Shown here: piece after piece, positions 1 through 64,000 of the stretch
Position numbering within the stretch: the first letter of the stretch is position 1
How the letters are laid out: each line of letters begins with the position of its first letter
DNA from: a bacterium
GTDB lineage: Bacteria; UBA8248
Assembly (NCBI GenBank): GCA_965203325.1
Contig: OZ241875.1
Span: 3,360,001-3,424,000 of the forward strand
Direction of reading: 5' to 3'
Length of the DNA stretch: 64,000 nt
Made by a program: the position numbers and the translations under genes
Notes under the pieces: generated by a model
Told to the model about the DNA's origin: nothing
The model's input: only the letters and a program-made list of their open reading frames with translations
The model's database searches: none

Positions 1-460
1 TCAGGAGTATGACTCTGGGTCGTCGGGCCTGACCGTCACGGCGGCGATCATCCTGCGGCCTCTGCCAAGCTGTTACGTCCAAGACGAGAACTGTCCCTGG
101 CTTCAGGGTGATCACCATCGTTCGATCCGTTCCGACGCGCCATGGGACGAGCCAAGCTTGTAACTTTTCCCCAGAGAATTGCTCACTTCCGGTGGTTCCT
201 GCAAGCAGTTGACCTGGTTTCCGTCCCGGGATTCGGGGAAGTGGCTGACGGTGACGCCCTTCCAGAATTGGGTACTGCTGCGGTAGTTCCCCGCACTCAG
301 CCACGATGACGGGCGGCCCTTTTCCATCAGTCGGAGACAGCCTTGTCCGGCAGTCGGGAGCGATTTTCTCCCACATTGCCGGGGCAACTCCGGCAGCTTC
401 ACGACTGAATTCTTGGTATGACTCACAGAGCCACATGGTTGTCCGTCTCAGGATTTCCAT
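1..460 (-). CDS. Partial CDS running off the left edge; probable McrC/DUF2357-like partner of the McrB GTPase (function inferred from position only)
   Basis: Hand translation from ATG at 460 (MEILRRTTMWLCESYQEFSREAAGVAPAMWEKIAPD...RRPRVILL) stays open to base 1. It starts 3 nt after the McrB-like stop on the same strand. No nuclease motif is visible in the part present. Confidence 0.55.
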   Translation of the reverse strand, partial: MEILRRTTMWLCESYQEFSREAAGVAPAMWEKIAPDCRTRLSPTDGKGPPVIVAECGELPQQYPILEGRHRQPLPRIPGRKPGQLLAGTTGSEQFSGEKLQAWLVPWRVGTDRTMVITLKPGTVLVLDVTAWQRPQDDRRRDGQARRPRVILL

Positions 461-463
461 CCA

Positions 464-2497
464 TTAGTATGTGTAGCCCGGCCAAGTGAAGATTTGAGAA
501 GCTTGAGAGGCAGTCGCGGCGTCCTGTAACGCTTCTGCAAAATCAGGGTCGCCCAAAGTGTCTTCGCTCAGTCGCCGCAGTCCATCGACGGTTTCCTGGC
601 AGTCGCTCATTTCAGACCCAGCGAGCTTCGGAAGAAGACGCATGTTGATTTGGTCAATCATGGGAATCCGCCAGTCCTGTCCAGGGTATCGTTGGATGTA
701 AGCCTTGATGCTCTGTGCAATTCGGTAACCAAACCCTCTTCCTGCGCTCTGCATCAATTTCGCGAGTTCTTCGAGTGTTTCGTCGACTTGTTGGGCTCCT
801 GCCACGACTGTCGTTTGACGATCAGACCATTCGAGCCAACGCTTGTAGGGGAGATAGCCTGCGGCTTCCTCAACGCCGTGTTCGGGCGCAGCGCTGTGTT
901 CGCGAAGCGTGCCCGGCTCGGGTGGTGCGAAGCGGATCGAGTTTGCTCGGTCCAGAACCTTGTCGGATAGCGCTTGGGTGGTCTCATCCTCGTTCAGCGT
1001 GCCGACCCAGAGGACATTGTGCGGCACATAGAGGTGTTTTGGGCGTTCGTTCTCGGCGTAAGGGAGATCGATCGCGATCTGTGCATCCTCGCGATCTTCC
1101 CAGTCTCCGTGTCCGTTTACCCGTGGCCCTCGCATTTCAAGCCTTGAAAGAAACTCGGAGAAATAGTACTCAGTTCGTGCGAGATTCATCTCATCAAGGA
1201 GGATAATGAGCATCCTCTCGTCCCAATCTCGGTCAGGTTCGATCCCAATGTCTTGCGCAAACTTCTTGTCAAAGCGCCCAAGTGCACGCGCCCGATCAGT
1301 GGGCCGATAGCGCTCTGCGACGAAGTCGTAAAAACCGAGGATATCCTGTGGTGAGTCCCAGCCCGGTTCCACAGGTACATGCAGGAAATGGATCCCGAAG
1401 AACCGGGCGTATGCTCTCGGAAGCTGGCTCTTGCCGGTGCCGCTCAGCCCGCTCAGCACGGTCAGGGGCGAGAGGTCATTCACTTTCAACGCCGTGTGGA
1501 AGGCGCGGATAATTTGCCCTGGATACCGTAGCCCCAAATCCTTCAAGGTGATCTCAAACTCGGTGAGCAGATCGTCTTCGGTCGTTTCTGCGCGCATTTC
1601 CTTATATCCAAGCAAAGAGTCCGGAGTGATCCGGAACGCGCTCAGCTTTTCTTCACTAGAGGCGTCTGTGTCACCATCCGGCATTTCTCCTCGTCTCGCC
1701 GCGAGCTCCGTAGTGGCGTGGTTTAAGGCCTCATTGGTCTCAGCGAGGCGTTTCTGGCGTCCGGTCAACTCTTTGTTCAGGTCCTCCATCTGGTCCTTGA
1801 GTTGATTCACTTCCCCAAGAAGACGTTCATTTTGTGGTTTCAAGGTATCTGTCTGCTCTTGTTTTATTCGCTCAAGCAACTCCTGAGCCTCTTTGGTTTC
1901 GTCATTGAGACGCTCTCTCTTGCTCTCGAGCCTCCCTGCCTCATCTTCGGCCTGCGAACGCCGAGCGTCGGCTACGGCGTATTCTTTCTGAGCATCCTCG
2001 GTCGCCTGTCTCAGCTTGTCGTAGGCTTCCATCCTTTCGGCAAGCAGTTCTTTCCAGGCGCTTTCGCTTCCTGTCATCTCGGGCGGATAGGGATCGAGTG
2101 CTGCTTGAATCTCTCGAAGTCGCTGACCGGCCTCGGCTCGTCGGAGTTCAAGTTCGTCGATACGTTTCGATTCCTCTCTTTCGAACTCCTCCAGTTCTTG
2201 GCGCATCGCTTCGAGATTCTCATGATCGCGCCGAACTGCTTCCCAACGGTCTAGAGCATCTTGGGCTCGGAGCCCGTCTTTGAGGATCGCCTCCCGCTTC
2301 GCGCGCAACTCTTCAATCTCAGCTAACTCGTTGGCTCTTGCTTGTCTGAGCGCTTCAATCGATTGCTCCTCGGTTCCGCGGCTTTTCAGCCCATATAGTT
2401 GTCCTATAAGGAACATGACAACGAGCAATGCGAACATGGCTCCGAAGAGCATAAACTCGACAGCATTCCCATCGAGGCTGAGGCCGCCAACCGTCAT
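464..2497 (-). CDS. mcrB: McrB-family AAA+ GTPase with N-terminal transmembrane helix and long coiled coil
   Basis: Hydrophobic N-terminus (FMLFGAMFALLVVMFLIG), ~230 aa E/K/R/L heptad-rich region, Walker A GLSGTGKS, Walker B IILLDEMNLAR, McrB signature GTLNEDETT, and LSDKVLDRAN. Confidence 0.9.
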   Translation of the reverse strand: MTVGGLSLDGNAVEFMLFGAMFALLVVMFLIGQLYGLKSRGTEEQSIEALRQARANELAEIEELRAKREAILKDGLRAQDALDRWEAVRRDHENLEAMRQELEEFEREESKRIDELELRRAEAGQRLREIQAALDPYPPEMTGSESAWKELLAERMEAYDKLRQATEDAQKEYAVADARRSQAEDEAGRLESKRERLNDETKEAQELLERIKQEQTDTLKPQNERLLGEVNQLKDQMEDLNKELTGRQKRLAETNEALNHATTELAARRGEMPDGDTDASSEEKLSAFRITPDSLLGYKEMRAETTEDDLLTEFEITLKDLGLRYPGQIIRAFHTALKVNDLSPLTVLSGLSGTGKSQLPRAYARFFGIHFLHVPVEPGWDSPQDILGFYDFVAERYRPTDRARALGRFDKKFAQDIGIEPDRDWDERMLIILLDEMNLARTEYYFSEFLSRLEMRGPRVNGHGDWEDREDAQIAIDLPYAENERPKHLYVPHNVLWVGTLNEDETTQALSDKVLDRANSIRFAPPEPGTLREHSAAPEHGVEEAAGYLPYKRWLEWSDRQTTVVAGAQQVDETLEELAKLMQSAGRGFGYRIAQSIKAYIQRYPGQDWRIPMIDQINMRLLPKLAGSEMSDCQETVDGLRRLSEDTLGDPDFAEALQDAATASQASQIFTWPGYTY

Positions 2498-3471
2498 CGC
2501 GAGGTCTCCGTTCCTTCGTTGGTTCGTTGTGCGTCATTCAGTTCATCAATCATGGCGCGTATCCGCTGGCGGGCCTTTGCTTCCAGGCCAATGAGATCTT
2601 GGAGCCGGGCAGAAGCCGCTTCTTCTCGGGTTTTCACGGTTGTCAACTTGGCCTCCGCCCTGATCAGCTCGTCCCTGGTTCGGTCGCGTTTCTCCTGGAC
2701 CGTTGCTAGTGTAGTGCGTATGGTTTGGATCTCGCCTTGGAGGTTCGCAAGCCGTGTGGTTTGGCGCTGGTTTCCTCTCTTGAGTTCGTCCTTCTCTTCT
2801 TTCAACCGTGCGATCTCATTGCGGATTCCCTGCGCCTCCGCAGTCAATCCCTTGAGTTCTGCTCGTATCGATTCCAGCAGCCGACCTGTGCTGGCGGCAT
2901 CGGACTCGTCCTGCAACAACTTTTGCTTTTGCGCGGCGTGTGCGCCTTTGGTCTGTGCCAGATTCTGCAATACTACGCTCAACTCCTTTCGCACCTCGTC
3001 TCGGCGCTTCCGTTCCGCCTCGGATCGCTTTGACAGATCATTGATTTCATCTTTGTAACTCTTGATTGACCCGGTGAGTTGATCTCCCCTTGTTTTCAGC
3101 ATGCCTATATCCGAGTTGAGGGCTGCCACTTCTTTCGCCAGGCGGTCGCGCGCACCGCGTGTTCTTGTTTCTTCTGCTTGTAGGTTTGGCAGTTTCTTGG
3201 CGATGGTGCTGGCTCGTTCGGCTTTCATCTCTAGATCCGCGAGTTCCGCCTTCCGCTCCGCTATCTTTGCGATCAGTGAATTACGTTCTTGCCGTAAGCC
3301 CGGCAGGCGGGCGGCGATATCAGCAGCCTCTCTCCGGTTCTCGGGCAAAGTCAGAATTTCCTCTCCAATCGCCACGCACGCCAGTGCAAGTATCACCGTA
3401 ACGACCGCCAGAAGCCCGATTGTGAGTCCAACGGTGCGGCGTTGGCGCTTGGCTGTATCCGATGTTGTCAT
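2494..3471 (-). CDS. Membrane-anchored coiled-coil protein
   Basis: ATG at 3471 (MTTSDTAK) with ATGA overlaps to both neighbours. One TM segment (VGLTIGLLAVVTVILALACVAIG) is followed by ~270 aa of continuous coiled coil. Confidence 0.8.
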   Translation of the reverse strand: MTTSDTAKRQRRTVGLTIGLLAVVTVILALACVAIGEEILTLPENRREAADIAARLPGLRQERNSLIAKIAERKAELADLEMKAERASTIAKKLPNLQAEETRTRGARDRLAKEVAALNSDIGMLKTRGDQLTGSIKSYKDEINDLSKRSEAERKRRDEVRKELSVVLQNLAQTKGAHAAQKQKLLQDESDAASTGRLLESIRAELKGLTAEAQGIRNEIARLKEEKDELKRGNQRQTTRLANLQGEIQTIRTTLATVQEKRDRTRDELIRAEAKLTTVKTREEAASARLQDLIGLEAKARQRIRAMIDELNDAQRTNEGTETSR

Positions 3472-4460
3472 GCGTTCTCCTCCGTCGTGCGATCGCGACC
3501 GGCAAGCGGCACCGCTGACGCAGCTTCCTCGGCGATGTGTTTGATGCATTCCATTTCATCTCGTTCAATCTCGTCGGTCCAGAGCCGTATCGGTCGCCAG
3601 CCAAGTCGTTTAAGCACTCGATCCCGACGTTCGTCTTCAGGCCGGCGGCGGTTCGGCAGCTCTTCGTGCCAGTGGCGTCCGTCAACTTCAACGTCTAGCC
3701 TTACGGGCAGTCCGCTGGCGTTGCCGATTACGGCGAAATCAAGGAAGTAATGGGATACCGGGTGTTGCGGAATGGGATCCAGTCCCGCGGCAGTGAGCGT
3801 CTCGCCGAAGCGACGTTCGATTTTTGATCTGCGTGGGAGCGGCCTGAACAAAGGATCGTGATAGAACTGCCAGCGCTGTCGCGCCACTCGGTGGAGGTCA
3901 TCCTCGGCACTTGAGGCAGCGCAGAGTGCTGCAATGAGGTGGACTGTCAGGCCGCGATTTCTCGCTGCCTCGAGCATGCGGCGAAACGGCGGACAAGGGG
4001 CTGGACGTTCGACCCAGTCTCGTCGCGCAATGAGCAGGTCTGGACGTTCGTAGGCACTTTCGATATATGTGACCATCTCCTCAGCCGTCGTCTCGTCTGC
4101 CAGGATGATGCGAAGCTGCCCCGCCTCGCGCCTTACAATCTGGATTTCGTTCTCTGCGGTCTGCGCTGTCAGTCCCGCCTCGGTAAAAGTCCAGCCGATC
4201 ACTGGCGTGTTCGTCTGCAACAGTCGCCATCGGTTCAAGCCATTGAGGGTTAACTCCCCTCGGACGAGGGCCTTTCGGATTGTCTCAAGATGGGTTTGGC
4301 CGAATTGTCTTGGCCGATATGTTCTCAGCCTTCCTCCCAATGGGCGCCGGAGATACCGGCTATGCTGTGCTGGTCCAAGGTAAATCGGTTGGGTCACAGT
4401 CGGTGCTTCCCTTGGTGTGGTTTCACCCCACCTGTAGAGTGTTGCATGCCGTAGCGACAA
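3468..4460 (-). CDS. Protein with C-terminal Vsr/DUF559 (MTES_1575-like) PD-(D/E)xK endonuclease domain and unknown N-terminal domain
   Basis: C-terminal YFLDFAV...LDVEVDGRHWH...DERRDRVLKRLGWRPIRLW is the DUF559/Vsr-like pattern. TTG start is uncertain. Confidence 0.8.
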   Translation of the reverse strand: MSLRHATLYRWGETTPREAPTVTQPIYLGPAQHSRYLRRPLGGRLRTYRPRQFGQTHLETIRKALVRGELTLNGLNRWRLLQTNTPVIGWTFTEAGLTAQTAENEIQIVRREAGQLRIILADETTAEEMVTYIESAYERPDLLIARRDWVERPAPCPPFRRMLEAARNRGLTVHLIAALCAASSAEDDLHRVARQRWQFYHDPLFRPLPRRSKIERRFGETLTAAGLDPIPQHPVSHYFLDFAVIGNASGLPVRLDVEVDGRHWHEELPNRRRPEDERRDRVLKRLGWRPIRLWTDEIERDEMECIKHIAEEAASAVPLAGRDRTTEENA

Positions 4461-4792
4461 TGGTGCAGTTCGTGAAGCTTTGTTGGTCCCTGTGAAAGGA
4501 AAGCTTGTCCGCCTCGGCTACTGCCGGTTATAAGTCTTGCAGCACTTATTGCAATTCATTTTCCGTGTTCCAGGGTCGCCGGTGAACGGTATTTCCGTTA
4601 CCCGCACACTCAAGGCTCCTGTCGGGACAGGGTTCCTTGCGCTTCCTCATGCCCGTTGCACACAATTGCCGGATTCATCCTTATTCTACAAAATTCGTCT
4701 GTCTTTTGCGTATTTTTTGTCTTTGGTTTCATGCATTTATAGCACATTTATATATTTTTCGCCTTGGCATCCGGTCACGGGAGGCAGGTGAT

Positions 4793-4990
4793 ATGAAGGA
4801 AAGCAGCGAGGCGGGACACATCTCGCGGCCGTGTGCGGCGCTTGCGCTGATCACCGCGAGCCCCGACCCAGAGACCGTGCTACGTGAGGTGGTGGAAGGC
4901 ACCCGCGCGCTCACTAGCGCGGGCGACGGCGTGATCCCCACGGTGGACGAATCGGGAGGGCCGCGGTAGTTCGTCATCGAATACCTCGAC
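4793..4990 (+). pseudogene. Truncated N-terminal fragment of a GAF-domain sensor/regulator
   Basis: RBS GGGAGG, then MKESSEAGHISRPCAALALITASPDPETVLREVVEGTRALTSAGDGVIPTVDESGGPR*FV. This resembles the GAF start 'SLDLETVLREVVESARALTGARYGVI.TVDE.G.P..FV', with an in-frame TAG at 4967-4969 and no continuation. Confidence 0.6.
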
Positions 4991-5252
4991 AGGGGTGCTT
5001 CGCACTGCGCGGGAGTTGTAACTTACCCGCTTTCGGCTTGTTTACGGATTGCGGAAGGCGAATTCTGAAAGAGACCTCCATATACCAATACTGACAATGC
5101 TTTCAACAAACTACAAAGATTCCCCGTCCGCTGAACCCCCCCCACCCCCTGAAAACACGCGGGAGAGCGGGATGCGCGCCCCCTCCCGCCGGGCGTCCGG
5201 GCGTCAATACGGGCAGCGCCAGGCAGCCGTGCAATGCGGGAGACCGCGCCGG

Positions 5253-6131
5253 CTACCTGCGCTTCGCGCCGAACGCGCCGACGTACGCCCCGGTGTCGAA
5301 GGCGCCGAAGGCCTCCTCGTGGCCGGGGCCGTGGAAGCGGCCGGACAGGCGGTCCGTGCCGGGCGCGCCTTTCGCGAAGGCGCCGCCGGAGAGCCGCATG
5401 CCGCGCCATTCGAGCGCCACGCCGGCGCCGCCGTCGTCGAGGTCGACGTCCACGTCGACCAGGGGCCGCGCGAGGTCCGCGATCCGCAGCTCGGCGGTGC
5501 CGGGGAGGCGCGCGAAGTCGCGGGTCCGCGCCGCCTCGGCGATGCCGCTCCAGGTCGCGCCGCCCGTACCCGCCGGGTTCGTCCCCGACGGCTCGCCCGC
5601 CGCCCAGGCGTGCGCCGCACGGAACGTGCCGGTCCAGGTCCGCCCGCCGGCCGAGGCCGACAGGTCGCCCGTCCCGATCTCCACCGCCGCGTAGCCGTGC
5701 ACGCCCCAGAAGCCGTGGCGCGTGAACTCCGCCCCGGTGACCGTCGCCGACGCCCCGGCGAAGGCCCGCGTGAGCGGGGGCCCGCCCGTCGCGCCGCTCG
5801 CCGTGGCGAACCCGGCCCGCATGCCCGTGCCCGCGCGGCCCGCGAGCGCCCGCAGGTCCTCCGCCGGGCAGCCGGCGCCGGGGCAGCCGAGCGGCGTCGA
5901 CCCGGTCTCCCCGATCGGCTCTTCTCCCGCGCGCGTGAGTTCATAATCGAAATAAAGCCCCGAGACGAGCGGCGCGGCGGGTTCGCCGGCCGCGGGCGGC
6001 GGCTGTGTGTCGGGAGGCCGTGTTTCGGGAGGCCGTGTGGACGGCGGCGCCGACGTGTTCCCGCCACCGCAGGCGGCGAGGGTCAGCGCGCACGCGAGCG
6101 CGGCGGCGCAACAAAGTATCCGGTGTGTCAT
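5253..6131 (-). CDS. Surface lipoprotein with TbpB/HupA-like C-terminal beta-barrel
   Basis: AAGGAG RBS and ATG at 6131, lipobox LAAC, Pro-rich linker, and C-terminal GRFHGPGHEEAFGAFDTGAYVGAFGAKR typical of transferrin-binding-protein-like barrels. Confidence 0.8.
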   Translation of the reverse strand: MTHRILCCAAALACALTLAACGGGNTSAPPSTRPPETRPPDTQPPPAAGEPAAPLVSGLYFDYELTRAGEEPIGETGSTPLGCPGAGCPAEDLRALAGRAGTGMRAGFATASGATGGPPLTRAFAGASATVTGAEFTRHGFWGVHGYAAVEIGTGDLSASAGGRTWTGTFRAAHAWAAGEPSGTNPAGTGGATWSGIAEAARTRDFARLPGTAELRIADLARPLVDVDVDLDDGGAGVALEWRGMRLSGGAFAKGAPGTDRLSGRFHGPGHEEAFGAFDTGAYVGAFGAKRR

Positions 6132-6183
6132 GAGAGTCGTTCTCCTTTCAGATCGGAGGCATGTCCGCATCGGCGCATCCCCC

Positions 6184-9100
6184 TCAGAACCGCAGGCTGA
6201 GGTCGAGCCCCAGTTCGTGCTCGGGCTCGGACACGGCGCTCTCGCGCCGCTCGCCCGCCAGTTCCACGCGAAGGTCCGCGCCCCGCGCCTCGTACCGCGC
6301 ACCGAGCCTGAGGCGCCGGCTCTCCCCGCCGGCGAGGCCGGCTTCCGCGAACGGCGTCAGCACCCCGCCCGACGCCGTCCCGAACCCGTAGCCGACCTGC
6401 GCGTCGAGCGCGCCGTCGTCGCCCGAAGCCGCCGGGTTCGGCATCTCCTCCGCCCACAGCGCCCGCGCGCCGCCCGTTCCCGCGCCCCAGCGGGGCGCGA
6501 GCGCGAAGAACAGGCCGCGGCCGCCGGCGCCCGGACCGGCGCGCACCGTCAGGCTCACGCCCCGCTCCTCCGCACCCTCCTCGCTGTGCGCCGCGAGCCA
6601 GCGCCCGCGCATCTCCACCGATATCCCGGGCGCCGCGTAGCGCACGCCGCCGGCGAGCTCGAACCCGCTGCCCTCGAGCCCGTCGCCGCCGTCGTGGCGC
6701 ACCGCCGCCTCCAGGAAGGGCTCCAGGCTGCTCTCGCCCGCCAGCGCGAAGCGCCGCGAGGCCTCGAGCCCCGCCCGCAGCCGCCAGCTGTCGGCGGAGA
6801 GCCCGTGGATCGCGTCCGGGCCGTCATCGGTCTCCATCTGCGTGACGCTCGCGTCGGCGCGCACCGCCAGCGCCGCGCCGGCGAGTCCGCCGAGCGCACG
6901 CCTGACCCCCACCGACGCCATCCGCATCGTGAGGTCGCCGGTCTCCGCGTCCGCGTCCCCGGGCTCATGGCGCGCCTCGCCCCAGCCCGCGCCCGCCACC
7001 GCGCGCAGCTCCAGGCCGTCCGCGAGCGTCCAGCGCCCGTAGGGATAGACCGCCGTCAGCGTCGTCTCAAGCCGGCCCCGGCCGGTGAGCGCGCCCCCGG
7101 CGAAGGAATAATCCGCCTCGCCCGTCCCGCGGCTCACCGCGAGGCCCGCCACCCACGGGTCCGAGCGCCCGTCCACGCCCAGCCAGCCCGTGCGCAGCTT
7201 CCCGTCGTAGCGGAGCCCCGTCTCGCCGCCTCCCGCGAACGTCCCGAGATCCCCCCGGCCCCACACCGCCCACTGCGGCCCCGCCGGGCCGGCGTCCTCC
7301 GCCGAGGCGAGACGCACCGAGAAGGCGCTCGCGCCGAACAGGTCGGACGCCGCAAGCGCCCGGCTCTCCGTGCAGCCCAAAGCCGGCACAAGGCCGGCGG
7401 CGGCGTACCGCTCCGGCGCGCAATCGCGCAGCGCGTAGGCCGCGGCGGAACCATCGAGCGACACCGCCTGCCCGGCCAGCGTCACGCCGCTCGCGCCGAT
7501 GTCGGCGAACCTGCCCCCGATGTTGTCCAGCGCGCTCGCCGTCGCCCTTCTCGCCACCGCCGCCAGCGCGCGCCTCACAGCGCCCTCAACCGCCGCGCGC
7601 CGCGGGTCCGCCGCCACCGCGACCACGAAGGTGAGCGCCGCCTCGTCGCCGTCCGCGTCCCGCACCGTCCAGGTGTAGCGCCGCGACCCCTGCGACCGCG
7701 ACGGCGTTCCGGTCAGCCTCCGCGTGGCCCCGTCTAAGCTCAGCCCCGGGGGCGGGGAAGGCGCCAGGCGGTAGGTCAGCGTCCCGTCGCCGCCCGTCGC
7801 CGCCGGAAGCGCCAGCGCCGCGATCGCCGTGCCCGCCGTCCATGACTGGTCCGCGACCGCCGCGTCGCCGAACGACGGCATCAGGTTCTCCTCCACCTCG
7901 ACCGTGAAGGTGAGCGCCGCTTCGTCCCCGTCCGCGTCCCGTACCGTCCAGGTGTAGCGCACCGGCCCCTGCGGGGTGTCCGGCGTGCCGCTCAGCGTGC
8001 GCGCGCCCAGGTCCAGCGCCAGGCCCGAAGGCGGCTCGGGCGTCAGGCGGTAGGTCAGCGTCCCGTCGCCGCCCCTCGCCGCCGGAAGCGTCAGCGCCGT
8101 GATCGCCGTGTTCTGCTTGTACGACTGCGCGGCGACCGCCGCGGACCCGAAGCTCGGCGTCAGGTCCGGCGCGCCGCCACCGCCTCCGCCCCCGCCTACA
8201 TTGCCGCCACCTCCGCCTACATTGCCGCCCCCGCCGCCGCGGTCGTCGTCCCGGATCGTAATCTGCACAGAACGCGGGCTGCCCGCCGTCACCTCAGACG
8301 GCAGCGTCCCCAGCGCCACCGTGAACGTCTCGTCGTCGGTGTCGCTGTCCTGCGCCGTGGTGATGGTCCCCGTTCCGTTGGTCGCGCCCGAGGCGATCGT
8401 GATGCCCGTCAGCGTCCCGTGGTCCTCGGGCTCGGCCGTGCCGTCGGTGATCGTCAGCGGTATCGTCACGCTGTTCGACAGCGCCGCCGACAGCGTCGCC
8501 GTCACGGTCACGCTCGATCCCTCCGCCACCGTCGGCGAGGCCGACAGCGTCACCGTGGGCGTGGTCGTGTCCAGCGTCGCCACGGCCCCCTCGGTCGTGC
8601 CCGTCGCGTGCGCCCAGAAGCCCTTGCCGCTCGCGTTCTCCGCGCGCACCCGCACCCGGTAGGTCGTGCCGTCGTCGAGGCCCGTGATCGCCTGCGAGGC
8701 CGCCGTGCCGCTGCGGCTCACCGCCACCCATTCCGTCGCCACGTTCGTGCCCACGGCCGCGCCGGCGGCGACCGTGTTCGATGCGGTATAGTGCACGTCG
8801 TAGCCCGTCAGCGTCCCCGAGGGCGCCGTCCAGGCGAGGTCCAGCCTGCCGTCGCCGGGCGTCACCGTCAGGCCCGCCGGCGCGGCCGGCGCGTTCTGCG
8901 CATGCCGCGTGACGGTGACCGTCCAGGTCGTGTTGGCCCCCTGCCCCAGCGTCGACGACGCCACCACCTCGATGGCGTTCGCGCCGGCGTCCAGCGCGAT
9001 CGCCCCGCTCGTGTCGCCGCTTGTCAGCGACACCGCGGCGGCGCCCCGCTTGCCCACCGACAGCACGTACCCCCCCAGCACGCCGACCGTCGGCCTCGCC

Positions 9101-11271
9101 TTCACGTGCGTCACCGCGTGCGGCACCGCCGCCGTGTAGTCCGTCACGCGCGGCGAGAAGCCCGGGCTCAGCGCCAGCGCGTCGTAGCTCGCATTCTCGC
9201 CCTGCGCCTTGGTGAGCGCCAGGCCCGTCAGCAGCAGGCCCTCCGGCGTGCCCGCGCCCTCCACCCAGGGGCTCACCAGCCTTCCGCCGGCGTTGCTCGC
9301 TCGCACCCGCACCCGGTAGCGCTGCAGGTTCCGGCCCCTGACCGTGTACGAGGTCGCCGTGGCATCGTTGTGGGGCCCGCTCGCGCGCTGGAGCGCCACC
9401 CAGCCCACGGCCTCGTCGACACCGCGCGCGCGGGCGTCCGCCGCGACGGCGGTCGAGGTGGTGTAGTCCACCCAGTAGGCCGTCACCGTCCCCACCGGCG
9501 GCGCCGTCCACGACAGGTCCAGCCTCCCGTCGCCCGGCGTCACCGTCAGGCCGGTCGGCGCCGCGGGCGCCAGCGCGGCCTCCACCGGCGCCGTCCAGAC
9601 GCCCGCGGACATGCCGTCGCGCTTCACCGAGCGGACCCGCACCAGGTAGGTCTCGCCGACGGCCAGGCCCGTGAAGGTGTGGCTCGTGCCCGTCACGTCC
9701 GTGTCGGTGTTCGGCCAGGCCGCGGCCGACTTCAGCTTGCTCTGCACCTCGTAGCGCACCACGTCCACGCCCGCCGGCGCCTTCCAGCGCGCCGTCAGCT
9801 CGCGGTCTCCCGGCCTCAGCGTCAGGCCCGACGGGACGTTCGAGCTCGGCGTGCCGGTGGCGAAGACGTAAGCGCCCTCCGGGCCCGCCGTGCGCAGGCG
9901 CACCCGGTACGCCCTGCCGTTGGTCAGGCCGGTAATCGTGTACGAGGTGTCGGTGTCGTCGACATCAGCAGACACGGCCACCCAGTGCGTGGCCGCGTTC
10001 GAGCCCGAGCTCGCCGCGGCGTCGGCGACCGCGCCGGCGCCCGTCCTCGGCGCCGAGGTGTAGTCCAGCTCGTAGCCCACGAAATCCCCGTCGGGCCGGG
10101 TCCAGGTTACGAGGAGCTGCGCATTGCCCGGCGTGACCGTCAGGTCGGGAAGGCCGAGCGCCTCCGGCGTGCCGGCGCCGAACGCCCAGGCGCCGTCGCC
10201 CCCGGCGCTCGTCGCCCGCACCCGCACCCGGTGGGCGGACCCGCTCGGCAATCTGCCAATCCTGTGCGAGGTCCTCGCGCCGTGACCGTTGCGGGACACC
10301 GCCACCCAGCCAGTCGCGCCGTTGGTGCCGGCCTGCACCGCCGCGTCGTTCGCGACCGTGTCCACGGTCGCCGACGTGTAGTGCACGTCGTAGCCCGTCA
10401 CCGTCCCCGGCGGCGCCGTCCACGACACGTCCAGCCGCGTCGGGCCCGGCGTGACGCGCAGACCCGTCGGCGCGGCCAGCGGCACCGCCGCGCCGTTGAC
10501 GCGGATTTTCATCGACCGACCACTAAATTCGGCGGTCCAGGTCGACGAAGCGGTCGGCGCGGCGGATCCGTTTCGAAAGTAGTTACCTGCGTTGGCGATG
10601 CTCCAGCCGGCGGCCGCTCCGCTGTCTTCCGCATCAGCGGCGTTATGCGTGAGCCTAAAGGTGGTGAGAGTCTCGGCAGTGGTGTAAACGACCACGTGGT
10701 ATTCGGTGCTCGCCGCGAGCGTGGTGCCTGCCGGCGCCGAAAAGGTGGAGGCCCTTGCGCCCGTCGGGAAGCTCGAGGGGACTGTCAGGTCCGCGAGCTT
10801 CGACCCGGGCTTGCCGCTGCTGGATGACCAAAGCTCCGCCTCGATCGTCGCAATCTGCTGCGCGGTCAGGGCGGCGGTAGTGACGTTCGTACGTATCTCG
10901 ATGCTTTCGAGGGTGTAGCCGCCGCCGTTGGCGCCTGTCGTGAAGCCTTGAGCGCGGGCGAATACTCTGGCCGTTTGCGGGTTATCTGCCCCCGTCTGCC
11001 CGATGTTGCTCACGAGCACGTCGGCGGAGGCCGGCGCGGCGGCGAACGGGGAGAGCAAGAACGCGCCGAGCAGCAGCGCGAGGACGGGAAGGAGGAGGGA
11101 GAGGCGGCGGGCGCGGGGGCGCCCGGAGCGCGGCTCAGGCTTGCGCCTGGAACCTGGCCGGGAATGCGGGACGCCGTTCGGGCCGCTCGTGCCGCCCTTT
11201 TCTTCGGATGACGGATGACGGACCATGCCGCCCCCGGTTGCAAGCCTCTCCATGCGATGTCTCATTTTCAT
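6184..11271 (-). CDS. Autotransporter adhesin: extended signal peptide, choice-of-anchor R-like domain, ~5 FN3 repeats, cadherin-like beta-sandwich, Calx-beta, Gly linker, 2 putative Ig (He_PIG) repeats, C-terminal beta-barrel
   Basis: Signal ending AAAPASA/DVLVSN; repeated 'APTGL.VTPG...L.VSWTAP....GYDV.Y'; FSPRVTDYTAAV; VAEGSSVTVT...DDETFTV; 'PSFG.AAV..Q' x2; barrel starting WAVWGRGD and ending in Phe. Start codon uncertain. Confidence 0.9.
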   Translation of the reverse strand: MKMRHRMERLATGGGMVRHPSSEEKGGTSGPNGVPHSRPGSRRKPEPRSGRPRARRLSLLLPVLALLLGAFLLSPFAAAPASADVLVSNIGQTGADNPQTARVFARAQGFTTGANGGGYTLESIEIRTNVTTAALTAQQIATIEAELWSSSSGKPGSKLADLTVPSSFPTGARASTFSAPAGTTLAASTEYHVVVYTTAETLTTFRLTHNAADAEDSGAAAGWSIANAGNYFRNGSAAPTASSTWTAEFSGRSMKIRVNGAAVPLAAPTGLRVTPGPTRLDVSWTAPPGTVTGYDVHYTSATVDTVANDAAVQAGTNGATGWVAVSRNGHGARTSHRIGRLPSGSAHRVRVRATSAGGDGAWAFGAGTPEALGLPDLTVTPGNAQLLVTWTRPDGDFVGYELDYTSAPRTGAGAVADAAASSGSNAATHWVAVSADVDDTDTSYTITGLTNGRAYRVRLRTAGPEGAYVFATGTPSSNVPSGLTLRPGDRELTARWKAPAGVDVVRYEVQSKLKSAAAWPNTDTDVTGTSHTFTGLAVGETYLVRVRSVKRDGMSAGVWTAPVEAALAPAAPTGLTVTPGDGRLDLSWTAPPVGTVTAYWVDYTTSTAVAADARARGVDEAVGWVALQRASGPHNDATATSYTVRGRNLQRYRVRVRASNAGGRLVSPWVEGAGTPEGLLLTGLALTKAQGENASYDALALSPGFSPRVTDYTAAVPHAVTHVKARPTVGVLGGYVLSVGKRGAAAVSLTSGDTSGAIALDAGANAIEVVASSTLGQGANTTWTVTVTRHAQNAPAAPAGLTVTPGDGRLDLAWTAPSGTLTGYDVHYTASNTVAAGAAVGTNVATEWVAVSRSGTAASQAITGLDDGTTYRVRVRAENASGKGFWAHATGTTEGAVATLDTTTPTVTLSASPTVAEGSSVTVTATLSAALSNSVTIPLTITDGTAEPEDHGTLTGITIASGATNGTGTITTAQDSDTDDETFTVALGTLPSEVTAGSPRSVQITIRDDDRGGGGGNVGGGGGNVGGGGGGGGAPDLTPSFGSAAVAAQSYKQNTAITALTLPAARGGDGTLTYRLTPEPPSGLALDLGARTLSGTPDTPQGPVRYTWTVRDADGDEAALTFTVEVEENLMPSFGDAAVADQSWTAGTAIAALALPAATGGDGTLTYRLAPSPPPGLSLDGATRRLTGTPSRSQGSRRYTWTVRDADGDEAALTFVVAVAADPRRAAVEGAVRRALAAVARRATASALDNIGGRFADIGASGVTLAGQAVSLDGSAAAYALRDCAPERYAAAGLVPALGCTESRALAASDLFGASAFSVRLASAEDAGPAGPQWAVWGRGDLGTFAGGGETGLRYDGKLRTGWLGVDGRSDPWVAGLAVSRGTGEADYSFAGGALTGRGRLETTLTAVYPYGRWTLADGLELRAVAGAGWGEARHEPGDADAETGDLTMRMASVGVRRALGGLAGAALAVRADASVTQMETDDGPDAIHGLSADSWRLRAGLEASRRFALAGESSLEPFLEAAVRHDGGDGLEGSGFELAGGVRYAAPGISVEMRGRWLAAHSEEGAEERGVSLTVRAGPGAGGRGLFFALAPRWGAGTGGARALWAEEMPNPAASGDDGALDAQVGYGFGTASGGVLTPFAEAGLAGGESRRLRLGARYEARGADLRVELAGERRESAVSEPEHELGLDLSLRF
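7615..8160 (-). repeat. Two tandem near-identical Ig-domain coding repeats (~280 bp each) in the autotransporter
   Basis: GGCGGTAGGTCAGCGTCCCGTCGCCGCCC..GCCGCCGGAAGCG.CAGCGCCG.GATCGCCGTG occurs at ~7767 and ~8046; GAAGGTGAGCGCCGC.TCGTC at ~7627 and ~7906. Confidence 0.85.
8172..8240 (-). repeat. 21-bp tandem repeat encoding a GGGGGNV x2 plus poly-Gly linker
   Basis: CCGCCTACATTGCCGCC occurs twice at 21-nt spacing. Confidence 0.8.
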
Positions 11272-11525
11272 TTTCCGGGTCCTTCCCTCTGGTGGAATCC
11301 TCAGAGCCGAACAAAGATGCGAATCCGCCTGATATTCGCCATGCTTCCGCCGGGGACCGCCCGGCGGACGTGCCGGGCGACCCCCTGGAGGAAACCGCTA
11401 CTGCCGGTTCGCCGTATCCCGGGCAGCTCGAAATACGGTAGACTTGCGGACTCGCAGTCCGGGCCGGTGGTTCCGCGAGACAAGAATCCCTGCGGTATGC
11501 GCCCACCTCGAACCCGGGCTGGTGT

Positions 11526-11545
11526 CCGCTAATTGCCGTTATTGG
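11526..11545. promoter_or_regulatory. Degenerate copy of the CCGATAAT-N4-ATTATCGG palindrome (recombinase-binding or operator site)
   Basis: CCGCTAATTGCCGTTATTGG matches the reverse complement of 11705-11724 at 17/20 positions. Confidence 0.6.
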
Positions 11546-11674
11546 CCCCCAGAAGCCTTGTTTTCCGCCGAAAAACCCGTTTCGGGGGGCATTCGGGCCG
11601 CAAATGAGCGAAAGGTGAGCGAAAAAAGGCGCAAAACGGCGCCCGAAACCCCTCCGGGGACCCCGGAATTGCGC

Positions 11675-11702
11675 TTGACATGGCCGTGAGAGGTGTTAAA
11701 TT
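11675..11702 (+). promoter_or_regulatory. sigma70 promoter facing the integrase remnant
   Basis: TTGACA (11675-80), 16 bp, then TAAATT (11697-702) with extended -10 TG. Confidence 0.7.
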
Positions 11703-11703
11703 T

Positions 11704-11725
11704 TCCGATAATGGCAATTATCGGA
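11704..11725. promoter_or_regulatory. Perfect palindrome TCCGATAAT-GGCA-ATTATCGGA; tyrosine-recombinase core-type site or operator overlapping the transcription start
   Basis: 9-bp perfect arms directly after the -10 box; TAA-N6-TTA geometry. Confidence 0.7.
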
Positions 11726-11839
11726 CTCCAGAAACCCGCCGTTTCGCCGGTATTCCCCTGCGAAACGGCTTTTTTTGTGGAAATTCCCCGTCGTCGTCCA
11801 TACTTGGCAATCGAGGAGGCGCTCGGGCGGCCTCAAGCA

Positions 11840-12065
11840 ATGGAAACGGCCGCCGACCTGGAAGGGTGGTTTCTCGGCATGACGACGGGGGCAAGACCAT
11901 CCGACCCGACGCTCAGGGGATTCGAGCGCTCGGGAAACCCCGAGACCGACGCCGGGATAGCGGCGTACCTGGGGGATCTCTACGAGGGGGGGCACTCGGC
12001 GGCCGTGGCCGCAATGGCGAGCCTGCGCTACGGGCGGTGAGGTTCGCCCGGCGCTTCGTCGTGAG
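11840..12065 (+). pseudogene. Frameshifted, truncated N-terminal (core-binding) fragment of a Cre-like tyrosine recombinase
   Basis: ...PETDAGIAAYLGDLYEGGHSAAVAAMA stops at 12040, while the adjacent frame continues ALRAVRFARRF. Joined, they give the 'D..IAAYL..L...G.S.A.A.MA.AAVRF' helix pattern of integrase N-terminal domains. No catalytic R-H-x-x-R-Y domain follows. Confidence 0.5.
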
Positions 12066-12128
12066 CATGTCCTTCGCTCCGGGCAGGTCCGCCGCGTGCA
12101 GGACGCCCGTCTTCTCCCGAATATCTCT

Positions 12129-12848
12129 CTACCGCCTCTTCCTCATCCGGGCGGCTCTCTCCTCGGACGTGGAGGTCCACCTCCGCGCGGAGGCCCACTT
12201 CTCGAGGTCTTCGAGCAGGTAGCGCACCCGGTATCCGATGCGAAGAAAATCAGGCCCCTCTCCGCTCACGCGGTAGCGCTCGAGCGTCTTGGGCGAGAGG
12301 CCGAGCCAGGCGGCCGCCTCCCGCGTGTCCAGGTGGTTCTCCTCCGCGCGCTCATCGGCGTCTCCCGCGGCGCCGGGTTCCCCGGCGGCGTCCCACGTCC
12401 CGTCGAACGGGTCGGGCAAGTCCGCGAGCCTCTCGCGTATGGCGCGGACCTCTTCTCCCGTCGCGTTGGCCGCCATCCAGGCGCGCACCCGGTCGAAGGT
12501 CTTGAGATACGGCGAGGCGCCCCGGCGCAGCCTCCCCACGAAGGAGGGATTCCCCACGGCCTCCTCGCCCAGGATCGAGACCTTGGTCCCGCTCACCGCG
12601 AGAAACGCCTCGACCTCGGCCCGCAGGAGCGGTCCCAGGGGCGGATACCCCATGAACGCCAGCACCCGGTCCGCCGTGTCGACCCGCAGGGGCCGCCCCC
12701 GGGCGTGCAGTCCCACGAAGCCGGGAACCCCCAGCGCGCCCACCCCGAAGCGCCTCGCGCTCATCCCGCGGCGCGCGCGCCAGAGCGCAATGCTCCGGCG
12801 CAGCCGCTCGTCCAGCGGGGTGCCGGTATCGTCGTCGAACGCGGTCAT
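12129..12848 (-). CDS. DNA-binding protein: two tandem Cro-like helical domains plus C-terminal excisionase/AlpA-like HTH_17 domain
   Basis: Internal repeat (GMSARRFG..ALG.PGFV....RGR..R.DTADRV..FM / GTKVSILG..AVGNPSFV.RLRRGASP.LKTFDRV..WM), then LDTREAAAWLGLSPKTLERYRVSGEGPDFLRIGYRVRY. Confidence 0.8.
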   Translation of the reverse strand: MTAFDDDTGTPLDERLRRSIALWRARRGMSARRFGVGALGVPGFVGLHARGRPLRVDTADRVLAFMGYPPLGPLLRAEVEAFLAVSGTKVSILGEEAVGNPSFVGRLRRGASPYLKTFDRVRAWMAANATGEEVRAIRERLADLPDPFDGTWDAAGEPGAAGDADERAEENHLDTREAAAWLGLSPKTLERYRVSGEGPDFLRIGYRVRYLLEDLEKWASARRWTSTSEERAARMRKRR

Positions 12849-13324
12849 GGCGCGCGAACATAAGGAAAGAACGAGCGCCCGTTCAATCGTTGTTTCTAGC
12901 GCGGAAGGTACACCCGGGAAGAGTCCGCGACCGCTCCCGCGAGCGGGTCGCTCATCGGTTCAGCCTGAAATCACGGGGTTTCCCGGAAAACGAGGGTCGC
13001 CGGAGAACGTGCAGCGAGGCGCTGCGGAAAAAAAGGAAGGACGCCGCCTCCCGGGCGAGAGCTCGAAAGCCTCTTTCGTTCACGCCGCGGCGCCCGGCGA
13101 GTTGCATCTCGACCGGAGAAGCCCCTGCTGCGGCAAGGCGCTGCGCGCTGCCCGTGCGCAGGTCGAAACGGCGCCGATTCCCTTGTTTCATTCGTTTCTA
13201 TCGTATCGTATGCTGATGTTCCGGGTCGTCCGCCAAATACAATACGGCCAAGCCGAAATAGGCGGACATTCCTTCGTGGATTGTATGCCAACGGCCCGGA
13301 TTCTGGAGGGCATATAAAATATTC

Positions 13325-13367
13325 GGCCGGGTAGGCGGGGCGCAGCAATGCCTCCGCCTACCCGGCC
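13325..13367. other. 14-bp perfect hairpin (GGCCGGGTAGGCGG / CCGCCTACCCGGCC)
   Basis: Exact inverted repeat in intergenic DNA near the cassette boundary. Confidence 0.6.
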
Positions 13368-13468
13368 CACGGATACCCGACACGGATTCGCCGGAGTGCG
13401 CGGCAGTTTTAGTCAATCCGCTTTCGTTTTGATTACATAGCTGAAAATGCAGATTTGAGAAAGATTCG

Positions 13469-13503
13469 AAAAAATAAATATATATAATGTTATCAATAGG
13501 TTA
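13469..13503 (+). promoter_or_regulatory. IHF-type binding site with upstream A/T tract
   Basis: TATCAATAGGTTA (13491-13503) matches WATCAANNNNTTR exactly and lies in an AT-rich patch. Confidence 0.55.
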
Positions 13504-13723
13504 CAATAATTTAACGGACGATGAAAATTGCTTGAATATCAAAAGGGGGGGTAGGGGGGGTTGCCTTTCAGGTCAAGGGGGGAGTGAATCCCTTCTCTAC
13601 TCGGTCGCGATTGACCCCCGAAGCGCGCCGGCCCGCAACGCTTGGGACGGCTCGGCATTCCGCGGGCGGTGTACTAGAATGGGCGGACGCCACCTCTTTA
13701 TATACCTCTCTGATGGAGACGAC

Positions 13724-15430
13724 ATGTCCGTTCGCGAATCCGTAGACGCCGATTCCCTGTGGAAAAACCTGGAAGACCTCTGCCGCTGGGAGCGCTACAC
13801 CGGCACCGAGGGCGAGAACGAGGCCGTGCGCTACGTCGAGGCGGAACTCACCGCGCTCGGGATAGACGTGGCCGTCCACGCGTTCGATTCCCTCATCAGC
13901 ATCCCCGGCGAGACGACGCTCGAAGTGCCCGGAGAAGGGGGCGGGACGATCCGCGCCATCAGCGCGGTGTTCGGCGCATCCACGGGAGCGGCGGGCGTGC
14001 GCGGCCAGGCGGTCCATGTCGGCGAAGCCGGCCCGCCCGACACGCCGTTCACCGATCCTCTCTATACGGGCGCAACCGGCGAGGCCCCCGTGGCGGGGCG
14101 CGTCGTCGTGGCCGAGGGGATGGTGAGCCCCGGCCGGTTTTATTATTTCGAGCGGCGCGGCGCGGTCGCGCAGGTCTACGTCAACCACGGCAACGCGCAC
14201 GAGCTGACCGTCTCCACCATCTGGGGTGCGCCGACGCCCGAGAGCATCGCGCGGCTGCCCGGGACGCCCGTCGTCACCCTCTCGCGCGGGCAGGGCGCTG
14301 CGCTTCTGGAGCGGTTAAAGAGGAGGGAGGAGGTCGAGCTGCTCATCCGCGTGGAGATGGACACCGCCTGGCGGGAGACCCTGATGCCGGTCGCCACCAT
14401 CGCGCCCGGTAGCGGGGCCGGGGATTACGTCCTCGTCGGCGGGCACATCGACTCCTGGCACATCGGTGCGAACGACAACGCGGCGGGCGACGCGACCCTG
14501 ATGGAGCTTGCGCGCGTCGCGCACGGGAGGCGGGGCGAGCTTGCGCGCGGCCTTAAACTAGCCTGGTGGAACGGGCACTCGCACGGGCGCTTCTCGGGCT
14601 CCACCTGGTACGCGGACCACATGTTTCACGAGCTGCGCCGGAACTGCGTCGCGTACTTGAACATCGACCAGCCCGGCTGCGTGGGTGCCACGCTCTACCG
14701 CCCGTTCTGCACGGCGGACGTGCGCGACTGGGTGCGGGACGCCCTCGCGCGTCTGGGGGGTCAGGATACCGAGCCGGATCACCCCCGCAAGATGGCCGAC
14801 CAGTCGATGTGGGGGGTGGGCGTGCCCTCGTTCTCCTTCCTGCCCGTCCTCCCGCCCGGCCACCCCGACTTGCGGAAGGATCACCCCGGCGACGGCTTCC
14901 CGGAGTACTGGCACCACCCCGCCGACACGCTGGACAAGATGGACAAGGACCTCCTCGCCGAGCACTGCCGCCTCTATGCGGACGCGCTCCACGAACTCTG
15001 CGCGCTCGAGCGCGCCCCGCTCAACCCCGCCGCGACGGCCGCCGTCGTGAATGAGGAGATAGAGCGGCTGGAATCGCTCGCAGGCGAAGCCGTGGACCTG
15101 GGCGATCTGAAAGAGGCGGGGGCGCGCTTCGCCCGCGCGTGCGCGGCGCTTGATGCGAAGCTGGATGGCATGGACGCCGCGGCCGCCAACCGCGCGCTGC
15201 TCGACATGAGCCACGCGGTCAATCCCGTGCTCTACACGCTGGCGGGGCCGTTCGACCACGACCCGGCGAGCGGCGCGTTCCGGATGCCGGGGCTTCAGTG
15301 CATCGCCCACTACGCCGAACGCGGGCCTGCGAGCGATGCGGGCAAGGTCATCTACACGCGCGTCCTGCGCGAGAAGAACCGCGTCGTCGCCGGCCTCGCC
15401 GCCGCCAGCGCCATCGCGGAGGGGGTATAG
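13724..15430 (+). CDS. M28-family metallopeptidase-like protein with PA domain
   Basis: GGAG RBS and ATG at 13724; GGHIDSW..GANDNAAG, YLNID, YWHHPADT motifs. Confidence 0.85.
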   Translation: MSVRESVDADSLWKNLEDLCRWERYTGTEGENEAVRYVEAELTALGIDVAVHAFDSLISIPGETTLEVPGEGGGTIRAISAVFGASTGAAGVRGQAVHVGEAGPPDTPFTDPLYTGATGEAPVAGRVVVAEGMVSPGRFYYFERRGAVAQVYVNHGNAHELTVSTIWGAPTPESIARLPGTPVVTLSRGQGAALLERLKRREEVELLIRVEMDTAWRETLMPVATIAPGSGAGDYVLVGGHIDSWHIGANDNAAGDATLMELARVAHGRRGELARGLKLAWWNGHSHGRFSGSTWYADHMFHELRRNCVAYLNIDQPGCVGATLYRPFCTADVRDWVRDALARLGGQDTEPDHPRKMADQSMWGVGVPSFSFLPVLPPGHPDLRKDHPGDGFPEYWHHPADTLDKMDKDLLAEHCRLYADALHELCALERAPLNPAATAAVVNEEIERLESLAGEAVDLGDLKEAGARFARACAALDAKLDGMDAAAANRALLDMSHAVNPVLYTLAGPFDHDPASGAFRMPGLQCIAHYAERGPASDAGKVIYTRVLREKNRVVAGLAAASAIAEGV

Positions 15431-15444
15431 ATTCCCGCGCCTTC

Positions 15445-15760
15445 GGGGGTATTGAAAAAAGCCCGAGGAGAGAGGAATCAACTCCCCCCTTGAGGGGGAG
15501 TCACAGAGGCCGAGTCCTCTGGACGAAGGCCGATGTGGTGGGGGGACATGTCACAGAAAAACTCCCCCCACCGATTCGCTTGCGGGCTTACGCCCTTACC
15601 TCATCGACTCCCCCTCAAGGGGGGAGTTGATTGTTCTTCTCCTTGGTCGGGGCATTGCTCTTTCATGCCCCCCTGTTAAGGGGGGGTAGGGGGGGTTGGT
15701 TTTTCGGTCGAGCGGGGCGTCCCCTCCATCCCCGAAAAGGGGACTTCTTCAACAACCCCC
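15445..15760. mobile_element. MITE-like composite repeat A: IS-like terminal inverted repeats enclosing CTCCCCCTTGAGGGGGAG hairpins
   Basis: Left end GGGGGTATTGAAAAAAGCCC, right end GGACTTCTTCAACAACCCCC. The internal ~150-bp unit is shared with element B. Confidence 0.7.
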
Positions 15761-16336
15761 TCACGCAAGGTCCGCGAAAGGCCCCGGGTCCGCATCCAGT
15801 CCCAGATAGCTCGTCCGTATGTGGTTCCACAGGGCGAGCTTTCCCCAGTCGGGGGATTCGAGGACGCGGTAGCGCGCGTCGAAATAGGGGTTGGGGAGGT
15901 AGAAGGTCGTCATCTGCTCGTCGCGCCCGTTCATGAGCGCGAGTGAGTAGCTCACCGGCGCGTGGCCCGCGACGGGGGGGTTCTGGTAGATGCGGAGCAG
16001 CGTCGCCCGCGCGCACCTGCGCCACCGCGCCAGCTCGGGCGGGCAGGGGTGCCGCGCGTCGCCTAGGTGTTCGCCGATGCACAGGTGGAAGTGCCAGTCG
16101 CCGAGGTCGACGGTGAGGTAGCCGTCCAGGTAGCTGATCTTGCGCGGCGGGGCCTTCACGCGGCACTCGAATACGGCCCCCTGGATGCAGGGGCCGAAGA
16201 CGAGCGATTCGTAGTGGTTCTCGAACAGGTCGCGCAGGAGGGTTTCCAGGAGTTCGCGCGTGGGCCGGAACTCCCAGACGGATTGACTGCTCCCGTCCGC
16301 GCCTGTCTCTTCGCGGTACTCCACGTCCGCCTTCAT
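15761..16336 (-). CDS. Uncharacterised protein, possibly HemS/ChuX-like fold; last gene of the cobalamin uptake operon
   Basis: Co-oriented after tonB. GAVFE...YLTVDLGDWHFHLCIGEH...SYSLALMNGRDEQM is reminiscent of ChuX/HutX. Confidence 0.7.
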   Translation of the reverse strand: MKADVEYREETGADGSSQSVWEFRPTRELLETLLRDLFENHYESLVFGPCIQGAVFECRVKAPPRKISYLDGYLTVDLGDWHFHLCIGEHLGDARHPCPPELARWRRCARATLLRIYQNPPVAGHAPVSYSLALMNGRDEQMTTFYLPNPYFDARYRVLESPDWGKLALWNHIRTSYLGLDADPGPFADLA

Positions 16337-16398
16337 GCCGCTACCCCGTTTGCGAACCGCGCCGCCCCTGTGGCGAGGGCCGGGCGGCTCTCGAAGCG

Positions 16399-16815
16399 TC
16401 AGTCGGTCGTCCGCGTGAGAGTATAGCGTATGGTGAGCACGAGTGTCTTATCGAGCCAGGGCAGGGGGGCCGCTTTCCGCACCGCTTCCAGGGAGGCGTG
16501 GTCGAGATGGGCGTTGCCCGAGGTCTTCTTGATCCGTAAATTCCGCAACCGCCCGTCGGGCAGCACCCGGAAGCTCACCGTGGCCGCGCCCTCCGCCCCC
16601 GATTCACGCGCGAGCGGGGGATAATGCTGGTGGCGCCTGATGCGCCCGAGGATGGCCGCGACGCGCGCGTCCGCATCCGTCCCCACCCGGCGCTTCCTGA
16701 AGGTGAAAGAGGGCGCCTCGGGCGGTTCGTTCACGGAAGTCTCGATCTCCTGCGCGGGGAGAGGCGCAGGAATGGAGAGAACAAGGAGCGCGATGAGGGC
16801 AAGGGCTGTTCTCAT
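16399..16815 (-). CDS. tonB: TonB-family energy transducer (short, C-terminal domain)
   Basis: YPPLARESGAEGAATVSF.V.PDG....RIKKTSGNAHLDHASLEAVRKAAP. Confidence 0.85.
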   Translation of the reverse strand: MRTALALIALLVLSIPAPLPAQEIETSVNEPPEAPSFTFRKRRVGTDADARVAAILGRIRRHQHYPPLARESGAEGAATVSFRVLPDGRLRNLRIKKTSGNAHLDHASLEAVRKAAPLPWLDKTLVLTIRYTLTRTTD

Positions 16816-17597
16816 TCTCTCTCCTCCATCGTTCGCAGGATGAAGTATCGCTCGTCCCCGCCGTTCACCGGCAGTATCTGCGCGCGCACCCCGAACGCCT
16901 GTTCGATGAATTGGGGCCGCAGGACGCTTCGCGGGTTCCCGGAGACGAGGACTTCTCCCTGGTGGAGCAGGAGCAGTTCGTCGCAGTAGCGGTGCGCGAG
17001 GTTCAGGTCATGCACCGAGACCACCACGGTGCGGCCCCCGGAAGCCTGTGCGCGGAGGATGGCCAGGATGTCGAGACAGTGCCTCACGTCCAGATTCGCA
17101 AAGGGCTCATCGAGCAGCAGGACGGGCGTCTGCGCGGCGAGGGTTCTCGCGATCAGCACGCGCTTCATCTCCCCGCCCGAGAGTTCGTTGATCGCGCGGC
17201 CCGCCAGGTCTCCCGCGTCCACGTCTTGAAGCGCCGCATTCACCGCCTCGCGGTCCGCATCGGTCTCAGGCGCGAGCCTGCCCTGGTGGGGGTATCTCCC
17301 CATCATCACCGTCTCGTCGGCGCGGAAGGGAAAGGCGGGTTCGTGCTTCTGGGCGAGATAGCCGACGCGGCGGGCGATTTCTTTCCTGTCGAAGGCGTCG
17401 ATGGATTCGCCTTCGAGAGAGATGCGCCCGCTTTTCAGGGGCACGAGACCCGCGAGCGCGCGCAGGAGCGTCGTCTTGCCCGCGCCGTTGGGTCCGATGA
17501 CGCCCGTGAGCGCGCCGGGGCGGAAATCGGCCGACACGCCCTTGAGCACAATCCGCTCGCCGAGTTCGACGGTTGCGTTTTCGACGCTGAGCCGCAT
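16812..17597 (-). CDS. btuD: Cobalamin/siderophore ABC transporter ATP-binding protein
   Basis: ATG at 17597 overlaps the permease stop; GPNGAGKTT, LSGGE, LLLDEP, VHDLN. Confidence 0.9.
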   Translation of the reverse strand: MRLSVENATVELGERIVLKGVSADFRPGALTGVIGPNGAGKTTLLRALAGLVPLKSGRISLEGESIDAFDRKEIARRVGYLAQKHEPAFPFRADETVMMGRYPHQGRLAPETDADREAVNAALQDVDAGDLAGRAINELSGGEMKRVLIARTLAAQTPVLLLDEPFANLDVRHCLDILAILRAQASGGRTVVVSVHDLNLAHRYCDELLLLHQGEVLVSGNPRSVLRPQFIEQAFGVRAQILPVNGGDERYFILRTMEERE

Positions 17598-18631
17598 CAG
17601 AAGGTCTCCGCGCGCGCACGGTTCTTGACGATGAGGTACAGGAAGAAGGGCCCGCCGATACCCGCCGAGAGGACGCCCAGGCGTATCTCGCCCCCGGGGG
17701 AGAGCGTCCGCGCGAGCAGGTCCATCCCCGTCACGAAGACCGCGCCCGCGATCATGCTCAAGGGGAGGAGTCTCCGGTGGTCCGGCCCGGCCAGCATCCG
17801 CACGATGTGGGGGACGAGCAGGCCCACGAAGCCGACCACGCCCGCCACGGCCACCGACGCTCCGGCCGCGGCGGCGGCGATGACGAGGATCCACGCCTTC
17901 GTCCGCGCCGTGTCCACGCCGAGCGCCATGGCGGATTCTTCCCCCGACATCATGAGGTTGAGTTCGCGCCCGAAAAACGCGGCGGCGACCGCGGAGGCGG
18001 CGAAAAAGGGCGCCACGAGGATCACGTGCTCCCAGGTGCGGTTCGTGAGGCTCCCCATGAGCCAGAAGAGGATCTGGCGCGCGATCTCGAAATCGCTCAC
18101 GCTGTAGCTGAGCACGAGCGTCGTCAGCGCGCCCGCGATAGAGTTCACCGCCATGCCGCAGAGGATGAGCGCGCCCAGGGGCGTGTGTCCCTTGTGCGAT
18201 GCGACCAGCGAGACGAGGAACACCGTCGCGAGCGCGCCGCCGAAGGCGCTCAGGGGAACGGCCCAGATCGAGGCGGCCCCCAGACCCAGGGCGATGGCGC
18301 TCGTCGCGCCCAGCGCGCCGCCCGTGCTGGCACCTACGACGGCGGGGCTCGCCATCGGGTTCCGGAAAAGGCCCTGCAGCATCACGCCCGAGAGCGCCAG
18401 CGAGGCGCCGACGAAAGCGCCCGTGAGCGTGCGGGGGAGGCGGATGTGCCAGATGATGGCGCGCTCGTGCGCGGAGACGCCCGCCCCCTCGGTTGAGATG
18501 AGGCCGAGTTCGCTCAGGATGATTTTCACGATTTTATCGGCGCCGATATCCGCCACACCCAGACGGACGCTGAGCGCGGCAAGGAGCAGGGCGAGGGTGA
18601 CGAGCACAGCCGCCAGGGCGTATTTCCTCAT
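17597..18631 (-). CDS. btuC: FecCD/BtuC-family ABC permease
   Basis: IRLPR, QGLFRNPMASP, GVVGFVGLLVPH; ATG at 18631 with ATGA overlap. Confidence 0.9.
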   Translation of the reverse strand: MRKYALAAVLVTLALLLAALSVRLGVADIGADKIVKIILSELGLISTEGAGVSAHERAIIWHIRLPRTLTGAFVGASLALSGVMLQGLFRNPMASPAVVGASTGGALGATSAIALGLGAASIWAVPLSAFGGALATVFLVSLVASHKGHTPLGALILCGMAVNSIAGALTTLVLSYSVSDFEIARQILFWLMGSLTNRTWEHVILVAPFFAASAVAAAFFGRELNLMMSGEESAMALGVDTARTKAWILVIAAAAAGASVAVAGVVGFVGLLVPHIVRMLAGPDHRRLLPLSMIAGAVFVTGMDLLARTLSPGGEIRLGVLSAGIGGPFFLYLIVKNRARAETF

Positions 18632-19494
18632 GGATAAAGCCCTCTCACCAGATCGTCCAGTGCGCCTGCGATGTATTGCGACACGCTCGAGAAGCGCGGG
18701 TAGGGGATCTCGACGATCTTCTTTTCCCGCAGGGGGGCGTAGACCCCGTTCGCGCGGATGACGTCCTTCATGCCCGCGCCTGATTCGGGGTGCGCCCCCA
18801 CCATGATGACGTCCGGGTCCCAGGCGATGATTCGCTCCGCCGACACCCTCCGCGCTCCCCGCAACCCGCGTTCGGCGGCGGCGTTCACGCCGCCTGCAAG
18901 GCGGATGAGCGCATCGTGCGAGGTGCCTTCGCCCGTCACCCACCCGCCCCGCACGAGAGTGAGAATGCGCGGGGGCTTCGCATCGGGCGGTATGCGCGCG
19001 CGGATGGCGCGGATTCTCTCGCGGGCATCTTTAATGAGTTTTTGCGCCTTCGCTTCTTCACCGATCAGGCGGCCCATCTTCTCGATGCTTGCGAAAACGT
19101 CCGCAACGCCGCTGAAAGAGGAGAATCTGGACACCGGCACTCCGGCGGCCCGCAGGTGGTTCAGGAACGCGGCGCTCGAATACGAGGCGACAAACACCAT
19201 GTCCGGCCTTAATGCGATGATGCGCTCGGGCGCGCTGTCGATGAGGGGGATGCTCCCCACCTTATCGGCGACGTTGGAATAGCCCGGATGTCCGGCCAGC
19301 TTGTGCAGGCCGACGATTCTTTCTCTGGGCGCGAGAGCGAGGAGCATCTCGGCGGTGGCGAGCGTCATGGCGATCAGCCGTTCGGGCTTCCTGGCGGCGC
19401 GGGCGGGTGCGGCCCCCTCCGGCATCGGGGAGAGCGCAGCCCATAGAAGAGCCGCCGCCAGGAAGCGAATTTTGAGATTATTCCATAATCGCAT
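18628..19494 (-). CDS. btuF: Cobalamin-binding periplasmic protein (Peripla_BP_2)
   Basis: ERLIAMTLATAEML, ERIIALRPDMV, LAGGVN, VSAERIIAWDPDVI; lies in a B12-riboswitch operon. Confidence 0.85.
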   Translation of the reverse strand: MRLWNNLKIRFLAAALLWAALSPMPEGAAPARAARKPERLIAMTLATAEMLLALAPRERIVGLHKLAGHPGYSNVADKVGSIPLIDSAPERIIALRPDMVFVASYSSAAFLNHLRAAGVPVSRFSSFSGVADVFASIEKMGRLIGEEAKAQKLIKDARERIRAIRARIPPDAKPPRILTLVRGGWVTGEGTSHDALIRLAGGVNAAAERGLRGARRVSAERIIAWDPDVIMVGAHPESGAGMKDVIRANGVYAPLREKKIVEIPYPRFSSVSQYIAGALDDLVRGLYP

Positions 19495-19525
19495 CTACCG
19501 TCCCTTGCGCAAAGCCCCGCTTTAA

Positions 19526-19851
19526 GGGCTGTTGGAAAACCCCTCCAAAGAGGAGATATCCCTCTCTCCTCGGTCGGGTTTCAAATTCACTCCTCCTCAA
19601 AAGGGGCTGTTGAAAAAGTCCACAGAAGGAGCGCGCTAGATTTCACTCCCCCCTTGAGGGGGAGTCAACGAGACAAGGGCGAAGCCCGCAGGCGAGTTGG
19701 TGGGGGGACATTCCACAGAGTAAACCTCCCCCCACCGATTCAGCCTTCGCAAAAACCGCTCGGCTTCATCGACTCCCCCTCAAGGGGGGAGTGAACTTCA
19801 AAATCTTGCGCTCAACCAAAATCGCTCCACAAGGCCTTTTCCAACAACCCC
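19526..19851. mobile_element. MITE-like composite repeat B (two left-end copies) between btuB and btuF
   Basis: GGGCTGTTGGAAAACCCC at 19526, GGGGCTGTTGAAAAAGTC at 19603, right end GGCCTTTTCCAACAACCCC. Internal ACTCCCCCCTTGAGGGGGAGT...GACTCCCCCTCAAGGGGGGAGT as in element A. Confidence 0.7.
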
Positions 19852-21890
19852 TAGAAGACCGCCCTCACGCCCGCGAACCACTGTACTCCGGGCGCGCCGT
19901 AGCCGTAGACGGCCTCGTATTCCTCATCGAGCGCGTTGTTCACCTTGAGCTCGACCGTCAAGTCTTTCACCTTCGATTTTCTCGTCCTGTCGAACATCGA
20001 GATACGGTCCTTCACGACGTCCAAAGAGAGCGCCAGGTCCACCCGCGTGAAGCCGGGGTTCACCACCCTCGGGTAGGGCCAGGGTGCGGAGTCGTCGATG
20101 TCCCACCTGTCGCTCACCGTGTTGACGCGCAGGGTCGCTTTCAGTCGCTCGGGGTGGTAGCTGACCGAAGCGCTCCACCACCAGTCCGGGCGTCTTAAGA
20201 GTTCTTCTCCCTCCACGTAGCTCGGCGCGCCGAGGCCTCCGGTTTCGAGCGTCTCCGTGTCCATGAGGTTGTAGCTCGCATGGGCCGAGAAGTCGTGAAA
20301 ATCAAGTAGCGAGAAGGAGAGTTCCGCGCCCTTGACGCGCGCCTTCTGGATGTTCTCGTAGTTCGTGCCGTTCTCGAAAGGCGTGAACGAGTAGGCGATC
20401 AGGTCGTCGATATCGTTCACGTAATACGTGGCGCTGAACTTTATCTTGTTGCCCGCCAGGAACTGATCGAAACCCGCCTCCCAGCTTTTTTGCCGCTCGC
20501 TCTTGAGATTCGGGTTGCCGGGGCCATAGACGTCGAGCAACTCGGCGAAGGAGGGCCGCTTGACGCCCTCGCCCACAGCACCCCTTATCCGTGCGCCGGT
20601 TCCGGGGATTTTATAGGAAGCGGAGAGTTTTCCGGTCGTCTCGTCTTCGCCGACGTCGAAGGTGTCCACCCGCGCTCCGCCCGCGAGGGTGAAGCCGTTT
20701 TGGAATTGAAACTGCTGCTGCGCATAGAAGGAGGTGGCTCGCCTGTCACTGTCGTATTCGCTGTCCCCGAAAGCGGACGCGCTCTTGATGGAGATGTCCT
20801 CCGTCTCCCATTCGACACCCAGCGTGGACACCGACCGGCGAAGCGCGCGGAAGCCCAGTTGCTCCCCTGTGAGCCTCACGTTCACCTGGGTGTCGAAGTG
20901 AAGCCGGGTGCCGTCCGTCTCCGTTTTGCTCGCGCTCGGGTCCAGCTCGTCGGGTTTGTTCTCATCGAGCGTGTCTCTCAAATAAACGGAGACGCGCGGA
21001 ACAAATTCGAGCCACGGGAAAAGCTTCAAGTGCGCGCGTGCGCCGATGAGTTGTTCGGTGAGGTCCCTGTATTTGTTGGGTTCGGTGTAGCCCTGGTGAG
21101 CGGGACCCGGAAGGTCGTAGTGGTTCCGGTTGGCGTGATAGAGAAAACGCACCCTGGCGTTTTCAGACAGGAAATGATCCAGCCCCACCGTCCCCACGGT
21201 GCGGTAGTAGCCGTCGTTCGGAAGATGGCCTTCCGTGTCGAGGCGGCTCAGGCTCGCCATGTATCCGCTCTTCGCCGTTCCGCCCTTCAGCTTGAATGTC
21301 TCCTCGAACGTCTCGAAGCTGCCGCCCCTCGCGCGGACGGTGAAAGAAGGCGCTTCTCCGGGCTTACCAATGTCCGTAATAAAATTCATGACGCCCGAAG
21401 CCGCGTCCGAACCGTACAGCGGGCTTTGGGGGCCTTTCAGGATTTCGGCTGTGCCCACCCACTCGGGTGACAAGTGCCCGAAGTCGTACGCGCTCCCGTC
21501 CGGGAAGGTGAGCTTGAAGCCGTCCATCATCACGCTGGTGAAGTTGCTCTCGCTCCCTCTCAGGAACAGGCTCGACTGGCCGCCCCGTCCGCTCGTCTGC
21601 GGGAGGATGACGCCCGCTCCCTCGCTCAGGAAGTCGATCATGTCGCCGGGCTGGAGGCTCTCGATTCTTTCGAGGTCGAACACCTCCACCGAATCGGCCA
21701 CGTCGCTGACCCGCTCGGGCGTGCGCGTCGCCGTGACGGTGATGGGGTCGAGGTAGAGTTCCTCTTCGGCATTTTGCGCGCCGGCCTTGCTTGCCCCTCC
21801 CAACAGAATGAGTGCGGCGAGCCATAGAGCGGATATAATCCGGATGAAGCGGATGGATGATCGGGTGGGTTTTCTTGCGACGCCTTGCAT
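19851..21890 (-). CDS. btuB: TonB-dependent cobalamin receptor
   Basis: AGGAGG RBS and ATG at 21890; TonB box region DPITVTATRT; plug LRGSESN..KGPQSPLYGSDAASGV; terminal Phe; downstream of cobalamin riboswitches. Confidence 0.9.
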   Translation of the reverse strand: MQGVARKPTRSSIRFIRIISALWLAALILLGGASKAGAQNAEEELYLDPITVTATRTPERVSDVADSVEVFDLERIESLQPGDMIDFLSEGAGVILPQTSGRGGQSSLFLRGSESNFTSVMMDGFKLTFPDGSAYDFGHLSPEWVGTAEILKGPQSPLYGSDAASGVMNFITDIGKPGEAPSFTVRARGGSFETFEETFKLKGGTAKSGYMASLSRLDTEGHLPNDGYYRTVGTVGLDHFLSENARVRFLYHANRNHYDLPGPAHQGYTEPNKYRDLTEQLIGARAHLKLFPWLEFVPRVSVYLRDTLDENKPDELDPSASKTETDGTRLHFDTQVNVRLTGEQLGFRALRRSVSTLGVEWETEDISIKSASAFGDSEYDSDRRATSFYAQQQFQFQNGFTLAGGARVDTFDVGEDETTGKLSASYKIPGTGARIRGAVGEGVKRPSFAELLDVYGPGNPNLKSERQKSWEAGFDQFLAGNKIKFSATYYVNDIDDLIAYSFTPFENGTNYENIQKARVKGAELSFSLLDFHDFSAHASYNLMDTETLETGGLGAPSYVEGEELLRRPDWWWSASVSYHPERLKATLRVNTVSDRWDIDDSAPWPYPRVVNPGFTRVDLALSLDVVKDRISMFDRTRKSKVKDLTVELKVNNALDEEYEAVYGYGAPGVQWFAGVRAVF

Positions 21891-21958
21891 GATGTGATGC
21901 CTCCTTGAGCGGCCCAAGCGCTCGAAACGGACCCCTTGCGGGGTCGTGTGGAGATGAT

Positions 21959-22102
21959 GCCGACAGGCCGGTCTTCTGGCTCGCGCCGATGGCCGCCTTT
22001 CATTCCTTCCCGGGTGTATCCCGGTGGACTGCATGAAAGGCGCGTCGCTTACAGCTGCCGGGCAGCTCCGGATTCGCACCGGATTCCCGTACACCTGCCG
22101 GC
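21959..22102 (-). ncRNA. Cobalamin riboswitch (proximal copy)
   Basis: Minus strand: GCCGGCAGGTG TACGGGAATCCGGTGCGAATCCGGAGCTGCCCGGCAGCTGTAA...CCACCGGG..CCCGGGAAGG...GAGCCAGAAGACCGGCCTGTCGGC (B12 box plus P1 pairing). Confidence 0.9.
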
Positions 22103-22135
22103 TGTTTCAGCGGCGGACGCTCCGCCGCGCTTATG

Positions 22136-22473
22136 GTTGTTGAAAAAGCCCTCCGACGAGTGCTTGTTGACTCCCCCAATCGAGAGCGTTCACCGTCATT
22201 CCGGCAATCAATGCCGACCGAGGAGGGAGGGATTGCCCGGAATCCATTTTTACGCCTTTTGCCTTTTGTCCTGATACCTGCGCATCGGCGGGAAATGAAA
22301 CGCCGCCTATGTTCACCCGAATCCGCAAATGGATTCCGGCTTTCGCCGGAATGACGAACCAAACCACACCGCGTATTGTAGTGACAGCCCCTCCTCGGGG
22401 CTGTCCCACAGGTCGCGACCTGTCCCTACGGCGAACGCTCTCGAAAGTCGGACAGGCCTTTCTCAACAACTCT
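22136..22473. mobile_element. MITE-like composite repeat C carrying CGTC-type and GTAG-type palindromes
   Basis: Ends GTTGTTGAAAAAGCC / GGCCTTTCTCAACAAC, flanked by direct repeat CGCTTATG (22128-35 and 22474-81). Contains CGTCATTCCGGC...CCGGAATCCA (22194-22246), TGGATTCCGGCTTTCGCCGGAATGACG (22330-22356) and GTAG-type hairpins (22378-22429). Confidence 0.7.
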
Positions 22474-22605
22474 CGCTTATGACGAAAGAACAGGCGCGCG
22501 TCCGCGTGGGGCACGCGCTCCGGATGTTGCTCTCGACTTGGTGTGTGAAGATGCCAGGATACCACCCACCTCCCGTTCCGCGAGGACGTGACGGGTCAAA
22601 AGGTT

Positions 22606-22767
22606 GCCGCAGGTCGGTCTCCTGGCTTCCGGATCAGCCTACTCACGGCCCCTTCCCGGCGGCGTGCGCCAGTGGTTTCGGCCGCTTTCGTCCCCGGTCA
22701 CAGTGGCGGGTCCGCGCCGGATTCTCACCGGCTTCCCGGGCTTTCACCGAGAAAGCCCACCTGCGAC
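22606..22767 (-). ncRNA. Cobalamin riboswitch (distal copy)
   Basis: Minus strand: GTCGCAGGTG GGCTTTCTCGGTGAAAGCCC GGGAAGCCGGTGAGAATCCGGCGCGGACCCGCCACTGTGA...CCACTGG...CCGGGAAGG...AAGCCAGGAGACCGACCTGCGGC. Confidence 0.92.
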
Positions 22768-22828
22768 AGGTCGGAACAAATGCTTTCCAGCTACAAAATC
22801 AGCGCGCTGCGATGGCCGGCATCAGATA

Positions 22829-23332
22829 TCAGACCGCCTCGTACTTGTCGCGCGTGATGGTGTCGAGATCGATGCCTTCGATGCGGACGAGGCGCGTCTC
22901 CCCCTCGCGCTTGGGCGAGTGGAATTCGCCCACGTCGTAGGCCTTCGAGAGGCCCGGCGTGAGGTCGTAGCTGCGCACGGCCCGCACCTTGCCGGGCGCT
23001 GCGCCGTTGGGCCGCTCGACGAGTTCGTAGTCCGTCATCGTGGTGGTGCCCACCGCCTGGCCGTAGATGGCCCAGGATTCCCCGTGGTCGTGCGGGGAAC
23101 TTCCGGTCACGCCCTTGTGAACGTGGGCGAAGATGCAAAAGCCGATCTCGGGGTCCTTGTAGAGCATCTTGCGGGGGGAGTCGTTGTCCGGCCCGAGGTG
23201 CTCCTGAACGAACTCTTGGTTCACCAGCACTTTCTCCAGTGCGTCGCTCACCTTCTGGAGGCCCGCCTTGCTGGAATCGGATTTCAGAATCTCGTGGCAT
23301 TCGGCTGCGAATTTATCGAGGATTTCACCCAT
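22829..23332 (-). CDS. Cysteine-dioxygenase-like cupin protein
   Basis: GGAG RBS and ATG at 23332; SPHDHGESWAIYG and EFHS metal-binding motifs. Confidence 0.75.
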   Translation of the reverse strand: MGEILDKFAAECHEILKSDSSKAGLQKVSDALEKVLVNQEFVQEHLGPDNDSPRKMLYKDPEIGFCIFAHVHKGVTGSSPHDHGESWAIYGQAVGTTTMTDYELVERPNGAAPGKVRAVRSYDLTPGLSKAYDVGEFHSPKREGETRLVRIEGIDLDTITRDKYEAV

Positions 23333-23499
23333 CGTTCGCTCTCCTTGTGTTTGAGAGGTTGATTTTCCATTCATTCTAACGGCAGCCCGCGTCTTTTGCA
23401 AAACGATTGAGAGGGGAGCGTGCTTTTCGCGTATTCGGTGTATGATGCGGGAATATCCCGAAGCGGCATAAAGGCGGACTCCCACAAGGGGGCTTTTGG

Positions 23500-24276
23500 G
23501 TGGATACGTCGAAGCAGCGGAACATCGAGACCTTCACGCGGATGGCGGAGACCTACGGCGGCTATTACAGCGACGCGGAACAGGCGCGCCTGGGCGCGAT
23601 GGCCGAGCGGGTCGGCTTCGGCGAAGGCTCCTGGCTGGTCGATTTCGGGATGGGCACGGGCACTTCCGCAAAGCCCTTTCTGGCGGCGGGCGGGAACGTC
23701 GTGGGTCTCGATCTCACCCCCGCGATGACCAAGAGAGGGCGCGAGCGCCTGCGCGAGTGGGGTCTGGAAGCGAACGCCCGCTACGTCATGGCGAACGCGC
23801 ACGAAGCACCCCTGGCGGCGGGGGCCGCCGATGCCGCCATCTGCCGCCACACGTTTCATCATCTCGAAGACCCCAAAAAAGTTTTCGGTGAGATGGCCCG
23901 CGCCGTCCGTCCCGGCGGCCACGTCTTCCTGATCGACTACCACTACCCCGACGAAGCCGAAGAGCGCGAGAAGATAGAAGAACTCGACCGGGTGCGGGAG
24001 CCGACCATCACGCGGCATCTCTCCGGAAAGGAGATGGAAGGTTTGTTTCACGCGGAAGGAATCCGGGTCGAGGAGAAAGTGGTCGACCGGACGGACACGC
24101 CCTTCGATGAATGGATGGACCTCGCCAAGACCTCGCCCGATGTGTTCCCGAAACTGAGAGCCGCCTTCGAGCGCCTGCGCGACCAGGGCGGAAGCTGGTA
24201 TGAGGAAAGCGGCGAGGGCTCTGAATTCTCCGTCATCAGGAAACGCCTGACCATCCTGGGCCAAAAACCGGCCTGA
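23500..24276 (+). CDS. Class I SAM-dependent methyltransferase (UbiE-like)
   Basis: LVDFGMGTG, VVGLDLT, FHHLEDP....EMARAVRPGG. Confidence 0.88.
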   Translation: MDTSKQRNIETFTRMAETYGGYYSDAEQARLGAMAERVGFGEGSWLVDFGMGTGTSAKPFLAAGGNVVGLDLTPAMTKRGRERLREWGLEANARYVMANAHEAPLAAGAADAAICRHTFHHLEDPKKVFGEMARAVRPGGHVFLIDYHYPDEAEEREKIEELDRVREPTITRHLSGKEMEGLFHAEGIRVEEKVVDRTDTPFDEWMDLAKTSPDVFPKLRAAFERLRDQGGSWYEESGEGSEFSVIRKRLTILGQKPA

Positions 24277-24289
24277 GTATCTTATCCCC

Positions 24290-25981
24290 TCAAAGCTCTT
24301 GGGGCGGTTTGCCCAGTGGAGCGGGCTTGACGACCGCGTCGATGAGATAGGGTTTGCCGCTTTGCGCGGCCTCGGCGAGGTGCGCTTCCAGCTCATCCGG
24401 CGAATGGACGCGCGCGGCGTCCACGCCCATCGATTCGGCCAGCCTGATGAAATCGAGGCTCGGTTCCGTCAGGTCCATGCCGACGAATTTGTGAAACTCC
24501 TTCGCCTTGCCGTCGAGCGCGAGCACGCGCCCTTTGAGAATATGGTAGGCCCCGTTGTTCGCGATGACGAATATCGCGCCGATATCGTATTTCGCCGCCG
24601 TCCAGAGCGTCTGGTTCGAATACATGGCCGAGCCGTCGCCCGAGAGGCAGATGACGGGGCGGTCGGGCGTCGCTATCTTCGCTCCCAGCGCCATCGGCAG
24701 GCCGGTCCCGATGCCGCCGCCCTTTCTCCCGAAAATCTGGGACGCTTTGCGCCCCACCGCGCGCCGGAAGCCGGGTCCGGCGGAGGTGAGCGCCTCATCC
24801 ACCCAGACGGACCCTTCGGGCGCGCCCGCGCCGAGTGCGCGGTGAAAGGCGGGAAGGGACATGCCTTCCGAAAAATCGCTTTGCTCCGCCGGGGGCGGGG
24901 CGGCCTCGCGCGCGCTCTGGTTTTCCTGAGCGATTCGCTCCGCGCGCGCTTTCGCCCCCGCTGCCTCGTCCGCCGTCTGCGCTTTCGCCACGGCTCCCGT
25001 CAGGACGGGGAGGGTGGTTTTCGGGTCTCCGTAGAGTGCGGCGTCCAGGCCGAAGTTCTTGCCCATCTCCCATGCGTTGAGATCCAGGTGAACGACCCGG
25101 CAGCTCTCGGGCAGCGGGCGTACGTCGGCGGGGTATGAGAACAGGAATACCTCCGTGCCGATGAGGAACACCAGGTCTGATTCTGCGAGGCGCTCCCGCA
25201 AGGGTCTGGCGAGGATGGGGAGTTTCCCGGCGTAGAGCGGGTGCGCCATGGGATATGTGATCAGGTTGGCGAAGTTCTCCTCGAACGCCTTGGCGCCGAT
25301 TTGCTCGGCGAATGCCGCCAGCTCGTCCAGCGCGCCCGAGTGCGCGACGCCGGCGCCCGAAACGATACAGGGCCGCTCGGCTTTCGCGATGAGCGCCGCG
25401 GCCGCCTCGACCGATTCCGCCGATGCGGCGAAGCGCGTGTGGATGCGCGTGGGCTTTTCCTTAAGTCCGGAGGCGGGGCTTAGCATGACGTCGCCGGGCA
25501 GGGAGAGGAAGACCGGCCCGGTCGGCGGCGTCATGGACACCTTGACGGCGCGGCGCACGGCTTGTTCCAGATCCTCGACGCGGCGCACCTCGTACGACCA
25601 CTTCACGAGCGGCTCCGCCATGCGCGCGAGATCGTCATAGAGGATGATTTCCTGAAAGTGCCCGCTCTGGGGCTGGTTCCCGGCGGTGACGAGCATGGGC
25701 GCACCCGAGCGCTTGGCGTTGTAGAGAAGCCCCATCGCGTTACCGAGGCCAGGGGCGACGTGGAGGTTGATGGCGGCGGGTCTTCCCGTGCTTAAGCCGT
25801 AGCCTTCCGCCGCCGATACCGCCACGCCCTCGTGCAGCGTGAGGATGAACTCGAGTCTTTCTTCGTTCACGAGCGCGTCCATGAGGGGAAGCTCCGTCGT
25901 GCCCGGGTTCCCGAACAGGTGCGTCACGCCCTCATCGAGCAGGGTTTCGAGCAGCAAGGATGCGCCGTTTGCATTTCTCAT
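24290..25981 (-). CDS. Thiamine-pyrophosphate enzyme, benzoylformate decarboxylase-like
   Basis: LFGNPGTTELP, NLHVAPGLGNAMG, GDGSAMY...NNGAY. Confidence 0.9.
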   Translation of the reverse strand: MRNANGASLLLETLLDEGVTHLFGNPGTTELPLMDALVNEERLEFILTLHEGVAVSAAEGYGLSTGRPAAINLHVAPGLGNAMGLLYNAKRSGAPMLVTAGNQPQSGHFQEIILYDDLARMAEPLVKWSYEVRRVEDLEQAVRRAVKVSMTPPTGPVFLSLPGDVMLSPASGLKEKPTRIHTRFAASAESVEAAAALIAKAERPCIVSGAGVAHSGALDELAAFAEQIGAKAFEENFANLITYPMAHPLYAGKLPILARPLRERLAESDLVFLIGTEVFLFSYPADVRPLPESCRVVHLDLNAWEMGKNFGLDAALYGDPKTTLPVLTGAVAKAQTADEAAGAKARAERIAQENQSAREAAPPPAEQSDFSEGMSLPAFHRALGAGAPEGSVWVDEALTSAGPGFRRAVGRKASQIFGRKGGGIGTGLPMALGAKIATPDRPVICLSGDGSAMYSNQTLWTAAKYDIGAIFVIANNGAYHILKGRVLALDGKAKEFHKFVGMDLTEPSLDFIRLAESMGVDAARVHSPDELEAHLAEAAQSGKPYLIDAVVKPAPLGKPPQEL

Positions 25982-26018
25982 CTGTCTGGCCTCTGGCTAG
26001 TCGTGGAAAAGGTAAGGA

Positions 26019-26756
26019 TTAGTGGAAGTAATTGCCGCCGTTCACCAGGAGGGTCTGGCCGGTGACGTAGGCGTTCCGGATCATCATCATGACGGCGTCG
26101 ACCGTCTCCTCCACAGTGCCGAACCGCGCCATCGGCGTGTTCGGCGGGGCGGCGCGCAGGTCCTGTGTCGTCATGTCGGTGTCGATGATGGCGGGCGCCA
26201 CGCTGTTCACCGTTATTCCTTCTTTCACCAGGGCGGCGGCGTAGCCGTGGGTGAGGCCGTGCATGCCCGCCTTCGAAGCCGCGTAGTGCGGCCCGACGCG
26301 CCCGCCCGTGAAGGCGGCGTTCGAGGAGACGTTCACGATTCTGCCCCACCGCGCCTCTCGCATGTCGGGCAGGACGGCCTGCGTGAGCAGAAACGCGGAT
26401 TTGAGATTCACGGCAAGCGTGGCGTCCCAATCGGCCTCGGTGAGTTCGTCGAAAGGTTTCGTGATGGCGATCCCTGCGTTGTTGATGAGGATCGAGACGG
26501 GGCCGTAGCGTTTTCTCGTCTCATCCACGAGGCGGCGCGCGTCTTCGGCCTGCGATACGTCCGCCTGGATGATAAAGGCCGCACCGCCCGCCTCTTCTAT
26601 CAGGCGGCGGGTCTCCTCCGCCTCGTCCGCGCGCTCGCGGTAGTTCACCGCCACGCGGCAGCCCGCGCTCCCCAGGGCCAGCGCGCACCCGCGTCCGATG
26701 CCCCGGCTCGCGCCGGTGACGATGCAGGTTTTTCCTTTCATAAGGTCTGGCGACAA
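26019..26756 (-). CDS. Short-chain dehydrogenase/reductase (FabG-like)
   Basis: TGASRGIG, NNAG, YAASK. Start is 26756 (TTG) or 26741 (ATG). Confidence 0.9.
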   Translation of the reverse strand: MSPDLMKGKTCIVTGASRGIGRGCALALGSAGCRVAVNYRERADEAEETRRLIEEAGGAAFIIQADVSQAEDARRLVDETRKRYGPVSILINNAGIAITKPFDELTEADWDATLAVNLKSAFLLTQAVLPDMREARWGRIVNVSSNAAFTGGRVGPHYAASKAGMHGLTHGYAAALVKEGITVNSVAPAIIDTDMTTQDLRAAPPNTPMARFGTVEETVDAVMMMIRNAYVTGQTLLVNGGNYFH

Positions 26757-26867
26757 CGGCGCGTCTCCCCGGAGTGTGAAAGCCCCATCCTAATTCATCC
26801 GCCGCGAGAAGGGCAGTCGCAGGGGGGAATTTTATCGTCTCGGGGCCGTGGTGGTATATTGCCCGGC

Positions 26868-27884
26868 ATGAGTGGAGAAAACATTCGCTTGGCTTGCGTC
26901 GGTCTGGGCCGCTGGGCCGGCGTGCTGGCGGAAGGGGTCCGGAAAACGCCGGGGCTTCGAATCGCCGCCTGCCATACGAGGTCGGACGAGCGCAAGGAAG
27001 CTTTCGCCGAAAAATACGGTTGCAGGCCCTGTCCCGATTATGCGGCCATACTCGACGACCCGGATATCGACGCCGTCGTCCTCACCACGCCCCACAGCGC
27101 GCATAAAGAGCAAGTCCTCGCGGCGGCCCGCGCCGGGAAGCACGTCTTCGTCGAAAAGCCGATCGCCGTCACGCTCGGTGACGCCCGCGCCTGCGTGGAG
27201 GCCTGCGAGAGCGCGGGCGTCGTCTTGATGGTGGGGCATTGCTGGCGCTGGGTGGCGTCGGTCCAGGAGGCGAAATCGTTGCTCGATGCGGGCGCCCTCG
27301 GCGAGGTGACGCAGGCGGCGGGGCATTTCGGCAACCCGCGCGCCCGCAACTACGGCAGGGAAATCTGGCGCGACGACCCCGAAGAATCCCCCCTCGGGCC
27401 GTTCACGGGGCCGGGCTTTCACCTCCTGGATATCCTGAAGTACCTCCTGGGGCCGGTCGAGGAAGCATTCGCCGTACTGGAGCGGAAGATGTCGTCGGGG
27501 CGGATACCGGACACCGCTTCGGGCGCGCTCCGGTTCGCTTCAGGCCCGATCGCCCAGGTGAGTTCGAGCTTCGTGACGCCGCGCCGCTACCAGTTTTCCC
27601 TGTTCGGAACCGAGGCGAACCTCTACGTGAACGCGGATCTACAGGGCGGAACCCCCGCCGCACCCGGCCTCGTCATCCACAGGCGGGACGAGGAGGCGCC
27701 CGAAGTCCTCGCGGTCGAGAAGACCGACATGATCGCCCGCCACATGGCGTCTTTCGCGGAAAGCATCCGCGATGGCGCGCCACCTTTCACCGACGGACGG
27801 GAGGGAGCCGCCCTCGTCGCGCTGCTCTGCGCCATGCTCGCCTCATCGAAGGCGGGCGGATGGGCGCAAGTGGAAACGCCTTGA
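26868..27884 (+). CDS. Gfo/Idh/MocA-family oxidoreductase
   Basis: ATG at 26868; VGLGRW, AGKHVFVEKP, FHLLD. Confidence 0.9.
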   Translation: MSGENIRLACVGLGRWAGVLAEGVRKTPGLRIAACHTRSDERKEAFAEKYGCRPCPDYAAILDDPDIDAVVLTTPHSAHKEQVLAAARAGKHVFVEKPIAVTLGDARACVEACESAGVVLMVGHCWRWVASVQEAKSLLDAGALGEVTQAAGHFGNPRARNYGREIWRDDPEESPLGPFTGPGFHLLDILKYLLGPVEEAFAVLERKMSSGRIPDTASGALRFASGPIAQVSSSFVTPRRYQFSLFGTEANLYVNADLQGGTPAAPGLVIHRRDEEAPEVLAVEKTDMIARHMASFAESIRDGAPPFTDGREGAALVALLCAMLASSKAGGWAQVETP

Positions 27885-27926
27885 GGGTATCAGGCGGCAT
27901 CGGATTTTATTGCCCGCCTCAAAAAA

Positions 27927-28829
27927 TCACTTCCCCCACACGACGGCCCATGCGCCCAGCACCGAGCAGGCCCCGCCGATGATGACCTGCGCGCTCACGC
28001 GCTCCTGTTTCCTGAAGAACAGCCAGGAGAAGAGGATGACGATCAGGATCGAGAGCCGGTTGATGGGAACCACCTGGATGACCTCGCCGTCCTTGATCGC
28101 CCACCAGAAGAAGAACGCGGCCAGAAAGTTGCACGTCGCGCCCAGGGCCGTGATGAGGAGCGAATGGCGGGTGAAAGGGCTGCTTTTCATCTGGAGCGCC
28201 GGGAAGAAGAAGGCGCTCGCGAGCAGGAGCGTGAGCGTCGTCATGTTCGAGACGCCCATCCCGAGCGTGACCGAGGGGATGTGGACGAAGCCGTATTTTC
28301 TCACGATGTGGGAGATGCTCGCAAACGCCGCACCCGCCACGGGAATGAGGTAGTAGGTGAGGGGGATGCGTCTCTGGGTGGCTTTCCTGTCGTAAAGGAG
28401 CAGGACGCCGCCCGCCATGATGCCGAGCGTTCCCAGCGTAACGAGAGGGGTGAGCCTCTCGCCCAGCAGAATCACGGCCAGTCCCGAGGACCAGACGAGG
28501 CCCGTCTGCGTCAGGATGGGCGTGCGGGCCAGCCCCACGAGCTTGATGGATATCATCCCCATGTAGCGCCCGCCCAGCCCGCCGACCGCGCCCACGAGAA
28601 CGAACCACAGGATGCCGTAGAGCGGCCAGTGGTCGAGTCCCTCGCCCGCCGCGTAGAGGCCGAGCGCGAAGATGGTGGTGATGATGGTTGCGATCACCGT
28701 CGTCACGAGCGGGCTCAGGCTCATGAGCGCGCCCCGGTAGAGCGTCCTGGCGACCGAGATGAAAAACGCCGAGAGAAGCGCCATCAGGTTGGGATGAAGG
28801 GAGTCGAACAAGCGTAAAACCCAGAGCAA
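27927..28829 (-). CDS. DMT/EamA-family transporter
   Basis: ~10 hydrophobic segments, LLGERLT, VVPINRLS...KQERVS. Start uncertain. Confidence 0.85.
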   Translation of the reverse strand: MLWVLRLFDSLHPNLMALLSAFFISVARTLYRGALMSLSPLVTTVIATIITTIFALGLYAAGEGLDHWPLYGILWFVLVGAVGGLGGRYMGMISIKLVGLARTPILTQTGLVWSSGLAVILLGERLTPLVTLGTLGIMAGGVLLLYDRKATQRRIPLTYYLIPVAGAAFASISHIVRKYGFVHIPSVTLGMGVSNMTTLTLLLASAFFFPALQMKSSPFTRHSLLITALGATCNFLAAFFFWWAIKDGEVIQVVPINRLSILIVILFSWLFFRKQERVSAQVIIGGACSVLGAWAVVWGK

Positions 28830-28907
28830 GGGAAAACGCCATTATCCACCGGCGGTGAGAGCGGGGCAAGGTGTGGGCGGTTTTGAGTAGAGAGGGATAG
28901 CGTCTTC

Positions 28908-29041
28908 GTAGGGGCGGACCGATGTGTCCGCCCCCCTGTCATCATGGCGAACATACGTGCGGGCGGACACATCGGTCCGCCCCTACGGAAAAATATGGTT
29001 CTTGTGTGAGGAAGCAGGGACAGGTCGCGACCCGTCCCTGC
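28908..29041. repeat. GTAG-type REP cluster (inverted 26-bp doublet plus a further palindrome)
   Basis: GTAGGGGCGGACCGATGTGTCCGCCC (28908-33), its exact reverse complement (28961-86), and GCAGGGACAGGTCGCGACCCGTCCCTGC (29014-41). Confidence 0.85.
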
Positions 29042-29045
29042 AGAC

Positions 29046-29771
29046 TTACGCGGATAGATGTTGCGCGGTAGTGGCCGCCGCCGTCCCGTTTGCGGCTGGA
29101 GCGCATCCGTTCGCGGTCGCGCGCATCATCCGCTTGAGCGCGAGAACGGCGCTCTCGGGGCTGCTGAGCACCGTCGAATCCACACGGCGGGAGACCGCAT
29201 CCCGCGCCCGCGCCATGGAGAACTGCGCGAGCAGGACGACGTCGGTACGAGGCCTCTCAGCCGCGGCCTGTGCGATGAGTGCATCATGCGTGTCAGGGTC
29301 ACCCGCATGGAGGGCGTCGAGTGCGCCCGGCACGTAGGAGTTTTCGATTGTGAGGTCGACTTTTCTTTGCTCGGCCAGGGCTTCGAGTTCGCGCCTTATC
29401 GAGGGGCCGGACGGCCGGAACGTGGAGAGGACTTGGATACGGCCTTCAAGCGCCAGCGCCTCATCGAGCATCGCCTGGTTGGGTTTCAGGACGGGAACCA
29501 GGAGCCTCGCCCCTGCGGTCTCGATTGCCGGGCCGAAGGCCGAGCAGGAGAAGAGGATCGCCTGAGCACCCCCTCGGTGCGCGAACGTAGCGAGCCTCTC
29601 CACGCGCTCGTTGATCTCGGTCGTGAGGTGGCCGATCCGGTCCAGATCGCGGGCCAGGGATTCGTCGATGAGCTGGACGACCTCGGCTTCGGGCCAATGG
29701 TTTTCGAACGCGGCTTCGATGGGCGATACCGCGACGCGCGTCGCATGAACGACGCCGATGATGGTGGACAT
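29046..29771 (-). CDS. Asp/Glu/hydantoin racemase-family protein
   Basis: ILFSCSAFGPAIE, VPVLKPN, LLAQFSMARA, VLSSPESAV. Confidence 0.8.
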   Translation of the reverse strand: MSTIIGVVHATRVAVSPIEAAFENHWPEAEVVQLIDESLARDLDRIGHLTTEINERVERLATFAHRGGAQAILFSCSAFGPAIETAGARLLVPVLKPNQAMLDEALALEGRIQVLSTFRPSGPSIRRELEALAEQRKVDLTIENSYVPGALDALHAGDPDTHDALIAQAAAERPRTDVVLLAQFSMARARDAVSRRVDSTVLSSPESAVLALKRMMRATANGCAPAANGTAAATTAQHLSA

Positions 29772-29862
29772 GGTTTCGGGCGTATCCTTACAAATGATCG
29801 CGTATGAATATGATGACAACGACGCGGGATTCTAGGCGAAACGCGGTTTGATGGCAAGGGCG

Positions 29863-29926
29863 GGGCGGACATTCAGGTCCGTCCCTATGCCAGAACCCGT
29901 AGGGGCCGTTCGCGAACGGCCCCTAC
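29863..29926. repeat. GTAG-type REP palindromes
   Basis: GGGCGGACATTCAGGTCCGTCCCTA and GTAGGGGCCGTTCGCGAACGGCCCCTAC. Confidence 0.8.
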
Positions 29927-29944
29927 AGGCTTGGGTTCTCACAT

Positions 29945-31720
29945 CTACTTCTCAGGCACCACGGGCAGCATGATGTAGGATGCGTGCTCGGGTCCGCAGT
30001 GGAGCGTCACGTTCTTGCCGAAAATCTCCTCGGGCCTGTCCGTGGGGTCGTCGTGCAGAAACGGCCCGCAGCCCCGGAACACGTTCTTCATGTTCGAGAG
30101 CTTGTGCGTGGTGACGCAGCTGTATTCGTAGTCCTTGCCGCGCACGCTGAGCGCCAGCCGGTAGCCGGGGGGCACCACGATGCAGGTGGGCCAGACCTCG
30201 ATGTCGAGCTCGTATATCTCGCCCGGCGTCAGGTATTGCTTCTCATCATGCGCCTGGTAGGGCTTCCACTCCGTCGAGAGTTCGGGCACGAGCTTTCTTT
30301 GCGAGGCTCTGAGCCAGCCCTGCGCGATGGGCGTGTTCGGGTCGAGCGTGCCCTGGAAGGTGATCTCCTTCATGTCGGGCGTGAACAGGCGCAGGACCAG
30401 AAACAAGTCCGCATCCTGGGTTTCGGATGAGACGAAGAGTTTCGAAGCCATGGGACCGGTTATCTCCGTCTCCTCATCGAACGGCGGGAACATGAACGTC
30501 ACGCCGTCACTGAAGCCCCCGTAGGTGATGGTCTGATCGGTGTCGAGCGGCGCTGAATCGAGGCACATTTGGGCGGGGTTCAGGTAGAACTTCGTCCACT
30601 TCGTCCGCGCGAGGGGCCATTCGTTCTCGCCGCGCTCGACGAATTTCTCCCCGACGTGGCGCACCTTGAGCATGACGGGCGGCTTCTCCATCCAGCCGGT
30701 TTCCTCGCCTTTCAAGTAGTGGCCGAAGAACTGCTTCTGGAGCTTCTCCCCGTAGGGGGTGTAGAACTCCGTCCAGTGCTCGAAGCCGTGGACTTCCAGC
30801 CATTTCTCGGTGGACGCCGCGCGCATGAAGCCTTCGTAGTTCCCCCTCGGGTGCAGACCCTGTCCGCCCCAGCTCGCCGCCGAGATGAAGGGCGTCTTTA
30901 TTTTCTCCCAGTGGGCGGAGCGATCCTGATACCACTCGCCGTCGAGCGGACGCTCCAGGATGTCGCCCCCGTAGTCCGAGCGGTTTTTCTCCATTTCCTC
31001 CTCGCTCAGGGTGTCGGGGCCGCATACCAGACCGCCGTGGACGCGGCTCTTGGGGCCGTTCTCGCCCAGGCCGTGCTGCACGGACTTCACCTGCATGTCG
31101 TACCAGTTGGCCAGGAACGTGGTGAGGATGCCGCCCTGGTGGCTCATGTCGCGGTAGAAATCCGCCGCGCCCTCCCAGACGCACATGGCTTCCAGGTACT
31201 TGGGCTGCAGACCCGCCACGTGCCACTGGTTGATGGCGTAATACGATATGCCCGTGAGGCCCACCTTGCCGTTGCACCAGGGCTGCTCGCCCGCCCATTC
31301 GATGCAGATGGCGAAGTCCTTGGTCTCGCGCGGGGAGAAGTGGTCGATGTAGCCTGGCGAGCGGCCCGCGCCGCGCGAGTCCACGCGCACGCAGATGTAG
31401 CCGTCGGGCACCCATTTCTCGGGGTCCACGACCTCCCAGCTCTGGTGGATGTTCGAGGAACCCGCGATGGCGTCGGGGTGGCCTGTGGCGAAAAGCTCCC
31501 ACGCCGTCTCGTAGCCGTCCTGCCATGCGAGGTCTTTCGCGTAGGGGCCGTAGCTCAGGATGACGGGGTATTCGCCGTCGTCATCGGGCCGGTAGACGTT
31601 CGCCCGCAGCACCAAGCCGTCTTCCATCCGGATGGGGACGTCCCATTCGATGAGAAAGCCGTGCATTTTTTCGGTTCGGTATTGCGGGTCCGTGCTCAGG
31701 TCGATGTCGCTCATGTTCAC
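29945..31720 (-). CDS. CocE/NonD-family hydrolase (peptidase S15), paralogue 2
   Basis: VDSRGAGRSPG, GKVGLTGISYY nucleophile motif, PepX C-terminal domain. Confidence 0.9.
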   Translation of the reverse strand: MNMSDIDLSTDPQYRTEKMHGFLIEWDVPIRMEDGLVLRANVYRPDDDGEYPVILSYGPYAKDLAWQDGYETAWELFATGHPDAIAGSSNIHQSWEVVDPEKWVPDGYICVRVDSRGAGRSPGYIDHFSPRETKDFAICIEWAGEQPWCNGKVGLTGISYYAINQWHVAGLQPKYLEAMCVWEGAADFYRDMSHQGGILTTFLANWYDMQVKSVQHGLGENGPKSRVHGGLVCGPDTLSEEEMEKNRSDYGGDILERPLDGEWYQDRSAHWEKIKTPFISAASWGGQGLHPRGNYEGFMRAASTEKWLEVHGFEHWTEFYTPYGEKLQKQFFGHYLKGEETGWMEKPPVMLKVRHVGEKFVERGENEWPLARTKWTKFYLNPAQMCLDSAPLDTDQTITYGGFSDGVTFMFPPFDEETEITGPMASKLFVSSETQDADLFLVLRLFTPDMKEITFQGTLDPNTPIAQGWLRASQRKLVPELSTEWKPYQAHDEKQYLTPGEIYELDIEVWPTCIVVPPGYRLALSVRGKDYEYSCVTTHKLSNMKNVFRGCGPFLHDDPTDRPEEIFGKNVTLHCGPEHASYIMLPVVPEK

Positions 31721-31755
31721 CTCATCTCTTGAGTGGGAAGTTTCATCTTCCGCGC

Positions 31756-33510
31756 CTATTTCTCGGGAATCACCGGCAGCATCACGTAGGCCTCGTGCTC
31801 CCCGCCGCAGTGGAGCGTCACGTTCTTGCCGAACACATCAGGCGGCCTGTCCTTCGGGTCGTTGTGGATGAAGCAACCGCAGCCGGTGAATTCGTTTTTC
31901 ATGTTGGAGAGGCCGCCGCCTGACCCGCCGGGGTAGACGTAGTCCTTGCCGCGCACCGTGAAGGCGACCCGGTAGCCCTCGGGAATCACGATGCAGGTCG
32001 GCCATACCTCGATGTCGAGTTCATACACCTCGCCCGGCGTCAGGGGCTGCTCTTCATCGTGCGTGTGGTAGGGCCTGTAGGGCAGGGTTTTTTCGGGGTC
32101 GAGTTTTCGGTGCGAGGCTCTCAACCAGCCCTGCGCGATGGGGGTGTGCGGGTCGAGCGCGCCCTGGAATACGACTTCTTCCATGTCCGGCGTGAAGACG
32201 CGCACGACGAGGAACATATCCGCATCCTTCGTTTCCGACGACACGAAGAGCTTGGCCGCGATGGGGCCGGTGACTTCGGTTTCTTCCGGTATGGGCGGCG
32301 TGACGAAGGTGACGCCCTCGCTGAAACCCGCGTAGGTGGCGGTCGCCGCCTCGGCGACGGGCGCGTCTTCGAGCGTATGGGTTTTCGCGTTCAGGTAGTA
32401 TTTCGTCCACTGCGTGCGCGCCAGCGGCCATTCGTTCTCGTGCCGCTCGACGAAGCGTTCGCCGGGATGGCGCACCTGAAGCAGCACCCGGGGCTGATCC
32501 GGCCAGCCGGTGTCCTCGCCTTTTAAGTAATGGCCGAAAAATTTCTTCTGCATGTTGACGCCGTAGTCGGTGTAAAACTCCGTCCAGTGTTCGATGCCGT
32601 GGACTTCGAGCCATTTCTCCTCGCATCCTGCTTCCAGGAAACCCTCGAAGTTCCCGCGCGGGTGGAGACCCTGCCCGCCCCAGTTGGCGGTAGAAAGAAG
32701 CGGCGCCTGGATTTTGCTGAAGTCCGGCATCCGCGACTGCCAGTATTCGTCGGTGTCGAGCTTGTGGGAAAAACAATCCTCGCCGAAGTCCCGGCGGTTG
32801 GCGCCGAGTTCTTCCTCGGTCAAGGTGATGGGGCCGGATACCCAGTCGCCCGTGAAGCGGCTCTTGAAGCCGCGCGTGCCGAGGCCGTGCTGGACGGTGT
32901 AGACCTGCATCTCGGACCAGTTGCGCGCGAAACCGTTGCAGAAGATGCCGCCGTGGTGGGCCATTTCCCGGTAGAAATCGGCCGCGCCTTCCCAGACGCA
33001 CATGGCGGCGAGGTGAGGCGGCTGCATTCCGCCCACCTGCCACTGGTTCATGCCGTAGTAGGAGATGCCGTTCAGCCCGATCTTGCCGGAACTCCAGGAC
33101 TGCACGGCCGCCCACTCGATGCACTCGTACAAGTCCTGCGCCTCGCGCGCCGACCAGATGTCGATGACGCCCGGCGAGCGGCCCGCTCCGCGCGAGTCCA
33201 CGCGAATGCAGACGTAGCCGTCCGGTACCCATTTTTCGGGGTCCACGACCTCCCAGTTCTGGTACTTGTTGGTGGAGCCTGCTGGCACGTCGGGGTGTTG
33301 CTCGACCATGCGCGTCCAGCAGGTCTCGTACAGGTCCTCGAAGTGCAGGTATTTTCCATACGGCCCATACGTCAGGATGACGGGGTATTTCCCCGCATCG
33401 TCCTGGGGGCGGTAGACGTCGCAGCGCAGAACGACCCCGTCTTCCATGGGGATGGGCATGTCCCAGTCGATGCGCATTCCGTCTCTGTCTTCGGTCTTGT
33501 AATCGCTCAT
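31756..33510 (-). CDS. CocE/NonD-family hydrolase (peptidase S15), paralogue 1
   Basis: VDSRGAGRSPG, GKIGLNGISYY; full-length similarity to its neighbour. Confidence 0.9.
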   Translation of the reverse strand: MSDYKTEDRDGMRIDWDMPIPMEDGVVLRCDVYRPQDDAGKYPVILTYGPYGKYLHFEDLYETCWTRMVEQHPDVPAGSTNKYQNWEVVDPEKWVPDGYVCIRVDSRGAGRSPGVIDIWSAREAQDLYECIEWAAVQSWSSGKIGLNGISYYGMNQWQVGGMQPPHLAAMCVWEGAADFYREMAHHGGIFCNGFARNWSEMQVYTVQHGLGTRGFKSRFTGDWVSGPITLTEEELGANRRDFGEDCFSHKLDTDEYWQSRMPDFSKIQAPLLSTANWGGQGLHPRGNFEGFLEAGCEEKWLEVHGIEHWTEFYTDYGVNMQKKFFGHYLKGEDTGWPDQPRVLLQVRHPGERFVERHENEWPLARTQWTKYYLNAKTHTLEDAPVAEAATATYAGFSEGVTFVTPPIPEETEVTGPIAAKLFVSSETKDADMFLVVRVFTPDMEEVVFQGALDPHTPIAQGWLRASHRKLDPEKTLPYRPYHTHDEEQPLTPGEVYELDIEVWPTCIVIPEGYRVAFTVRGKDYVYPGGSGGGLSNMKNEFTGCGCFIHNDPKDRPPDVFGKNVTLHCGGEHEAYVMLPVIPEK

Positions 33511-33662
33511 TCGGCCTTTCTCCTCGGTTCATCGAAGATGTTTGAGTGCCGGCGGCGCAGGGAGCCGCCATGGAAATTTTGGTTGTCGTATCGGTGAACG
33601 CGGCGATTATAGCGGCCTTGCGCCTCGTGATCCAGATGCGGGAGCACCACCGCTTCGTTCCG

Positions 33663-34985
33663 TTATCCGGCGAAGTGATCCATCGCGGCGAAACCGATAC
33701 CCATCAGCGCCGCGACGCCCAGGGTCCTCATGAGAGACTGGTGCCGCCACAGGAGCATGACCGCGCTCACGATGCCGATGAGCAGAACCCGCCAGTCCAG
33801 GGTGTGCCACACCGGCGCAAGGAGTTTGACCGGGCCGATTTGCCTAGAGGGCAGTTCGGTGAACAGGACGTGCAGGCCGAACCAGATGGAGAGGTTCAAG
33901 ATGACGCCCACCACCGCCGCCGTGATCGCCTCGAGGGCGCCCTTCAGCCTCGGCTGGGCCGTGAGCTGTTCGATATAGGGCGCGCCGGCGAATATCCACA
34001 GGAAACAGGGCGCGAACGTGACCCAGAGCGTGACCAGCGCGCCGGCGATTCCCATGCTCACCCCGCCCGCACGGTATCCGGCGACGTAGCCTACGAACTC
34101 GGTGACCAGGATGAGCGGTCCCGGAGTGGTTTCCGCCAGTCCCAGGCCGTCCATCATCTCACCGGCGCTCAACCAGCCTTTATGGGTCACCACGTCCTGC
34201 GCCAGGTAGGCGAGCACCGCATAGGCGCCGCCGAACGTGACCACCGCGAGGCGGGAGAAGAAATTGCCGATCTGCACCAGAATATCGTAGCCGCCCAGGG
34301 CCATCATCATCAGCACCGGCGTCCACCAGACAGCCATCCATACCGCCACCGTCCTCACCGTGCCGGAGACCGACCCGCCTCCCCGCCCTGTCCCGGTCTT
34401 TTCGGTGCTCTGGCCGCCCAACAGGAAAAATCCGGCCAGGGCGGTTACCAGGATAATGAGGGGGAACGGAGCCGAGAGAAAGAAGATGGCCACGAAGGCC
34501 AGGCCGGCAATGACCCAGTGCACGGCGGAATGCAGCGCTCTTTTCGCCACCCGCAGCAACGCTTCCATCACGATGATGAGAACCGCGCCCTTGATCCCCA
34601 GAAACAGCGCGGCCATGACCGGCAGGTGGCCCACGGCCATGTAGAGCATCGCCAGCCCGAGCACCACCAAAGCGCCCGGGACCACGAACAAGAGCCCCGC
34701 CAGCAGCCCGCCGCGCACGCCGCGAAGCTGCCACCCCGCGTAGGTGGCGAGCTGCATGGCCTCGGGGCCGGGCAGCAGCATGCAGAAGCTGAGCGCGCCC
34801 AGGAACCTCGGCTCGTCGAGCCATCCTTCCTCCTCCACCAGGATTCGGTGCATGACCGCTATCTGCGCCGCCGGGCCGCCGAATGAGAGTATCCCGATGC
34901 GCCAGAATACGGAGAGCATCCGCCGCCACGAGATGTCGGATTCCCGATGTGCGTCACCGCCGCCGGAGTCTGCGACTCCCATCAT
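33663..34985 (-). CDS. chrA: Chromate efflux transporter (long-chain CHR)
   Basis: SFGGPAAQIA, LLPGPEAMQLA, TFGGAYAVL, AETTPGP. Confidence 0.9.
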   Translation of the reverse strand: MMGVADSGGGDAHRESDISWRRMLSVFWRIGILSFGGPAAQIAVMHRILVEEEGWLDEPRFLGALSFCMLLPGPEAMQLATYAGWQLRGVRGGLLAGLLFVVPGALVVLGLAMLYMAVGHLPVMAALFLGIKGAVLIIVMEALLRVAKRALHSAVHWVIAGLAFVAIFFLSAPFPLIILVTALAGFFLLGGQSTEKTGTGRGGGSVSGTVRTVAVWMAVWWTPVLMMMALGGYDILVQIGNFFSRLAVVTFGGAYAVLAYLAQDVVTHKGWLSAGEMMDGLGLAETTPGPLILVTEFVGYVAGYRAGGVSMGIAGALVTLWVTFAPCFLWIFAGAPYIEQLTAQPRLKGALEAITAAVVGVILNLSIWFGLHVLFTELPSRQIGPVKLLAPVWHTLDWRVLLIGIVSAVMLLWRHQSLMRTLGVAALMGIGFAAMDHFAG

Positions 34986-35061
34986 GGTCCTCCGTTACCC
35001 GTCGGAATCGAGGCCGGGATGATGGTGTTGTTCGTTTCTGAACACAACGGAAGTGGCTGTA

Positions 35062-36093
35062 TCAATCCGTGCGGTAGGCTTGCGTGATGGCCTGGCTCGA
35101 GGTGTTCCAGCCGGGTATGACGAGGCAGGACGGGCCGGGGATGCCGCCCGCGACGATGAGCAGGATGTCTTCGGGTTCGTGCACCATCGGGGCGAGAGAA
35201 GCGTCGTCGTCGTGGTCCACCCAGTCCGGCCAGCGCGAGAGTTCGCGCCCCCGGTAGCGCCCGCCTTTTTTGAGGACGCCCACGGGCATTCTCGCCCGCT
35301 CGAAGAGTTCTCGTTTCACGTCCGCGCGGCTCAGGCCCCCCCTCGCCAGGATGTCGGCGTGATCGGGGGCGACGACGATCACCCAGTTCGTCTGCGTGTA
35401 GGCCGTCGTGGCGCCCATGGCGCACATGGTGTGCGAGAGCGTGGTGAGGACGCCCTCGGGCGCGGCGCTCACGTCGTCCATCGCCATGCGCGGCGCCTCG
35501 GCGTTGCAGACAGTGAGGACGTTCTCATCCTTCCCGAAACCGAAATCGCCCGGCATCGGCGCCCAGGGGCTTTGCTCCTCGTTCTCGCGGACGCAGTAGG
35601 TGAATTTGGAGGGGCTGCCGAAGGTGCTCATGTCCGAGACGCCCGGAATGCCGCCGCCCAGGTTCATCATGATGAGTCTTATCGCCCGGCCGATGGCGGC
35701 GTTCGCCCGGAATCCGGGGCCGAAGCACCCCGAACCGCCGTGGACGCCGATCTCCCTGGCGTAGGGGCCGTTCAGTATCAGCAGGGGCCCGCCGGTGAAC
35801 ATGGTGGCCTGAATGCCCACGAGGTTGAAGCGTTCGACCAGCATGGCCTCGATAGCTCCCAGCACCACGGGCAGGTATTCGGGTTTGCACCCCGCCATCA
35901 GGGCGTGAAGGGCGACGCTCTCCACCGTCGCCGTGTTGAGCGAGGGGGGTATGTCGCCCAGAACTTCGCCTGCGTCTCTGCCCGTGCCGCCCAGCATCCG
36001 GGCGAGGCGCTCGGGCGTCGGCGTCACCACGGGCAGCCCGTCCGACCAGGGCATCTCGAAGAAATACTCGAAAGGGTCTTGCGTTTCGTTCAT
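35062..36093 (-). CDS. Conserved uncharacterised protein (W-x-DGLPVV-x-PT family)
   Basis: WSDGLPVVTPTPERLARML, ALMAGCKPEYLPVV, GPGFRANAAIGRA; 9 nt after the TatD-family stop. Confidence 0.75.
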   Translation of the reverse strand: MNETQDPFEYFFEMPWSDGLPVVTPTPERLARMLGGTGRDAGEVLGDIPPSLNTATVESVALHALMAGCKPEYLPVVLGAIEAMLVERFNLVGIQATMFTGGPLLILNGPYAREIGVHGGSGCFGPGFRANAAIGRAIRLIMMNLGGGIPGVSDMSTFGSPSKFTYCVRENEEQSPWAPMPGDFGFGKDENVLTVCNAEAPRMAMDDVSAAPEGVLTTLSHTMCAMGATTAYTQTNWVIVVAPDHADILARGGLSRADVKRELFERARMPVGVLKKGGRYRGRELSRWPDWVDHDDDASLAPMVHEPEDILLIVAGGIPGPSCLVIPGWNTSSQAITQAYRTD

Positions 36094-36102
36094 TGCGTGT
36101 CC

Positions 36103-36996
36103 TTACAGGGAGAGATCGTAGAACTTCCTCGCATTCTCGAACGACACCTTGCGGATCGCCTCATCCGGCAGGCCTGCGTTTCGCATGGCGCGCAGCGTCT
36201 TGGGGACCGAGAGGATGTCGATGGGCCGGTAGCCGAGGTGGTCGGAGTTGAGCATGATCCGGTCGGGCCCGAACGTCTCCACCCACTCGATGACCTGCGC
36301 GGGTTCGAGGGGCCTGAGCGCGCTGCCGATGCTGATGGCGCACATGGCGCGCGTATCGCGGTGGATATGTTCGACCGTCGTGGCGTCGGTGTGATCGACG
36401 GCGACCCGGGCTTCGTCGAAACCGGTCTTGCGGATGATTTCCAGGTCCTTCTGCATGTAGTGGAGCCGGAGTTGCTCGGGCGGCACGTCGGCCTGCACGG
36501 CGACGTTGCCGAGAAAATCCTTGCTCTTCTTGGGTGTGGGCGTATGCAGGATGATGGGCTTGTCGTACTTTTTCGCAAGCTCCGCCTGGGCTTCGAGACA
36601 CGCGGTCTGCTCTTCCATCGGCCAGGTGAGGGAGAAATACTGCGTGGGGTCGAGGCCGATCTCGCCCAGGGCGACGACGTTTTCGTCTTCGAGAAAACCG
36701 GGAATCTCCTCCAGCAGGTTTTCCCAGTCGTTCACCCGCGTCATCGAGCTGATGCCGACCGCGCAGCGGATTTTGATGAAGTGCTGCGCCTCGAGCGCAT
36801 GGGCCATCGCGACCGGCCCCTCCCAGAAGCGCATGATGTCGTCGTAGCCCGGCGCCTCGTCCCACACCTCGCGGTAGAGGTGGGGGTTGCCGCAGGAGAG
36901 CACCGCCGCGCGCATGCCCGTCGCGCCGAGCAGTTCCCACTCGTCCCAGTTCAGGGCGTGCATATGGTTGTGGCTGTCGATGTATTCACCGAACAT
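36103..36996 (-). CDS. TatD-family (COG1099-like) metal-dependent hydrolase
   Basis: GGAGAGG RBS and ATG at 36996; DSHNH, GEIGLD, ILHTP, VDH, LNSD. Confidence 0.85.
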   Translation of the reverse strand: MFGEYIDSHNHMHALNWDEWELLGATGMRAAVLSCGNPHLYREVWDEAPGYDDIMRFWEGPVAMAHALEAQHFIKIRCAVGISSMTRVNDWENLLEEIPGFLEDENVVALGEIGLDPTQYFSLTWPMEEQTACLEAQAELAKKYDKPIILHTPTPKKSKDFLGNVAVQADVPPEQLRLHYMQKDLEIIRKTGFDEARVAVDHTDATTVEHIHRDTRAMCAISIGSALRPLEPAQVIEWVETFGPDRIMLNSDHLGYRPIDILSVPKTLRAMRNAGLPDEAIRKVSFENARKFYDLSL

Positions 36997-37069
36997 CGGA
37001 ACCTCTCCGCTGGTTGGATGCTTGAAAGTCAACCTATCCGCATGGACACCGGGGGTCAAGGGGGAGAGT
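36908..37069 (-). repeat. Direct repeat copy 1 (promoter plus first ~30 codons of the TatD-family gene)
   Basis: About 7 differences from 37751-37913 by eye. Confidence 0.92.
37031..37059 (-). promoter_or_regulatory. sigma70 promoter of the TatD-family gene (duplicated at 37874-37902)
   Basis: TTGACC-17 bp-TAGGTT on the minus strand. Confidence 0.65.
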
Positions 37070-37161
37070 TGAAAACAGGGATAGGGAAGGGGTGTGGGGT
37101 GAGGTCCAAGAAATGCTGGAATGTTGCCTGACTACCTGCCTTGTAATGTCTTGGTTTTGGA

Positions 37162-37356
37162 TTAGAACTTCTTGTTTATACCTGCAACTTTAAGAATTGC
37201 GTTTGCGGTATGTCTGGATTTAATTTTTGAGTCCACGGATATATTTTTTCTCGTGATGGGGCTATACCAAATTTCATGATCCCCTTTGCCTTGACGCTTG
37301 AATGAACATCCTTCATCGACGAGGAGTTTCTTTACTTCCTTGGAAAAGTTGTTCAT
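37162..37356 (-). CDS. hicA: HicA-family mRNA interferase toxin
   Basis: 64 aa, GCSFKRQGKGDHEIWYSP...SRHTANAILKVAGI; low GC. Confidence 0.9.
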   Translation of the reverse strand: MNNFSKEVKKLLVDEGCSFKRQGKGDHEIWYSPITRKNISVDSKIKSRHTANAILKVAGINKKF

Positions 37357-37589
37357 GTAACAGAATATTCAGTAGAACTCTCAAATGGAATCTTGAAGAC
37401 GACCTCAATCTCTTTCGGGTTTTTATCTTTTACCAGGTCTGCATTCAATTCAAGAAGGTCGGGGACGATTTCCAGGAGCTTTTCACAAAGTTCGTTCGGC
37501 GTGCCGGCCTCCGTAACGAGACCCGGTATATCTTCGCTGGTCGCTACCCATACCTCTGCGTCGATATCCCTTTGGACGAAGATATTCAT
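37353..37589 (-). CDS. DUF1902/HicB-like antitoxin (no C-terminal DNA-binding domain)
   Basis: DAEVWVATSEDIPGLVTEAGT..EL..KL..IVPDLLELN; ATGA overlap with hicA. Confidence 0.85.
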   Translation of the reverse strand: MNIFVQRDIDAEVWVATSEDIPGLVTEAGTPNELCEKLLEIVPDLLELNADLVKDKNPKEIEVVFKIPFESSTEYSVT

Positions 37590-37750
37590 TTGTCATCTCC
37601 TTCATCTGGAAGTGATGCCGCAACATACCTCCAATCGGCGCGCCCTACCCAAGTATCTTAAATTGATTTTCGCCACGGAAATCAGGAAAAGTCAAACCAG
37701 AGCATTTTCCGGGGAACACCGCCGGAAAAGATTTGTTCGTATCCCGGCCA

Positions 37751-37913
37751 GCGCGCATGCCCGTCGCGCCGAGCAGTTCCCACTCGTCCCAGCTCAGGGC
37801 GTGCATATGGTTGTGGCTGTCGATGTATTCGCCGAACACCGGAACCTCTCCACTGGTTGGATGCCTGGAAGTCAACCTATCCGCATGGACACCGGGGGTC
37901 AAGGGGGGAGAGT
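37751..37913 (-). repeat. Direct repeat copy 2 (truncated TatD-family 5' end with GTG start)
   Basis: VFGEYIDSHNHMHALSWDEWELLGATGMRA, then diverges. Confidence 0.92.
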
Positions 37914-37977
37914 GGGAACAGCCCCTTAAAACAAACGCCGGAGACATCCGTCCCCGGCATTTGCATGATTCCGTTTC

Positions 37978-38053
37978 TGGTGCGCGTGGCAGGAGTCGAA
38001 CCTGCGACTTCCTGCTCCGGAGGCAGGCGCTCTATCCTCTGAGCTACACGCGC
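37978..38053 (-). tRNA. tRNA-Arg(CCG)
   Basis: GCGCGTG..GCTCAGAGGATAGAGC.CCTGC-CTCCGGA-GCAGG..GCAGGTTCGACTCCTGC CACGCGC A CCA; 76-nt cloverleaf with encoded CCA. Confidence 0.97.
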
Positions 38054-38083
38054 ATTTTCATCAACCGCCTTGGAGCCTCACCC

Positions 38084-38323
38084 CTATAGCATGGAGTGCG
38101 TGCCGTCGCACATGGGCGCGTTGCCCGTCTGCTTGCAGCCGCAAAAGGCGCACGTCTTGCCCGCCTGCACGTCGAGGACGATGGGACGGAATTCCGAACC
38201 CTTGTGGGAGCCGTCGCAAAATGGCTGCGATTGGCTCAAGCCGCATGCGCACCAGGCGACTTTCTCGTCCTTTTCCGGTTTGTAGATATAGGGCGCTTTC
38301 TGGGCCACTTTGGGGTCGGCCAT
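38084..38323 (-). CDS. CDGSH iron-sulfur protein (two CDGSH motifs)
   Basis: WCACGLSQSQPFCDGSH and FCGCKQTGNAPMCDGTH. Confidence 0.92.
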   Translation of the reverse strand: MADPKVAQKAPYIYKPEKDEKVAWCACGLSQSQPFCDGSHKGSEFRPIVLDVQAGKTCAFCGCKQTGNAPMCDGTHSML

Positions 38324-38414
38324 CGGTTCGTTCTCCTTTGTCTTGTCGCTGTTAGGCGATATGAGTTCGATTCGCTATTCTAGTCCGAATCATCGCCCTT
38401 GAAAAGGAAGCCCG

Positions 38415-39056
38415 ATGCCCGCATCCTCGCCCGCGCGCCTTCTACGCATACTGGAGCAGACCTACCCCGACGCGCGTTGCGCGCTCGACTACCGGAACCC
38501 GCTCGAACTGCTGGTGGCGACGATGCTCTCCGCCCAGTGCACCGACGAGCGGGTGAACATGGTCACTCCCGCCCTTTTCGCCCGCTTCCCCGACGCCGCC
38601 TCGTTTGCGGAGGCCGAGTCTGCCGAACTCGAAGAGTTGATTCATTCGTGCGGCTTCTACCGCCAGAAGGCGAAGTCCATCCGCGCGTGCTGCCGCCTTC
38701 TTGTGGATGAATTCGGCGGCGAGGTGCCGGGCGAAATGGAGCATCTGGTGACGCTGCCCGGCGTGGGGCGCAAGACGGCCAACGTCGTCCTGAACGAGGC
38801 GTACGGCGAGCCGGCCATCGCCGTCGATACGCACGTTCTGCGCACGGCCAACCGGCTGGGCTGGATATCGACGCGCGACCCGGTGAAGGCCGAGTTTCAG
38901 CTTTTGGACGCCGTGCCGAAGAAATGGTGGGGCCGCGTCACCTTGCTCCTGATCCATCACGGGCGGAACTGCTGCTCGGCGAGAAAGCCCCTGTGCGCGG
39001 ATTGTCCGATTCTCAAAGGTTGTCCGCATGGTCAGGAGGCGCTTTCCGGCGGATGA
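38415..39056 (+). CDS. nth: Endonuclease III
   Basis: LSAQCTD, LPGVGRKTANVV, AVDTHV, C-x6-C-x2-C-x5-C. Confidence 0.95.
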   Translation: MPASSPARLLRILEQTYPDARCALDYRNPLELLVATMLSAQCTDERVNMVTPALFARFPDAASFAEAESAELEELIHSCGFYRQKAKSIRACCRLLVDEFGGEVPGEMEHLVTLPGVGRKTANVVLNEAYGEPAIAVDTHVLRTANRLGWISTRDPVKAEFQLLDAVPKKWWGRVTLLLIHHGRNCCSARKPLCADCPILKGCPHGQEALSGG

Positions 39057-39163
39057 TTTGCGGGAATCTGCGCATTCGACTGGACAACCCGAATCCGGAG
39101 TCCTTATAATCGCCTATCTTTTTACCTGCTTTTGAGGCTTAGCCCGCAATCCGGAGGTTATCC

Positions 39164-40162
39164 ATGGCCAATGGCGCAGCCGTCGGCACCGACACGATCC
39201 TGGAACTGAGAGACCTGCACACATACTTCCATACGCCCGAGGGCACGGTGCGCGCCGTGGACGGCGTGACCTACAGCCTGAAAGCGGGCGAGACGCTCGG
39301 CGTCGTGGGGGAATCCGGGTGCGGCAAGACGGTGACGGCGCTTTCGGTGCTTCGCCTCGTCCCCGAACCGCCGGGTGAGATATTCGGAGATGGCATCTTC
39401 TTCGAGGGCCGGGATTTGACGAAGCTCGACACGAAGGAGTTGCGCGAGATTCGCGGCAACCACATCTCGATGATCTTCCAGGAGCCGATGACGAGCCTGA
39501 ACCCCGTGTTCACCGTCGGTTTTCAGATCGCCGAAGCCGTCATGCTTCACCAGGGCATGTCGAAAAAAGACGCGATGGACAAGGCCGCCGAGATGCTCGA
39601 CTTGGTCGGCATTCCCCTGCCGCGCCAGCGGGTGCGCGAATACCCCCACCAGCTATCGGGCGGCATGCGGCAGCGCGCGATGATCGCCATGGCGCTCTCG
39701 TGCAACCCGAAGATACTTCTGGCCGATGAGCCGACCACGGCGCTCGACGTGACCATTCAGGCGCAGATCCTCGATCTCATGGTGAAGCTCCAGGAAGAGC
39801 TCGGCACGGCGGTCATCCTCATCACGCACGACCTGGGCCTCGTGGCCGAAACGTGCAAGCGCGTCGTCGTCATGTACGCCGGCAAGGTGGTCGAAGAGGC
39901 GCCGACGGAGGAGATATTCGGCAACCCGCTCCACCCCTATACCCGGGGGCTGCTCAACTCGATTCCCAAGCTCAACACCACCAATCCCGGCGAGAAGATT
40001 CGGCTGGAGGAGATCAAGGGCATCGTGCCGAGCCTGAACCGCCTGCCGACGGGTTGCAGCTTCAACCCGAGGTGCCCGGAAGTGAAGGCGATGTGCCTGG
40101 AACACGAACCCGAACTCAAAGAGGTATCCCCCGGACACTTCGTCCGCTGTCTGCTGTATTAG
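39164..40162 (+). CDS. oppD: Oligopeptide/dipeptide ABC transporter ATP-binding subunit (no partner subunits adjacent)
   Basis: [35 protein letters not shown]-terminal Cys motif. Confidence 0.9.
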
Positions 40163-40393
40163 CCGCGTCTCCCGCCCCGAGGCCGCCCGGAATCATTTTC
40201 TCTCCTCCTCTTGGAGAAAATGTGGATTTTGGGATATAGTCGCCTTTCTGTGGACGAAAACGTTCGCACCGGTTGACCTGATTTTGAATCCGTATGCGCG
40301 TGGCCGACGGCGAGAATCCTGACCACCGGGTTCAGCTTCGGATTTGCCCGTTGAGGCCGCAGCCACTGCGAAGGCAGGAAAGGAAACGCATAA

Positions 40394-41539
40394 ATGTCGC
40401 CGATTCGCATCGCCATCGCCGGCGTGGGGAACTGCGCGAGTTCCCTGCTCCAGGGCATCGAGTATTACCGCCATCATCCCGAGGAAGAGTTGGGTCTCAT
40501 GCACCGGGATCTGGGCGGCTACGGGCCGGAGGACATCGAGGTCGTCGCGGCTCTCGACATCGACGTCCGCAAGGTGGGCCAGCCGCTGCATGCCGCGGCC
40601 TTCGCCAGGCCCAACTGCACGAAGACCATCTGGGAGAACCTGCCCGATTACGGCGTGAACGTGCGGATGGGGCCCATACTCGACGGCGTGGCGTCCCACA
40701 TGGCGGAATACGCTTCGGATCGCTCCTTTCTGCCCGCCGAGGCGGAACCCTGTGACGTGGCGGCGGAGCTTCGCGAGAGCGGGGCGGAAATTCTGTTGAA
40801 CTTCATGCCCGTGGGCTCCGAGCAGGCGGCGCGCCACTACGCCGAAGCGGCGCTCGCGGCGGGCGTTTCCCTCATCAACTGCATGCCGGTCTTCATCGTC
40901 TCGGACCCGGAATGGGCGGGCCGCTTCACCGATGCGGGGATTCCCGTGGTGGGAGACGACGTGAAGGCCCAGCTCGGCGCCACCATCCTGCACCGCACGC
41001 TCGCAAAGCTTTGCGCTGACAGGGGCGTGAAGCTCAAGCGCACCTACCAGCTGAACACGGGCGGAAACACGGATTTTCTGAACATGCTGGAGCGTTCGCG
41101 CCTGAAGTCCAAGAAGATATCGAAAACGGACGCCGTACAGAGCCAGTTGCCTGAACCCCTGGACTCGGACGACATCCACATCGGCCCGTCCGACTACGTG
41201 CCCTGGCAGGACGACAACAAGGTATGCTTTTTGAGAATCGAGGCGGAGGGCTTCGGCGGCGTGCCGCTCGAAATCGAGGCGCGCCTCTCGGTGGAGGATT
41301 CTCCCAACTCGGGCGGCGTCGTCATCGACGCGATTCGCCTCGCGCGCATCGCGCGCGACAGGGGCGAGGCGGGGCCGCTCTACCCCGTGAGCGCCTACCT
41401 AATGAAGCACCCCCCCGTTCAGGTGCCCGACGCCGTCTCGCGCATGATGATTGATGAGTTCATTGCGGGCGATCTGCGCGCGAGCGATCAGGTCGAGTTC
41501 AACGGAAACGGCCTGCCCGCCCGCTACGACCATAAATAG
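40394..41539 (+). CDS. ino1: Myo-inositol-1-phosphate synthase
   Basis: GVGNCASSL, GDDVKAQLGAT, QLNTGGNTDF, SKKISKT, EDSPNSGG. Confidence 0.95.
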   Translation: MSPIRIAIAGVGNCASSLLQGIEYYRHHPEEELGLMHRDLGGYGPEDIEVVAALDIDVRKVGQPLHAAAFARPNCTKTIWENLPDYGVNVRMGPILDGVASHMAEYASDRSFLPAEAEPCDVAAELRESGAEILLNFMPVGSEQAARHYAEAALAAGVSLINCMPVFIVSDPEWAGRFTDAGIPVVGDDVKAQLGATILHRTLAKLCADRGVKLKRTYQLNTGGNTDFLNMLERSRLKSKKISKTDAVQSQLPEPLDSDDIHIGPSDYVPWQDDNKVCFLRIEAEGFGGVPLEIEARLSVEDSPNSGGVVIDAIRLARIARDRGEAGPLYPVSAYLMKHPPVQVPDAVSRMMIDEFIAGDLRASDQVEFNGNGLPARYDHK

Positions 41540-41559
41540 CTCCTACGCTTCGGAACATG

Positions 41560-41590
41560 AAACCCCCGGCTTTGACGCCCGGGGGTTTTT
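41560..41590. terminator. Bidirectional intrinsic terminator
   Basis: AAACCCCCGG-loop-CCGGGGGTTTTT between convergent genes. Confidence 0.8.
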
Positions 41591-41614
41591 CGTTGGTGAG
41601 TCCAGTCGCTCGCA

Positions 41615-42025
41615 TCAACCGCCGCCGTAGGTCTCTCCCGCGCGCTCCGAGAGCTCGATCCGCACGTCCTCGGGACCTCTTATATAGGCCGTCGTCCTGC
41701 CGCCCATGCCCGAAGGGGAGGGGTCGCGGATGAAGTCCGCGCCCCCTTCTTTCATCTGGGCTGCCAAGCCGTGGATGTCGTCCACGGCGAAGGAGAAATG
41801 GTCGAGGCCCATCACGGCGTCCGCGTGGTTCTCCCCGATGCGCTCGCCGGGCCGCACGCCTCTTAAGAAAAGTCTGGCATCACCGACGCGCACGACGGCA
41901 TTGGGCGCGCCGTGGAAATTCTCTTCGCGGTAGATCACCTCGCCGCCGAATATCTTTTCGAAAAAGGCGACCATCCCTTCCAGATCCTTACAGATAATGT
42001 GCACGTGATCGAATGATAAGCGCAT
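41615..42025 (-). CDS. VOC/glyoxalase-family protein
   Basis: FDHVHI, GLDHFSFAVDDI, YIRGPEDVRIELSE; ATG at 42025. Confidence 0.88.
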   Translation of the reverse strand: MRLSFDHVHIICKDLEGMVAFFEKIFGGEVIYREENFHGAPNAVVRVGDARLFLRGVRPGERIGENHADAVMGLDHFSFAVDDIHGLAAQMKEGGADFIRDPSPSGMGGRTTAYIRGPEDVRIELSERAGETYGGG

Positions 42026-42151
42026 TTGCTCCCCCCTTTTGCGTGAACTGCTGAAACTTGAGCTTTGCATTCGGGGCCAATGTCGCCCGTAAGGCGGCGT
42101 GCGGTCAATCGCCGCCATGTGTAGAATGACCCGCCTGAAAAGGGGGTGCGC

Positions 42152-43054
42152 ATGGCCGGAACCCGGAAAGTGCCCACAAGCTGGAAGACGGGGCTTCAGC
42201 GCGTGGCGCGCGGCGTCTACGCCTATATCCAGGCGGGCGGGCTGAACGTCTCGAACGCAGGTCTCATCGTGGGGGACGATGAAGCGCTCGTGGTCGACGC
42301 GCTCTATGTGCGGCCCATGACGCAGGCGTTTCAGGAGGCGATCCGCAAGGCGACCAGAAAGCCCGTGCGCAAGATCGTCTGCACCCACCACCATGCGGAT
42401 CACACGCTGGGGCTCACCTGGTTCGAGCGGGACATCCCCGTCATCGCGCACCGCCATATGCGCGAGCGGATGATCGAGACGGGCCTCGACCTCGCGCACT
42501 ACAGGGGCGTGAACCCCGAATACGCCTCGGAACTCAAAAGGCTCAGGCAGCGCTTTCCCGACGTTACCTACGAGGGCGGCATGACGCTGCGTCTGGGCAA
42601 GCGCGTCGTGGAACTCCACCACCTGGGCCACGCGCATTCCAAGGGCGACACGGTCGTCTATCTGCCCGAAGAACGCGTCTTGTTCACGGGCGACATCTGC
42701 TTTCATTACGTGACGCCCGCCACCTTCGACGCCCACGTCGGCGGGTGGATACGGATTGCGGAGAAGATACTGAAAACCTTCGCCGTCGAAACGGTCGTTC
42801 CGGGGCACGGGCCGCCGGGGGACAAGAGCGCGCTCGAGAAAACCCTGGGCTACCTCCGGCTCGTGCGCCGGGAGGCGCGAAAGCGTTTCAAGGAGGGCAC
42901 CCCTGCCAAGCGCGCCGCGCGCGAGATTCCGCTGGGCGAATATGCGGACTGGATGAAGCCCGACCGCGTCGAGCAGGCCGTGATGAAGCTCTACAACGAG
43001 TTCAAAGGCCGTGGCGAGCAGGGGATATCGCTCCACGACGCGCGGGGTGGATGA
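42152..43054 (+). CDS. MBL-fold metallo-hydrolase (cyclase-like)
   Basis: NAGLIVG, THHHADH, GHAHSKGD, FTGD, VPGHG. Confidence 0.9.
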   Translation: MAGTRKVPTSWKTGLQRVARGVYAYIQAGGLNVSNAGLIVGDDEALVVDALYVRPMTQAFQEAIRKATRKPVRKIVCTHHHADHTLGLTWFERDIPVIAHRHMRERMIETGLDLAHYRGVNPEYASELKRLRQRFPDVTYEGGMTLRLGKRVVELHHLGHAHSKGDTVVYLPEERVLFTGDICFHYVTPATFDAHVGGWIRIAEKILKTFAVETVVPGHGPPGDKSALEKTLGYLRLVRREARKRFKEGTPAKRAAREIPLGEYADWMKPDRVEQAVMKLYNEFKGRGEQGISLHDARGG

Positions 43055-43064
43055 GGAAGACGAC

Positions 43065-43421
43065 ATGTCCGAGAACTACGACCGAAGACGAAGCCGCTGC
43101 ATGCTCGATCAGTCCTCGAACACGCAAAACCCCGTCCACTTGATCTTACGAAGCCCCTATGCGCTCAAGGCGGAATATGCAGGGGAGCATCAAGACGTGC
43201 GCGTCTTGATCGACGAATATAACGCCCTGGCCGCACAGGATGAACCCGCCGCAGATGCCCGCGAAGCCCTGGCGAAACAAGCCGATGCGCTCTCGGCCCG
43301 CTACGCCGCCGCGCACATGTCCGCCCTCGCCGAACACCTCGCCTTTCTCGCTGAACTATTTAGGGGCCGCTATCCGATTCGTCCCGTGATGGATGCGGTC
43401 AGGCTGGAGGAAATCTCATAG
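43065..43421 (+). CDS. Hypothetical protein
   Basis: GAGGA RBS, ATG at 43065, followed by a terminator. Confidence 0.55.
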   Translation: MSENYDRRRSRCMLDQSSNTQNPVHLILRSPYALKAEYAGEHQDVRVLIDEYNALAAQDEPAADAREALAKQADALSARYAAAHMSALAEHLAFLAELFRGRYPIRPVMDAVRLEEIS

Positions 43422-43458
43422 AAAAACCCCCGAGGCTTTCGCCCCGGGGGTGTCTTTT
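43422..43458. terminator. Bidirectional intrinsic terminator
   Basis: AAAAACCCCCGAGGC-TTTC-GCCCCGGGGGTGTCTTTT. Confidence 0.75.
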
Positions 43459-43511
43459 GGCTGGACTTTCGTTTCTTCCCTACATCAAATGGACTGCTTG
43501 CGTCGCTCCCA

Positions 43512-44711
43512 TCAATGCCCGTTGGCGTCGCCCCCGGCGGGGGCTTCGGTGAGGCCGCAGAAGAACTCGTAGTCGATGAGCTCGGTGATGGAGGGGCTGT
43601 CCCCGCACACCGGGCAGCCCGGGTCGCGCCTGATCTTGAGCGTCCTGAACTGCGATTTGAGCGCGTCGTACATCAGCAGTTTGCCGATCAGCGGTTCCCC
43701 GAAGCCCACGATGAGCTTGGCCGTCTCCGTCGCCTGGATGGAGCCCATGGTGCCGCACAGCGCGCCCAAAACCCCTGCGTCCTGGCAGGAGGGCACCATG
43801 CCGGGCGGCGGCGGTTCGGGGTAGAGGCAGCGGTAGCAGGGGCCGCCCTTGGCGGGATGGTAGACGGTGGCCTGGCCCTCGAACTTGAAGATGGAGGCGT
43901 CGACAATGGGCTTTCCGAGAAAGACAGCCGCGTCGTTCACGAGGTAGCGGGTGGGGAAATTGTCCGCCCCGTTCACGATGACGTCGTAGTCTTTCAGGAT
44001 GTCGAGCGCGTTGTCGCGGTTGAGTCTCTCCTCATGAGCGATGACGTTCACGTCGGGGTTCAGCGCGGTGAGGGTGGCCGCCGCGCTCTCGACCTTGGAG
44101 GTGCCCACGCGGTCGTTCGTGTGGACGATCTGGCGCTGAAGATTGCTCATGTCCACGACGTCCATATCCACGATGCCGATGTTGCCCACGCCCATGGCGG
44201 TCAGGTAAAGCCCGGTGGGAGAGCCCAGCCCACCCGCGCCTATCAGGACGACCTTGGCGTCCAGGAGTTTGGCCTGGCCCTTTTCGCCGATCTGGGAGAG
44301 CAGGAAGTGGCGGCTGTAGCGGTTCAACTGCTCCGCGCTCATCTGCTTGTCCACTTGGACAGGAAAGCCCAAATCTTTCCACTTGCCGTAACCGCCCGCC
44401 ATGGATTTCACGTTCTGATAGCCCATGGACTGGAGCACCTGGCCGGCGAGCAGCGAGCGCACGCCGCCCGCGCAATAGGCGACGATGGGCGTCTTCCTGT
44501 CGGGTACGACCTGCTCGATCTTGAGCTCCAGGAATCCGCGGCTCACGTGCTCCGCGCCCGGCAGGTAGCCGCCCCGGAACTCGTCCGGTTCGCGCACGTC
44601 GATGAGCGCCACCCCGGTACCGGTATCGACCGCGTTTTTCACTTCTTCCGCCGTGATCTCAGGAACATCGCCCCGCGCGTCCTCGAGCAGGTCCCGTCCT
44701 GTTTTCGACAT
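43512..44711 (-). CDS. moeB: Rhodanese-ThiF fusion, sulfur-carrier adenylyltransferase (MoeB/MoeZ-type)
   Basis: N-terminal rhodanese (DVREPDE, YCAGGVRS); RYSRH, GAGGLGS, SNLQRQ, PCYRC, CPVC. Confidence 0.92.
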   Translation of the reverse strand: MSKTGRDLLEDARGDVPEITAEEVKNAVDTGTGVALIDVREPDEFRGGYLPGAEHVSRGFLELKIEQVVPDRKTPIVAYCAGGVRSLLAGQVLQSMGYQNVKSMAGGYGKWKDLGFPVQVDKQMSAEQLNRYSRHFLLSQIGEKGQAKLLDAKVVLIGAGGLGSPTGLYLTAMGVGNIGIVDMDVVDMSNLQRQIVHTNDRVGTSKVESAAATLTALNPDVNVIAHEERLNRDNALDILKDYDVIVNGADNFPTRYLVNDAAVFLGKPIVDASIFKFEGQATVYHPAKGGPCYRCLYPEPPPPGMVPSCQDAGVLGALCGTMGSIQATETAKLIVGFGEPLIGKLLMYDALKSQFRTLKIRRDPGCPVCGDSPSITELIDYEFFCGLTEAPAGGDANGH

Positions 44712-44819
44712 TTCTTGATCTCCTTTGCTCCCAGCGTTCGCTGAAAAGGGATATGGGATAGATAATCGTAAGTTATCGGCACTTCAGAGCGCGCAGCGCC
44801 CGCCCCACAATTCTTTCGA

Positions 44820-44844
44820 ATACTAAACCAATTTACTCAAGAAT
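44820..44844. promoter_or_regulatory. Rrf2-family (IscR type-1-like) operator upstream of moeB
   Basis: ATACTAAACCAATTTACTCAAGAAT matches ATASYYGACTRWWWYAGTCRRSTAT at 20/25 positions and overlaps a plausible minus-strand promoter (TTGCTA..TAGTAT). Confidence 0.6.
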
Positions 44845-44974
44845 AGCAAGCCAGTCTCTTGAAACATGAAAATCGAATCATTATCCAGAAAAAAGCGTCA
44901 AAGCGCCATGCCGCTCGCGGCGCTCTCTCTATAGCCTGTGGAATCAACTGCACGACGAACGCTCACTCTTCGCG

Positions 44975-45853
44975 CTAGTTCATCCCCGCGCCTTTTTCAA
45001 AAAACTCCAGAATGGCGTTCTGGTCCGCGTCGCCGTGGCCCAGGGCCGCCGCGCCCATATAGACCTGCCGCGCCATCGTCCCCAGGGGAATCGGCGTTCC
45101 GACGCCGTCGGCCATCGCCGCGATGATGCGCAGATCCTTGAGCATGAGGTTCACCGTGAAGGTGGGCGAATAGTCCTTGGCGATCATGGGCGAGGCCTTG
45201 TATTCGAGGATTTTGGGAATCACGCTCGCCTTCAGGAACTCGACCATATGCTCGGGGTCGAGGCCCCCCTTCGTCCCCATGGTGAGCGCCTCGGCGATGG
45301 CGGAGATGTGGATCGCGAAGATGTGGTTCGTCACCAGCTTCATCTGGAGGCCCGCCCCGTTTGCGCCGAAATAGTGGATCGAGGCGCTGAAGGCCTCCAA
45401 AACGTCACGGTGGGCTTCGAGCGAGGCCTCATCGCCCCCCACCATGATGGCGAGGGTGCCCGCCTTCGCGTGGGGTACACTCCCGCTCACGGGAGTATCC
45501 AGAAACCGGACGCCTCGGCTTTCCGCTTCCGCCGCCAGGTCCTGGCTGCCCTCGACCGTCAGGGTGGACAGGTCGAAGCATACCGCGCCCTCCCTGGCCG
45601 TTGTGAGCGCGCCGGTCTCGCCGAGATAGGCTTCTCTCGCGTGCTCGACCTCGGGCACCGAACTGCAAATCACTTCCGCTCCCGTGGCGGCTTCCGCCGC
45701 CGTCTCGAAGACGGTAAGCCCCGCCGCAGCCGCCCGCTCGCGCATAGCGGGGACGGGGTCGAAGCCACGAACGTCGAAACCCGCCTTCACCAGATTTTCC
45801 GACATGCCCGAGCCCATGTTGCCGAGGCCCAGGAAAGCAACCACTTTCGCCAT
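44975..45853 (-). CDS. Beta-hydroxyacid dehydrogenase (3-hydroxyisobutyrate dehydrogenase family)
   Basis: FLGLGNMG, DTPVSGS, MKLVTN, LMLKDL. Confidence 0.9.
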   Translation of the reverse strand: MAKVVAFLGLGNMGSGMSENLVKAGFDVRGFDPVPAMRERAAAAGLTVFETAAEAATGAEVICSSVPEVEHAREAYLGETGALTTAREGAVCFDLSTLTVEGSQDLAAEAESRGVRFLDTPVSGSVPHAKAGTLAIMVGGDEASLEAHRDVLEAFSASIHYFGANGAGLQMKLVTNHIFAIHISAIAEALTMGTKGGLDPEHMVEFLKASVIPKILEYKASPMIAKDYSPTFTVNLMLKDLRIIAAMADGVGTPIPLGTMARQVYMGAAALGHGDADQNAILEFFEKGAGMN

Positions 45854-45986
45854 TTCGCATCACTCCTGTTGAATATGGCGTCACGCGACGCCCGTGCTTG
45901 CGAATCGGTGGACAGGCCAATCTCGCAAAAAAATCAGGAGGGGCTTCTCCCGTCTCGTGTGGGGTATGTGCCTGCTCCTATGAAAA

Positions 45987-46892
45987 TTATTTTCTTTTCG
46001 GCTTCATTCCCATGGCGTTCAGGAAAGCCTCGAATACGGCGTTCAAGTCTGCGTGTTCGAACCCGAGCGCCATGGCGGAGGTATGCTGCTGCCGCGCGGC
46101 GGCGCCAATGGGGACGGGAACGCCCAGATCGTTGGCTTCGTTCATGCTGATTCCCATGTCCTTGTAGCTGAGTCCCAGATTCCCGATGACGCCCGAATAA
46201 TCGCGCGCCGCCATCTCCGGGCCTTTGTAGTGGATCAGGTCCGGAATCACGCTCCCTTGTAGGAATTTCATCATTTTCTGGGCCGTGAGTCCCGCCTTCA
46301 CCCCGAAAGCCAGACCCTCGGCCATGCCGGCGTGCTGGATGAAGATGATGTGGTTCGACACCAGTTTCATGAGCAGGCCGTTTCCGGTTTTTCCCATGTA
46401 GGTGATCGACTTGCTGAAGGCGTCGAGCACGTCGCGGTGTTCCTTGAAGGCGGACTCGTCTCCGCCCACGATGGCTGAGACTCCCCTTTGCTCCAGATGC
46501 GGAACGCTTCCGAGCACGGGAGCGTCCAGAAAGGCGATTCTCTTCTTCCTGGCTTCTGCGGCGATCTCTTTCGCAAGGGCGACGCTGCTCGTCGAAAGCT
46601 CGAAGCATACCGCGCCGCGCCGCATCGCCTTGAGCGCGCCGCCTTTGCCCAGGTAGACGTCTCTCACGATTTCGGTCTTGGGGAGCGAACTGCACGCCAC
46701 GTCTGCGCCCTTCACCGCCGCTGCTACGGTTCTCGCGATTTTGGCGCCGTTTTTCTTCGCAGCGGCGGTTGCCTTTGGCACGGGGTCGTAGCCGGTGACG
46801 TCGAAGCCCGCGTCGACTAGGTGCTTCGCCATCAACCCGCCCATGCGGCCCATACCGAGGAACGCGATCTTTTTCGTTGCCTTGCGCGCCAT
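45987..46892 (-). CDS. Beta-hydroxyacid dehydrogenase, tandem duplicate
   Basis: MARKATKKIAFLGMGRMG, DAPVLGS, MKLVSN. Confidence 0.9.
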   Translation of the reverse strand: MARKATKKIAFLGMGRMGGLMAKHLVDAGFDVTGYDPVPKATAAAKKNGAKIARTVAAAVKGADVACSSLPKTEIVRDVYLGKGGALKAMRRGAVCFELSTSSVALAKEIAAEARKKRIAFLDAPVLGSVPHLEQRGVSAIVGGDESAFKEHRDVLDAFSKSITYMGKTGNGLLMKLVSNHIIFIQHAGMAEGLAFGVKAGLTAQKMMKFLQGSVIPDLIHYKGPEMAARDYSGVIGNLGLSYKDMGISMNEANDLGVPVPIGAAARQQHTSAMALGFEHADLNAVFEAFLNAMGMKPKRK

Positions 46893-46965
46893 ATCTTCAG
46901 GCTCCTGCGGTCGGATGCGCCATGGCACACCGTCTATCCGGGCGTTTCTGATGCCTCGGTAACAT

Positions 46966-47871
46966 TCACTTTCTCTTCGGCCTTGTTCCCATGGCGTTCA
47001 GGAACGACTCGAAAACAGCGTTGAAGTCCGCATCTTCGAGGCCGAGCGCCATGGCGGAGGTGTATTGCTGCCGCGCGGCGGCGCCCAGGGGTACGGGTGC
47101 GCCCAAGTCGTTCGCCTCGTTGATGCTGAGCCCCAGATCCTTGAAGCTTATCCCCAGGTTCGCGATGACGTCGGAATAATCGCGCGCCGCCATCGTCGTG
47201 CCCTTGTAGTGGATGAGGAGGGGAATCACGCTGCCTTGCAGGAATTTCATCATTTTGGGCGCCGTCAGCCCCGCCTTCATCCCGAACGCCAGTCCCTCGG
47301 CCATGCCGGAGTGGTGGATGTTCAGAATGTGGTTCGTCACCAGTTTCATGATCAGGCCGTTGCCGGATTTCCCCATGTAGGTGATGGATTTGCTGAAGGC
47401 GTCGAGCACGTCGCGGTGTTCTTTGAGCGCGGCCTGTTCTCCGCCCACGATGGCGGCGACTTCCTTGCGCTCCAGGTGCGGAATGCTCCCGCTGACGGGC
47501 GCGTCCAGAAAGGCGATGCCCTTTTTCTTGGCCGCCTCCGCGATCTCTTTCGCCAGACTGACGGTGCTCGTCGAAAGCTCGAAACAGACCGTGCCGCGCC
47601 GCGCCGTCTCGAGCACGCCCTTGGGCCCGAAGTAGACGTCCCTTACGACGGCGGGCGAGGGGAGCGAACTGCACACCACGTCGGCGCCCTTCACCGCCGC
47701 TGCGACGGTTCTCGCGGTTTTGGCGCCGTTTTTCTTGGCCGCTGCGACGGCTTTCGCTGAGGGATCGTAGCCCGTGACCGGGAAGCCGGCGTCGACGAGG
47801 TGTTTCGCCATCAATCCGCCCATGCGGCCCAAGCCCAGGAATGCGATTTTTTTCGTTGCCTTGCGCGCCAT
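46966..47871 (-). CDS. Beta-hydroxyacid dehydrogenase, tandem duplicate
   Basis: MARKATKKIAFLGLGRMG, DAPVSGS, MKLVTN. Confidence 0.9.
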   Translation of the reverse strand: MARKATKKIAFLGLGRMGGLMAKHLVDAGFPVTGYDPSAKAVAAAKKNGAKTARTVAAAVKGADVVCSSLPSPAVVRDVYFGPKGVLETARRGTVCFELSTSTVSLAKEIAEAAKKKGIAFLDAPVSGSIPHLERKEVAAIVGGEQAALKEHRDVLDAFSKSITYMGKSGNGLIMKLVTNHILNIHHSGMAEGLAFGMKAGLTAPKMMKFLQGSVIPLLIHYKGTTMAARDYSDVIANLGISFKDLGLSINEANDLGAPVPLGAAARQQYTSAMALGLEDADFNAVFESFLNAMGTRPKRK

Positions 47872-47880
47872 TTTTCTCTC

Positions 47881-48759
47881 CTATCTTTCGATCCCGAGCA
47901 GATTCAGGGGGTTGTCCACGAGTATTCTTTCACGAACGCTCTCATCCGGTGCCCAGTCGAGCAGTTGATCCAGCAAGTCGCCGTCGTTCGGCATCGGTAT
48001 CTTGCAAGCGGGGTGCGGCCAGTCCGTGCCCCAGATGATGCGCTCGGGCGCCGCTTCGATGAGCGCGCGGGCGATGGGGTCGACGTCTGTATAAGGTGTA
48101 TGCTCAAGGCTTGTGATGCGGTAACCGCCCGTGAGCTTCACCCAGGTTCGGCCCTCTTTGAGCAAGTCCATGAATTCCTGGAGTGGCCCCAGACCCTCGT
48201 CCGCCGGGACGTAACCCATGTGCCCGAAAACGCTGTGGACGGGCAGGGAGGAGAAGGTCTTTCTTAAATCGGGAAACTCATGCACGTGGATCAGGAACTC
48301 CATGTGCCAGCCCATGTCCACGATGCGCTCGCCCATCGCCTGAACGTCTGTGAACGAGTCGAAGGGATTCCCGCCCTTGTCCGCCAGATTGATCCGTAAG
48401 CCGCGAACGCCCGCCTCGTGAAGGCGCGTCAACTCCGCCTCGCTCACCTCCTTGTCCACGGAGGCCACGCCCATGAGCCGCCCGCCCGAGCGTGCCATGG
48501 CGTCGAGCATGGCGGTGTTGTCGACCCCGTAGACGCTCGGCTGGGTGAGGACGCCGCGCGCCACGCCGAGCGTACGGTGGAGGGTTTCATACGCATCAAG
48601 TGAGGCGTCGGGAGGCGTGTAGCCCCTTCTGGGGGAATAAGCGTATTTGCTCTCTGGACCGAAGATGTGGCCATGGGTATCCCAAGCGCCGGGGGGGAGC
48701 TCGAAGCGGGGCGCTCTGGGCCGGGGCTCGGGCGGCGGGCAGGGGAGCATATCCGGCAT
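47881..48759 (-). CDS. Amidohydrolase, LigI-like lactonase family
   Basis: WDTHGHIFGP, QPSVYGVDN, GVRGLRIN, WGTDWPHP. Confidence 0.88.
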   Translation of the reverse strand: MPDMLPCPPPEPRPRAPRFELPPGAWDTHGHIFGPESKYAYSPRRGYTPPDASLDAYETLHRTLGVARGVLTQPSVYGVDNTAMLDAMARSGGRLMGVASVDKEVSEAELTRLHEAGVRGLRINLADKGGNPFDSFTDVQAMGERIVDMGWHMEFLIHVHEFPDLRKTFSSLPVHSVFGHMGYVPADEGLGPLQEFMDLLKEGRTWVKLTGGYRITSLEHTPYTDVDPIARALIEAAPERIIWGTDWPHPACKIPMPNDGDLLDQLLDWAPDESVRERILVDNPLNLLGIER

Positions 48760-48770
48760 TCAGTTTCCCT

Positions 48771-49070
48771 CTAGTGGAGGTCGCCCTCGCGGCCGTAGAG
48801 CTTGTGGCGCGGCCGGCCCGCCAGAATTTCCGCTTTTCCCCAGTCCGTGACGGCGCGAAAAGCATCGCTCCTGATGAAGGCCATGAAGTCTTCCTGCGCA
48901 TCCCACTCCGAGAGGATGGTGTAGGAATTGGGATTTTTCACCTGTTGATACAGAAGGCTCTGCACGTGGCCGGCCTGTCCTTCGAGGGCGCCGGCCACGG
49001 CCTCGAATTTCTCCTCGAACTCTTTCTCCTTGCCCGGCAGCACTTCGTAATACATCCCTACGGTGATCAT
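48771..49070 (-). CDS. Antibiotic-biosynthesis-monooxygenase (ABM) domain protein
   Basis: AAGGAG RBS and ATG at 49070; PGKEKEFE..F, YTILSEW....F..F..S.AF. Confidence 0.85.
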   Translation of the reverse strand: MITVGMYYEVLPGKEKEFEEKFEAVAGALEGQAGHVQSLLYQQVKNPNSYTILSEWDAQEDFMAFIRSDAFRAVTDWGKAEILAGRPRHKLYGREGDLH

Positions 49071-49101
49071 GTTCCGCTCCTTGCGCGACGCCGCTTCGGC
49101 G

Positions 49102-49968
49102 TCATAGATATTCACGTTCCCACGTCTGGATTTCCGAGATGCCAAGGGCGTCGTTGTATTCCTGGAAAGTGGCCATCATTTCGCGCGCCGAGCGCGTGGA
49201 GCCTTCTTCTTTTAGAATCCGCAGCACATCGTTCACTGCTTTCAAATACGTGCAGCGCACGATGCCCGGATAGATGATGACGCCGAAGCCGAGTTCGCCG
49301 AGTTCATCCACGCTGAGAGCCGCCTCGCGCCTCGATTCATCCAGGGTGGTGACGTGGGGCGGGGGAACCCCGGCTCCGATTTTTCGGAGTTCCTCCTCGG
49401 TGCCTTCCACCTCGATGAAGGTGAGGTCGGCTCCCGCCTCTTTATAGGCGACGGCCCGGCGGATCGCCTCGTCCAGTCCGTGGTCGGCGGCGGCGTCCGT
49501 GCGGGCGAGGATGAGGAAATCCTCGCTTTGGCGTGCATCGAGAGCCGCCTTCAGCTTGCCGAGTTGTTCTTCGAGCGAGATGACGGGAATCGAGCCGGGC
49601 AGAAAGCCGCACTTTTTGGGGGTCACCTGATCCTCGATCTGGATGCAGGCGACGCCCGCCGATTCGAGTTCGCGGACGGTGCGGATCATGTTCACGGCGT
49701 TGCCGTAGCCTGTGTCGGCGTCCGCGATGAGGGGAATGGAGGTGGCCTGGACGATGTTCCGGCAGACGTCGGCCACCTCGCGCAGCGTCATGAAGCCCAC
49801 ATCGGGCTTGCCGAGAAGCGCCGCCGAGGCGCCGTTGCCCGTCAGATAGTTCACCTCGAAACCCGCCTGCTCCACCATGCGCGCGCTGAAGGCGTCGATG
49901 CAGGCGGGAGCGAGCACGGGGCGATTCTCTTCCAGAAGCGCCCGGAGGCGCGTGCCACGATCATTCAT
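49102..49968 (-). CDS. Isocitrate lyase/PEP mutase family (PrpB/oxaloacetate-acetylhydrolase-like)
   Basis: DAFSAR, PLIADADTGYG, IEDQ..PKKCG, ILARTDA. Confidence 0.9.
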   Translation of the reverse strand: MNDRGTRLRALLEENRPVLAPACIDAFSARMVEQAGFEVNYLTGNGASAALLGKPDVGFMTLREVADVCRNIVQATSIPLIADADTGYGNAVNMIRTVRELESAGVACIQIEDQVTPKKCGFLPGSIPVISLEEQLGKLKAALDARQSEDFLILARTDAAADHGLDEAIRRAVAYKEAGADLTFIEVEGTEEELRKIGAGVPPPHVTTLDESRREAALSVDELGELGFGVIIYPGIVRCTYLKAVNDVLRILKEEGSTRSAREMMATFQEYNDALGISEIQTWEREYL

Positions 49969-50078
49969 GGCGTTATCCCTCGAATAAGTGGAGATCAAGT
50001 TATTCGGAAGTTCTCCCACCACCGGCTCCATGTCAAGCGAGCCTTGTATTCCGCTCAGTCCCAAGGTTAGAGTAGTCC

Positions 50079-50888
50079 TTGCCTCCACGAGAAACACAAG
50101 GTTCATATTCCATGCCGATAAAATGCTCTCCTCGAACCGAGTCCGAAGAGATGGTGGCCCTCGCCCGCGCCGTCGAGCGTTCGCTGGCGGAAGGCGGAAG
50201 AGGTCTCCACCACCTCAGTACGCCGCTGGGTCGCGCTAGTTACCTGCGCAAAGCGGATATCGTGAAAAACCTGAAACCGGACGGCGGCAGGTTGCTGGAT
50301 TGGGGATGCGGCTACGGGCAAATGTCTTATCTTTTGAGAAACCGGGGTTTCGAAGTCGTTTCCTATACCATCGAGGCGGAAGAACCCTCTTCTTGGAACT
50401 CCTTTCTCCGTGAACAGGACCTCGATGTCGTTTACGGTGAGGACCCCGTTCGGCTTCCGTTCGGGGATGAATCGTTCGACCTCGTTTTGTCCTGCGGCGT
50501 TCTGGAGCATGTGGAGGACGAGAGCGGTTCGCTCACAGAAATTCGGCGCATCTTGCGCCCCGGGGGGTTGCTCATCGTGATGATGCTTCCCAACGTGTGG
50601 AGTTATGCGGAGTTCATGGCGAGAAACGTCTTCCGGGCGAGCGATCACGACCGGCGCTATACCATGGAAACGATGTGTCGGCTCCTTTCCGGTTTCAGTT
50701 TCCGGGCGGTCGAGACGTGGTACTCGAATATCCTGCCGAAGAATTTCACTCCTTTGCCGGAAAGACTCAGGCAATCGCTGGGAGCTCATCCGCATATATG
50801 GCTCAGGGTCGAGGCCTGGCTCTCCAAAATTCCTCCCGTTTCCTGGTTCAGCGGGGTTGTTGAAGGCGTTTTTGTGCGCCTGCCATGA
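50079..50888 (+). CDS. Class I SAM-dependent methyltransferase (type 11)
   Basis: LLDWGCGYG, LPFGDESFD, VLEHV, RILRPGG. Start uncertain. Confidence 0.85.
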   Translation: MPPRETQGSYSMPIKCSPRTESEEMVALARAVERSLAEGGRGLHHLSTPLGRASYLRKADIVKNLKPDGGRLLDWGCGYGQMSYLLRNRGFEVVSYTIEAEEPSSWNSFLREQDLDVVYGEDPVRLPFGDESFDLVLSCGVLEHVEDESGSLTEIRRILRPGGLLIVMMLPNVWSYAEFMARNVFRASDHDRRYTMETMCRLLSGFSFRAVETWYSNILPKNFTPLPERLRQSLGAHPHIWLRVEAWLSKIPPVSWFSGVVEGVFVRLP

Positions 50889-51137
50889 GGAGAGATGGAA
50901 AGGCGGGCTCGGCCCGTGGAACGCTTGAGCCATCGTGGGTGGAAGTCTTGATAGCCTGAAAGATTCCGCATGCGCCTTGCGCTTTTCCCGAGAGGCCGCT
51001 TTACTGGAATACCTGCGCTCATGGGACCCACCAATTTTCTGGGATGAGAGCAAGCGGAAATTCCAGGGTTTCCGAAATATGGCAGCCAGAAAACGGGCAT
51101 GACGCGAGGCATGCGCTATCGACATGGGCGGGTCATC

Positions 51138-52253
51138 ATGCGCGTTTTAATCATTTCCCGTTTCTGCGCGTCGCCGGTTTATCGGGCGAAGATCTCCGCA
51201 CTCGCCCGGCGGCCCGGATTGGAAGTTTCTCTGCTCGCGCCTGCGGCGTGGAAAGAAGGCGCGCGGTTGCTCACCTGCCGGGAGGGTGAGGAAGAGGACT
51301 ACCGGATTTTCACCGGTTCTCTGGTTTTGAGCGGCAGGGTGGGCGGTCACGTCTACCGTCGGGGACTCTGGAAAGCGCTAAAGGAAGCGAGGCCCGATAT
51401 CGTCCACATGGAGGAGGAGTCCTACAGTTTCGCCGCAGCCCAGGTGTTGCTTTGCCTGTCTATGCTCAGGACGCGTCCGAAGTTCATGGTGAATAACTCG
51501 GAGAATTTCGATATCGCTCTCCCCTGGCGCTCCCGAAAGATTGAAAAGGTCGTTTTTCGCCGCGCGGACGCGCTTTTGGTCTTTGCCCGTACCGCCCGGG
51601 AGAGGCTGTTGCGCTTCGGCGCACCCCCGGAAAAAGTGCGAACGCTGCCCCAGTTCGGGCTGGACCCGGAGCTTTTCCGTCCTCCCGAACCGGGTGAGCG
51701 CGTGGATGTGTTCAGCGTCGGGTACCTCGGGAGGCTCGTTCATGCGAAAGGAGTCGACGTTCTCCTGAGAGCGCTTGCCGGTCTTTCGGGGGAGTGGAGA
51801 GCGCAGATCGTAGGGGATGGGGAGGAGCGTGAGACGCTCGAGCGGCTGACGCGCGCGCTCGGGCTCGGGGAGCGAGTGGAATTCGTCGGCTGGGTCGATC
51901 CCTCCGACGTTCCCGGATATTTGCGGGGGTGGCATGCGCTGGCGCTTCCATCGAGAACGACGGCGCACTGGAGAGAGCAGTTCGGCCGGGTGCTGATCGA
52001 GGCGATGGGTTGCGGCGTGGTTCCCGTGGGAGCGGCCACGGGCGAAATCCCGCACGTCATCGGTTCGGAGGGGTTCGTATTTCCAGAAGATGACGTGGAG
52101 GCTCTCCAGGAAATTCTTCAGAAACTGCAAAACGAACCCCGCGCGCGCGAACGACTGGCGGATGCGGGCCGCAAAAGAGTGTTAGAAGAATTCACTTGGG
52201 ATGTGCTGGCCGGGAAGGCCCATCGCCTCTATAAAAACATTCTGGCGGGGTGA
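51138..52253 (+). CDS. Glycosyltransferase family 4
   Basis: GYLGRL...KGV, EQFGRVLIEAM.CG. Confidence 0.9.
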   Translation: MRVLIISRFCASPVYRAKISALARRPGLEVSLLAPAAWKEGARLLTCREGEEEDYRIFTGSLVLSGRVGGHVYRRGLWKALKEARPDIVHMEEESYSFAAAQVLLCLSMLRTRPKFMVNNSENFDIALPWRSRKIEKVVFRRADALLVFARTARERLLRFGAPPEKVRTLPQFGLDPELFRPPEPGERVDVFSVGYLGRLVHAKGVDVLLRALAGLSGEWRAQIVGDGEERETLERLTRALGLGERVEFVGWVDPSDVPGYLRGWHALALPSRTTAHWREQFGRVLIEAMGCGVVPVGAATGEIPHVIGSEGFVFPEDDVEALQEILQKLQNEPRARERLADAGRKRVLEEFTWDVLAGKAHRLYKNILAG

Positions 52254-52370
52254 TGCGAGCGGGGTGCATATGTCGCGGGAGTAGCGTGTAGGAGAGGAAT
52301 TTCCGCCGAGGGGCGAAGCGCGCTATATTCTGTGATATCTGTTGGGTTGAAATTTTTTTGAGAGCGCAAG

Positions 52371-53678
52371 ATGAACAGGTCGGAAAATGCAGAAATGCGC
52401 GAATCGCCCCATGATGTGGCGCATTTTATCGATGAGGCTCGCTTGCGCGTGCCTCCCAGAACCGCCGCGCCCTCGATGAGAGAGGCGCTCAGGCCGGAGC
52501 GGGGCCGCAAACTTTCCGTTTTCGAGCGCAGCTATCACTATAAGAGATTTCCGGCGAGATGGGCGTTTCGTGCGGTCGACCTGCTGGGGGAGACTTTTTT
52601 TCGCCAGCCGAGAGAACGGCCTCCGGCAATTCGCCGCGTTCTTTTGGTGCGCCCCGACCATATCGGCGACGTCATCTGCACGCTGCCCGCAATCCGTGCG
52701 ATCCGCGACAGCCTGCCGGACGCGCAAGTCGACCTCCTGATTCGCTCATCGGCCCGTTCTTTGTTCCGGGATGTTGACGAAGAGTTGGCGGGGGTGGATT
52801 TCCTCGTTTTCAATGCGTCCTGGCGCGACAGGCCGAAGAGGAAGAAATTCGGCTTTCGCTCGTTGCGCCGTCTGCGGCGGCTGCTGAGGCTCAGAGCTGA
52901 GGAAATCGACGGGCCTTACGATCTGGCGGTAGATTTTGCGGGCGATTTTCAGTCGATCATTGCGGCCAGGCTCGCCGGTGTGCGCTATCTGGTCGGGCGG
53001 GGCATCAGGGGGTTCGGCTTCGGTCTGGACGCGGAGGCCGAGGAGTTCCCCAAACGTCACCAGGTAGAGTTCAATTTAGACATGCTCGAATATGCGGGGC
53101 TGGGTCCGTTCGAGACGAAAAACCCTGCGCTGACGCTTTCTGAAGAAGAACTGGCCGAGGGACGCGCGTGCATCGCCTCCCTGACGGAGGATCCTTCGGG
53201 ATCTTTCATCGGGATTCATCCGGGAGCCGGGGGAGTGGAAAGAATCTGGAGTCCGCAACTATATGGGGAGTTGATTAGCCGGGTCGTCTCCACGCTTCCC
53301 GTCCGGGTCCTGTTGCTGGGCGGGCCGGATGATCGGCAGGTCGTCGATGAGACACTCAAATCCATGAAGGGTGTTCGCGTGCGGGGCACCATCATTGACA
53401 TGTGCGAGAAGGTTCAGCATCTCCGTTCACTCATGGGGGTGATGAAGGCCTGCCGCTTGTTCATCGGCAACGACTCGGGTCCCACCCATATCGCCGCGGC
53501 GCTCGGCCTCCCTGTGATTTGCATCTTCCAGGGCCCGGCCGAACCGAGCGTATGGGGGCCGCGCGGCCCGAATGTGTTGGTGTTGCGAAAAAGTCCCTCT
53601 TCTACAGGCGATACTCACAAGGACAAAGAGAATCAGGAACTCGAGCGCGTCTACGAGGCGGTGAAGAGATGCGTATAG
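52371..53678 (+). CDS. Glycosyltransferase family 9 (heptosyltransferase-like)
   Basis: RPDHIGDV, IHPGAG, FIGNDSGPTHIAAALG. Confidence 0.9.
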   Translation: MNRSENAEMRESPHDVAHFIDEARLRVPPRTAAPSMREALRPERGRKLSVFERSYHYKRFPARWAFRAVDLLGETFFRQPRERPPAIRRVLLVRPDHIGDVICTLPAIRAIRDSLPDAQVDLLIRSSARSLFRDVDEELAGVDFLVFNASWRDRPKRKKFGFRSLRRLRRLLRLRAEEIDGPYDLAVDFAGDFQSIIAARLAGVRYLVGRGIRGFGFGLDAEAEEFPKRHQVEFNLDMLEYAGLGPFETKNPALTLSEEELAEGRACIASLTEDPSGSFIGIHPGAGGVERIWSPQLYGELISRVVSTLPVRVLLLGGPDDRQVVDETLKSMKGVRVRGTIIDMCEKVQHLRSLMGVMKACRLFIGNDSGPTHIAAALGLPVICIFQGPAEPSVWGPRGPNVLVLRKSPSSTGDTHKDKENQELERVYEAVKRCV

Positions 53679-54799
53679 GCGTTGACGCCCGGATGATATC
53701 GATGGGCGGCATCGGCACCTATTTGAGAACCTTACTCGCCGGGCTGGACAGGCGCGATGACGATGTGGAATACGTCGTGTTCCTGCAGGAAAGGGACATG
53801 GATAGCTGCGCGGGTCTGGGTAGTAATTTTAGGCGAGTGGTTTGCGCGGCGGCGCCCTATTCGTTTGCCGAGCAGGTGAAACTGCCCCGGCTATTGGGGC
53901 GTGAGCGTCTGGATTTGATACATCATCCGCATTATTTCACTCCTTTTTTCGGCAAGACGCCCATGGTGGCGACGATTCATGACTTGATCCATCAATTGTT
54001 CCCGGCGCTTTGCCCCTCACCGCTGCATTGGCGCGCTTCCAAATGGATGATTGCGAGAACGGCGCGGCGGGCGCGTCTGATCCTCGCCGTTTCCGAACAC
54101 ACGAAAAGAGACATCATGGAGCACGTGGGCGTTGCGGATGAAAAGATACGCGTGACGCACAACGCCCTGCCGCCCGGCTGGGAGGACGGGCGCGCGCCCA
54201 GGCCCGAAGCCCTGGAAAAGATCGGTGATGCGCCTTATTTCCTGTATGCGGGAAATCACAAACGGCACAAGAACCTGCAATTGCTGCTCGATGCTTTTGC
54301 GGATTTGCTGAAAGAAGCGAGTAGTGTTCGTTTGGTCATGACAGGTGAGCGGAAGAGTCTCGAAAGTGTTTTACGCTTTTTGGGACTCGGCGAGGAAGTG
54401 GTGTTTCTGGGACGAATGCCCCAGGAGACGCTGCCGAGTGTCTACCGCTCCGCGCTGGCGCTGGTGTTTCCTTCCCATTACGAGGGTTTTGGCTATCCTC
54501 CCCTGGAGTCCATGGCCTGCGGCGCGCCGCCGATCGTGTCGGATGCAGGAGCCTTGCCCGAAGTGGTCGGCGACGCCGGCCTGATCGTTCCGCGGGGGGA
54601 TAAGGACGTCCTGCGAAACGCGATGTTGCGCGTCTTGAGGGAGCCGGACCTGCGGGACAGCCTCGCCGAAAAGTCGAAGGAGCGGGCGCGCTTTTTTCAC
54701 TGGGAAAAACTCGCCGCCGAAACGCAGCGCGCCTACCGAGACGCCCTTTTGCACTCGCCCGGGAGGATTCCCGCCTCGCCGTCCGTATTCAGATCGTGA
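53669..54799 (+). CDS. Glycosyltransferase family 4
   Basis: MRIGVDAR, TIHDL, HKN, PSHYEGFGYPPLESMACG. Confidence 0.9.
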   Translation: MRIGVDARMISMGGIGTYLRTLLAGLDRRDDDVEYVVFLQERDMDSCAGLGSNFRRVVCAAAPYSFAEQVKLPRLLGRERLDLIHHPHYFTPFFGKTPMVATIHDLIHQLFPALCPSPLHWRASKWMIARTARRARLILAVSEHTKRDIMEHVGVADEKIRVTHNALPPGWEDGRAPRPEALEKIGDAPYFLYAGNHKRHKNLQLLLDAFADLLKEASSVRLVMTGERKSLESVLRFLGLGEEVVFLGRMPQETLPSVYRSALALVFPSHYEGFGYPPLESMACGAPPIVSDAGALPEVVGDAGLIVPRGDKDVLRNAMLRVLREPDLRDSLAEKSKERARFFHWEKLAAETQRAYRDALLHSPGRIPASPSVFRS

Positions 54800-54815
54800 G
54801 ATTTCAGGGGCAGAC

Positions 54816-56012
54816 ATGCGGGTAGCGATCGTGCACGACTGGCTCACGGGCATGAGAGGCGGGGAGAAATGCCTCGAGGTATTTTGCGAGATATACCCGG
54901 AGGCGGATATCTTCACGCTGTTTCACCGGCCGGGTTCGGTTTCTGAGGCCATCGAGCGGCACCGCATCCATACCAGCCCCTTGCAGCGGATTCCCGGCGC
55001 CAGGCGGCGCTATCGTTATATGCTTCCCCTCATGCCGACGGCGGTACGGATGTTCTCCCTCAATGAGTACGATTTCATTCTGTCGAGTTCTCATTGCGTT
55101 GCGAAAGGAGCAAGGGGAGATTATGGAACCTACCACCTCAGCTATTGTCATACGCCCATGCGCTATGCCTGGAGCGGTTATGAGGCGTATTTCTCGCGCT
55201 TAGGCGGCGCGGCCAGATGGTTTTTCCCTCTCCTCGTCGAGTACCTGAGAAGATGGGACAACGAAGCCAACAGGGGAGTGCATGATTTCATTGCCAACAG
55301 CCATACGGTGGCGGAGCGTATCCGCCGCTATTACGGCAGGCAGGCGGAGGTGCTCTACCCGCCGGTGGATACGGAGTTCTACCGCTCCCGAAACGAGCGC
55401 GTATCGGATTACTACCTGATGGTAACGGCGTTCGCACCCTATAAGCGTGTCGATGTGGCAGTCGAGGCCTTTGGGCGGCTGGGCCGCCCGCTCAAGGTGG
55501 TGGGAGAGGGGCAGGATTTCGACCGCATTCGTGCATCGGGGAAACCGAACGTGGAGTTCTTGGGCCATCAGGATGATGAAACCATCCGTCAGCTTTACGC
55601 CGGATGCCGCGCCTTCATCCTGCCGGGCGAGGAAGACTTCGGCATCACTCCGATCGAGGCGCAGGCTTGCGGCCGTCCGGTTATCGCCCTCGGCGCGGGC
55701 GGCGCGCTCGAGACCGTCGTGGGTGTGAATGCGCAGGAATATGAAGCGCCGCCGGGCTTCATCCCATGGAATGAGACGGGGGATGAGGAAGCTGTGCCTA
55801 CGGGAATGTTTTTCTCCGGTTCGGAGCCGACAGATATCGAAGAAGCCGTCGTGGCGTTCGAGAAAATGGAAGATCAGTTCTCGCCCGAGGCCGCGCGCAG
55901 GCAAGCGGAGCGATTCGCTCGCGGGAATTTCAAGAAAGCGGCAGCAGAGCGCTTTCGGAGGGGTTGGCTGAATCACCGCGAACGCTTGGAAAAATCGGGT
56001 GAAACATACTGA
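54816..56012 (+). CDS. Glycosyltransferase family 4
   Basis: HDWLTGMRGGE, YCHTPMRYAW, EEDFGITPIEAQACG. Confidence 0.9.
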   Translation: MRVAIVHDWLTGMRGGEKCLEVFCEIYPEADIFTLFHRPGSVSEAIERHRIHTSPLQRIPGARRRYRYMLPLMPTAVRMFSLNEYDFILSSSHCVAKGARGDYGTYHLSYCHTPMRYAWSGYEAYFSRLGGAARWFFPLLVEYLRRWDNEANRGVHDFIANSHTVAERIRRYYGRQAEVLYPPVDTEFYRSRNERVSDYYLMVTAFAPYKRVDVAVEAFGRLGRPLKVVGEGQDFDRIRASGKPNVEFLGHQDDETIRQLYAGCRAFILPGEEDFGITPIEAQACGRPVIALGAGGALETVVGVNAQEYEAPPGFIPWNETGDEEAVPTGMFFSGSEPTDIEEAVVAFEKMEDQFSPEAARRQAERFARGNFKKAAAERFRRGWLNHRERLEKSGETY

Positions 56013-56040
56013 GCAATAGAGTAGTAGTGATAAGATAAGG

Positions 56041-57489
56041 TTGCTTGACGGCGCTTTGCACGAGGAACTTTTGGCCAGACCCGACAAGGAACATCACGTC
56101 GTGTTGCGCAGATACGGCCAATTGAACGTGCTTTTTCTATTGGGGGGAGACGTCATCGCCCTGATTGCGGCCTGGTTCATGGCGTATTGGCTTCGTTTCG
56201 TCGCGGAGATAGTTCCCGTTCCCTTCGGGTATCCCGATTTCATTGTTTATCTCGCTTCGCTTTTCTTGATATTGCTCATCTGGCTCATCGCTTCGGGCAT
56301 TACGCGTTTGTACCGGTACCGGGCCGGTCTTCATCATACCCAAGAGATCATCCGGCTCACCGGCACGTTTGTCTGGACGGTACTGTTGTTCGCCTTCTTC
56401 ACGTTTTTCTATCGCAAACAAAGCTACAGCCGATTGTTGGTTGTTCTTTTCATTATGCTGGGGCCTGTTTTTCTTTTTTCGGTCCGGCGTCTGGTCTGGT
56501 CCTTCATTCGACGCTTGAGGCGTCGGGGCGTGGACATGCGGCGCATCCTCATCGCAGGAACAACGCCTATCGCCCGGAGGGTTGCCGCTCATCTGGAGAC
56601 GTATCGATATCTTGGCTTTCAGGTCGTGGGACACCTCTGTGAGGGAGATACCGCAGAAGACGCGCTCCTGCTGGGGAAGTTGGAGGAGGTGCGCGAAATC
56701 GTGGCGCGAGAGAGAATCCATGAAGTATACGTGGCGCTTCCCCCGAGTTCGCGCACCGCGCAGGAGGCGTTGCTGAACACTCTGGCGGACTCGAGCGTCG
56801 ACGTCCGCCTGGTGCCCGATATTGTCGAACACATGCGGCTGAACGCCGGGATCGAGGAACTCGACGGCTTGCCGGTGATCCTGTTGTCACAGACGCCCCT
56901 TTCGGGCTGGAATCGATGGATGAAAGTAATGGTGGATTATTCTCTGGGGGCTTTGGTCTTGCTCGTTTTGAGTCCGATCATGGTGGTCATTGCGCTCGTC
57001 GTGAGGTGGACGAGCCGGGGTCCCGTTCTGTATCACCAGGAGAGAATGGGTCTGGACGGCGTGCGGTTTCGCATGTACAAGTTTCGCTCCATGAGGATAG
57101 ATGCGGAAAAGGAATCAGGCGCAGTCTGGACGATGGCTGAGGATGAGCGGCGCACCCGGTTCGGCGCTTTCTTGAGAAAGACGAGTCTCGATGAGTTGCC
57201 GCAATTGTTCAATGTGTTGCGCGGCGAAATGAGCCTCGTGGGCCCGAGGCCCGAGCGTCCGGTTTTCGTGGAGAAATTCAGATCGTCCGTTCCCCATTAC
57301 ATGCTGCGTCACAAGATGAAATCCGGAATAACAGGCTGGGCGCAGGTGAACGGATGGCGCGGAAACACGTCGATAGAAAAAAGGATCGAATTCGATTTAC
57401 ACTATATCGAGAACTGGTCCTTGGGTCTTGATGCCAAGATTTTATGGCTCACCCTCTGGAAGGGGCTGATAAACAAAAATGCGTATTAG
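56041..57489 (+). CDS. wcaJ: Undecaprenyl-phosphate glucose phosphotransferase
   Basis: 4+1 TM segments, KFRSM, SLDELPQLFNV, MSLVGPRPER, GITGWAQVNG. Start may be ~56101. Confidence 0.9.
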   Translation: MLDGALHEELLARPDKEHHVVLRRYGQLNVLFLLGGDVIALIAAWFMAYWLRFVAEIVPVPFGYPDFIVYLASLFLILLIWLIASGITRLYRYRAGLHHTQEIIRLTGTFVWTVLLFAFFTFFYRKQSYSRLLVVLFIMLGPVFLFSVRRLVWSFIRRLRRRGVDMRRILIAGTTPIARRVAAHLETYRYLGFQVVGHLCEGDTAEDALLLGKLEEVREIVARERIHEVYVALPPSSRTAQEALLNTLADSSVDVRLVPDIVEHMRLNAGIEELDGLPVILLSQTPLSGWNRWMKVMVDYSLGALVLLVLSPIMVVIALVVRWTSRGPVLYHQERMGLDGVRFRMYKFRSMRIDAEKESGAVWTMAEDERRTRFGAFLRKTSLDELPQLFNVLRGEMSLVGPRPERPVFVEKFRSSVPHYMLRHKMKSGITGWAQVNGWRGNTSIEKRIEFDLHYIENWSLGLDAKILWLTLWKGLINKNAY

Positions 57490-57501
57490 ACGGCATGATG
57501 G

Positions 57502-59933
<2,432 letters not shown>

Positions 59934-59983
59934 TGCGTCCTTTCGTGCCGTTCATGCGGCATCAGGTCTGGAAAAGATAAAGA

Positions 59984-60817
59984 ATGTCGGAAAAGAAGAT
60001 AGTAAAAATCGGGGATGTGGCCTTCGGCGAGCCGGGAGCGATATGCGTCATCGCAGGGCCTTGTGTGATCGAAAGTGAGGAATTAACCAGGCAATGCGCT
60101 GAAAAAGTCAAAGAAGCGACAGGAAAATGCGGTATCGGTGGAGTTTTCAAGGCTTCTTATGACAAAGCGAATCGCAGTTCAGGAAAATCACCGCGCGGAC
60201 CCGGCATCGAGAAGGGTTTGAAAATACTCGATATGGTAAGACGCGAGACTGGGCTTCCGGTGATGTCGGACGTTCATAGTCCCGAAGAAGCCGAAAGCGC
60301 AGCACATGTGCTGGACGCGCTTCAAATTCCCGCTTTCTTATGCCGCCAGACGGACCTCCTGCATGCCGCGGGAAGAACCGGGAAGCCCGTGAATGTCAAA
60401 AAAGGGCAGTTCATAGCGCCCGAGGACATGAAAAACGTCGTGGGAAAGCTCGAGGAAGTGGGTTGCCGGCAAATACTTCTTACCGAAAGGGGAACCAGCT
60501 TCGGCTACCACAACCTGGTTTCGGACATGCGTTCGCTCGTGAAGATGCGCGAATCGGGATATCCCGTCGTTTTCGATGCGACGCACAGCGTTCAATCGCC
60601 GGGTGGACTCGGAGAAAGTTCGGGAGGGGACAGGAGCATGGTTCCTCATCTCTCTCGTGCCGCCGCCGCCGTGGGCGTCGACGCCTTTTTCATCGAATGT
60701 CACCCAAGGCCGGATGAGGCCTTATCCGATGGCCCAAACATGATGGATATCGAGGCTCTCCATCCTCTTCTCATCTCTTTGCGCGCAATAGATTCTGCGC
60801 GTCTCGGCGCGCAATAA
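59984..60817 (+). CDS. kdsA: KDO-8-phosphate synthase
   Basis: AGPCVIE, KASYDKANRSS, PAFLCRQTDL, FDATHSVQ. Confidence 0.97.
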   Translation: MSEKKIVKIGDVAFGEPGAICVIAGPCVIESEELTRQCAEKVKEATGKCGIGGVFKASYDKANRSSGKSPRGPGIEKGLKILDMVRRETGLPVMSDVHSPEEAESAAHVLDALQIPAFLCRQTDLLHAAGRTGKPVNVKKGQFIAPEDMKNVVGKLEEVGCRQILLTERGTSFGYHNLVSDMRSLVKMRESGYPVVFDATHSVQSPGGLGESSGGDRSMVPHLSRAAAAVGVDAFFIECHPRPDEALSDGPNMMDIEALHPLLISLRAIDSARLGAQ

Positions 60818-61082
60818 TATTTCAAGAAGTTTGTTCACCATTGCATTATCGGTTTCACTCCTCTTCTTTTCGTTCTGAGCTCTGGATCATTCTTGCCGTG
60901 GCGCACTCGGGTCACTGAATCATCGATGGTGGCTGAGGTCGGGAAATTTCAAGTTTTCTTGTGATGGCGGGCCCGGAATTTGGCGTAAAATATGGATTGG
61001 TGCAACTTTTGAACATTTTGGTAAAATATGAGTTATATGGGTTGATGGAAACTTTTCGATCGCGATTTCATGAGAAGAACCC

Positions 61083-62825
61083 GTGCAGCATCAACGACTC
61101 TATGCCAGGCCCCGATCGAATCTCTCTTTCATAGGCACGAATGTGCGCTTGGAAGGCTCACTGCTCTTTGCAGGTAAAGTTTTCATGGAAGGCGAGTTCA
61201 AGGGAAAACTCCATGGCGACGGGCATCTCGAGATTGCGGCGGCGGGAAAAGCCGAGGGCGAGATCCATACGGATGAGCTGGTGAATCACGGCCGTACCAA
61301 AGGTTCTATATTTGTGGCGGATCGTGTTGAACTCAAGGCAGGATGTTCTCACGAAGGGAATGTGACGGCCCCCAAAATACATATAGATCCGGAGGCTAAG
61401 TTCGATGGCAGAATGATCATGCCTGATGTTGTCCCGACGCCGGCGCCCAAGCCGATAGTTTCGAAAAGGCGCCTGCAAATTGCGGCGGGTTTGGTGCTGT
61501 TTCTGGCCGCTGGTGTTGCCACCACGGCGATTTCCCGTGAGTCTCCGGATTACTTGCGCAATATCTGGAAACGCCTCGACGCGATATGGGAAGTGAGAGT
61601 AGGTGAATGGCTGGAGTCCGGCGAGTCGAAAAACCCGAAACTTAAGCTCGAAGAACAACAGAGAAGATACATTGCGGAAGCGGCTCGGCACGAAAGTAAA
61701 GGAGAATTCGATAAGGCTGTAGCCAGTCTGAGAAAAGCTTTGAAGTTCAAGGGAAGCCGCCAGGATGTCACCAGGTACCGCTTGGCGAAAATTCTGGCGC
61801 AGCAAAATCATACTGCGGAGGCCATACGTGAAATTCAATCTTTGCTCCAGCGCACTCCGAGGCATATCGAGGGAATGATCCTGCTTGGCGATTTGTATGT
61901 TCGCAGTGGGCAACTCTCAAAGGCGCTGGAAATATACAGAGAAGCTTATCTGCGTGAACCCGAGGACATTGTTCTGAAAAGAAGGCTTCAGATTGTTGAG
62001 TCGCGTGTCAGATTGGTACGGCCCGAACCGGCCGAGCCTGCGCAAGAGGTTTTGGACCCGACCCAGGTTTTAATCAATGCAGAGCGCTTCATATCCGGAA
62101 AAGAGCCGGCGAGGGCTGTAGACCTGCTCAGAGGCGCCATCGAAAAAACACCGAATAATGCGAGGTTCCATTTCTTGCTGGGCGCCGCCCTGGTTCAAAT
62201 GAACCGCAGGGACGAAGCAATACGCGTTTATGAGAAAGTTGTTTCTTTATCGCCCGATTGGCTGGATGGATACATACGTCTGGGCGCTCTTTTGGCATCC
62301 AAGGGTCGAGACAAGGATGCGATTGCACTTTATGAAAAAGCGGGCCGACTGGACTTGAACAACATCGAGATGAAAATTCGCATCGCCAATCTTCACAAAT
62401 CGAGGAAGCGGAAAAAAATCGCCCATAAAATACTTCTGGATTTGTTGGAGAAAAATCCCCGTTCGTCTCGCGTTTTGGTGGAACTTGGTATTTTCCTTTG
62501 GGAAACCGGGAAGCCTGAAGAATCGAAGAAGGTGTTCATGCAAGTGCTTGAAATAGATAAGAATTCAGCGCCGGCGTTGAATCGGTTGGCGTGGTTTCAC
62601 AGGAAGGATAAGGAAAGTTTGGTTCACGCCATCAAGCTTTCGAAACGCTCGCTGGAACTCCAGCCCGATACGCCGGCGTATCTCGATACACTGGCGGAGT
62701 TGTTTTATCGCAACGGAGAATCGGTGAAAGCGCTTCCGCTCATTCAAAGAGCGATTGAATTAGACCCCGGAAGTCGCTATTTTCGTCTGCAATTGGAAAA
62801 ATTCAAAAGAGCGAGCCGCAAATGA
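61083..62825 (+). CDS. Bactofilin (polymer-forming) domain, TM helix, multi-TPR protein
   Basis: SFIGTNVRLEGSL...EGEFKG...G.AEGEI....L...G...GSI....RVEL......EGNV....I.I...AKFDG; TM IAAGLVLFLAAGVAT; TPR motifs such as AYLDTLAELFY..G...KA...I.RAIELDP. Confidence 0.85.
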   Translation: MQHQRLYARPRSNLSFIGTNVRLEGSLLFAGKVFMEGEFKGKLHGDGHLEIAAAGKAEGEIHTDELVNHGRTKGSIFVADRVELKAGCSHEGNVTAPKIHIDPEAKFDGRMIMPDVVPTPAPKPIVSKRRLQIAAGLVLFLAAGVATTAISRESPDYLRNIWKRLDAIWEVRVGEWLESGESKNPKLKLEEQQRRYIAEAARHESKGEFDKAVASLRKALKFKGSRQDVTRYRLAKILAQQNHTAEAIREIQSLLQRTPRHIEGMILLGDLYVRSGQLSKALEIYREAYLREPEDIVLKRRLQIVESRVRLVRPEPAEPAQEVLDPTQVLINAERFISGKEPARAVDLLRGAIEKTPNNARFHFLLGAALVQMNRRDEAIRVYEKVVSLSPDWLDGYIRLGALLASKGRDKDAIALYEKAGRLDLNNIEMKIRIANLHKSRKRKKIAHKILLDLLEKNPRSSRVLVELGIFLWETGKPEESKKVFMQVLEIDKNSAPALNRLAWFHRKDKESLVHAIKLSKRSLELQPDTPAYLDTLAELFYRNGESVKALPLIQRAIELDPGSRYFRLQLEKFKRASRK

Positions 62826-63018
62826 TGCCCGGAAACGATCAGATGAATGTACGTACTCGCCGCACCTTCATGGGGTTGAGCAACCGAGCACTTGTTTGAC
62901 CATGAGTAAACTTGTTGTATGAGATGGTTGGAAATAAATGATATGAAAGGGTTGTAAAGGGTGATTCGCCCCATCTGGTTGGTCAGTAGTCGCCACTCTT
63001 AGTTTGGAGGGCTGGGAA

Positions 63019-63852
63019 ATGGGTATCCTGACAATTTCGAGAGAGCTTGGAAGCGGTGGTGACGCTATTGGGAAGAAAGTGGCTCAAGAGTTGGGATGGG
63101 CCCTTTTGGACAACGACGGATTTGCGGATGCGGCGCAATCGTATGGTTATGTTCGAGCCGAACTCGAACAAGTGGATGAGAGGAAGCCCGGTCTGATAGA
63201 CCGCTTTTTCCGGGACAGGCAACTGGTGTATCTCGATATCATGCGGGCCATCGTTTACGAGTCAGCCTTGAAAAATAATTTCGTCATACTGGGCCGCGGC
63301 TCCCATATCCTCCTTGAGGGAATCGAGGGTGTTTTCCGGGCACGCATCGTGGCGCCCAGAGATTATCGCCAACGGACACTGGTGAAGAACGAGGGGATTA
63401 CCCCATCCATGGCGGAGCAGTTCATACGCCACAACGATGATGAAAGAATGGCCTATACGCGACATTTTTTCGATGTCAGGTGGGGAGAGCCGAGTCACTT
63501 CGATATGATATTGAACACCGGGTTGTTCAATGAAGATATGTCAATGCGTTTGCTGGTGAACATCTTGAAAAGTGAAAAATTTTCCCAATTCGAACCATCG
63601 GAATCTCAAAAGCTCCAGAATCTGGCTTTTGCGCAAAAGATCAAGGCAACAATCATGACGGATGAGCGAATCGATGCGAGCGGCATTGTCGTTGAATGTC
63701 TCGGACCCGGAGAACTATTCTTGCACGGGCGCGTCAACAGCGATGAAGAAAAAGAATTGGCCGAATCAATTGCCAAAGAATACAGTGGAGTCGTCGAGTT
63801 GAGCAGCGAGTTGGTCGTGATGCCGCCTATCGAAGGATGGTATCCGGTATGA
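63019..63852 (+). CDS. Cytidylate-kinase-like protein with C-terminal BON domain
   Basis: ILTISRELGSGG, VILGRG, HFDMILNT; C-terminal IDASGIVV....GELFLHGRV....EKELAESIA....GV..L. Confidence 0.85.
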   Translation: MGILTISRELGSGGDAIGKKVAQELGWALLDNDGFADAAQSYGYVRAELEQVDERKPGLIDRFFRDRQLVYLDIMRAIVYESALKNNFVILGRGSHILLEGIEGVFRARIVAPRDYRQRTLVKNEGITPSMAEQFIRHNDDERMAYTRHFFDVRWGEPSHFDMILNTGLFNEDMSMRLLVNILKSEKFSQFEPSESQKLQNLAFAQKIKATIMTDERIDASGIVVECLGPGELFLHGRVNSDEEKELAESIAKEYSGVVELSSELVVMPPIEGWYPV

Positions 63853-64000
63853 ACTGGATGCGTGAGCGGAAAATCAAATCACCGGGTGCAAGGCGCCTTG
63901 CGTTACGCATGGTGTTTATCGGCGGTTTGATGACGGTGCTTTCCGGTTGCAGCCTGGTGGTGTTGCAAGCCGATTACCAGGAGGATAAAGCGCAAAACAA
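63849..64000 (+). CDS. Partial probable lipoprotein running off the right edge
   Basis: ATGA overlap at 63849; basic N-terminus, hydrophobic stretch and lipobox LSGC; frame open to the end. Confidence 0.55.
   Translation, partial: MNWMRERKIKSPGARRLALRMVFIGGLMTVLSGCSLVVLQADYQEDKAQN

Follow-up and report, generated by a model that had tools for sequence, protein, structure and literature searches.

Among Type IV restriction systems, the CoCoNuTs are a large branch known only from prediction, for which there is no experimental model. As set out in the text of the defining paper (Bell, Sahakyan, Makarova, Wolf, Koonin, eLife 2024, PMC11090510), CoCoNuT-type GTPases are defined by an NxD motif and not by NxxD, and Type III-B, which occurs mainly in Alphaproteobacteria, unites a CnuH-Vsr fusion with CnuA, CnuB, a CnuC that begins with an Ig-like beta-sandwich and whose PD-DxK nuclease is inactive and a separate CnuD that combines Hsp70-like and HEAT parts. 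The same text names CoCoPALM as a sister group, in which McrB GTPases are fused to an FtsB-like transmembrane (TM) and coiled-coil domain; a literature search for a later CoCoPALM paper found none. Analysis of a 64,000-nucleotide stretch of bacterial DNA (the window) now adds a related locus at the left end of that stretch. It is not a new system and has a component-by-component counterpart in the already named Type III-B. Specifically, the locus is likely to represent Type III-B CoCoNuT in a derived form that has lost the helicase, with five co-transcribed genes making up an McrBC-derived defence of the Type IV restriction kind.

The locus comprises five tightly coupled genes on the minus strand, of which the leftmost two run past the left edge of the window. 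In order of transcription, these are gene 1, a truncated CnuHE homologue (3468..4460); gene 2, CnuA-like (2494..3471); gene 3, CnuB-like (464..2497); gene 4, CnuC-like (1..460, continuing left to G000:C1:3358952); and gene 5, CnuD-like (G000:C1:3356434-3358950), which lies wholly outside the window. The initial annotation had described four co-oriented and coupled genes. Four such ORFs are indeed present in the window, and the sequence to the left brings the operon to five; the coupling itself was read directly from the sequence: two neighbouring pairs share an ATGA (3468-3471 and 2494-2497), and 3 nt separate the third pair (461-463). None of the five reading frames is interrupted, and all are translationally coupled.

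Upstream of gene 1 lies a non-coding stretch of ~590 bp (4461..5050, minus strand) in which no credible gene was found. Neither this stretch nor the operon holds a helicase gene, in line with the original observation that an SF1 helicase is missing. The stretch contains an A+T-rich patch at ~4690-4790 and presumably harbours the promoter, even though a scan for the sigma-70 consensus returned 0 sites and thus no consensus promoter. It also forms the right border of a lower-GC island: the operon has a GC content of 53-60%, GC jumps at ~5000 from 0.56 to 0.69-0.80, and the DNA beyond is host DNA of 69-80% GC. A terminator scan yielded no terminator for the operon, its sole terminator-like site being on the opposite strand. 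Att-like direct repeats were sought on both sides of the island, where only chance-like pairs of 17-20 nt turned up; tRNA genes were sought too, and none was found. A possible integrase fragment adjoins the island.

Gene 1 encodes 330 aa from a TTG start at 4460, or 309 aa from a GTG start at 4397, and corresponds to the free-standing Vsr/DUF559 nuclease that had been proposed: its Pfam matches to MTES_1575 (53.3 bits, cut-off 38.2) and DUF559 (34.6 bits, cut-off 20.6) both exceed the thresholds. The endonuclease domain occupies residues ~212-317 and carries the Vsr motif D241, D256, E258, D260 and H265 (330-aa numbering; pattern D..DxExDG..H), all residues of which are invariant among 50 homologues. 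Across these homologues mean column identity is 48%, with many invariant residues in the N-domain too. The AF2 model (pLDDT 84) returned nothing at E <= 0.001 in Foldseek; VIA-align instead gave matches to 3hrl (Z 12.2), I-Bth0305I (Z 11.4) and Vsr (1cw0, Z 10.3).

In front of the nuclease, residues ~57-205 form an alpha/beta domain. Its VIA match to Upf1 (2xzl residues 636-844) has a Z of 7.3, in the range of 7-8 that the tool calls common. An hhalign comparison aligns residues 60-317 of gene 1 collinearly with the last 290 residues of CnuHE (E 2.4e-29); with residues 1-205 alone the alignment to CnuHE is not significant (E 0.07). A BLASTP match to the CnuHE encoded in the same genome extends back to residue 115. 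Taken on their own, these comparisons hint that the N-domain may be a degenerate remnant of the helicase RecA2 domain, ~150 residues of which would precede Vsr; the helicase motifs are lost from it in the hhalign alignment.

The two following genes encode the coiled-coil proteins. Gene 2 (325 aa) has a short, basic N-terminal tail, a TM helix predicted from hydropathy at residues 14-36 (window 3364-3432; 19-aa Kyte-Doolittle maximum 2.83 at residue 18) and a long coiled coil. Its profile matches are to coiled-coil families only, all under cut-off (for example, DivIC/FtsB with 25.0 bits against 28.9), and its start and N-terminal motifs are kept in 10 homologues. Gene 3 (677 aa) has a TM helix predicted in the same way at residues 15-37 (window 2387-2455; 19-aa Kyte-Doolittle maximum 2.57 at residue 13), a coiled coil at ~40-290 with many coiled-coil family matches, and an McrB-type AAA+ GTPase domain. 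The N-terminus is thus TM helix plus coiled coil, and the GTPase lacks a modified-base reader, as had been noted. The previously listed motifs were all located: Walker A GLSGTGKS at residues 350-357 (window 1427-1450), Walker B LLDEMN at 433-438 (window 1184-1201) and NEDETT at 502-507 (window 977-994). While the assignment to the CoCoNuT class of McrBC-derived operons was right, the description of the GTPase motif as NxxD was wrong, since N-E-D reads as NxD; the NxD(E) motif covers residues 502-505. Both Walker motifs, together with N502, D504 and E505, show no variation among 18 sequences.

The only significant matches of the gene 3 GTPase domain among solved structures are to E. coli McrB (6hz4_A, E 0.0014). 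This domain was searched alone after the full-length CnuB profile had been swamped by the coiled coils of myosin and SMC proteins. Of the PADLOC models of the PDC-M26 group, PDC-M26A alone has a match in the operon, to gene 3 (5.9e-36), and this match covers positions 160-433 of the 724 in the model. Canonical III-B CnuB proteins match PDC-M26A in the same partial manner, and a literature search for PDC-M26 found no paper mentioning it.

Membrane tethering of both coiled-coil proteins, which the initial annotation had presented as a feature of this locus, agrees with the predicted N-terminal TM helices, but such anchors are common to helicase-bearing relatives. Among the related loci, an N-terminal Kyte-Doolittle value of at least 1.6 occurs in 68 of 71 CnuB and 61 of 64 CnuA sequences; judged by hydropathy, the predicted helices on CnuA and CnuB are thus a family-wide trait and not peculiar to this operon. 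No mention of TM anchors on III-B CnuA or CnuB was found in the text of the defining paper (PMC11090510). A complex prediction for CnuA with CnuB residues 1-300, run without controls, gave a score of 0.00 (mark 0.32), a value that speaks neither for nor against pairing.

Gene 4 (502 aa in all) contains DUF2357 (McrC-N; 29.2 bits, cut-off 23.3), and its nearest Atlas clusters are DUF2357 as well. DUF2357 is its sole match, and no coiled-coil family matched at E <= 0.01, which we use as a proxy for the absence of a coiled coil. No conserved D, E or K was found past residue 370 among 22 homologues, and the CnuC profile had 0 matches among solved structures at E <= 1. By sequence conservation, gene 4 is a CnuC predicted to lack a working nuclease, since the PD-(D/E)xK residues are not conserved. 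The sequence left of the window thus supplies the DUF2357 domain expected of the downstream ORF without a conserved catalytic core, and the earlier suggestion of one or two nucleases reduces to a single predicted one. Gene 5 (838 aa) yields an AF2 model with a pLDDT of 89.8, for which Foldseek retrieves DnaK at 3.9e-11. Residues 2-510 match Ssz1 (Z 21.6) and Sse1 (Z 19.4) in VIA, with 419 residues aligned. Residues 533-837 are helical repeats, with Z values of ~12-13, which may be generic according to the tool. Judged by this model, gene 5 is CnuD, with a predicted Hsp70-like NBD/SBD and a helical-repeat tail.

The gene arrangement recurs across 80 related loci, running from the Vsr protein through the coiled-coil protein and CnuB to CnuC and CnuD, and proves to be conserved elsewhere. 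Among the 78 with a CnuB ORF, the Vsr protein is at least 1000 aa long in 46, short in 9, intermediate in 5 and absent in 18, 11 of these 18 loci being cut by a contig end. All long proteins tested (11/11) carry AAA_11/AAA_12 helicase domains together with DUF559, while all short ones tested (8/8) carry DUF559/MTES_1575 only and no AAA_11/AAA_12. Short-form loci group as one clade in the CnuB tree (SH-aLRT 99 for 7 rows and 98 for 8 rows), and their sister in the midpoint-drawn tree is the helicase-bearing pair L012/L013; this tree comes from a quick search, is unrooted and does not include other CoCoNuT types as an outgroup. The family is tied to the published type through locus L047, which encodes TBW38399.1, TBW38397.1 and TBW38400.1, listed in supplement 1 of PMC11090510 as III-B CnuB, CnuHE and CnuC. 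CnuB, CnuC and CnuD of the window operon all match L047 by tblastn and all fall within one tree with it; for CnuB, identity to TBW38399.1 is 36% over residues 157-676.

The genome studied here also encodes a complete canonical III-B operon (G000:C1:601252-612721), with a CnuHE of 1096 aa. This raises the question whether the short system is non-autonomous, borrowing the helicase of the canonical one and serving it as an accessory effector module or as an alternative one. We regard such dependence as improbable. The two systems have diverged to 33% identity in CnuB and 32% in CnuC, which makes mixed complexes less likely, and a full-length match to CnuHE was found in 0 of 5 other genomes carrying the short system. 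In these five, only short Vsr proteins and unrelated helicase ORFs of 1145-1799 aa were found, the latter matched over part of the query.

Alternatively, the loss of the helicase might have killed the system, leaving a decaying remnant whose other genes are becoming pseudogenes. The effector arm no longer has its defining motor, helicase motifs have been lost from the retained N-domain, and the island of foreign GC content adjoins the possible integrase fragment. Decay is nevertheless very improbable in our view, given five intact, translationally coupled frames and the conservation of gene 1, in which the 48% mean column identity over 50 homologues includes invariant N-domain residues and the model reaches a pLDDT of 84. 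In addition, the short form has been kept as a clade across several orders, its Vsr protein falls into 65 clusters, all of 207-365 aa, and in 10 related loci the five-gene cassette has moved as a unit into differing neighbourhoods. A retained, helicase-less Type III-B form remains the preferred reading.

How might such a system work? Because a literature search found no experiments on any CoCoNuT, we infer both the defence label and every mechanistic step, largely by analogy to McrBC and with the proposals of Bell et al. CnuA would be a bitopic membrane protein, whereas CnuB would combine an N-terminal anchor with a cytoplasmic coiled coil and GTPase and would assemble at the inner membrane into a ring that depends on GTP. 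CnuC would plug into this ring and stimulate GTP hydrolysis, while recognising the foreign nucleic acid or nucleoprotein, or holding on to it, would be the task of CnuD and the coiled coils. The cut would fall to the Vsr protein, a role assigned to it because it is the sole predicted active nuclease. In the reading of the initial annotation, the coiled-coil pair might sense disturbance of the envelope or the entry of DNA. A bolder proposal, which we think unlikely, is that III-B systems, and most clearly the stripped-down form described here, are trans-membrane defence machines. It builds on the charge bias, which predicts opposite topologies for the two anchored proteins. CnuB would be N-out/C-in and keep its coiled coil and GTPase cytoplasmic, whereas CnuA, for which the bias favours N-in, would be N-in/C-out and extend an FtsB-like coiled coil into the periplasm. 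The two anchors would pair in the membrane and couple an envelope event to a GTPase-gated Vsr nuclease. If this were true, the envelope event could be, for instance, phage DNA injection, the nuclease would sit at the entry site, and the helicase-less clade would show that SF1 translocation is dispensable at the point of entry.

The short form raises appealing prospects for a branch that lacks an experimental model. As a natural minimal version, it could serve as that model: the operon should be simpler to clone and dissect than canonical forms because it has no ~1050-aa helicase and only one small predicted nuclease. It also offers a direct test of the need for the helicase, and with a canonical and a short system in one genome, a natural pair for comparison is available. 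Furthermore, the predicted anchors would localise an McrBC-type motor to the inner membrane, and this would alter both the place and the substrate in any search for its activity.

Comparison with known systems places these findings in context. The single giant helicase-nuclease proteins Hhe, PDC-S37 and ProA (PADLOC, NCBIfam) share with the locus a C-terminal MTES_1575/DUF559 nuclease domain, and the match is limited to that domain. Shield ShdA, as described in the text of PMC11090510, resembles the locus in architecture and by description only, combining a TM helix, a long coiled coil and a nuclease function; it differs in that these parts are fused in one protein, the nuclease is RmuC-like and there is no McrB/McrC module. 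Classical E. coli McrBC (6hz4, 6ut6, 7vsr) shares the AAA+ GTPase with Walker A/B and an asparagine signature motif, as well as the DUF2357 partner. It differs in having NxxD where the locus has NxD, a DNA-reader domain where the locus has a TM helix and coiled coil, and McrC PD-(D/E)xK residues that are not conserved here; moreover, the locus has three extra proteins. A classical McrBC that had lost its reader domain was considered and rejected on the NxD motif, the TM and coiled-coil N-terminus and the lack of conserved catalytic residues in gene 4.

Identity with CoCoPALM is scarcely plausible. In its favour, the locus likewise has an NxD McrB GTPase with a TM helix and coiled coil in front, and there is a single FtsB/DivIC match, below cut-off and on CnuA, not CnuB. 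CoCoPALM, however, is associated with signal-peptidase-family (pilus assembly) proteins and has a coiled coil on its McrC homologue. No Pfam match to that family occurs in the five proteins or among the 44 ORFs examined next to 10 related loci, the McrC homologue here lacks the coiled-coil family matches of genes 2 and 3, and Vsr, CnuA and the Hsp70-like CnuD make up the III-B set, in a family that includes III-B accessions from PMC11090510 itself.

Type III-B is the closest relative, and the question whether the locus belongs to an already described subtype has a qualified answer: its components match, and the match is not exact, as the helicase is missing. The canonical first gene fuses Vsr to an SF1 helicase of ~1050 aa, whereas here it measures ~300 aa and lacks the SF1 Upf1-like core, the Walker A/B RecA1 domain, the helical insertion, the OB fold and the N-terminal wHTH; CnuC, furthermore, is shorter at its C-end. 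By the definition given in the text of PMC11090510, the locus is thus not a full Type III-B member, because the defining helicase is absent. Otherwise the likeness extends to the same gene order, the Vsr effector and the coiled-coil NxD CnuB, a DUF2357 CnuC without catalytic residues and a CnuD encoded on its own, which is Hsp70-like and ends in helical repeats. The separate coiled-coil-only gene, cnuA, between the nuclease gene and cnuB is a Type III-B trait present both here and in the related loci, and the lineage bias is shared as well, being mostly towards Pseudomonadota and chiefly towards Alphaproteobacteria.

The locus is an offshoot of Type III-B CoCoNuT that lacks the helicase. It does not represent a new kind of system: its component families are those of Type III-B, and it is kin of a III-B representative from Siculibacillus lacustris (L047). 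The initial interpretation is thus correct in part. In genome coordinates the window spans G000:C1:3360001-3424000. The operon encodes on the minus strand a 330-aa short Vsr protein (gene 1, window 4460..3468), the 325-aa CnuA (gene 2, 3471..2494), the 677-aa CnuB (gene 3, 2497..464), the 502-aa CnuC (gene 4), which starts at window position 460 and exits the window at its left edge, and the 838-aa CnuD (gene 5), which lies outside the window, one base past the gene 4 stop, at 13950..11434 of L003, the roughly 15 kb to the left. The four co-oriented window ORFs annotated initially, their ATGA overlaps at 3468-3471 and 2494-2497 and the 3-nt gap at 461-463 (a TAA-tgg-ATG junction between genes 3 and 4) are borne out on the sequence, but the leftward DNA brings the total to five genes, not four.

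Type III-B systems, as set out in the passages of Bell et al. (eLife 2024; PMC11090510) that treat them, are mostly alphaproteobacterial and combine CnuH, an SF1 Upf1-like helicase with a directly fused Vsr-like nuclease and an N-terminal Sul7s-like wHTH, with a separate coiled-coil-only CnuA, a coiled-coil NxD CnuB, a CnuC that has an inactivated nuclease besides its Ig-like N-domain and DUF2357, and a separate Hsp70-like/HEAT protein, CnuD. Relatives were collected by scanning one genome per species with an alignment of CnuB homologues; at least 599 stretches matched; confirmation left 533, from which the 80 best were retained. Three L047 proteins are identical to TBW38399.1, TBW38397.1 and TBW38400.1, listed as III-B CnuB, CnuHE and CnuC in supplement 1 (PMC11090510), and the collected CnuB family is therefore Type III-B. 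Tblastn searches with the five proteins found the window's gene order again among these best 80 of 533 confirmed loci, which bears out its conservation. The order is permuted in one Kiritimatiellota (Pontiella) locus (L073 13756-17145) and one Clostridia locus (L081 8298-11951), in which the gene for the helicase-Vsr protein follows cnuD and does not precede cnuA. The PADLOC candidate model PDC-M26A matches the window's CnuB at 5.9e-36 and canonical III-B CnuBs at 1e-37 to 4e-45; because this alignment stops at position 434 of the 724 in the model and none of the remaining operon components matched, PADLOC would miss this system. A literature search for experiments on CoCoNuTs, on CoCoPALMs or on PDC-M26 found none.

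The description of gene 1 as a free-standing Vsr/DUF559 nuclease is supported. Residues 217-312 match MTES_1575 at 53.3 bits (cut-off 38.2) and DUF559 at 34.6 bits (cut-off 20.6), with no Pfam match upstream of residue 217. In the AlphaFold2 model (pLDDT 84, pTM 0.79; input alignment of 50 homologues), the C-terminal domain resembles Vsr-like endonucleases (3hrl, Z 12.2; I-Bth0305I, Z 11.4; Vsr 1cw0, Z 10.3), and the motif LDF...RLDxEVDGxxWH (residues D241, D256, E258, D260 and H265 of the 330-aa protein) is invariant across 50 sequences. The short family comprises 65 clusters at 90% identity in a collection of 5.8 billion proteins, 207-365 aa throughout, a number near that of the CnuB clusters (roughly 70) with at least 62% identity to the window's GTPase domain. 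The profile of the short family is collinear with the final 290 residues of CnuHE, which hold the C-terminal RecA-like domain and Vsr (hhalign, residues 60-317, probability 99.8%, E 2.4e-29); the score is carried by the Vsr part, and the N-terminal part alone aligns to the same place at E 0.07. The modelled N-domain (residues ~36-180) has a beta-alpha-beta fold; among its structural neighbours are the Upf1 second RecA domain (2xzl 636-844, Z 7.3), Ighmbp2 and Sen1 (both Z 7.1), SETX and ZNFX1, Z 7-8 being a range common for the structure-comparison tool. The BLASTP alignment with the genome's own CnuHE reaches back to residue 115, and helicase motifs are not kept. With moderate support, this domain is probably a degenerate RecA2 remnant.

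The short form defines a clade. Among 78 loci with a CnuB ORF (from the best 80 kept), the Vsr-bearing protein has at least 1000 aa in 46 and 300-324 aa in nine; five of intermediate length are probably frameshifts or contig ends, and the protein is absent in 18, of which 11 lie at contig ends. Helicase domains (AAA_11/AAA_12) accompany DUF559 in each of the 11 long proteins tested; each of the eight short ones tested has the nuclease domain alone. In a quick maximum-likelihood CnuB tree (last 400 residues, 71 rows, midpoint root, no other CoCoNuT type as outgroup), the short-Vsr loci form one clade (seven rows, SH-aLRT 99; eight rows with the long-branched L019, 98), whose sister, as drawn from the midpoint, is the helicase-bearing pair L012/L013. 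A further apparent short-Vsr row, L079, was a contig-edge artefact. The 44 neighbouring ORFs of ten related loci (29 from six short-clade loci, 15 from four others) contain no SF1 helicase and no signal-peptidase-family match; their one helicase match, an SNF2 protein, is encoded on the other strand at L076, outside the short clade, and the six short-clade neighbourhoods all differ. The initial observation that no SF1 helicase lies upstream is borne out at this locus. Helicase-less loci may already be among those listed by Bell et al. (PMC11090510). One Rhodobacteraceae MAG holds two separate helicase-less copies on two contigs (L010 and L011). Seven loci (L029, L057, L068, L071, L072, L076 and L077) lack a Vsr-bearing gene where one is expected despite sufficient upstream DNA; those from cyanobacteria may correspond to Type III-C of the paper, and the remainder are from Succinatimonas, Desulfovibrionaceae, Planctomycetota and Opitutales.

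CnuB consists of a hydrophobic segment (residues 15-37, KD 2.57), a coiled coil and a P-loop domain that matches, among solved structures, only E. coli McrB significantly (6hz4_A, E 0.0014; 6ut6, 7vsr), in an alignment that pairs both Walker motifs (A and B) as well as the signature asparagine. Eighteen homologues all keep the Walker A residues, D435-E436 and N502/D504/E505 unchanged. The GTPase motif, initially read as NxxD, is N-E-D-E, that is NxD(E), the mark of the CoCoNuT-containing branch according to Bell et al. (PMC11090510). CnuA matches only coiled-coil families, all below cut-off (DivIC/FtsB at residues 51-113, 25.0 bits against 28.9), and its residues 14-36 form a hydrophobic segment (KD 2.83). 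The proposed membrane tethering of both proteins agrees with predicted N-terminal helices, which recur in 68 of 71 full-length CnuB proteins and 61 of 64 CnuA candidates (hydropathy prediction, 19-residue window, KD at least 1.6, first 110 residues). L047 is included, so the predicted anchor is a family trait and not peculiar to this locus. In the available text of PMC11090510, 'transmembrane' occurs six times, no word starts with 'membrane', and none of those passages concerns Type III-B.

Flanking charges, a sequence rule rather than a measurement, predict CnuB to be N-out/C-in, with more K+R after the helix than before in 64 of 68 (means 2.35 vs 0.19), which fits the need for a cytoplasmic GTPase. 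The same rule leans towards N-in/C-out for CnuA, as in FtsB (K+R prevail before the helix in 35 of 61 sequences and after it in nine, with 17 equal; net charge about +2.2 before and -0.9 after). This would place its coiled coil in the periplasm, but a length span of 280-1067 aa and internal repeats are hard to reconcile with a periplasmic fit. That span indicates that internal duplication lengthens the coiled coil; the CnuA of a Paracoccaceae MAG (L004 6085-8004) has tandem units of ~90 residues, present as a single copy in the window's CnuA.

Gene 4 was expected to carry DUF2357 and a PD-(D/E)xK nuclease. DUF2357, the McrC N-terminal domain, is present (29.2 bits, cut-off 23.3), and the nearest ESM-Atlas clusters are DUF2357 proteins; the catalytic motif is absent, since 22 homologues share no conserved acidic or lysine residues past residue 370. 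Gene 5 has no Pfam or PADLOC match. In its model (pLDDT 89.8), residues 1-510 resemble an Hsp70 NBD plus SBD (Foldseek DnaK, 3.9e-11, 223 matches at E <=0.001; Ssz1, Z 21.6; Sse1, Z 19.4 over residues 2-510; BiP, Z 18.5), and residues 533-837 form a helical-repeat tail (Z 12-13, a range that can be generic).

The operon has 53-60% GC vs 69-80% from about window position 5000 onward, and the low-GC stretch extends left to about L003 10000. Just downstream of cnuD, a 71-aa ORF fragment (L003 10710-10925, minus strand) without a Pfam match has a start that we take to resemble a tyrosine integrase N-terminus and may mark the integration end of the island; neither direct repeats nor tRNA genes were found at the flanks. 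A second low-GC island (L003 1-8500, G000:C1:3345001-3353500; 37-55% GC) left of the operon encodes a protein of 743 aa that has a pair of GHKL ATPase domains (HATPase_c_3, HATPase_c) and weak PADLOC 'REase_II' matches. It also holds an adjoining ORF of 394 aa or more and several others without family, and may be another defence cluster. A 1695-aa surface-type protein (window 6184-11271, minus strand; five fn3 stretches, He_PIG and cadherin-like domains) and, on the opposite side of the island, a 608-aa protein (L003 7140-8966, minus strand) share a very similar N-terminal leader of ~70 residues (common RLATGGG...SSEE...LLLP.LALLLG).

A genome search with canonical CnuHE revealed a 1096-aa homologue at 0.60 Mb, in a complete canonical III-B operon (CnuHE, CnuA, CnuB, CnuC, CnuD; G000:C1:601252-612721, L084 4252-15721). 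Its CnuB carries GTMNEDEST, and an OLD-family AAA_15/AAA_21 plus TOPRIM gene (L084 17211-19193) adjoins it. The two systems share 33% identity in CnuB and 32% in CnuC; a 64-bp stretch of L084 cnuB is 81% identical to window 1149-1212. Given this distance, and full-length CnuHE in none of five other genomes with the short system, the latter is probably autonomous. The locus provides a minimal, clonable model for the CoCoNuT family, so far predicted only.

The analysis shows the gene content, the protein folds and motifs, the conserved order and the clade structure; the mechanism is sketched by analogy with McrBC and from the reading of Bell et al. (PMC11090510). E. coli McrBC uses a hexameric McrB GTPase ring that is stimulated by McrC. 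Here, CnuB rings would sit tethered at the inner membrane and be switched on by CnuC, with CnuD and the coiled coils contributing recognition or scaffolding. The initial annotation envisaged one or two activated nucleases; the free Vsr protein stands as the only candidate for cleavage, and a second nuclease falls away with the missing PD-(D/E)xK motif of gene 4. Vsr-family enzymes are known DNA endonucleases. For Type III-B, Bell et al. argue for RNA targeting from the Hsp70-like CnuD (PMC11090510). The family-wide predicted membrane anchor adds to the description of this family.

What the first reader, a model, noticed from the sequence alone, without database searches (positions are those of the whole stretch)
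11526..11725. Two inverted tyrosine-recombinase-like core sites bracketing a promoter
Seen: a perfect TCCGATAAT-GGCA-ATTATCGGA at 11704-25 and a 17/20 copy at 11526-45 whose asymmetric centre (TGCC) is in the opposite orientation. The ~160 bp between them contains TTGACA-16-TAAATT. Known: inverted core sites allow inversion, as in promoter switches. From memory, the arms resemble the Rhizobium etli IntA att palindrome, which needs verifying. Inference: either an invertible promoter that would point at the autotransporter when flipped (phase variation, currently facing away), or an autoregulatory operator/att pair.
Basis: partly seen in the sequence, partly recalled or inferred. Interest (0 to 1): 0.8.

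Follow-up and report, generated by a model that had tools for sequence, protein, structure and literature searches.

The report
Flippable promoter switch, parked OFF
The two sites bracket a 157-base promoter segment that a Cre-like enzyme can flip; it is one of 16 such switches placed before surface-protein genes in an uncultured Nitrospinota bacterium that appears to live in sponges, and this copy points away from its gene and has lost its own enzyme.

Summary

- **Family:** the window element (11525-11725) is one of 16 paralogous modules in this 4.39-Mb genome. Each has two 22-bp sites (arm TCCGATAA, 6-bp spacer, arm TTATCGGA) 179 bp apart around a conserved TTGACA promoter.
- **Both orientations:** relative to conserved outer flanks, the inner segment faces one way at 13 of 16 loci and the other way at 3 of 16.
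- **Exchange signature:** each half-site stays with its flank. The variable spacer matches between the two sites of a locus at 29 of 30 loci.
- **Enzyme:** six loci keep an intact Cre-like tyrosine recombinase gene just beyond the right site. In the window that gene is internally deleted, so flipping would need paralogous enzymes acting in trans.
- **Possible defect:** the one spacer mismatch among the 30 loci is in the window copy, so it may flip poorly.
- **IntA recall verified:** the arms equal the Rhizobium etli IntA att arms.
- **Not shown:** both orientations at this exact locus. Public contigs were too fragmented.

This scan found the same family before at a paralogous locus of this genome (e1-4827508); I reached the same reading independently. 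It is a new member of a known kind.

The parts
6184..11271 (-). Target gene: 1695-aa secreted repeat protein (fn3 x5, He_PIG, cadherin-like) that reads away from the switch
   Evidence: ORF. Pfam: fn3 1.7e-45, He_PIG 6.6e-12, Cadherin-like 2.3e-8, and no autotransporter family at E<=0.01. A signal-peptide-like hydrophobic stretch lies at residues 57-79, and the C-terminus ends ...LSLRF.
11471..11524 (.). Conserved outer flank A (about 54 bp), on the side of the target gene
   Evidence: It aligns among most of the 16 loci (query 1447-1500 of the extract).
11525..11546 (.). Left recombination site (IR-L): outer arm TCCGCTAA, spacer TTGCCG, inner arm TTATTGGC
11547..11703 (.). 157-bp invertible segment
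   Evidence: The same segment is present at 16 loci. It lies inverted relative to flanks A and B at 3 of 16.
11627..11644 (-). Terminator-like hairpin with a T run inside the segment, on the strand opposite to the promoter. Inferred role: blocks read-through from the right-hand side into the target gene.
   Evidence: The sequence is conserved in the inner segments printed.
11675..11702 (+). Promoter TTGACA-16-TAAATT with an extended TG, now pointing away from the target gene
   Evidence: TTGACA is present in all 16 paralogous copies and in relatives.
11704..11725 (.). Right recombination site (IR-R): inner arm TCCGATAA, spacer TGGCAA (reverse complement TTGCCA), outer arm TTATCGGA. It is a perfect palindrome.
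11738..11776 (+). Terminator hairpin (10-bp stem) followed by T7, lying between the switch and the recombinase gene
   Evidence: Fold of -29.7 kcal/mol, z -4.43, 0 of 200 shuffles as good. By my reading of the folds, a hairpin plus T run is visible at 14 of 16 loci.
11777..12040 (+). Remnant of the Cre-like recombinase gene: 88 codons, with an in-frame internal deletion of about 225 codons that removes the catalytic domain
   Evidence: The translation compared with the intact paralogue P0001. tblastn matches residues 1-92 only.
12129..12848 (-). 239-aa protein with a C-terminal HTH_17 (excisionase-type) domain, convergent with the recombinase gene. It is part of the duplicated block and its role is unknown.
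   Evidence: Pfam HTH_17 5.2e-8. There are 11 full-length copies in the genome, 10 of them beside modules.
13090..13161 (-). Short fragment resembling residues 266-289 of the recombinase (the HxxR region), in inverted orientation
   Evidence: tblastn (b3371525, offsets 1365-1436 beyond IR-R).
5257..13088 (.). 7.8-kb segmental duplicate that carries the whole unit, 97.1% identical to genome 1023245-1031062

Best explanation
The two sites are lox/att-like core sites of a Cre/IntA-like tyrosine recombinase. Each has two inverted 8-nt arms (consensus TCCGATAA) around a 6-nt asymmetric spacer. The two sites lie in inverted orientation around a 157-bp segment that holds a sigma-70-type promoter.

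Recombination within the spacer flips the segment. In the orientation seen in the window, the promoter fires into a hairpin terminator and the remnant of the recombinase gene, so the target is OFF. In the other orientation it would read through IR-L and flank A into the 1695-aa fn3/Ig/cadherin-like surface-protein gene, so the target is ON.

The window copy is one of 16 such switches in the genome: 9 stand before large repeat proteins and 7 before lipoproteins. Its own recombinase gene is internally deleted, so flipping must rely on the six intact paralogous recombinases (77-96% identical to each other) acting in trans on near-identical arms.

Shown here:
- the anatomy of the sites and segment;
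- the multi-copy family;
- both orientations among paralogues and relatives;
- half-sites that stay with their flanks;
- spacer co-variation between the two sites of a locus;
- recombinases with intact catalytic motifs.

Inferred:
- the transcription start;
- the ON/OFF effect on expression;
- action of the recombinases in trans;
- the OFF-state promoter feeding recombinase expression at the intact loci;
- that this copy still flips.
For: - **Copies:** there are 16 copies of the promoter core in the genome. Each lies between two 22-bp sites 179 bp apart, with conserved flanks A and B.
- **Orientation:** the promoter faces flank B at 13 of 16 loci and flank A at 3 of 16 (2078026, 2672534, 3869512). 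In BLAST against the window locus, those three align in reverse over 206-213 bp at 90.6-91.3% identity, while their flanks align directly.
- **Half-sites stay with their flanks:** the arm next to A is TCCGCTAA-like and the arm next to B is TTATCGGA. The two inner arms keep their identity in flipped loci. This is what exchange inside the spacer predicts.
- **Spacer co-variation:** I compared 30 loci, 16 from this genome and 14 from other genomes of the genus-level group. The 12 nt TAA-N6-TTA of the left site equal the reverse complement of the right site at all 30 loci at 11 of the 12 positions. At the twelfth position they match at 29 of 30. The N6 itself varies among loci.
- **No serine recombinase:** the genome has no PF00239 match (completeness 95.5%). 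It has 38 PF00589 matches, six of them directly beyond IR-R of a module.
- **Enzyme type:** those six are 311-354 aa and keep the LLRVSE, SKT, GHSLR, GRW and GRY motifs. These align with the catalytic R, K, H, R, W and Y of Cre. Cre is the best match among solved structures, at E 5.9e-13.
- **IntA link:** the R. etli IntA att site has the same arms and lies upstream of its integrase gene.
- **Other genomes:** the module is found in 11 of 22 other genomes of the same genus that were searched. Of 18 loci in other genomes printed, the promoter faces the recombinase gene in 12 and faces away in 6.
- **Independent flips:** on a tree of the inner segment, the 5 flipped rows of 30 are scattered. The best tree needs 5 changes and the one well-supported branch forces at least 2. 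The nearest non-identical relative of the window's segment (L059, a sister genome) is flipped.
- **Targets:** all 16 loci have an open frame of at least 316 codons reading away from IR-L.
Against: - Both orientations were not shown at this exact locus. The only public runs that hold it are short contigs, which break inside the repeats.
- The window copy is the single locus of 30 whose two spacers differ: TTGCCG against TTGCCA at spacer position 6. In Cre-lox systems such heterology lowers recombination (recalled), so this copy may be slow or locked.
- Its own recombinase gene is deleted. Action in trans is inferred only.
- No transcription start, RNA or protein data exist. No RNA run was listed.
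- The inner-segment tree is poorly resolved: 19 of 26 inner branches are unsupported. The number of independent flips is therefore uncertain.
- Orientation in a consensus assembly shows only the majority state.
Confidence: 0.85

Rival explanations
1. The element is a decayed, locked relic. It belongs to the switch family but no longer flips, because its recombinase gene is deleted and its two spacers differ. The surface-protein gene would then be permanently silent, or expressed from elsewhere.
For: There is an internal deletion of the recombinase gene. The only spacer mismatch among 30 loci is here. The near-identical duplicate at 1029511 carries the same deletion but has matching spacers.
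Against: The arms, the promoter and both terminators are intact and identical or nearly so to those of paralogues. Six intact recombinase genes exist elsewhere in the genome. Another copy with a deleted recombinase gene (3869512) sits in the flipped state, so orphan copies can end up in either orientation. The 1695-codon target frame is still open.
Confidence: 0.3
2. The palindromes are only operators for a DNA-binding protein (the recombinase remnant, the HTH_17 protein or another regulator) that represses the promoter. There is no DNA inversion.
For: IR-R lies immediately downstream of the -10 hexamer, a typical operator position. An HTH_17 protein gene lies nearby.
Against: This does not explain the inner segment lying in both orientations between constant flanks. 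It also does not explain co-variation of an asymmetric spacer between the two sites. The HTH_17 protein is missing from 5 of the 16 loci and from the loci of other phyla. Binding of the recombinase at IR-R could still repress as a side effect.
Confidence: 0.03
3. The sites are an att pair of an IntA-type integrase used for integration, excision or cointegrate formation of a mobile element. Alternatively, the element is a small mobile element that inserts in either orientation.
For: The arms are the same as in the IntA att. The unit lies in a 7.8-kb duplicated, high-GC block.
Against: Two sites in inverted orientation 179 bp apart give inversion, not excision. The same flanks A and B surround the segment at all loci, and the half-sites stay with the flanks. 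That fits in-place inversion rather than re-insertion. All 16 copies stand before surface-protein genes.
Confidence: 0.03
4. In its present orientation the module is mainly a small-RNA gene: promoter, about 65-nt transcript, terminator.
For: The promoter is followed at about 65 nt by a strong terminator hairpin.
Against: No Rfam family matches here. The transcript would consist of half a recombination site plus the terminator. Orientation changes among loci place the promoter before protein-coding genes.
Confidence: 0.04

Closest known systems
fimS switch with FimB/FimE tyrosine recombinases (Escherichia coli type 1 fimbriae); recalled, no paper read here
   Same: A short promoter-bearing segment lies between inverted repeats and is flipped by tyrosine recombinases encoded next to it. 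It gives ON/OFF control of a surface structure, and the orientation affects recombinase expression.
   Different: Here the recombinase is Cre/IntA-like rather than FimB-like; the NCBIfam tyrosine-type DNA invertase models score only E about 2e-4, far below cut-off. The sites are full lox-like 8-6-8 palindromes. There are 16 copies per genome, many without their own enzyme. No accessory-factor sites were examined.
Mycoplasma penetrans mpl (P35) lipoprotein family with one invertible promoter per gene (Horino et al. 2003, as described in passages of PMC2268961)
   Same: A multigene family of surface (lipo)proteins is scattered over the chromosome. Each gene has its own invertible promoter, and a few tyrosine recombinases are thought to act on many loci.
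   Different: The phylum differs (Nitrospinota, not Mollicutes), and so does the recombinase lineage (Cre/IntA-like, not Xer-like). Here a recombinase gene or its remnant accompanies 13 of 16 switches. The targets include eukaryote-like fn3/cadherin/Calx-beta proteins.
Bacteroides invertible promoters of capsule and surface-protein loci, flipped by globally acting recombinases (mentioned in PMC2268961; Mpi and Tsr details recalled)
   Same: Many promoter invertons per genome control surface structures, with action in trans on several loci.
   Different: The master invertase Mpi of Bacteroides is a serine recombinase (recalled). This genome has no PF00239 match.
Rhizobium etli IntA with attA/attD (PMC4928290, abstract and one Background passage read; plasmid p42a record NC_007762.1)
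   Same: The 8-nt arms TCCGATAA/TTATCGGA around a short divergent centre are identical. The site lies just upstream of the recombinase gene. IntA is a simple bidirectional tyrosine recombinase. Homology is detectable: 31% identity over 186 aa, E 3e-11.
   Different: The IntA site has a 7-nt centre (23 bp), against 6 nt here (22 bp). It is used for plasmid cointegration and excision between sites on different replicons, not for promoter inversion. The homology is distant.
Cre-loxP of phage P1
   Same: Cre is the best match among solved structures (E 5.9e-13, residues 87-313). The catalytic R, K, H, R, W and Y are conserved. The site is built as two inverted arms plus an asymmetric spacer whose identity between partners is maintained.
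   Different: loxP is 13-8-13 (recalled), against 8-6-8 here. Cre resolves plasmid dimers and is not used as a promoter switch.

Membership tests
Promoter inverton (phase-variation switch flipped by a site-specific recombinase) | Two inverted repeats bound a short DNA segment | tested here: met
   Sites at 11525-11546 and 11704-11725. The inverted repeat is 27 nt and 85% complementary, with 159 nt between the arms.
Promoter inverton (phase-variation switch flipped by a site-specific recombinase) | A promoter lies inside the segment, near one end | tested here: met
   TTGACA-16-TAAATT at 11675-11702, 10 of 12 matches, the only site in 1.8 kb. It is conserved in 16 of 16 paralogues. The transcription start was not mapped.
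Promoter inverton (phase-variation switch flipped by a site-specific recombinase) | Both orientations of the segment occur between the same flanks | tested here: met
   This is met for the family: 13 loci face flank B and 3 face flank A among the 16 paralogues, and 12 against 6 among 18 loci of other genomes. For this exact locus it is inconclusive, because the contigs break in the repeats.
Promoter inverton (phase-variation switch flipped by a site-specific recombinase) | A cognate recombinase is encoded beside the switch or elsewhere in the genome | tested here: met
   Six intact paralogous genes lie directly beyond IR-R at other loci. At this locus only an 88-codon remnant is left.
Promoter inverton (phase-variation switch flipped by a site-specific recombinase) | A gene is placed so that one orientation drives it | tested here: met
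   The 1695-aa gene reads away from IR-L. The same holds at all 16 loci.
Promoter inverton (phase-variation switch flipped by a site-specific recombinase) | Switching and orientation-dependent expression are seen within a population | not testable with these tools
   No raw reads or RNA runs were available.
Cre/IntA-like simple tyrosine recombinase with a lox/att-type core site | Catalytic R-K-H-R-W/H-Y residues in the recombinase | tested here: met
   Alignment with Cre. The motifs are present in all 6 intact paralogues. They are absent from the window remnant.
Cre/IntA-like simple tyrosine recombinase with a lox/att-type core site | The core site has two inverted binding arms around a 6-8-bp asymmetric spacer, kept identical between partner sites | tested here: met
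   The 8-6-8 structure is seen, and the spacer matches between partners at 29 of 30 loci. The exception is the window locus.
Cre/IntA-like simple tyrosine recombinase with a lox/att-type core site | Arms identical to the IntA att arms (TCCGATAA / TTATCGGA) | tested here: met
   Paper passage and the p42a site at 2595-2617, compared with window 11704-11725.
Cre/IntA-like simple tyrosine recombinase with a lox/att-type core site | Close sequence relationship to IntA itself | tested here: inconclusive
   31% identity over 186 aa, E 3e-11, with the p42a integrase beside the att site. This is homology but not orthology. That this gene is IntA is my inference from its position.
Cre/IntA-like simple tyrosine recombinase with a lox/att-type core site | The recombinase binds and cleaves the site | not testable with these tools
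   This needs EMSA or an in vitro or in vivo inversion assay.
Serine-invertase switches (Hin/Gin/Mpi type) | A serine recombinase (Resolvase, PF00239) is encoded in the genome | tested here: not met
   0 matches in the 4.39-Mb genome, which is 95.5% complete.
   No autotransporter family among the Pfam hits at E<=0.01. The C-terminus ends ...LSLRF, which resembles an outer-membrane protein terminus (the resemblance is recalled), so a divergent barrel is not excluded.

The most novel reading that the evidence does not exclude
The 16 switches form one self-wired network. In the OFF orientation each promoter reads, through a leaky terminator, into its own Cre/IntA-like recombinase gene. OFF loci would therefore supply the enzyme pool that flips all loci in trans, including orphan copies such as the window's. 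A few spacer classes would limit recombination between loci. The cassette has spread horizontally among unrelated sponge-symbiont phyla (Nitrospinota, Latescibacterota, Poribacteria, Binatia), where it gives stochastic, combinatorial display of eukaryote-like adhesion proteins towards the host.
Probability: 0.3. Interest if true: 0.75.

Novelty: new member of a known kind. Interest (0 to 1): 0.6.

Why it matters
Sponge symbionts are uncultured. Their many eukaryote-like surface proteins (fn3, cadherin-like, Calx-beta) are thought to mediate recognition by the host, or escape from it, but how they are regulated is unknown.

A family of 16 recombinase-flipped promoters in front of exactly these genes would mean that the symbiont population varies its surface stochastically, as pathogens and gut commensals do. 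The prediction can be tested directly on existing long-read sponge metagenomes by counting orientations per locus.

The recombinase/site pair is also a compact, apparently factor-independent 22-bp system related to Cre and IntA, with natural spacer variants. My full-text searches found no paper linking invertible promoters or invertons with sponge symbionts or these phyla.

Tried and rejected
1. **Direct test for both orientations at this locus.** The look-up of sequencing runs listed 24 runs, all kept as Logan contigs, with no RNA holder listed. Laying X1-X4 gave only short pieces. Contigs coming from flank A stop inside IR-L (11532-11542), and no strand-change joint was listed. This says nothing either way.
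2. **Metagenome scan.** The 23-base promoter core gave 0 hits in metagenome contigs. I did not use the second scan that was allowed.
3. **Orthologue comparison with the sister genome G012.** The repeated cassette makes orthology ambiguous, so I dropped it. I used a tree of the inner segment instead, which is poorly resolved.
4. **Rfam.** No family matches in the region.
5. **HTH_17 protein as a needed accessory factor.** It is absent from 5 of the 16 loci and from the loci of other phyla, so I do not count it as a core part.
6. **An ATG inside the window's IR-R spacer, in frame with the recombinase remnant.** Most paralogues have other spacers, so I treat it as coincidence.
7. **Operator-only, att-pair, mobile-element and small-RNA readings.** See the rival explanations.
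8. **Rows dropped before counts.**
   - In one search I left out L048-L051 (Latescibacterota and Binatia), because their sites do not share the TAA-N6-TTA register. The three Latescibacterota loci (L048-L050) still have 17-nt exact inverted repeats.
   - In one search, L039 and L043 sit on long branches.
   - In one search, 9 of the 29 loci examined (L053-L058, L061-L063) showed no exact inverted repeat of 11 nt or more.
   - The repeats in L047 and L052 look like chance matches.

Full report
**Observation.** TCCGATAATGGCAATTATCGGA lies at 11704-11725 and is a perfect palindrome around GGCA. TCCGCTAATTGCCGTTATTGGC lies at 11525-11546, with the centre in the opposite sense. It matches the reverse complement of the right site at 17 of 20 positions over 11526-11545.

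The repeat finder ranks this pair first: 27-nt arms, 85% complementary, 159 nt apart. The palindrome pattern is unique in the window, against 0.04 expected by chance. TTGACA-16-TAAATT at 11675-11702 is the only promoter-like site in 10800-12600 on either strand, against 0.1 expected.

**A multi-copy family.** In the whole 4.39-Mb genome the palindrome pattern with at most 2 mismatches occurs 17 times on each strand. The reversed control pattern occurs 0 times. A search with the 41-nt promoter core finds 16 copies.

Each copy has the same anatomy:
- a conserved flank A;
- a 22-bp site;
- a 157-bp inner segment, with the promoter at one end and a terminator-like hairpin on the opposite strand;
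- a second 22-bp site, 179 bp from the first;
- a conserved flank B that begins with a hairpin followed by a T run.

For the window's copy that hairpin folds at -29.7 kcal/mol with z -4.43. By my reading of the folds, a hairpin plus T run is visible at 14 of 16 loci.

**Both orientations.** Relative to flanks A and B, the inner segment points its promoter at B in 13 of 16 loci, including the window. It points at A in 3 of 16 (2078026, 2672534, 3869512). In BLAST against the window locus, these three align in reverse over 206-213 bp at 90.6-91.3% identity, while their flanks align directly.

The four half-sites keep their identity with their neighbours. The arm next to A is TCCGCTAA-like and the arm next to B is TTATCGGA. 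The two inner arms move with the segment. That is the signature of strand exchange inside the centre of the sites.

**Spacer co-variation.** I compared 30 loci: the 16 of this genome and 14 from other genomes of the genus-level group. The 12 nt TAA-N6-TTA of the left site equal the reverse complement of the right site at all 30 loci at 11 of the 12 positions. At the twelfth position they match at 29 of 30.

The N6 itself differs among loci; examples are TTGCCG, TTGACG, TTGATG, TTACTG, TTGTCG, TTGCTG, TCGTTA and CTGTTA. The flanking arm positions do differ between the two sites of a locus, so the matching is confined to the spacer.

This is what a tyrosine recombinase that needs homology in a 6-bp overlap would maintain. 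It also redefines the site as 8-6-8. The single mismatch is in the window copy: TTGCCG on the left against TTGCCA on the right. The window's 97% identical duplicate at 1029511 has TCTGATAAC... there, and its spacers match.

**The enzyme.** The genome has no serine recombinase match (completeness 95.5%) and 38 tyrosine-recombinase matches. Directly beyond flank B's terminator, 52-55 bp from the right site, six loci carry an intact 311-354-aa gene.

The six proteins are 77-96% identical to each other and keep LLRVSE, SKT, GHSLR, GRW and GRY. These align with the catalytic residues of Cre. Cre is the best match among solved structures (E 5.9e-13). Pfam gives Phage_integrase at 6e-19. NCBIfam gives only sub-threshold Xer and invertase matches.

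Seven loci, the window among them, keep only an N-terminal remnant, and three have none. In the window the frame runs ...AAVAAMA|SLRYGR*. This is an in-frame loss of about 225 codons between two short similar motifs.

**The IntA recall.** The paper on R. etli IntA gives attA as a 23-bp palindrome with arms TCCGATAA and TTATCGGA around a divergent centre (PMC4928290, abstract and one Background passage read). Plasmid p42a carries such a site at 2595-2617. That is 108 bp upstream of a site-specific integrase gene at 1339-2487 on the minus strand.

That integrase is 31% identical to the recombinase here over 186 aa (E 3e-11). So the arms are the same and the enzymes are distant homologues. The centre is 7 nt there and 6 nt here. 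A plausible origin, which is inference, is an IntA-type gene with its att site upstream, followed by duplication of the site in inverted orientation around a promoter.

**Other genomes.** The module is found in 11 of 22 other genomes of the same genus that were searched, with 20 matches in one of them. Relatives of the recombinase occur in MAG records:
- records titled Nitrospinota, and unnamed bacteria, at 69-93% identity;
- Latescibacterota, at 47-55%;
- a Binatia record, at 73% over the best segment;
- Poribacteria, at 42-46%;
- Rhodothermales, at 50%.

Among the 29 loci examined (L035-L063), 17 have inverted repeats of this site type, 166-280 bp apart, just upstream of the gene. Three of these are Latescibacterota loci with arms TTTCCGATAA. 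One more locus, from Binatia, has a different repeat.

Of the 18 units printed, the promoter faces the recombinase gene in 12 and faces away in 6. Poribacteria loci show a variant CAGATAA-N6-TTATATG site near the gene.

On a tree of the inner segment, the 5 flipped rows of 30 are scattered. The best tree needs 5 changes, and the only well-supported branch forces at least 2. The tree is weak, with 19 of 26 inner branches open. The closest non-identical relative of the window's segment, L059 from a sister genome, is flipped.

**Targets.** All 16 loci have an open frame of at least 316 codons reading away from the left site. Nine are large proteins with a shared N-terminus and fn3, cadherin-like and Calx-beta domains. 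Seven are lipoproteins with a ...LAGCGGGG lipobox and no Pfam family.

The window's target (6184-11271, minus strand) has five fn3 stretches, He_PIG and cadherin-like domains, and a signal-peptide-like segment. Its C-terminus ends ...LSLRF. No autotransporter domain was detected.

**How it most likely works.**
- *OFF orientation, as in the window.* The promoter fires rightwards into the flank-B terminator. At intact loci, read-through would feed the recombinase gene. The internal hairpin at 11627-11644 on the minus strand would stop leftward read-through, for instance from the convergent HTH_17 gene, before it reaches the target.
- *ON orientation.* After inversion the promoter points leftwards, through IR-L and the roughly 250-nt leader, into the surface-protein gene.
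- *The window copy.* It has no enzyme of its own, so it must be flipped in trans by the six paralogous enzymes, whose sites share the same arms.

These expression and trans-action steps are inferred. The DNA-level evidence for inversion in the family is strong.

**Caveats for this copy.** No data show both orientations at this locus. Its spacers differ at one position and its recombinase gene is deleted. I therefore give about 0.3 to the view that this particular copy is slow or locked OFF.

**Comparison and novelty.** Functionally this is a fimS-type promoter inverton. In genome-wide layout it is closest to the M. penetrans mpl family and the Bacteroides systems (PMC2268961 passages). The enzyme/site pair is closest to IntA-att and Cre-lox.

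Full-text searches found no paper that joins invertible promoters, invertons or phase variation with sponge symbionts or these phyla. A search for inverton surveys across phyla returned only a paper on hsdS invertons (listing seen).

The scan had already noted a paralogous copy of this family in the same genome (e1-4827508), with the same reading. I read that note only after searches had led me to the same conclusion. I file this as a new member of a known kind.

Noticed in passing
window 21949-22113 and 22595-22779 (- strand): Two full-length cobalamin riboswitch aptamers (91 and 117.5 bits) lie about 480 bp apart on the same strand. They stand upstream of a TonB-dependent receptor gene (19851-22094) and a FecCD/ABC/periplasmic-binding transporter with a TonB gene (16399-19494). 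This may be a tandem riboswitch arrangement.
   Followed up: no
window 5257-13088: A 7.8-kb segmental duplication, 97.1% identical to genome 1023245-1031062. It carries the surface-protein gene, the switch, the deleted recombinase gene and the HTH_17 gene. It coincides with a 70-77% GC block in a genome region that is otherwise 50-65% GC.
   Followed up: partly
window 12129-12848 (- strand): A 239-aa protein with a C-terminal excisionase-type HTH_17 domain and no other family match. There are 11 full-length copies in the genome, 10 of them beside switch modules. It was seen only in genus-level relatives and its role is unknown.
   Followed up: partly
window 13090-13161 (- strand): An inverted fragment resembling the HxxR region of the recombinase lies at the far end of the conserved flank-B block. 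It is also present at five other loci with deleted recombinase genes. This hints at past rearrangement between modules.
   Followed up: no
own genome, e.g. G000:C1:972327-974007, 737617-739297, 3831553-3833231: About eleven pairs of adjacent tyrosine-recombinase genes (open frames 400-640 aa) are scattered over the genome. They look like a multi-copy element with two recombinases and are unrelated to the switch family.
   Followed up: no
window 13430-13570: A very AT-rich stretch is followed by G runs (GGGGGGGG..GGGGGGG) just before and within the start of the M28 peptidase ORF (13487-15430).
   Followed up: no
window 37978-38053 (- strand): A tRNA-Arg(CCG) gene lies in a 1-kb dip to 50% GC, a possible island boundary.
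   Followed up: no
L048-L050 and L063 (Latescibacterota MAG records): Recombinase relatives at 53-55% identity have CCGATAA-N6-TTATCGG sites. In L048-L050, 17-nt inverted repeats lie 276-280 bp apart, with the TTGACA promoter facing away from the recombinase gene in all three. The switch family therefore crosses phylum borders among sponge-associated lineages.
   Followed up: partly
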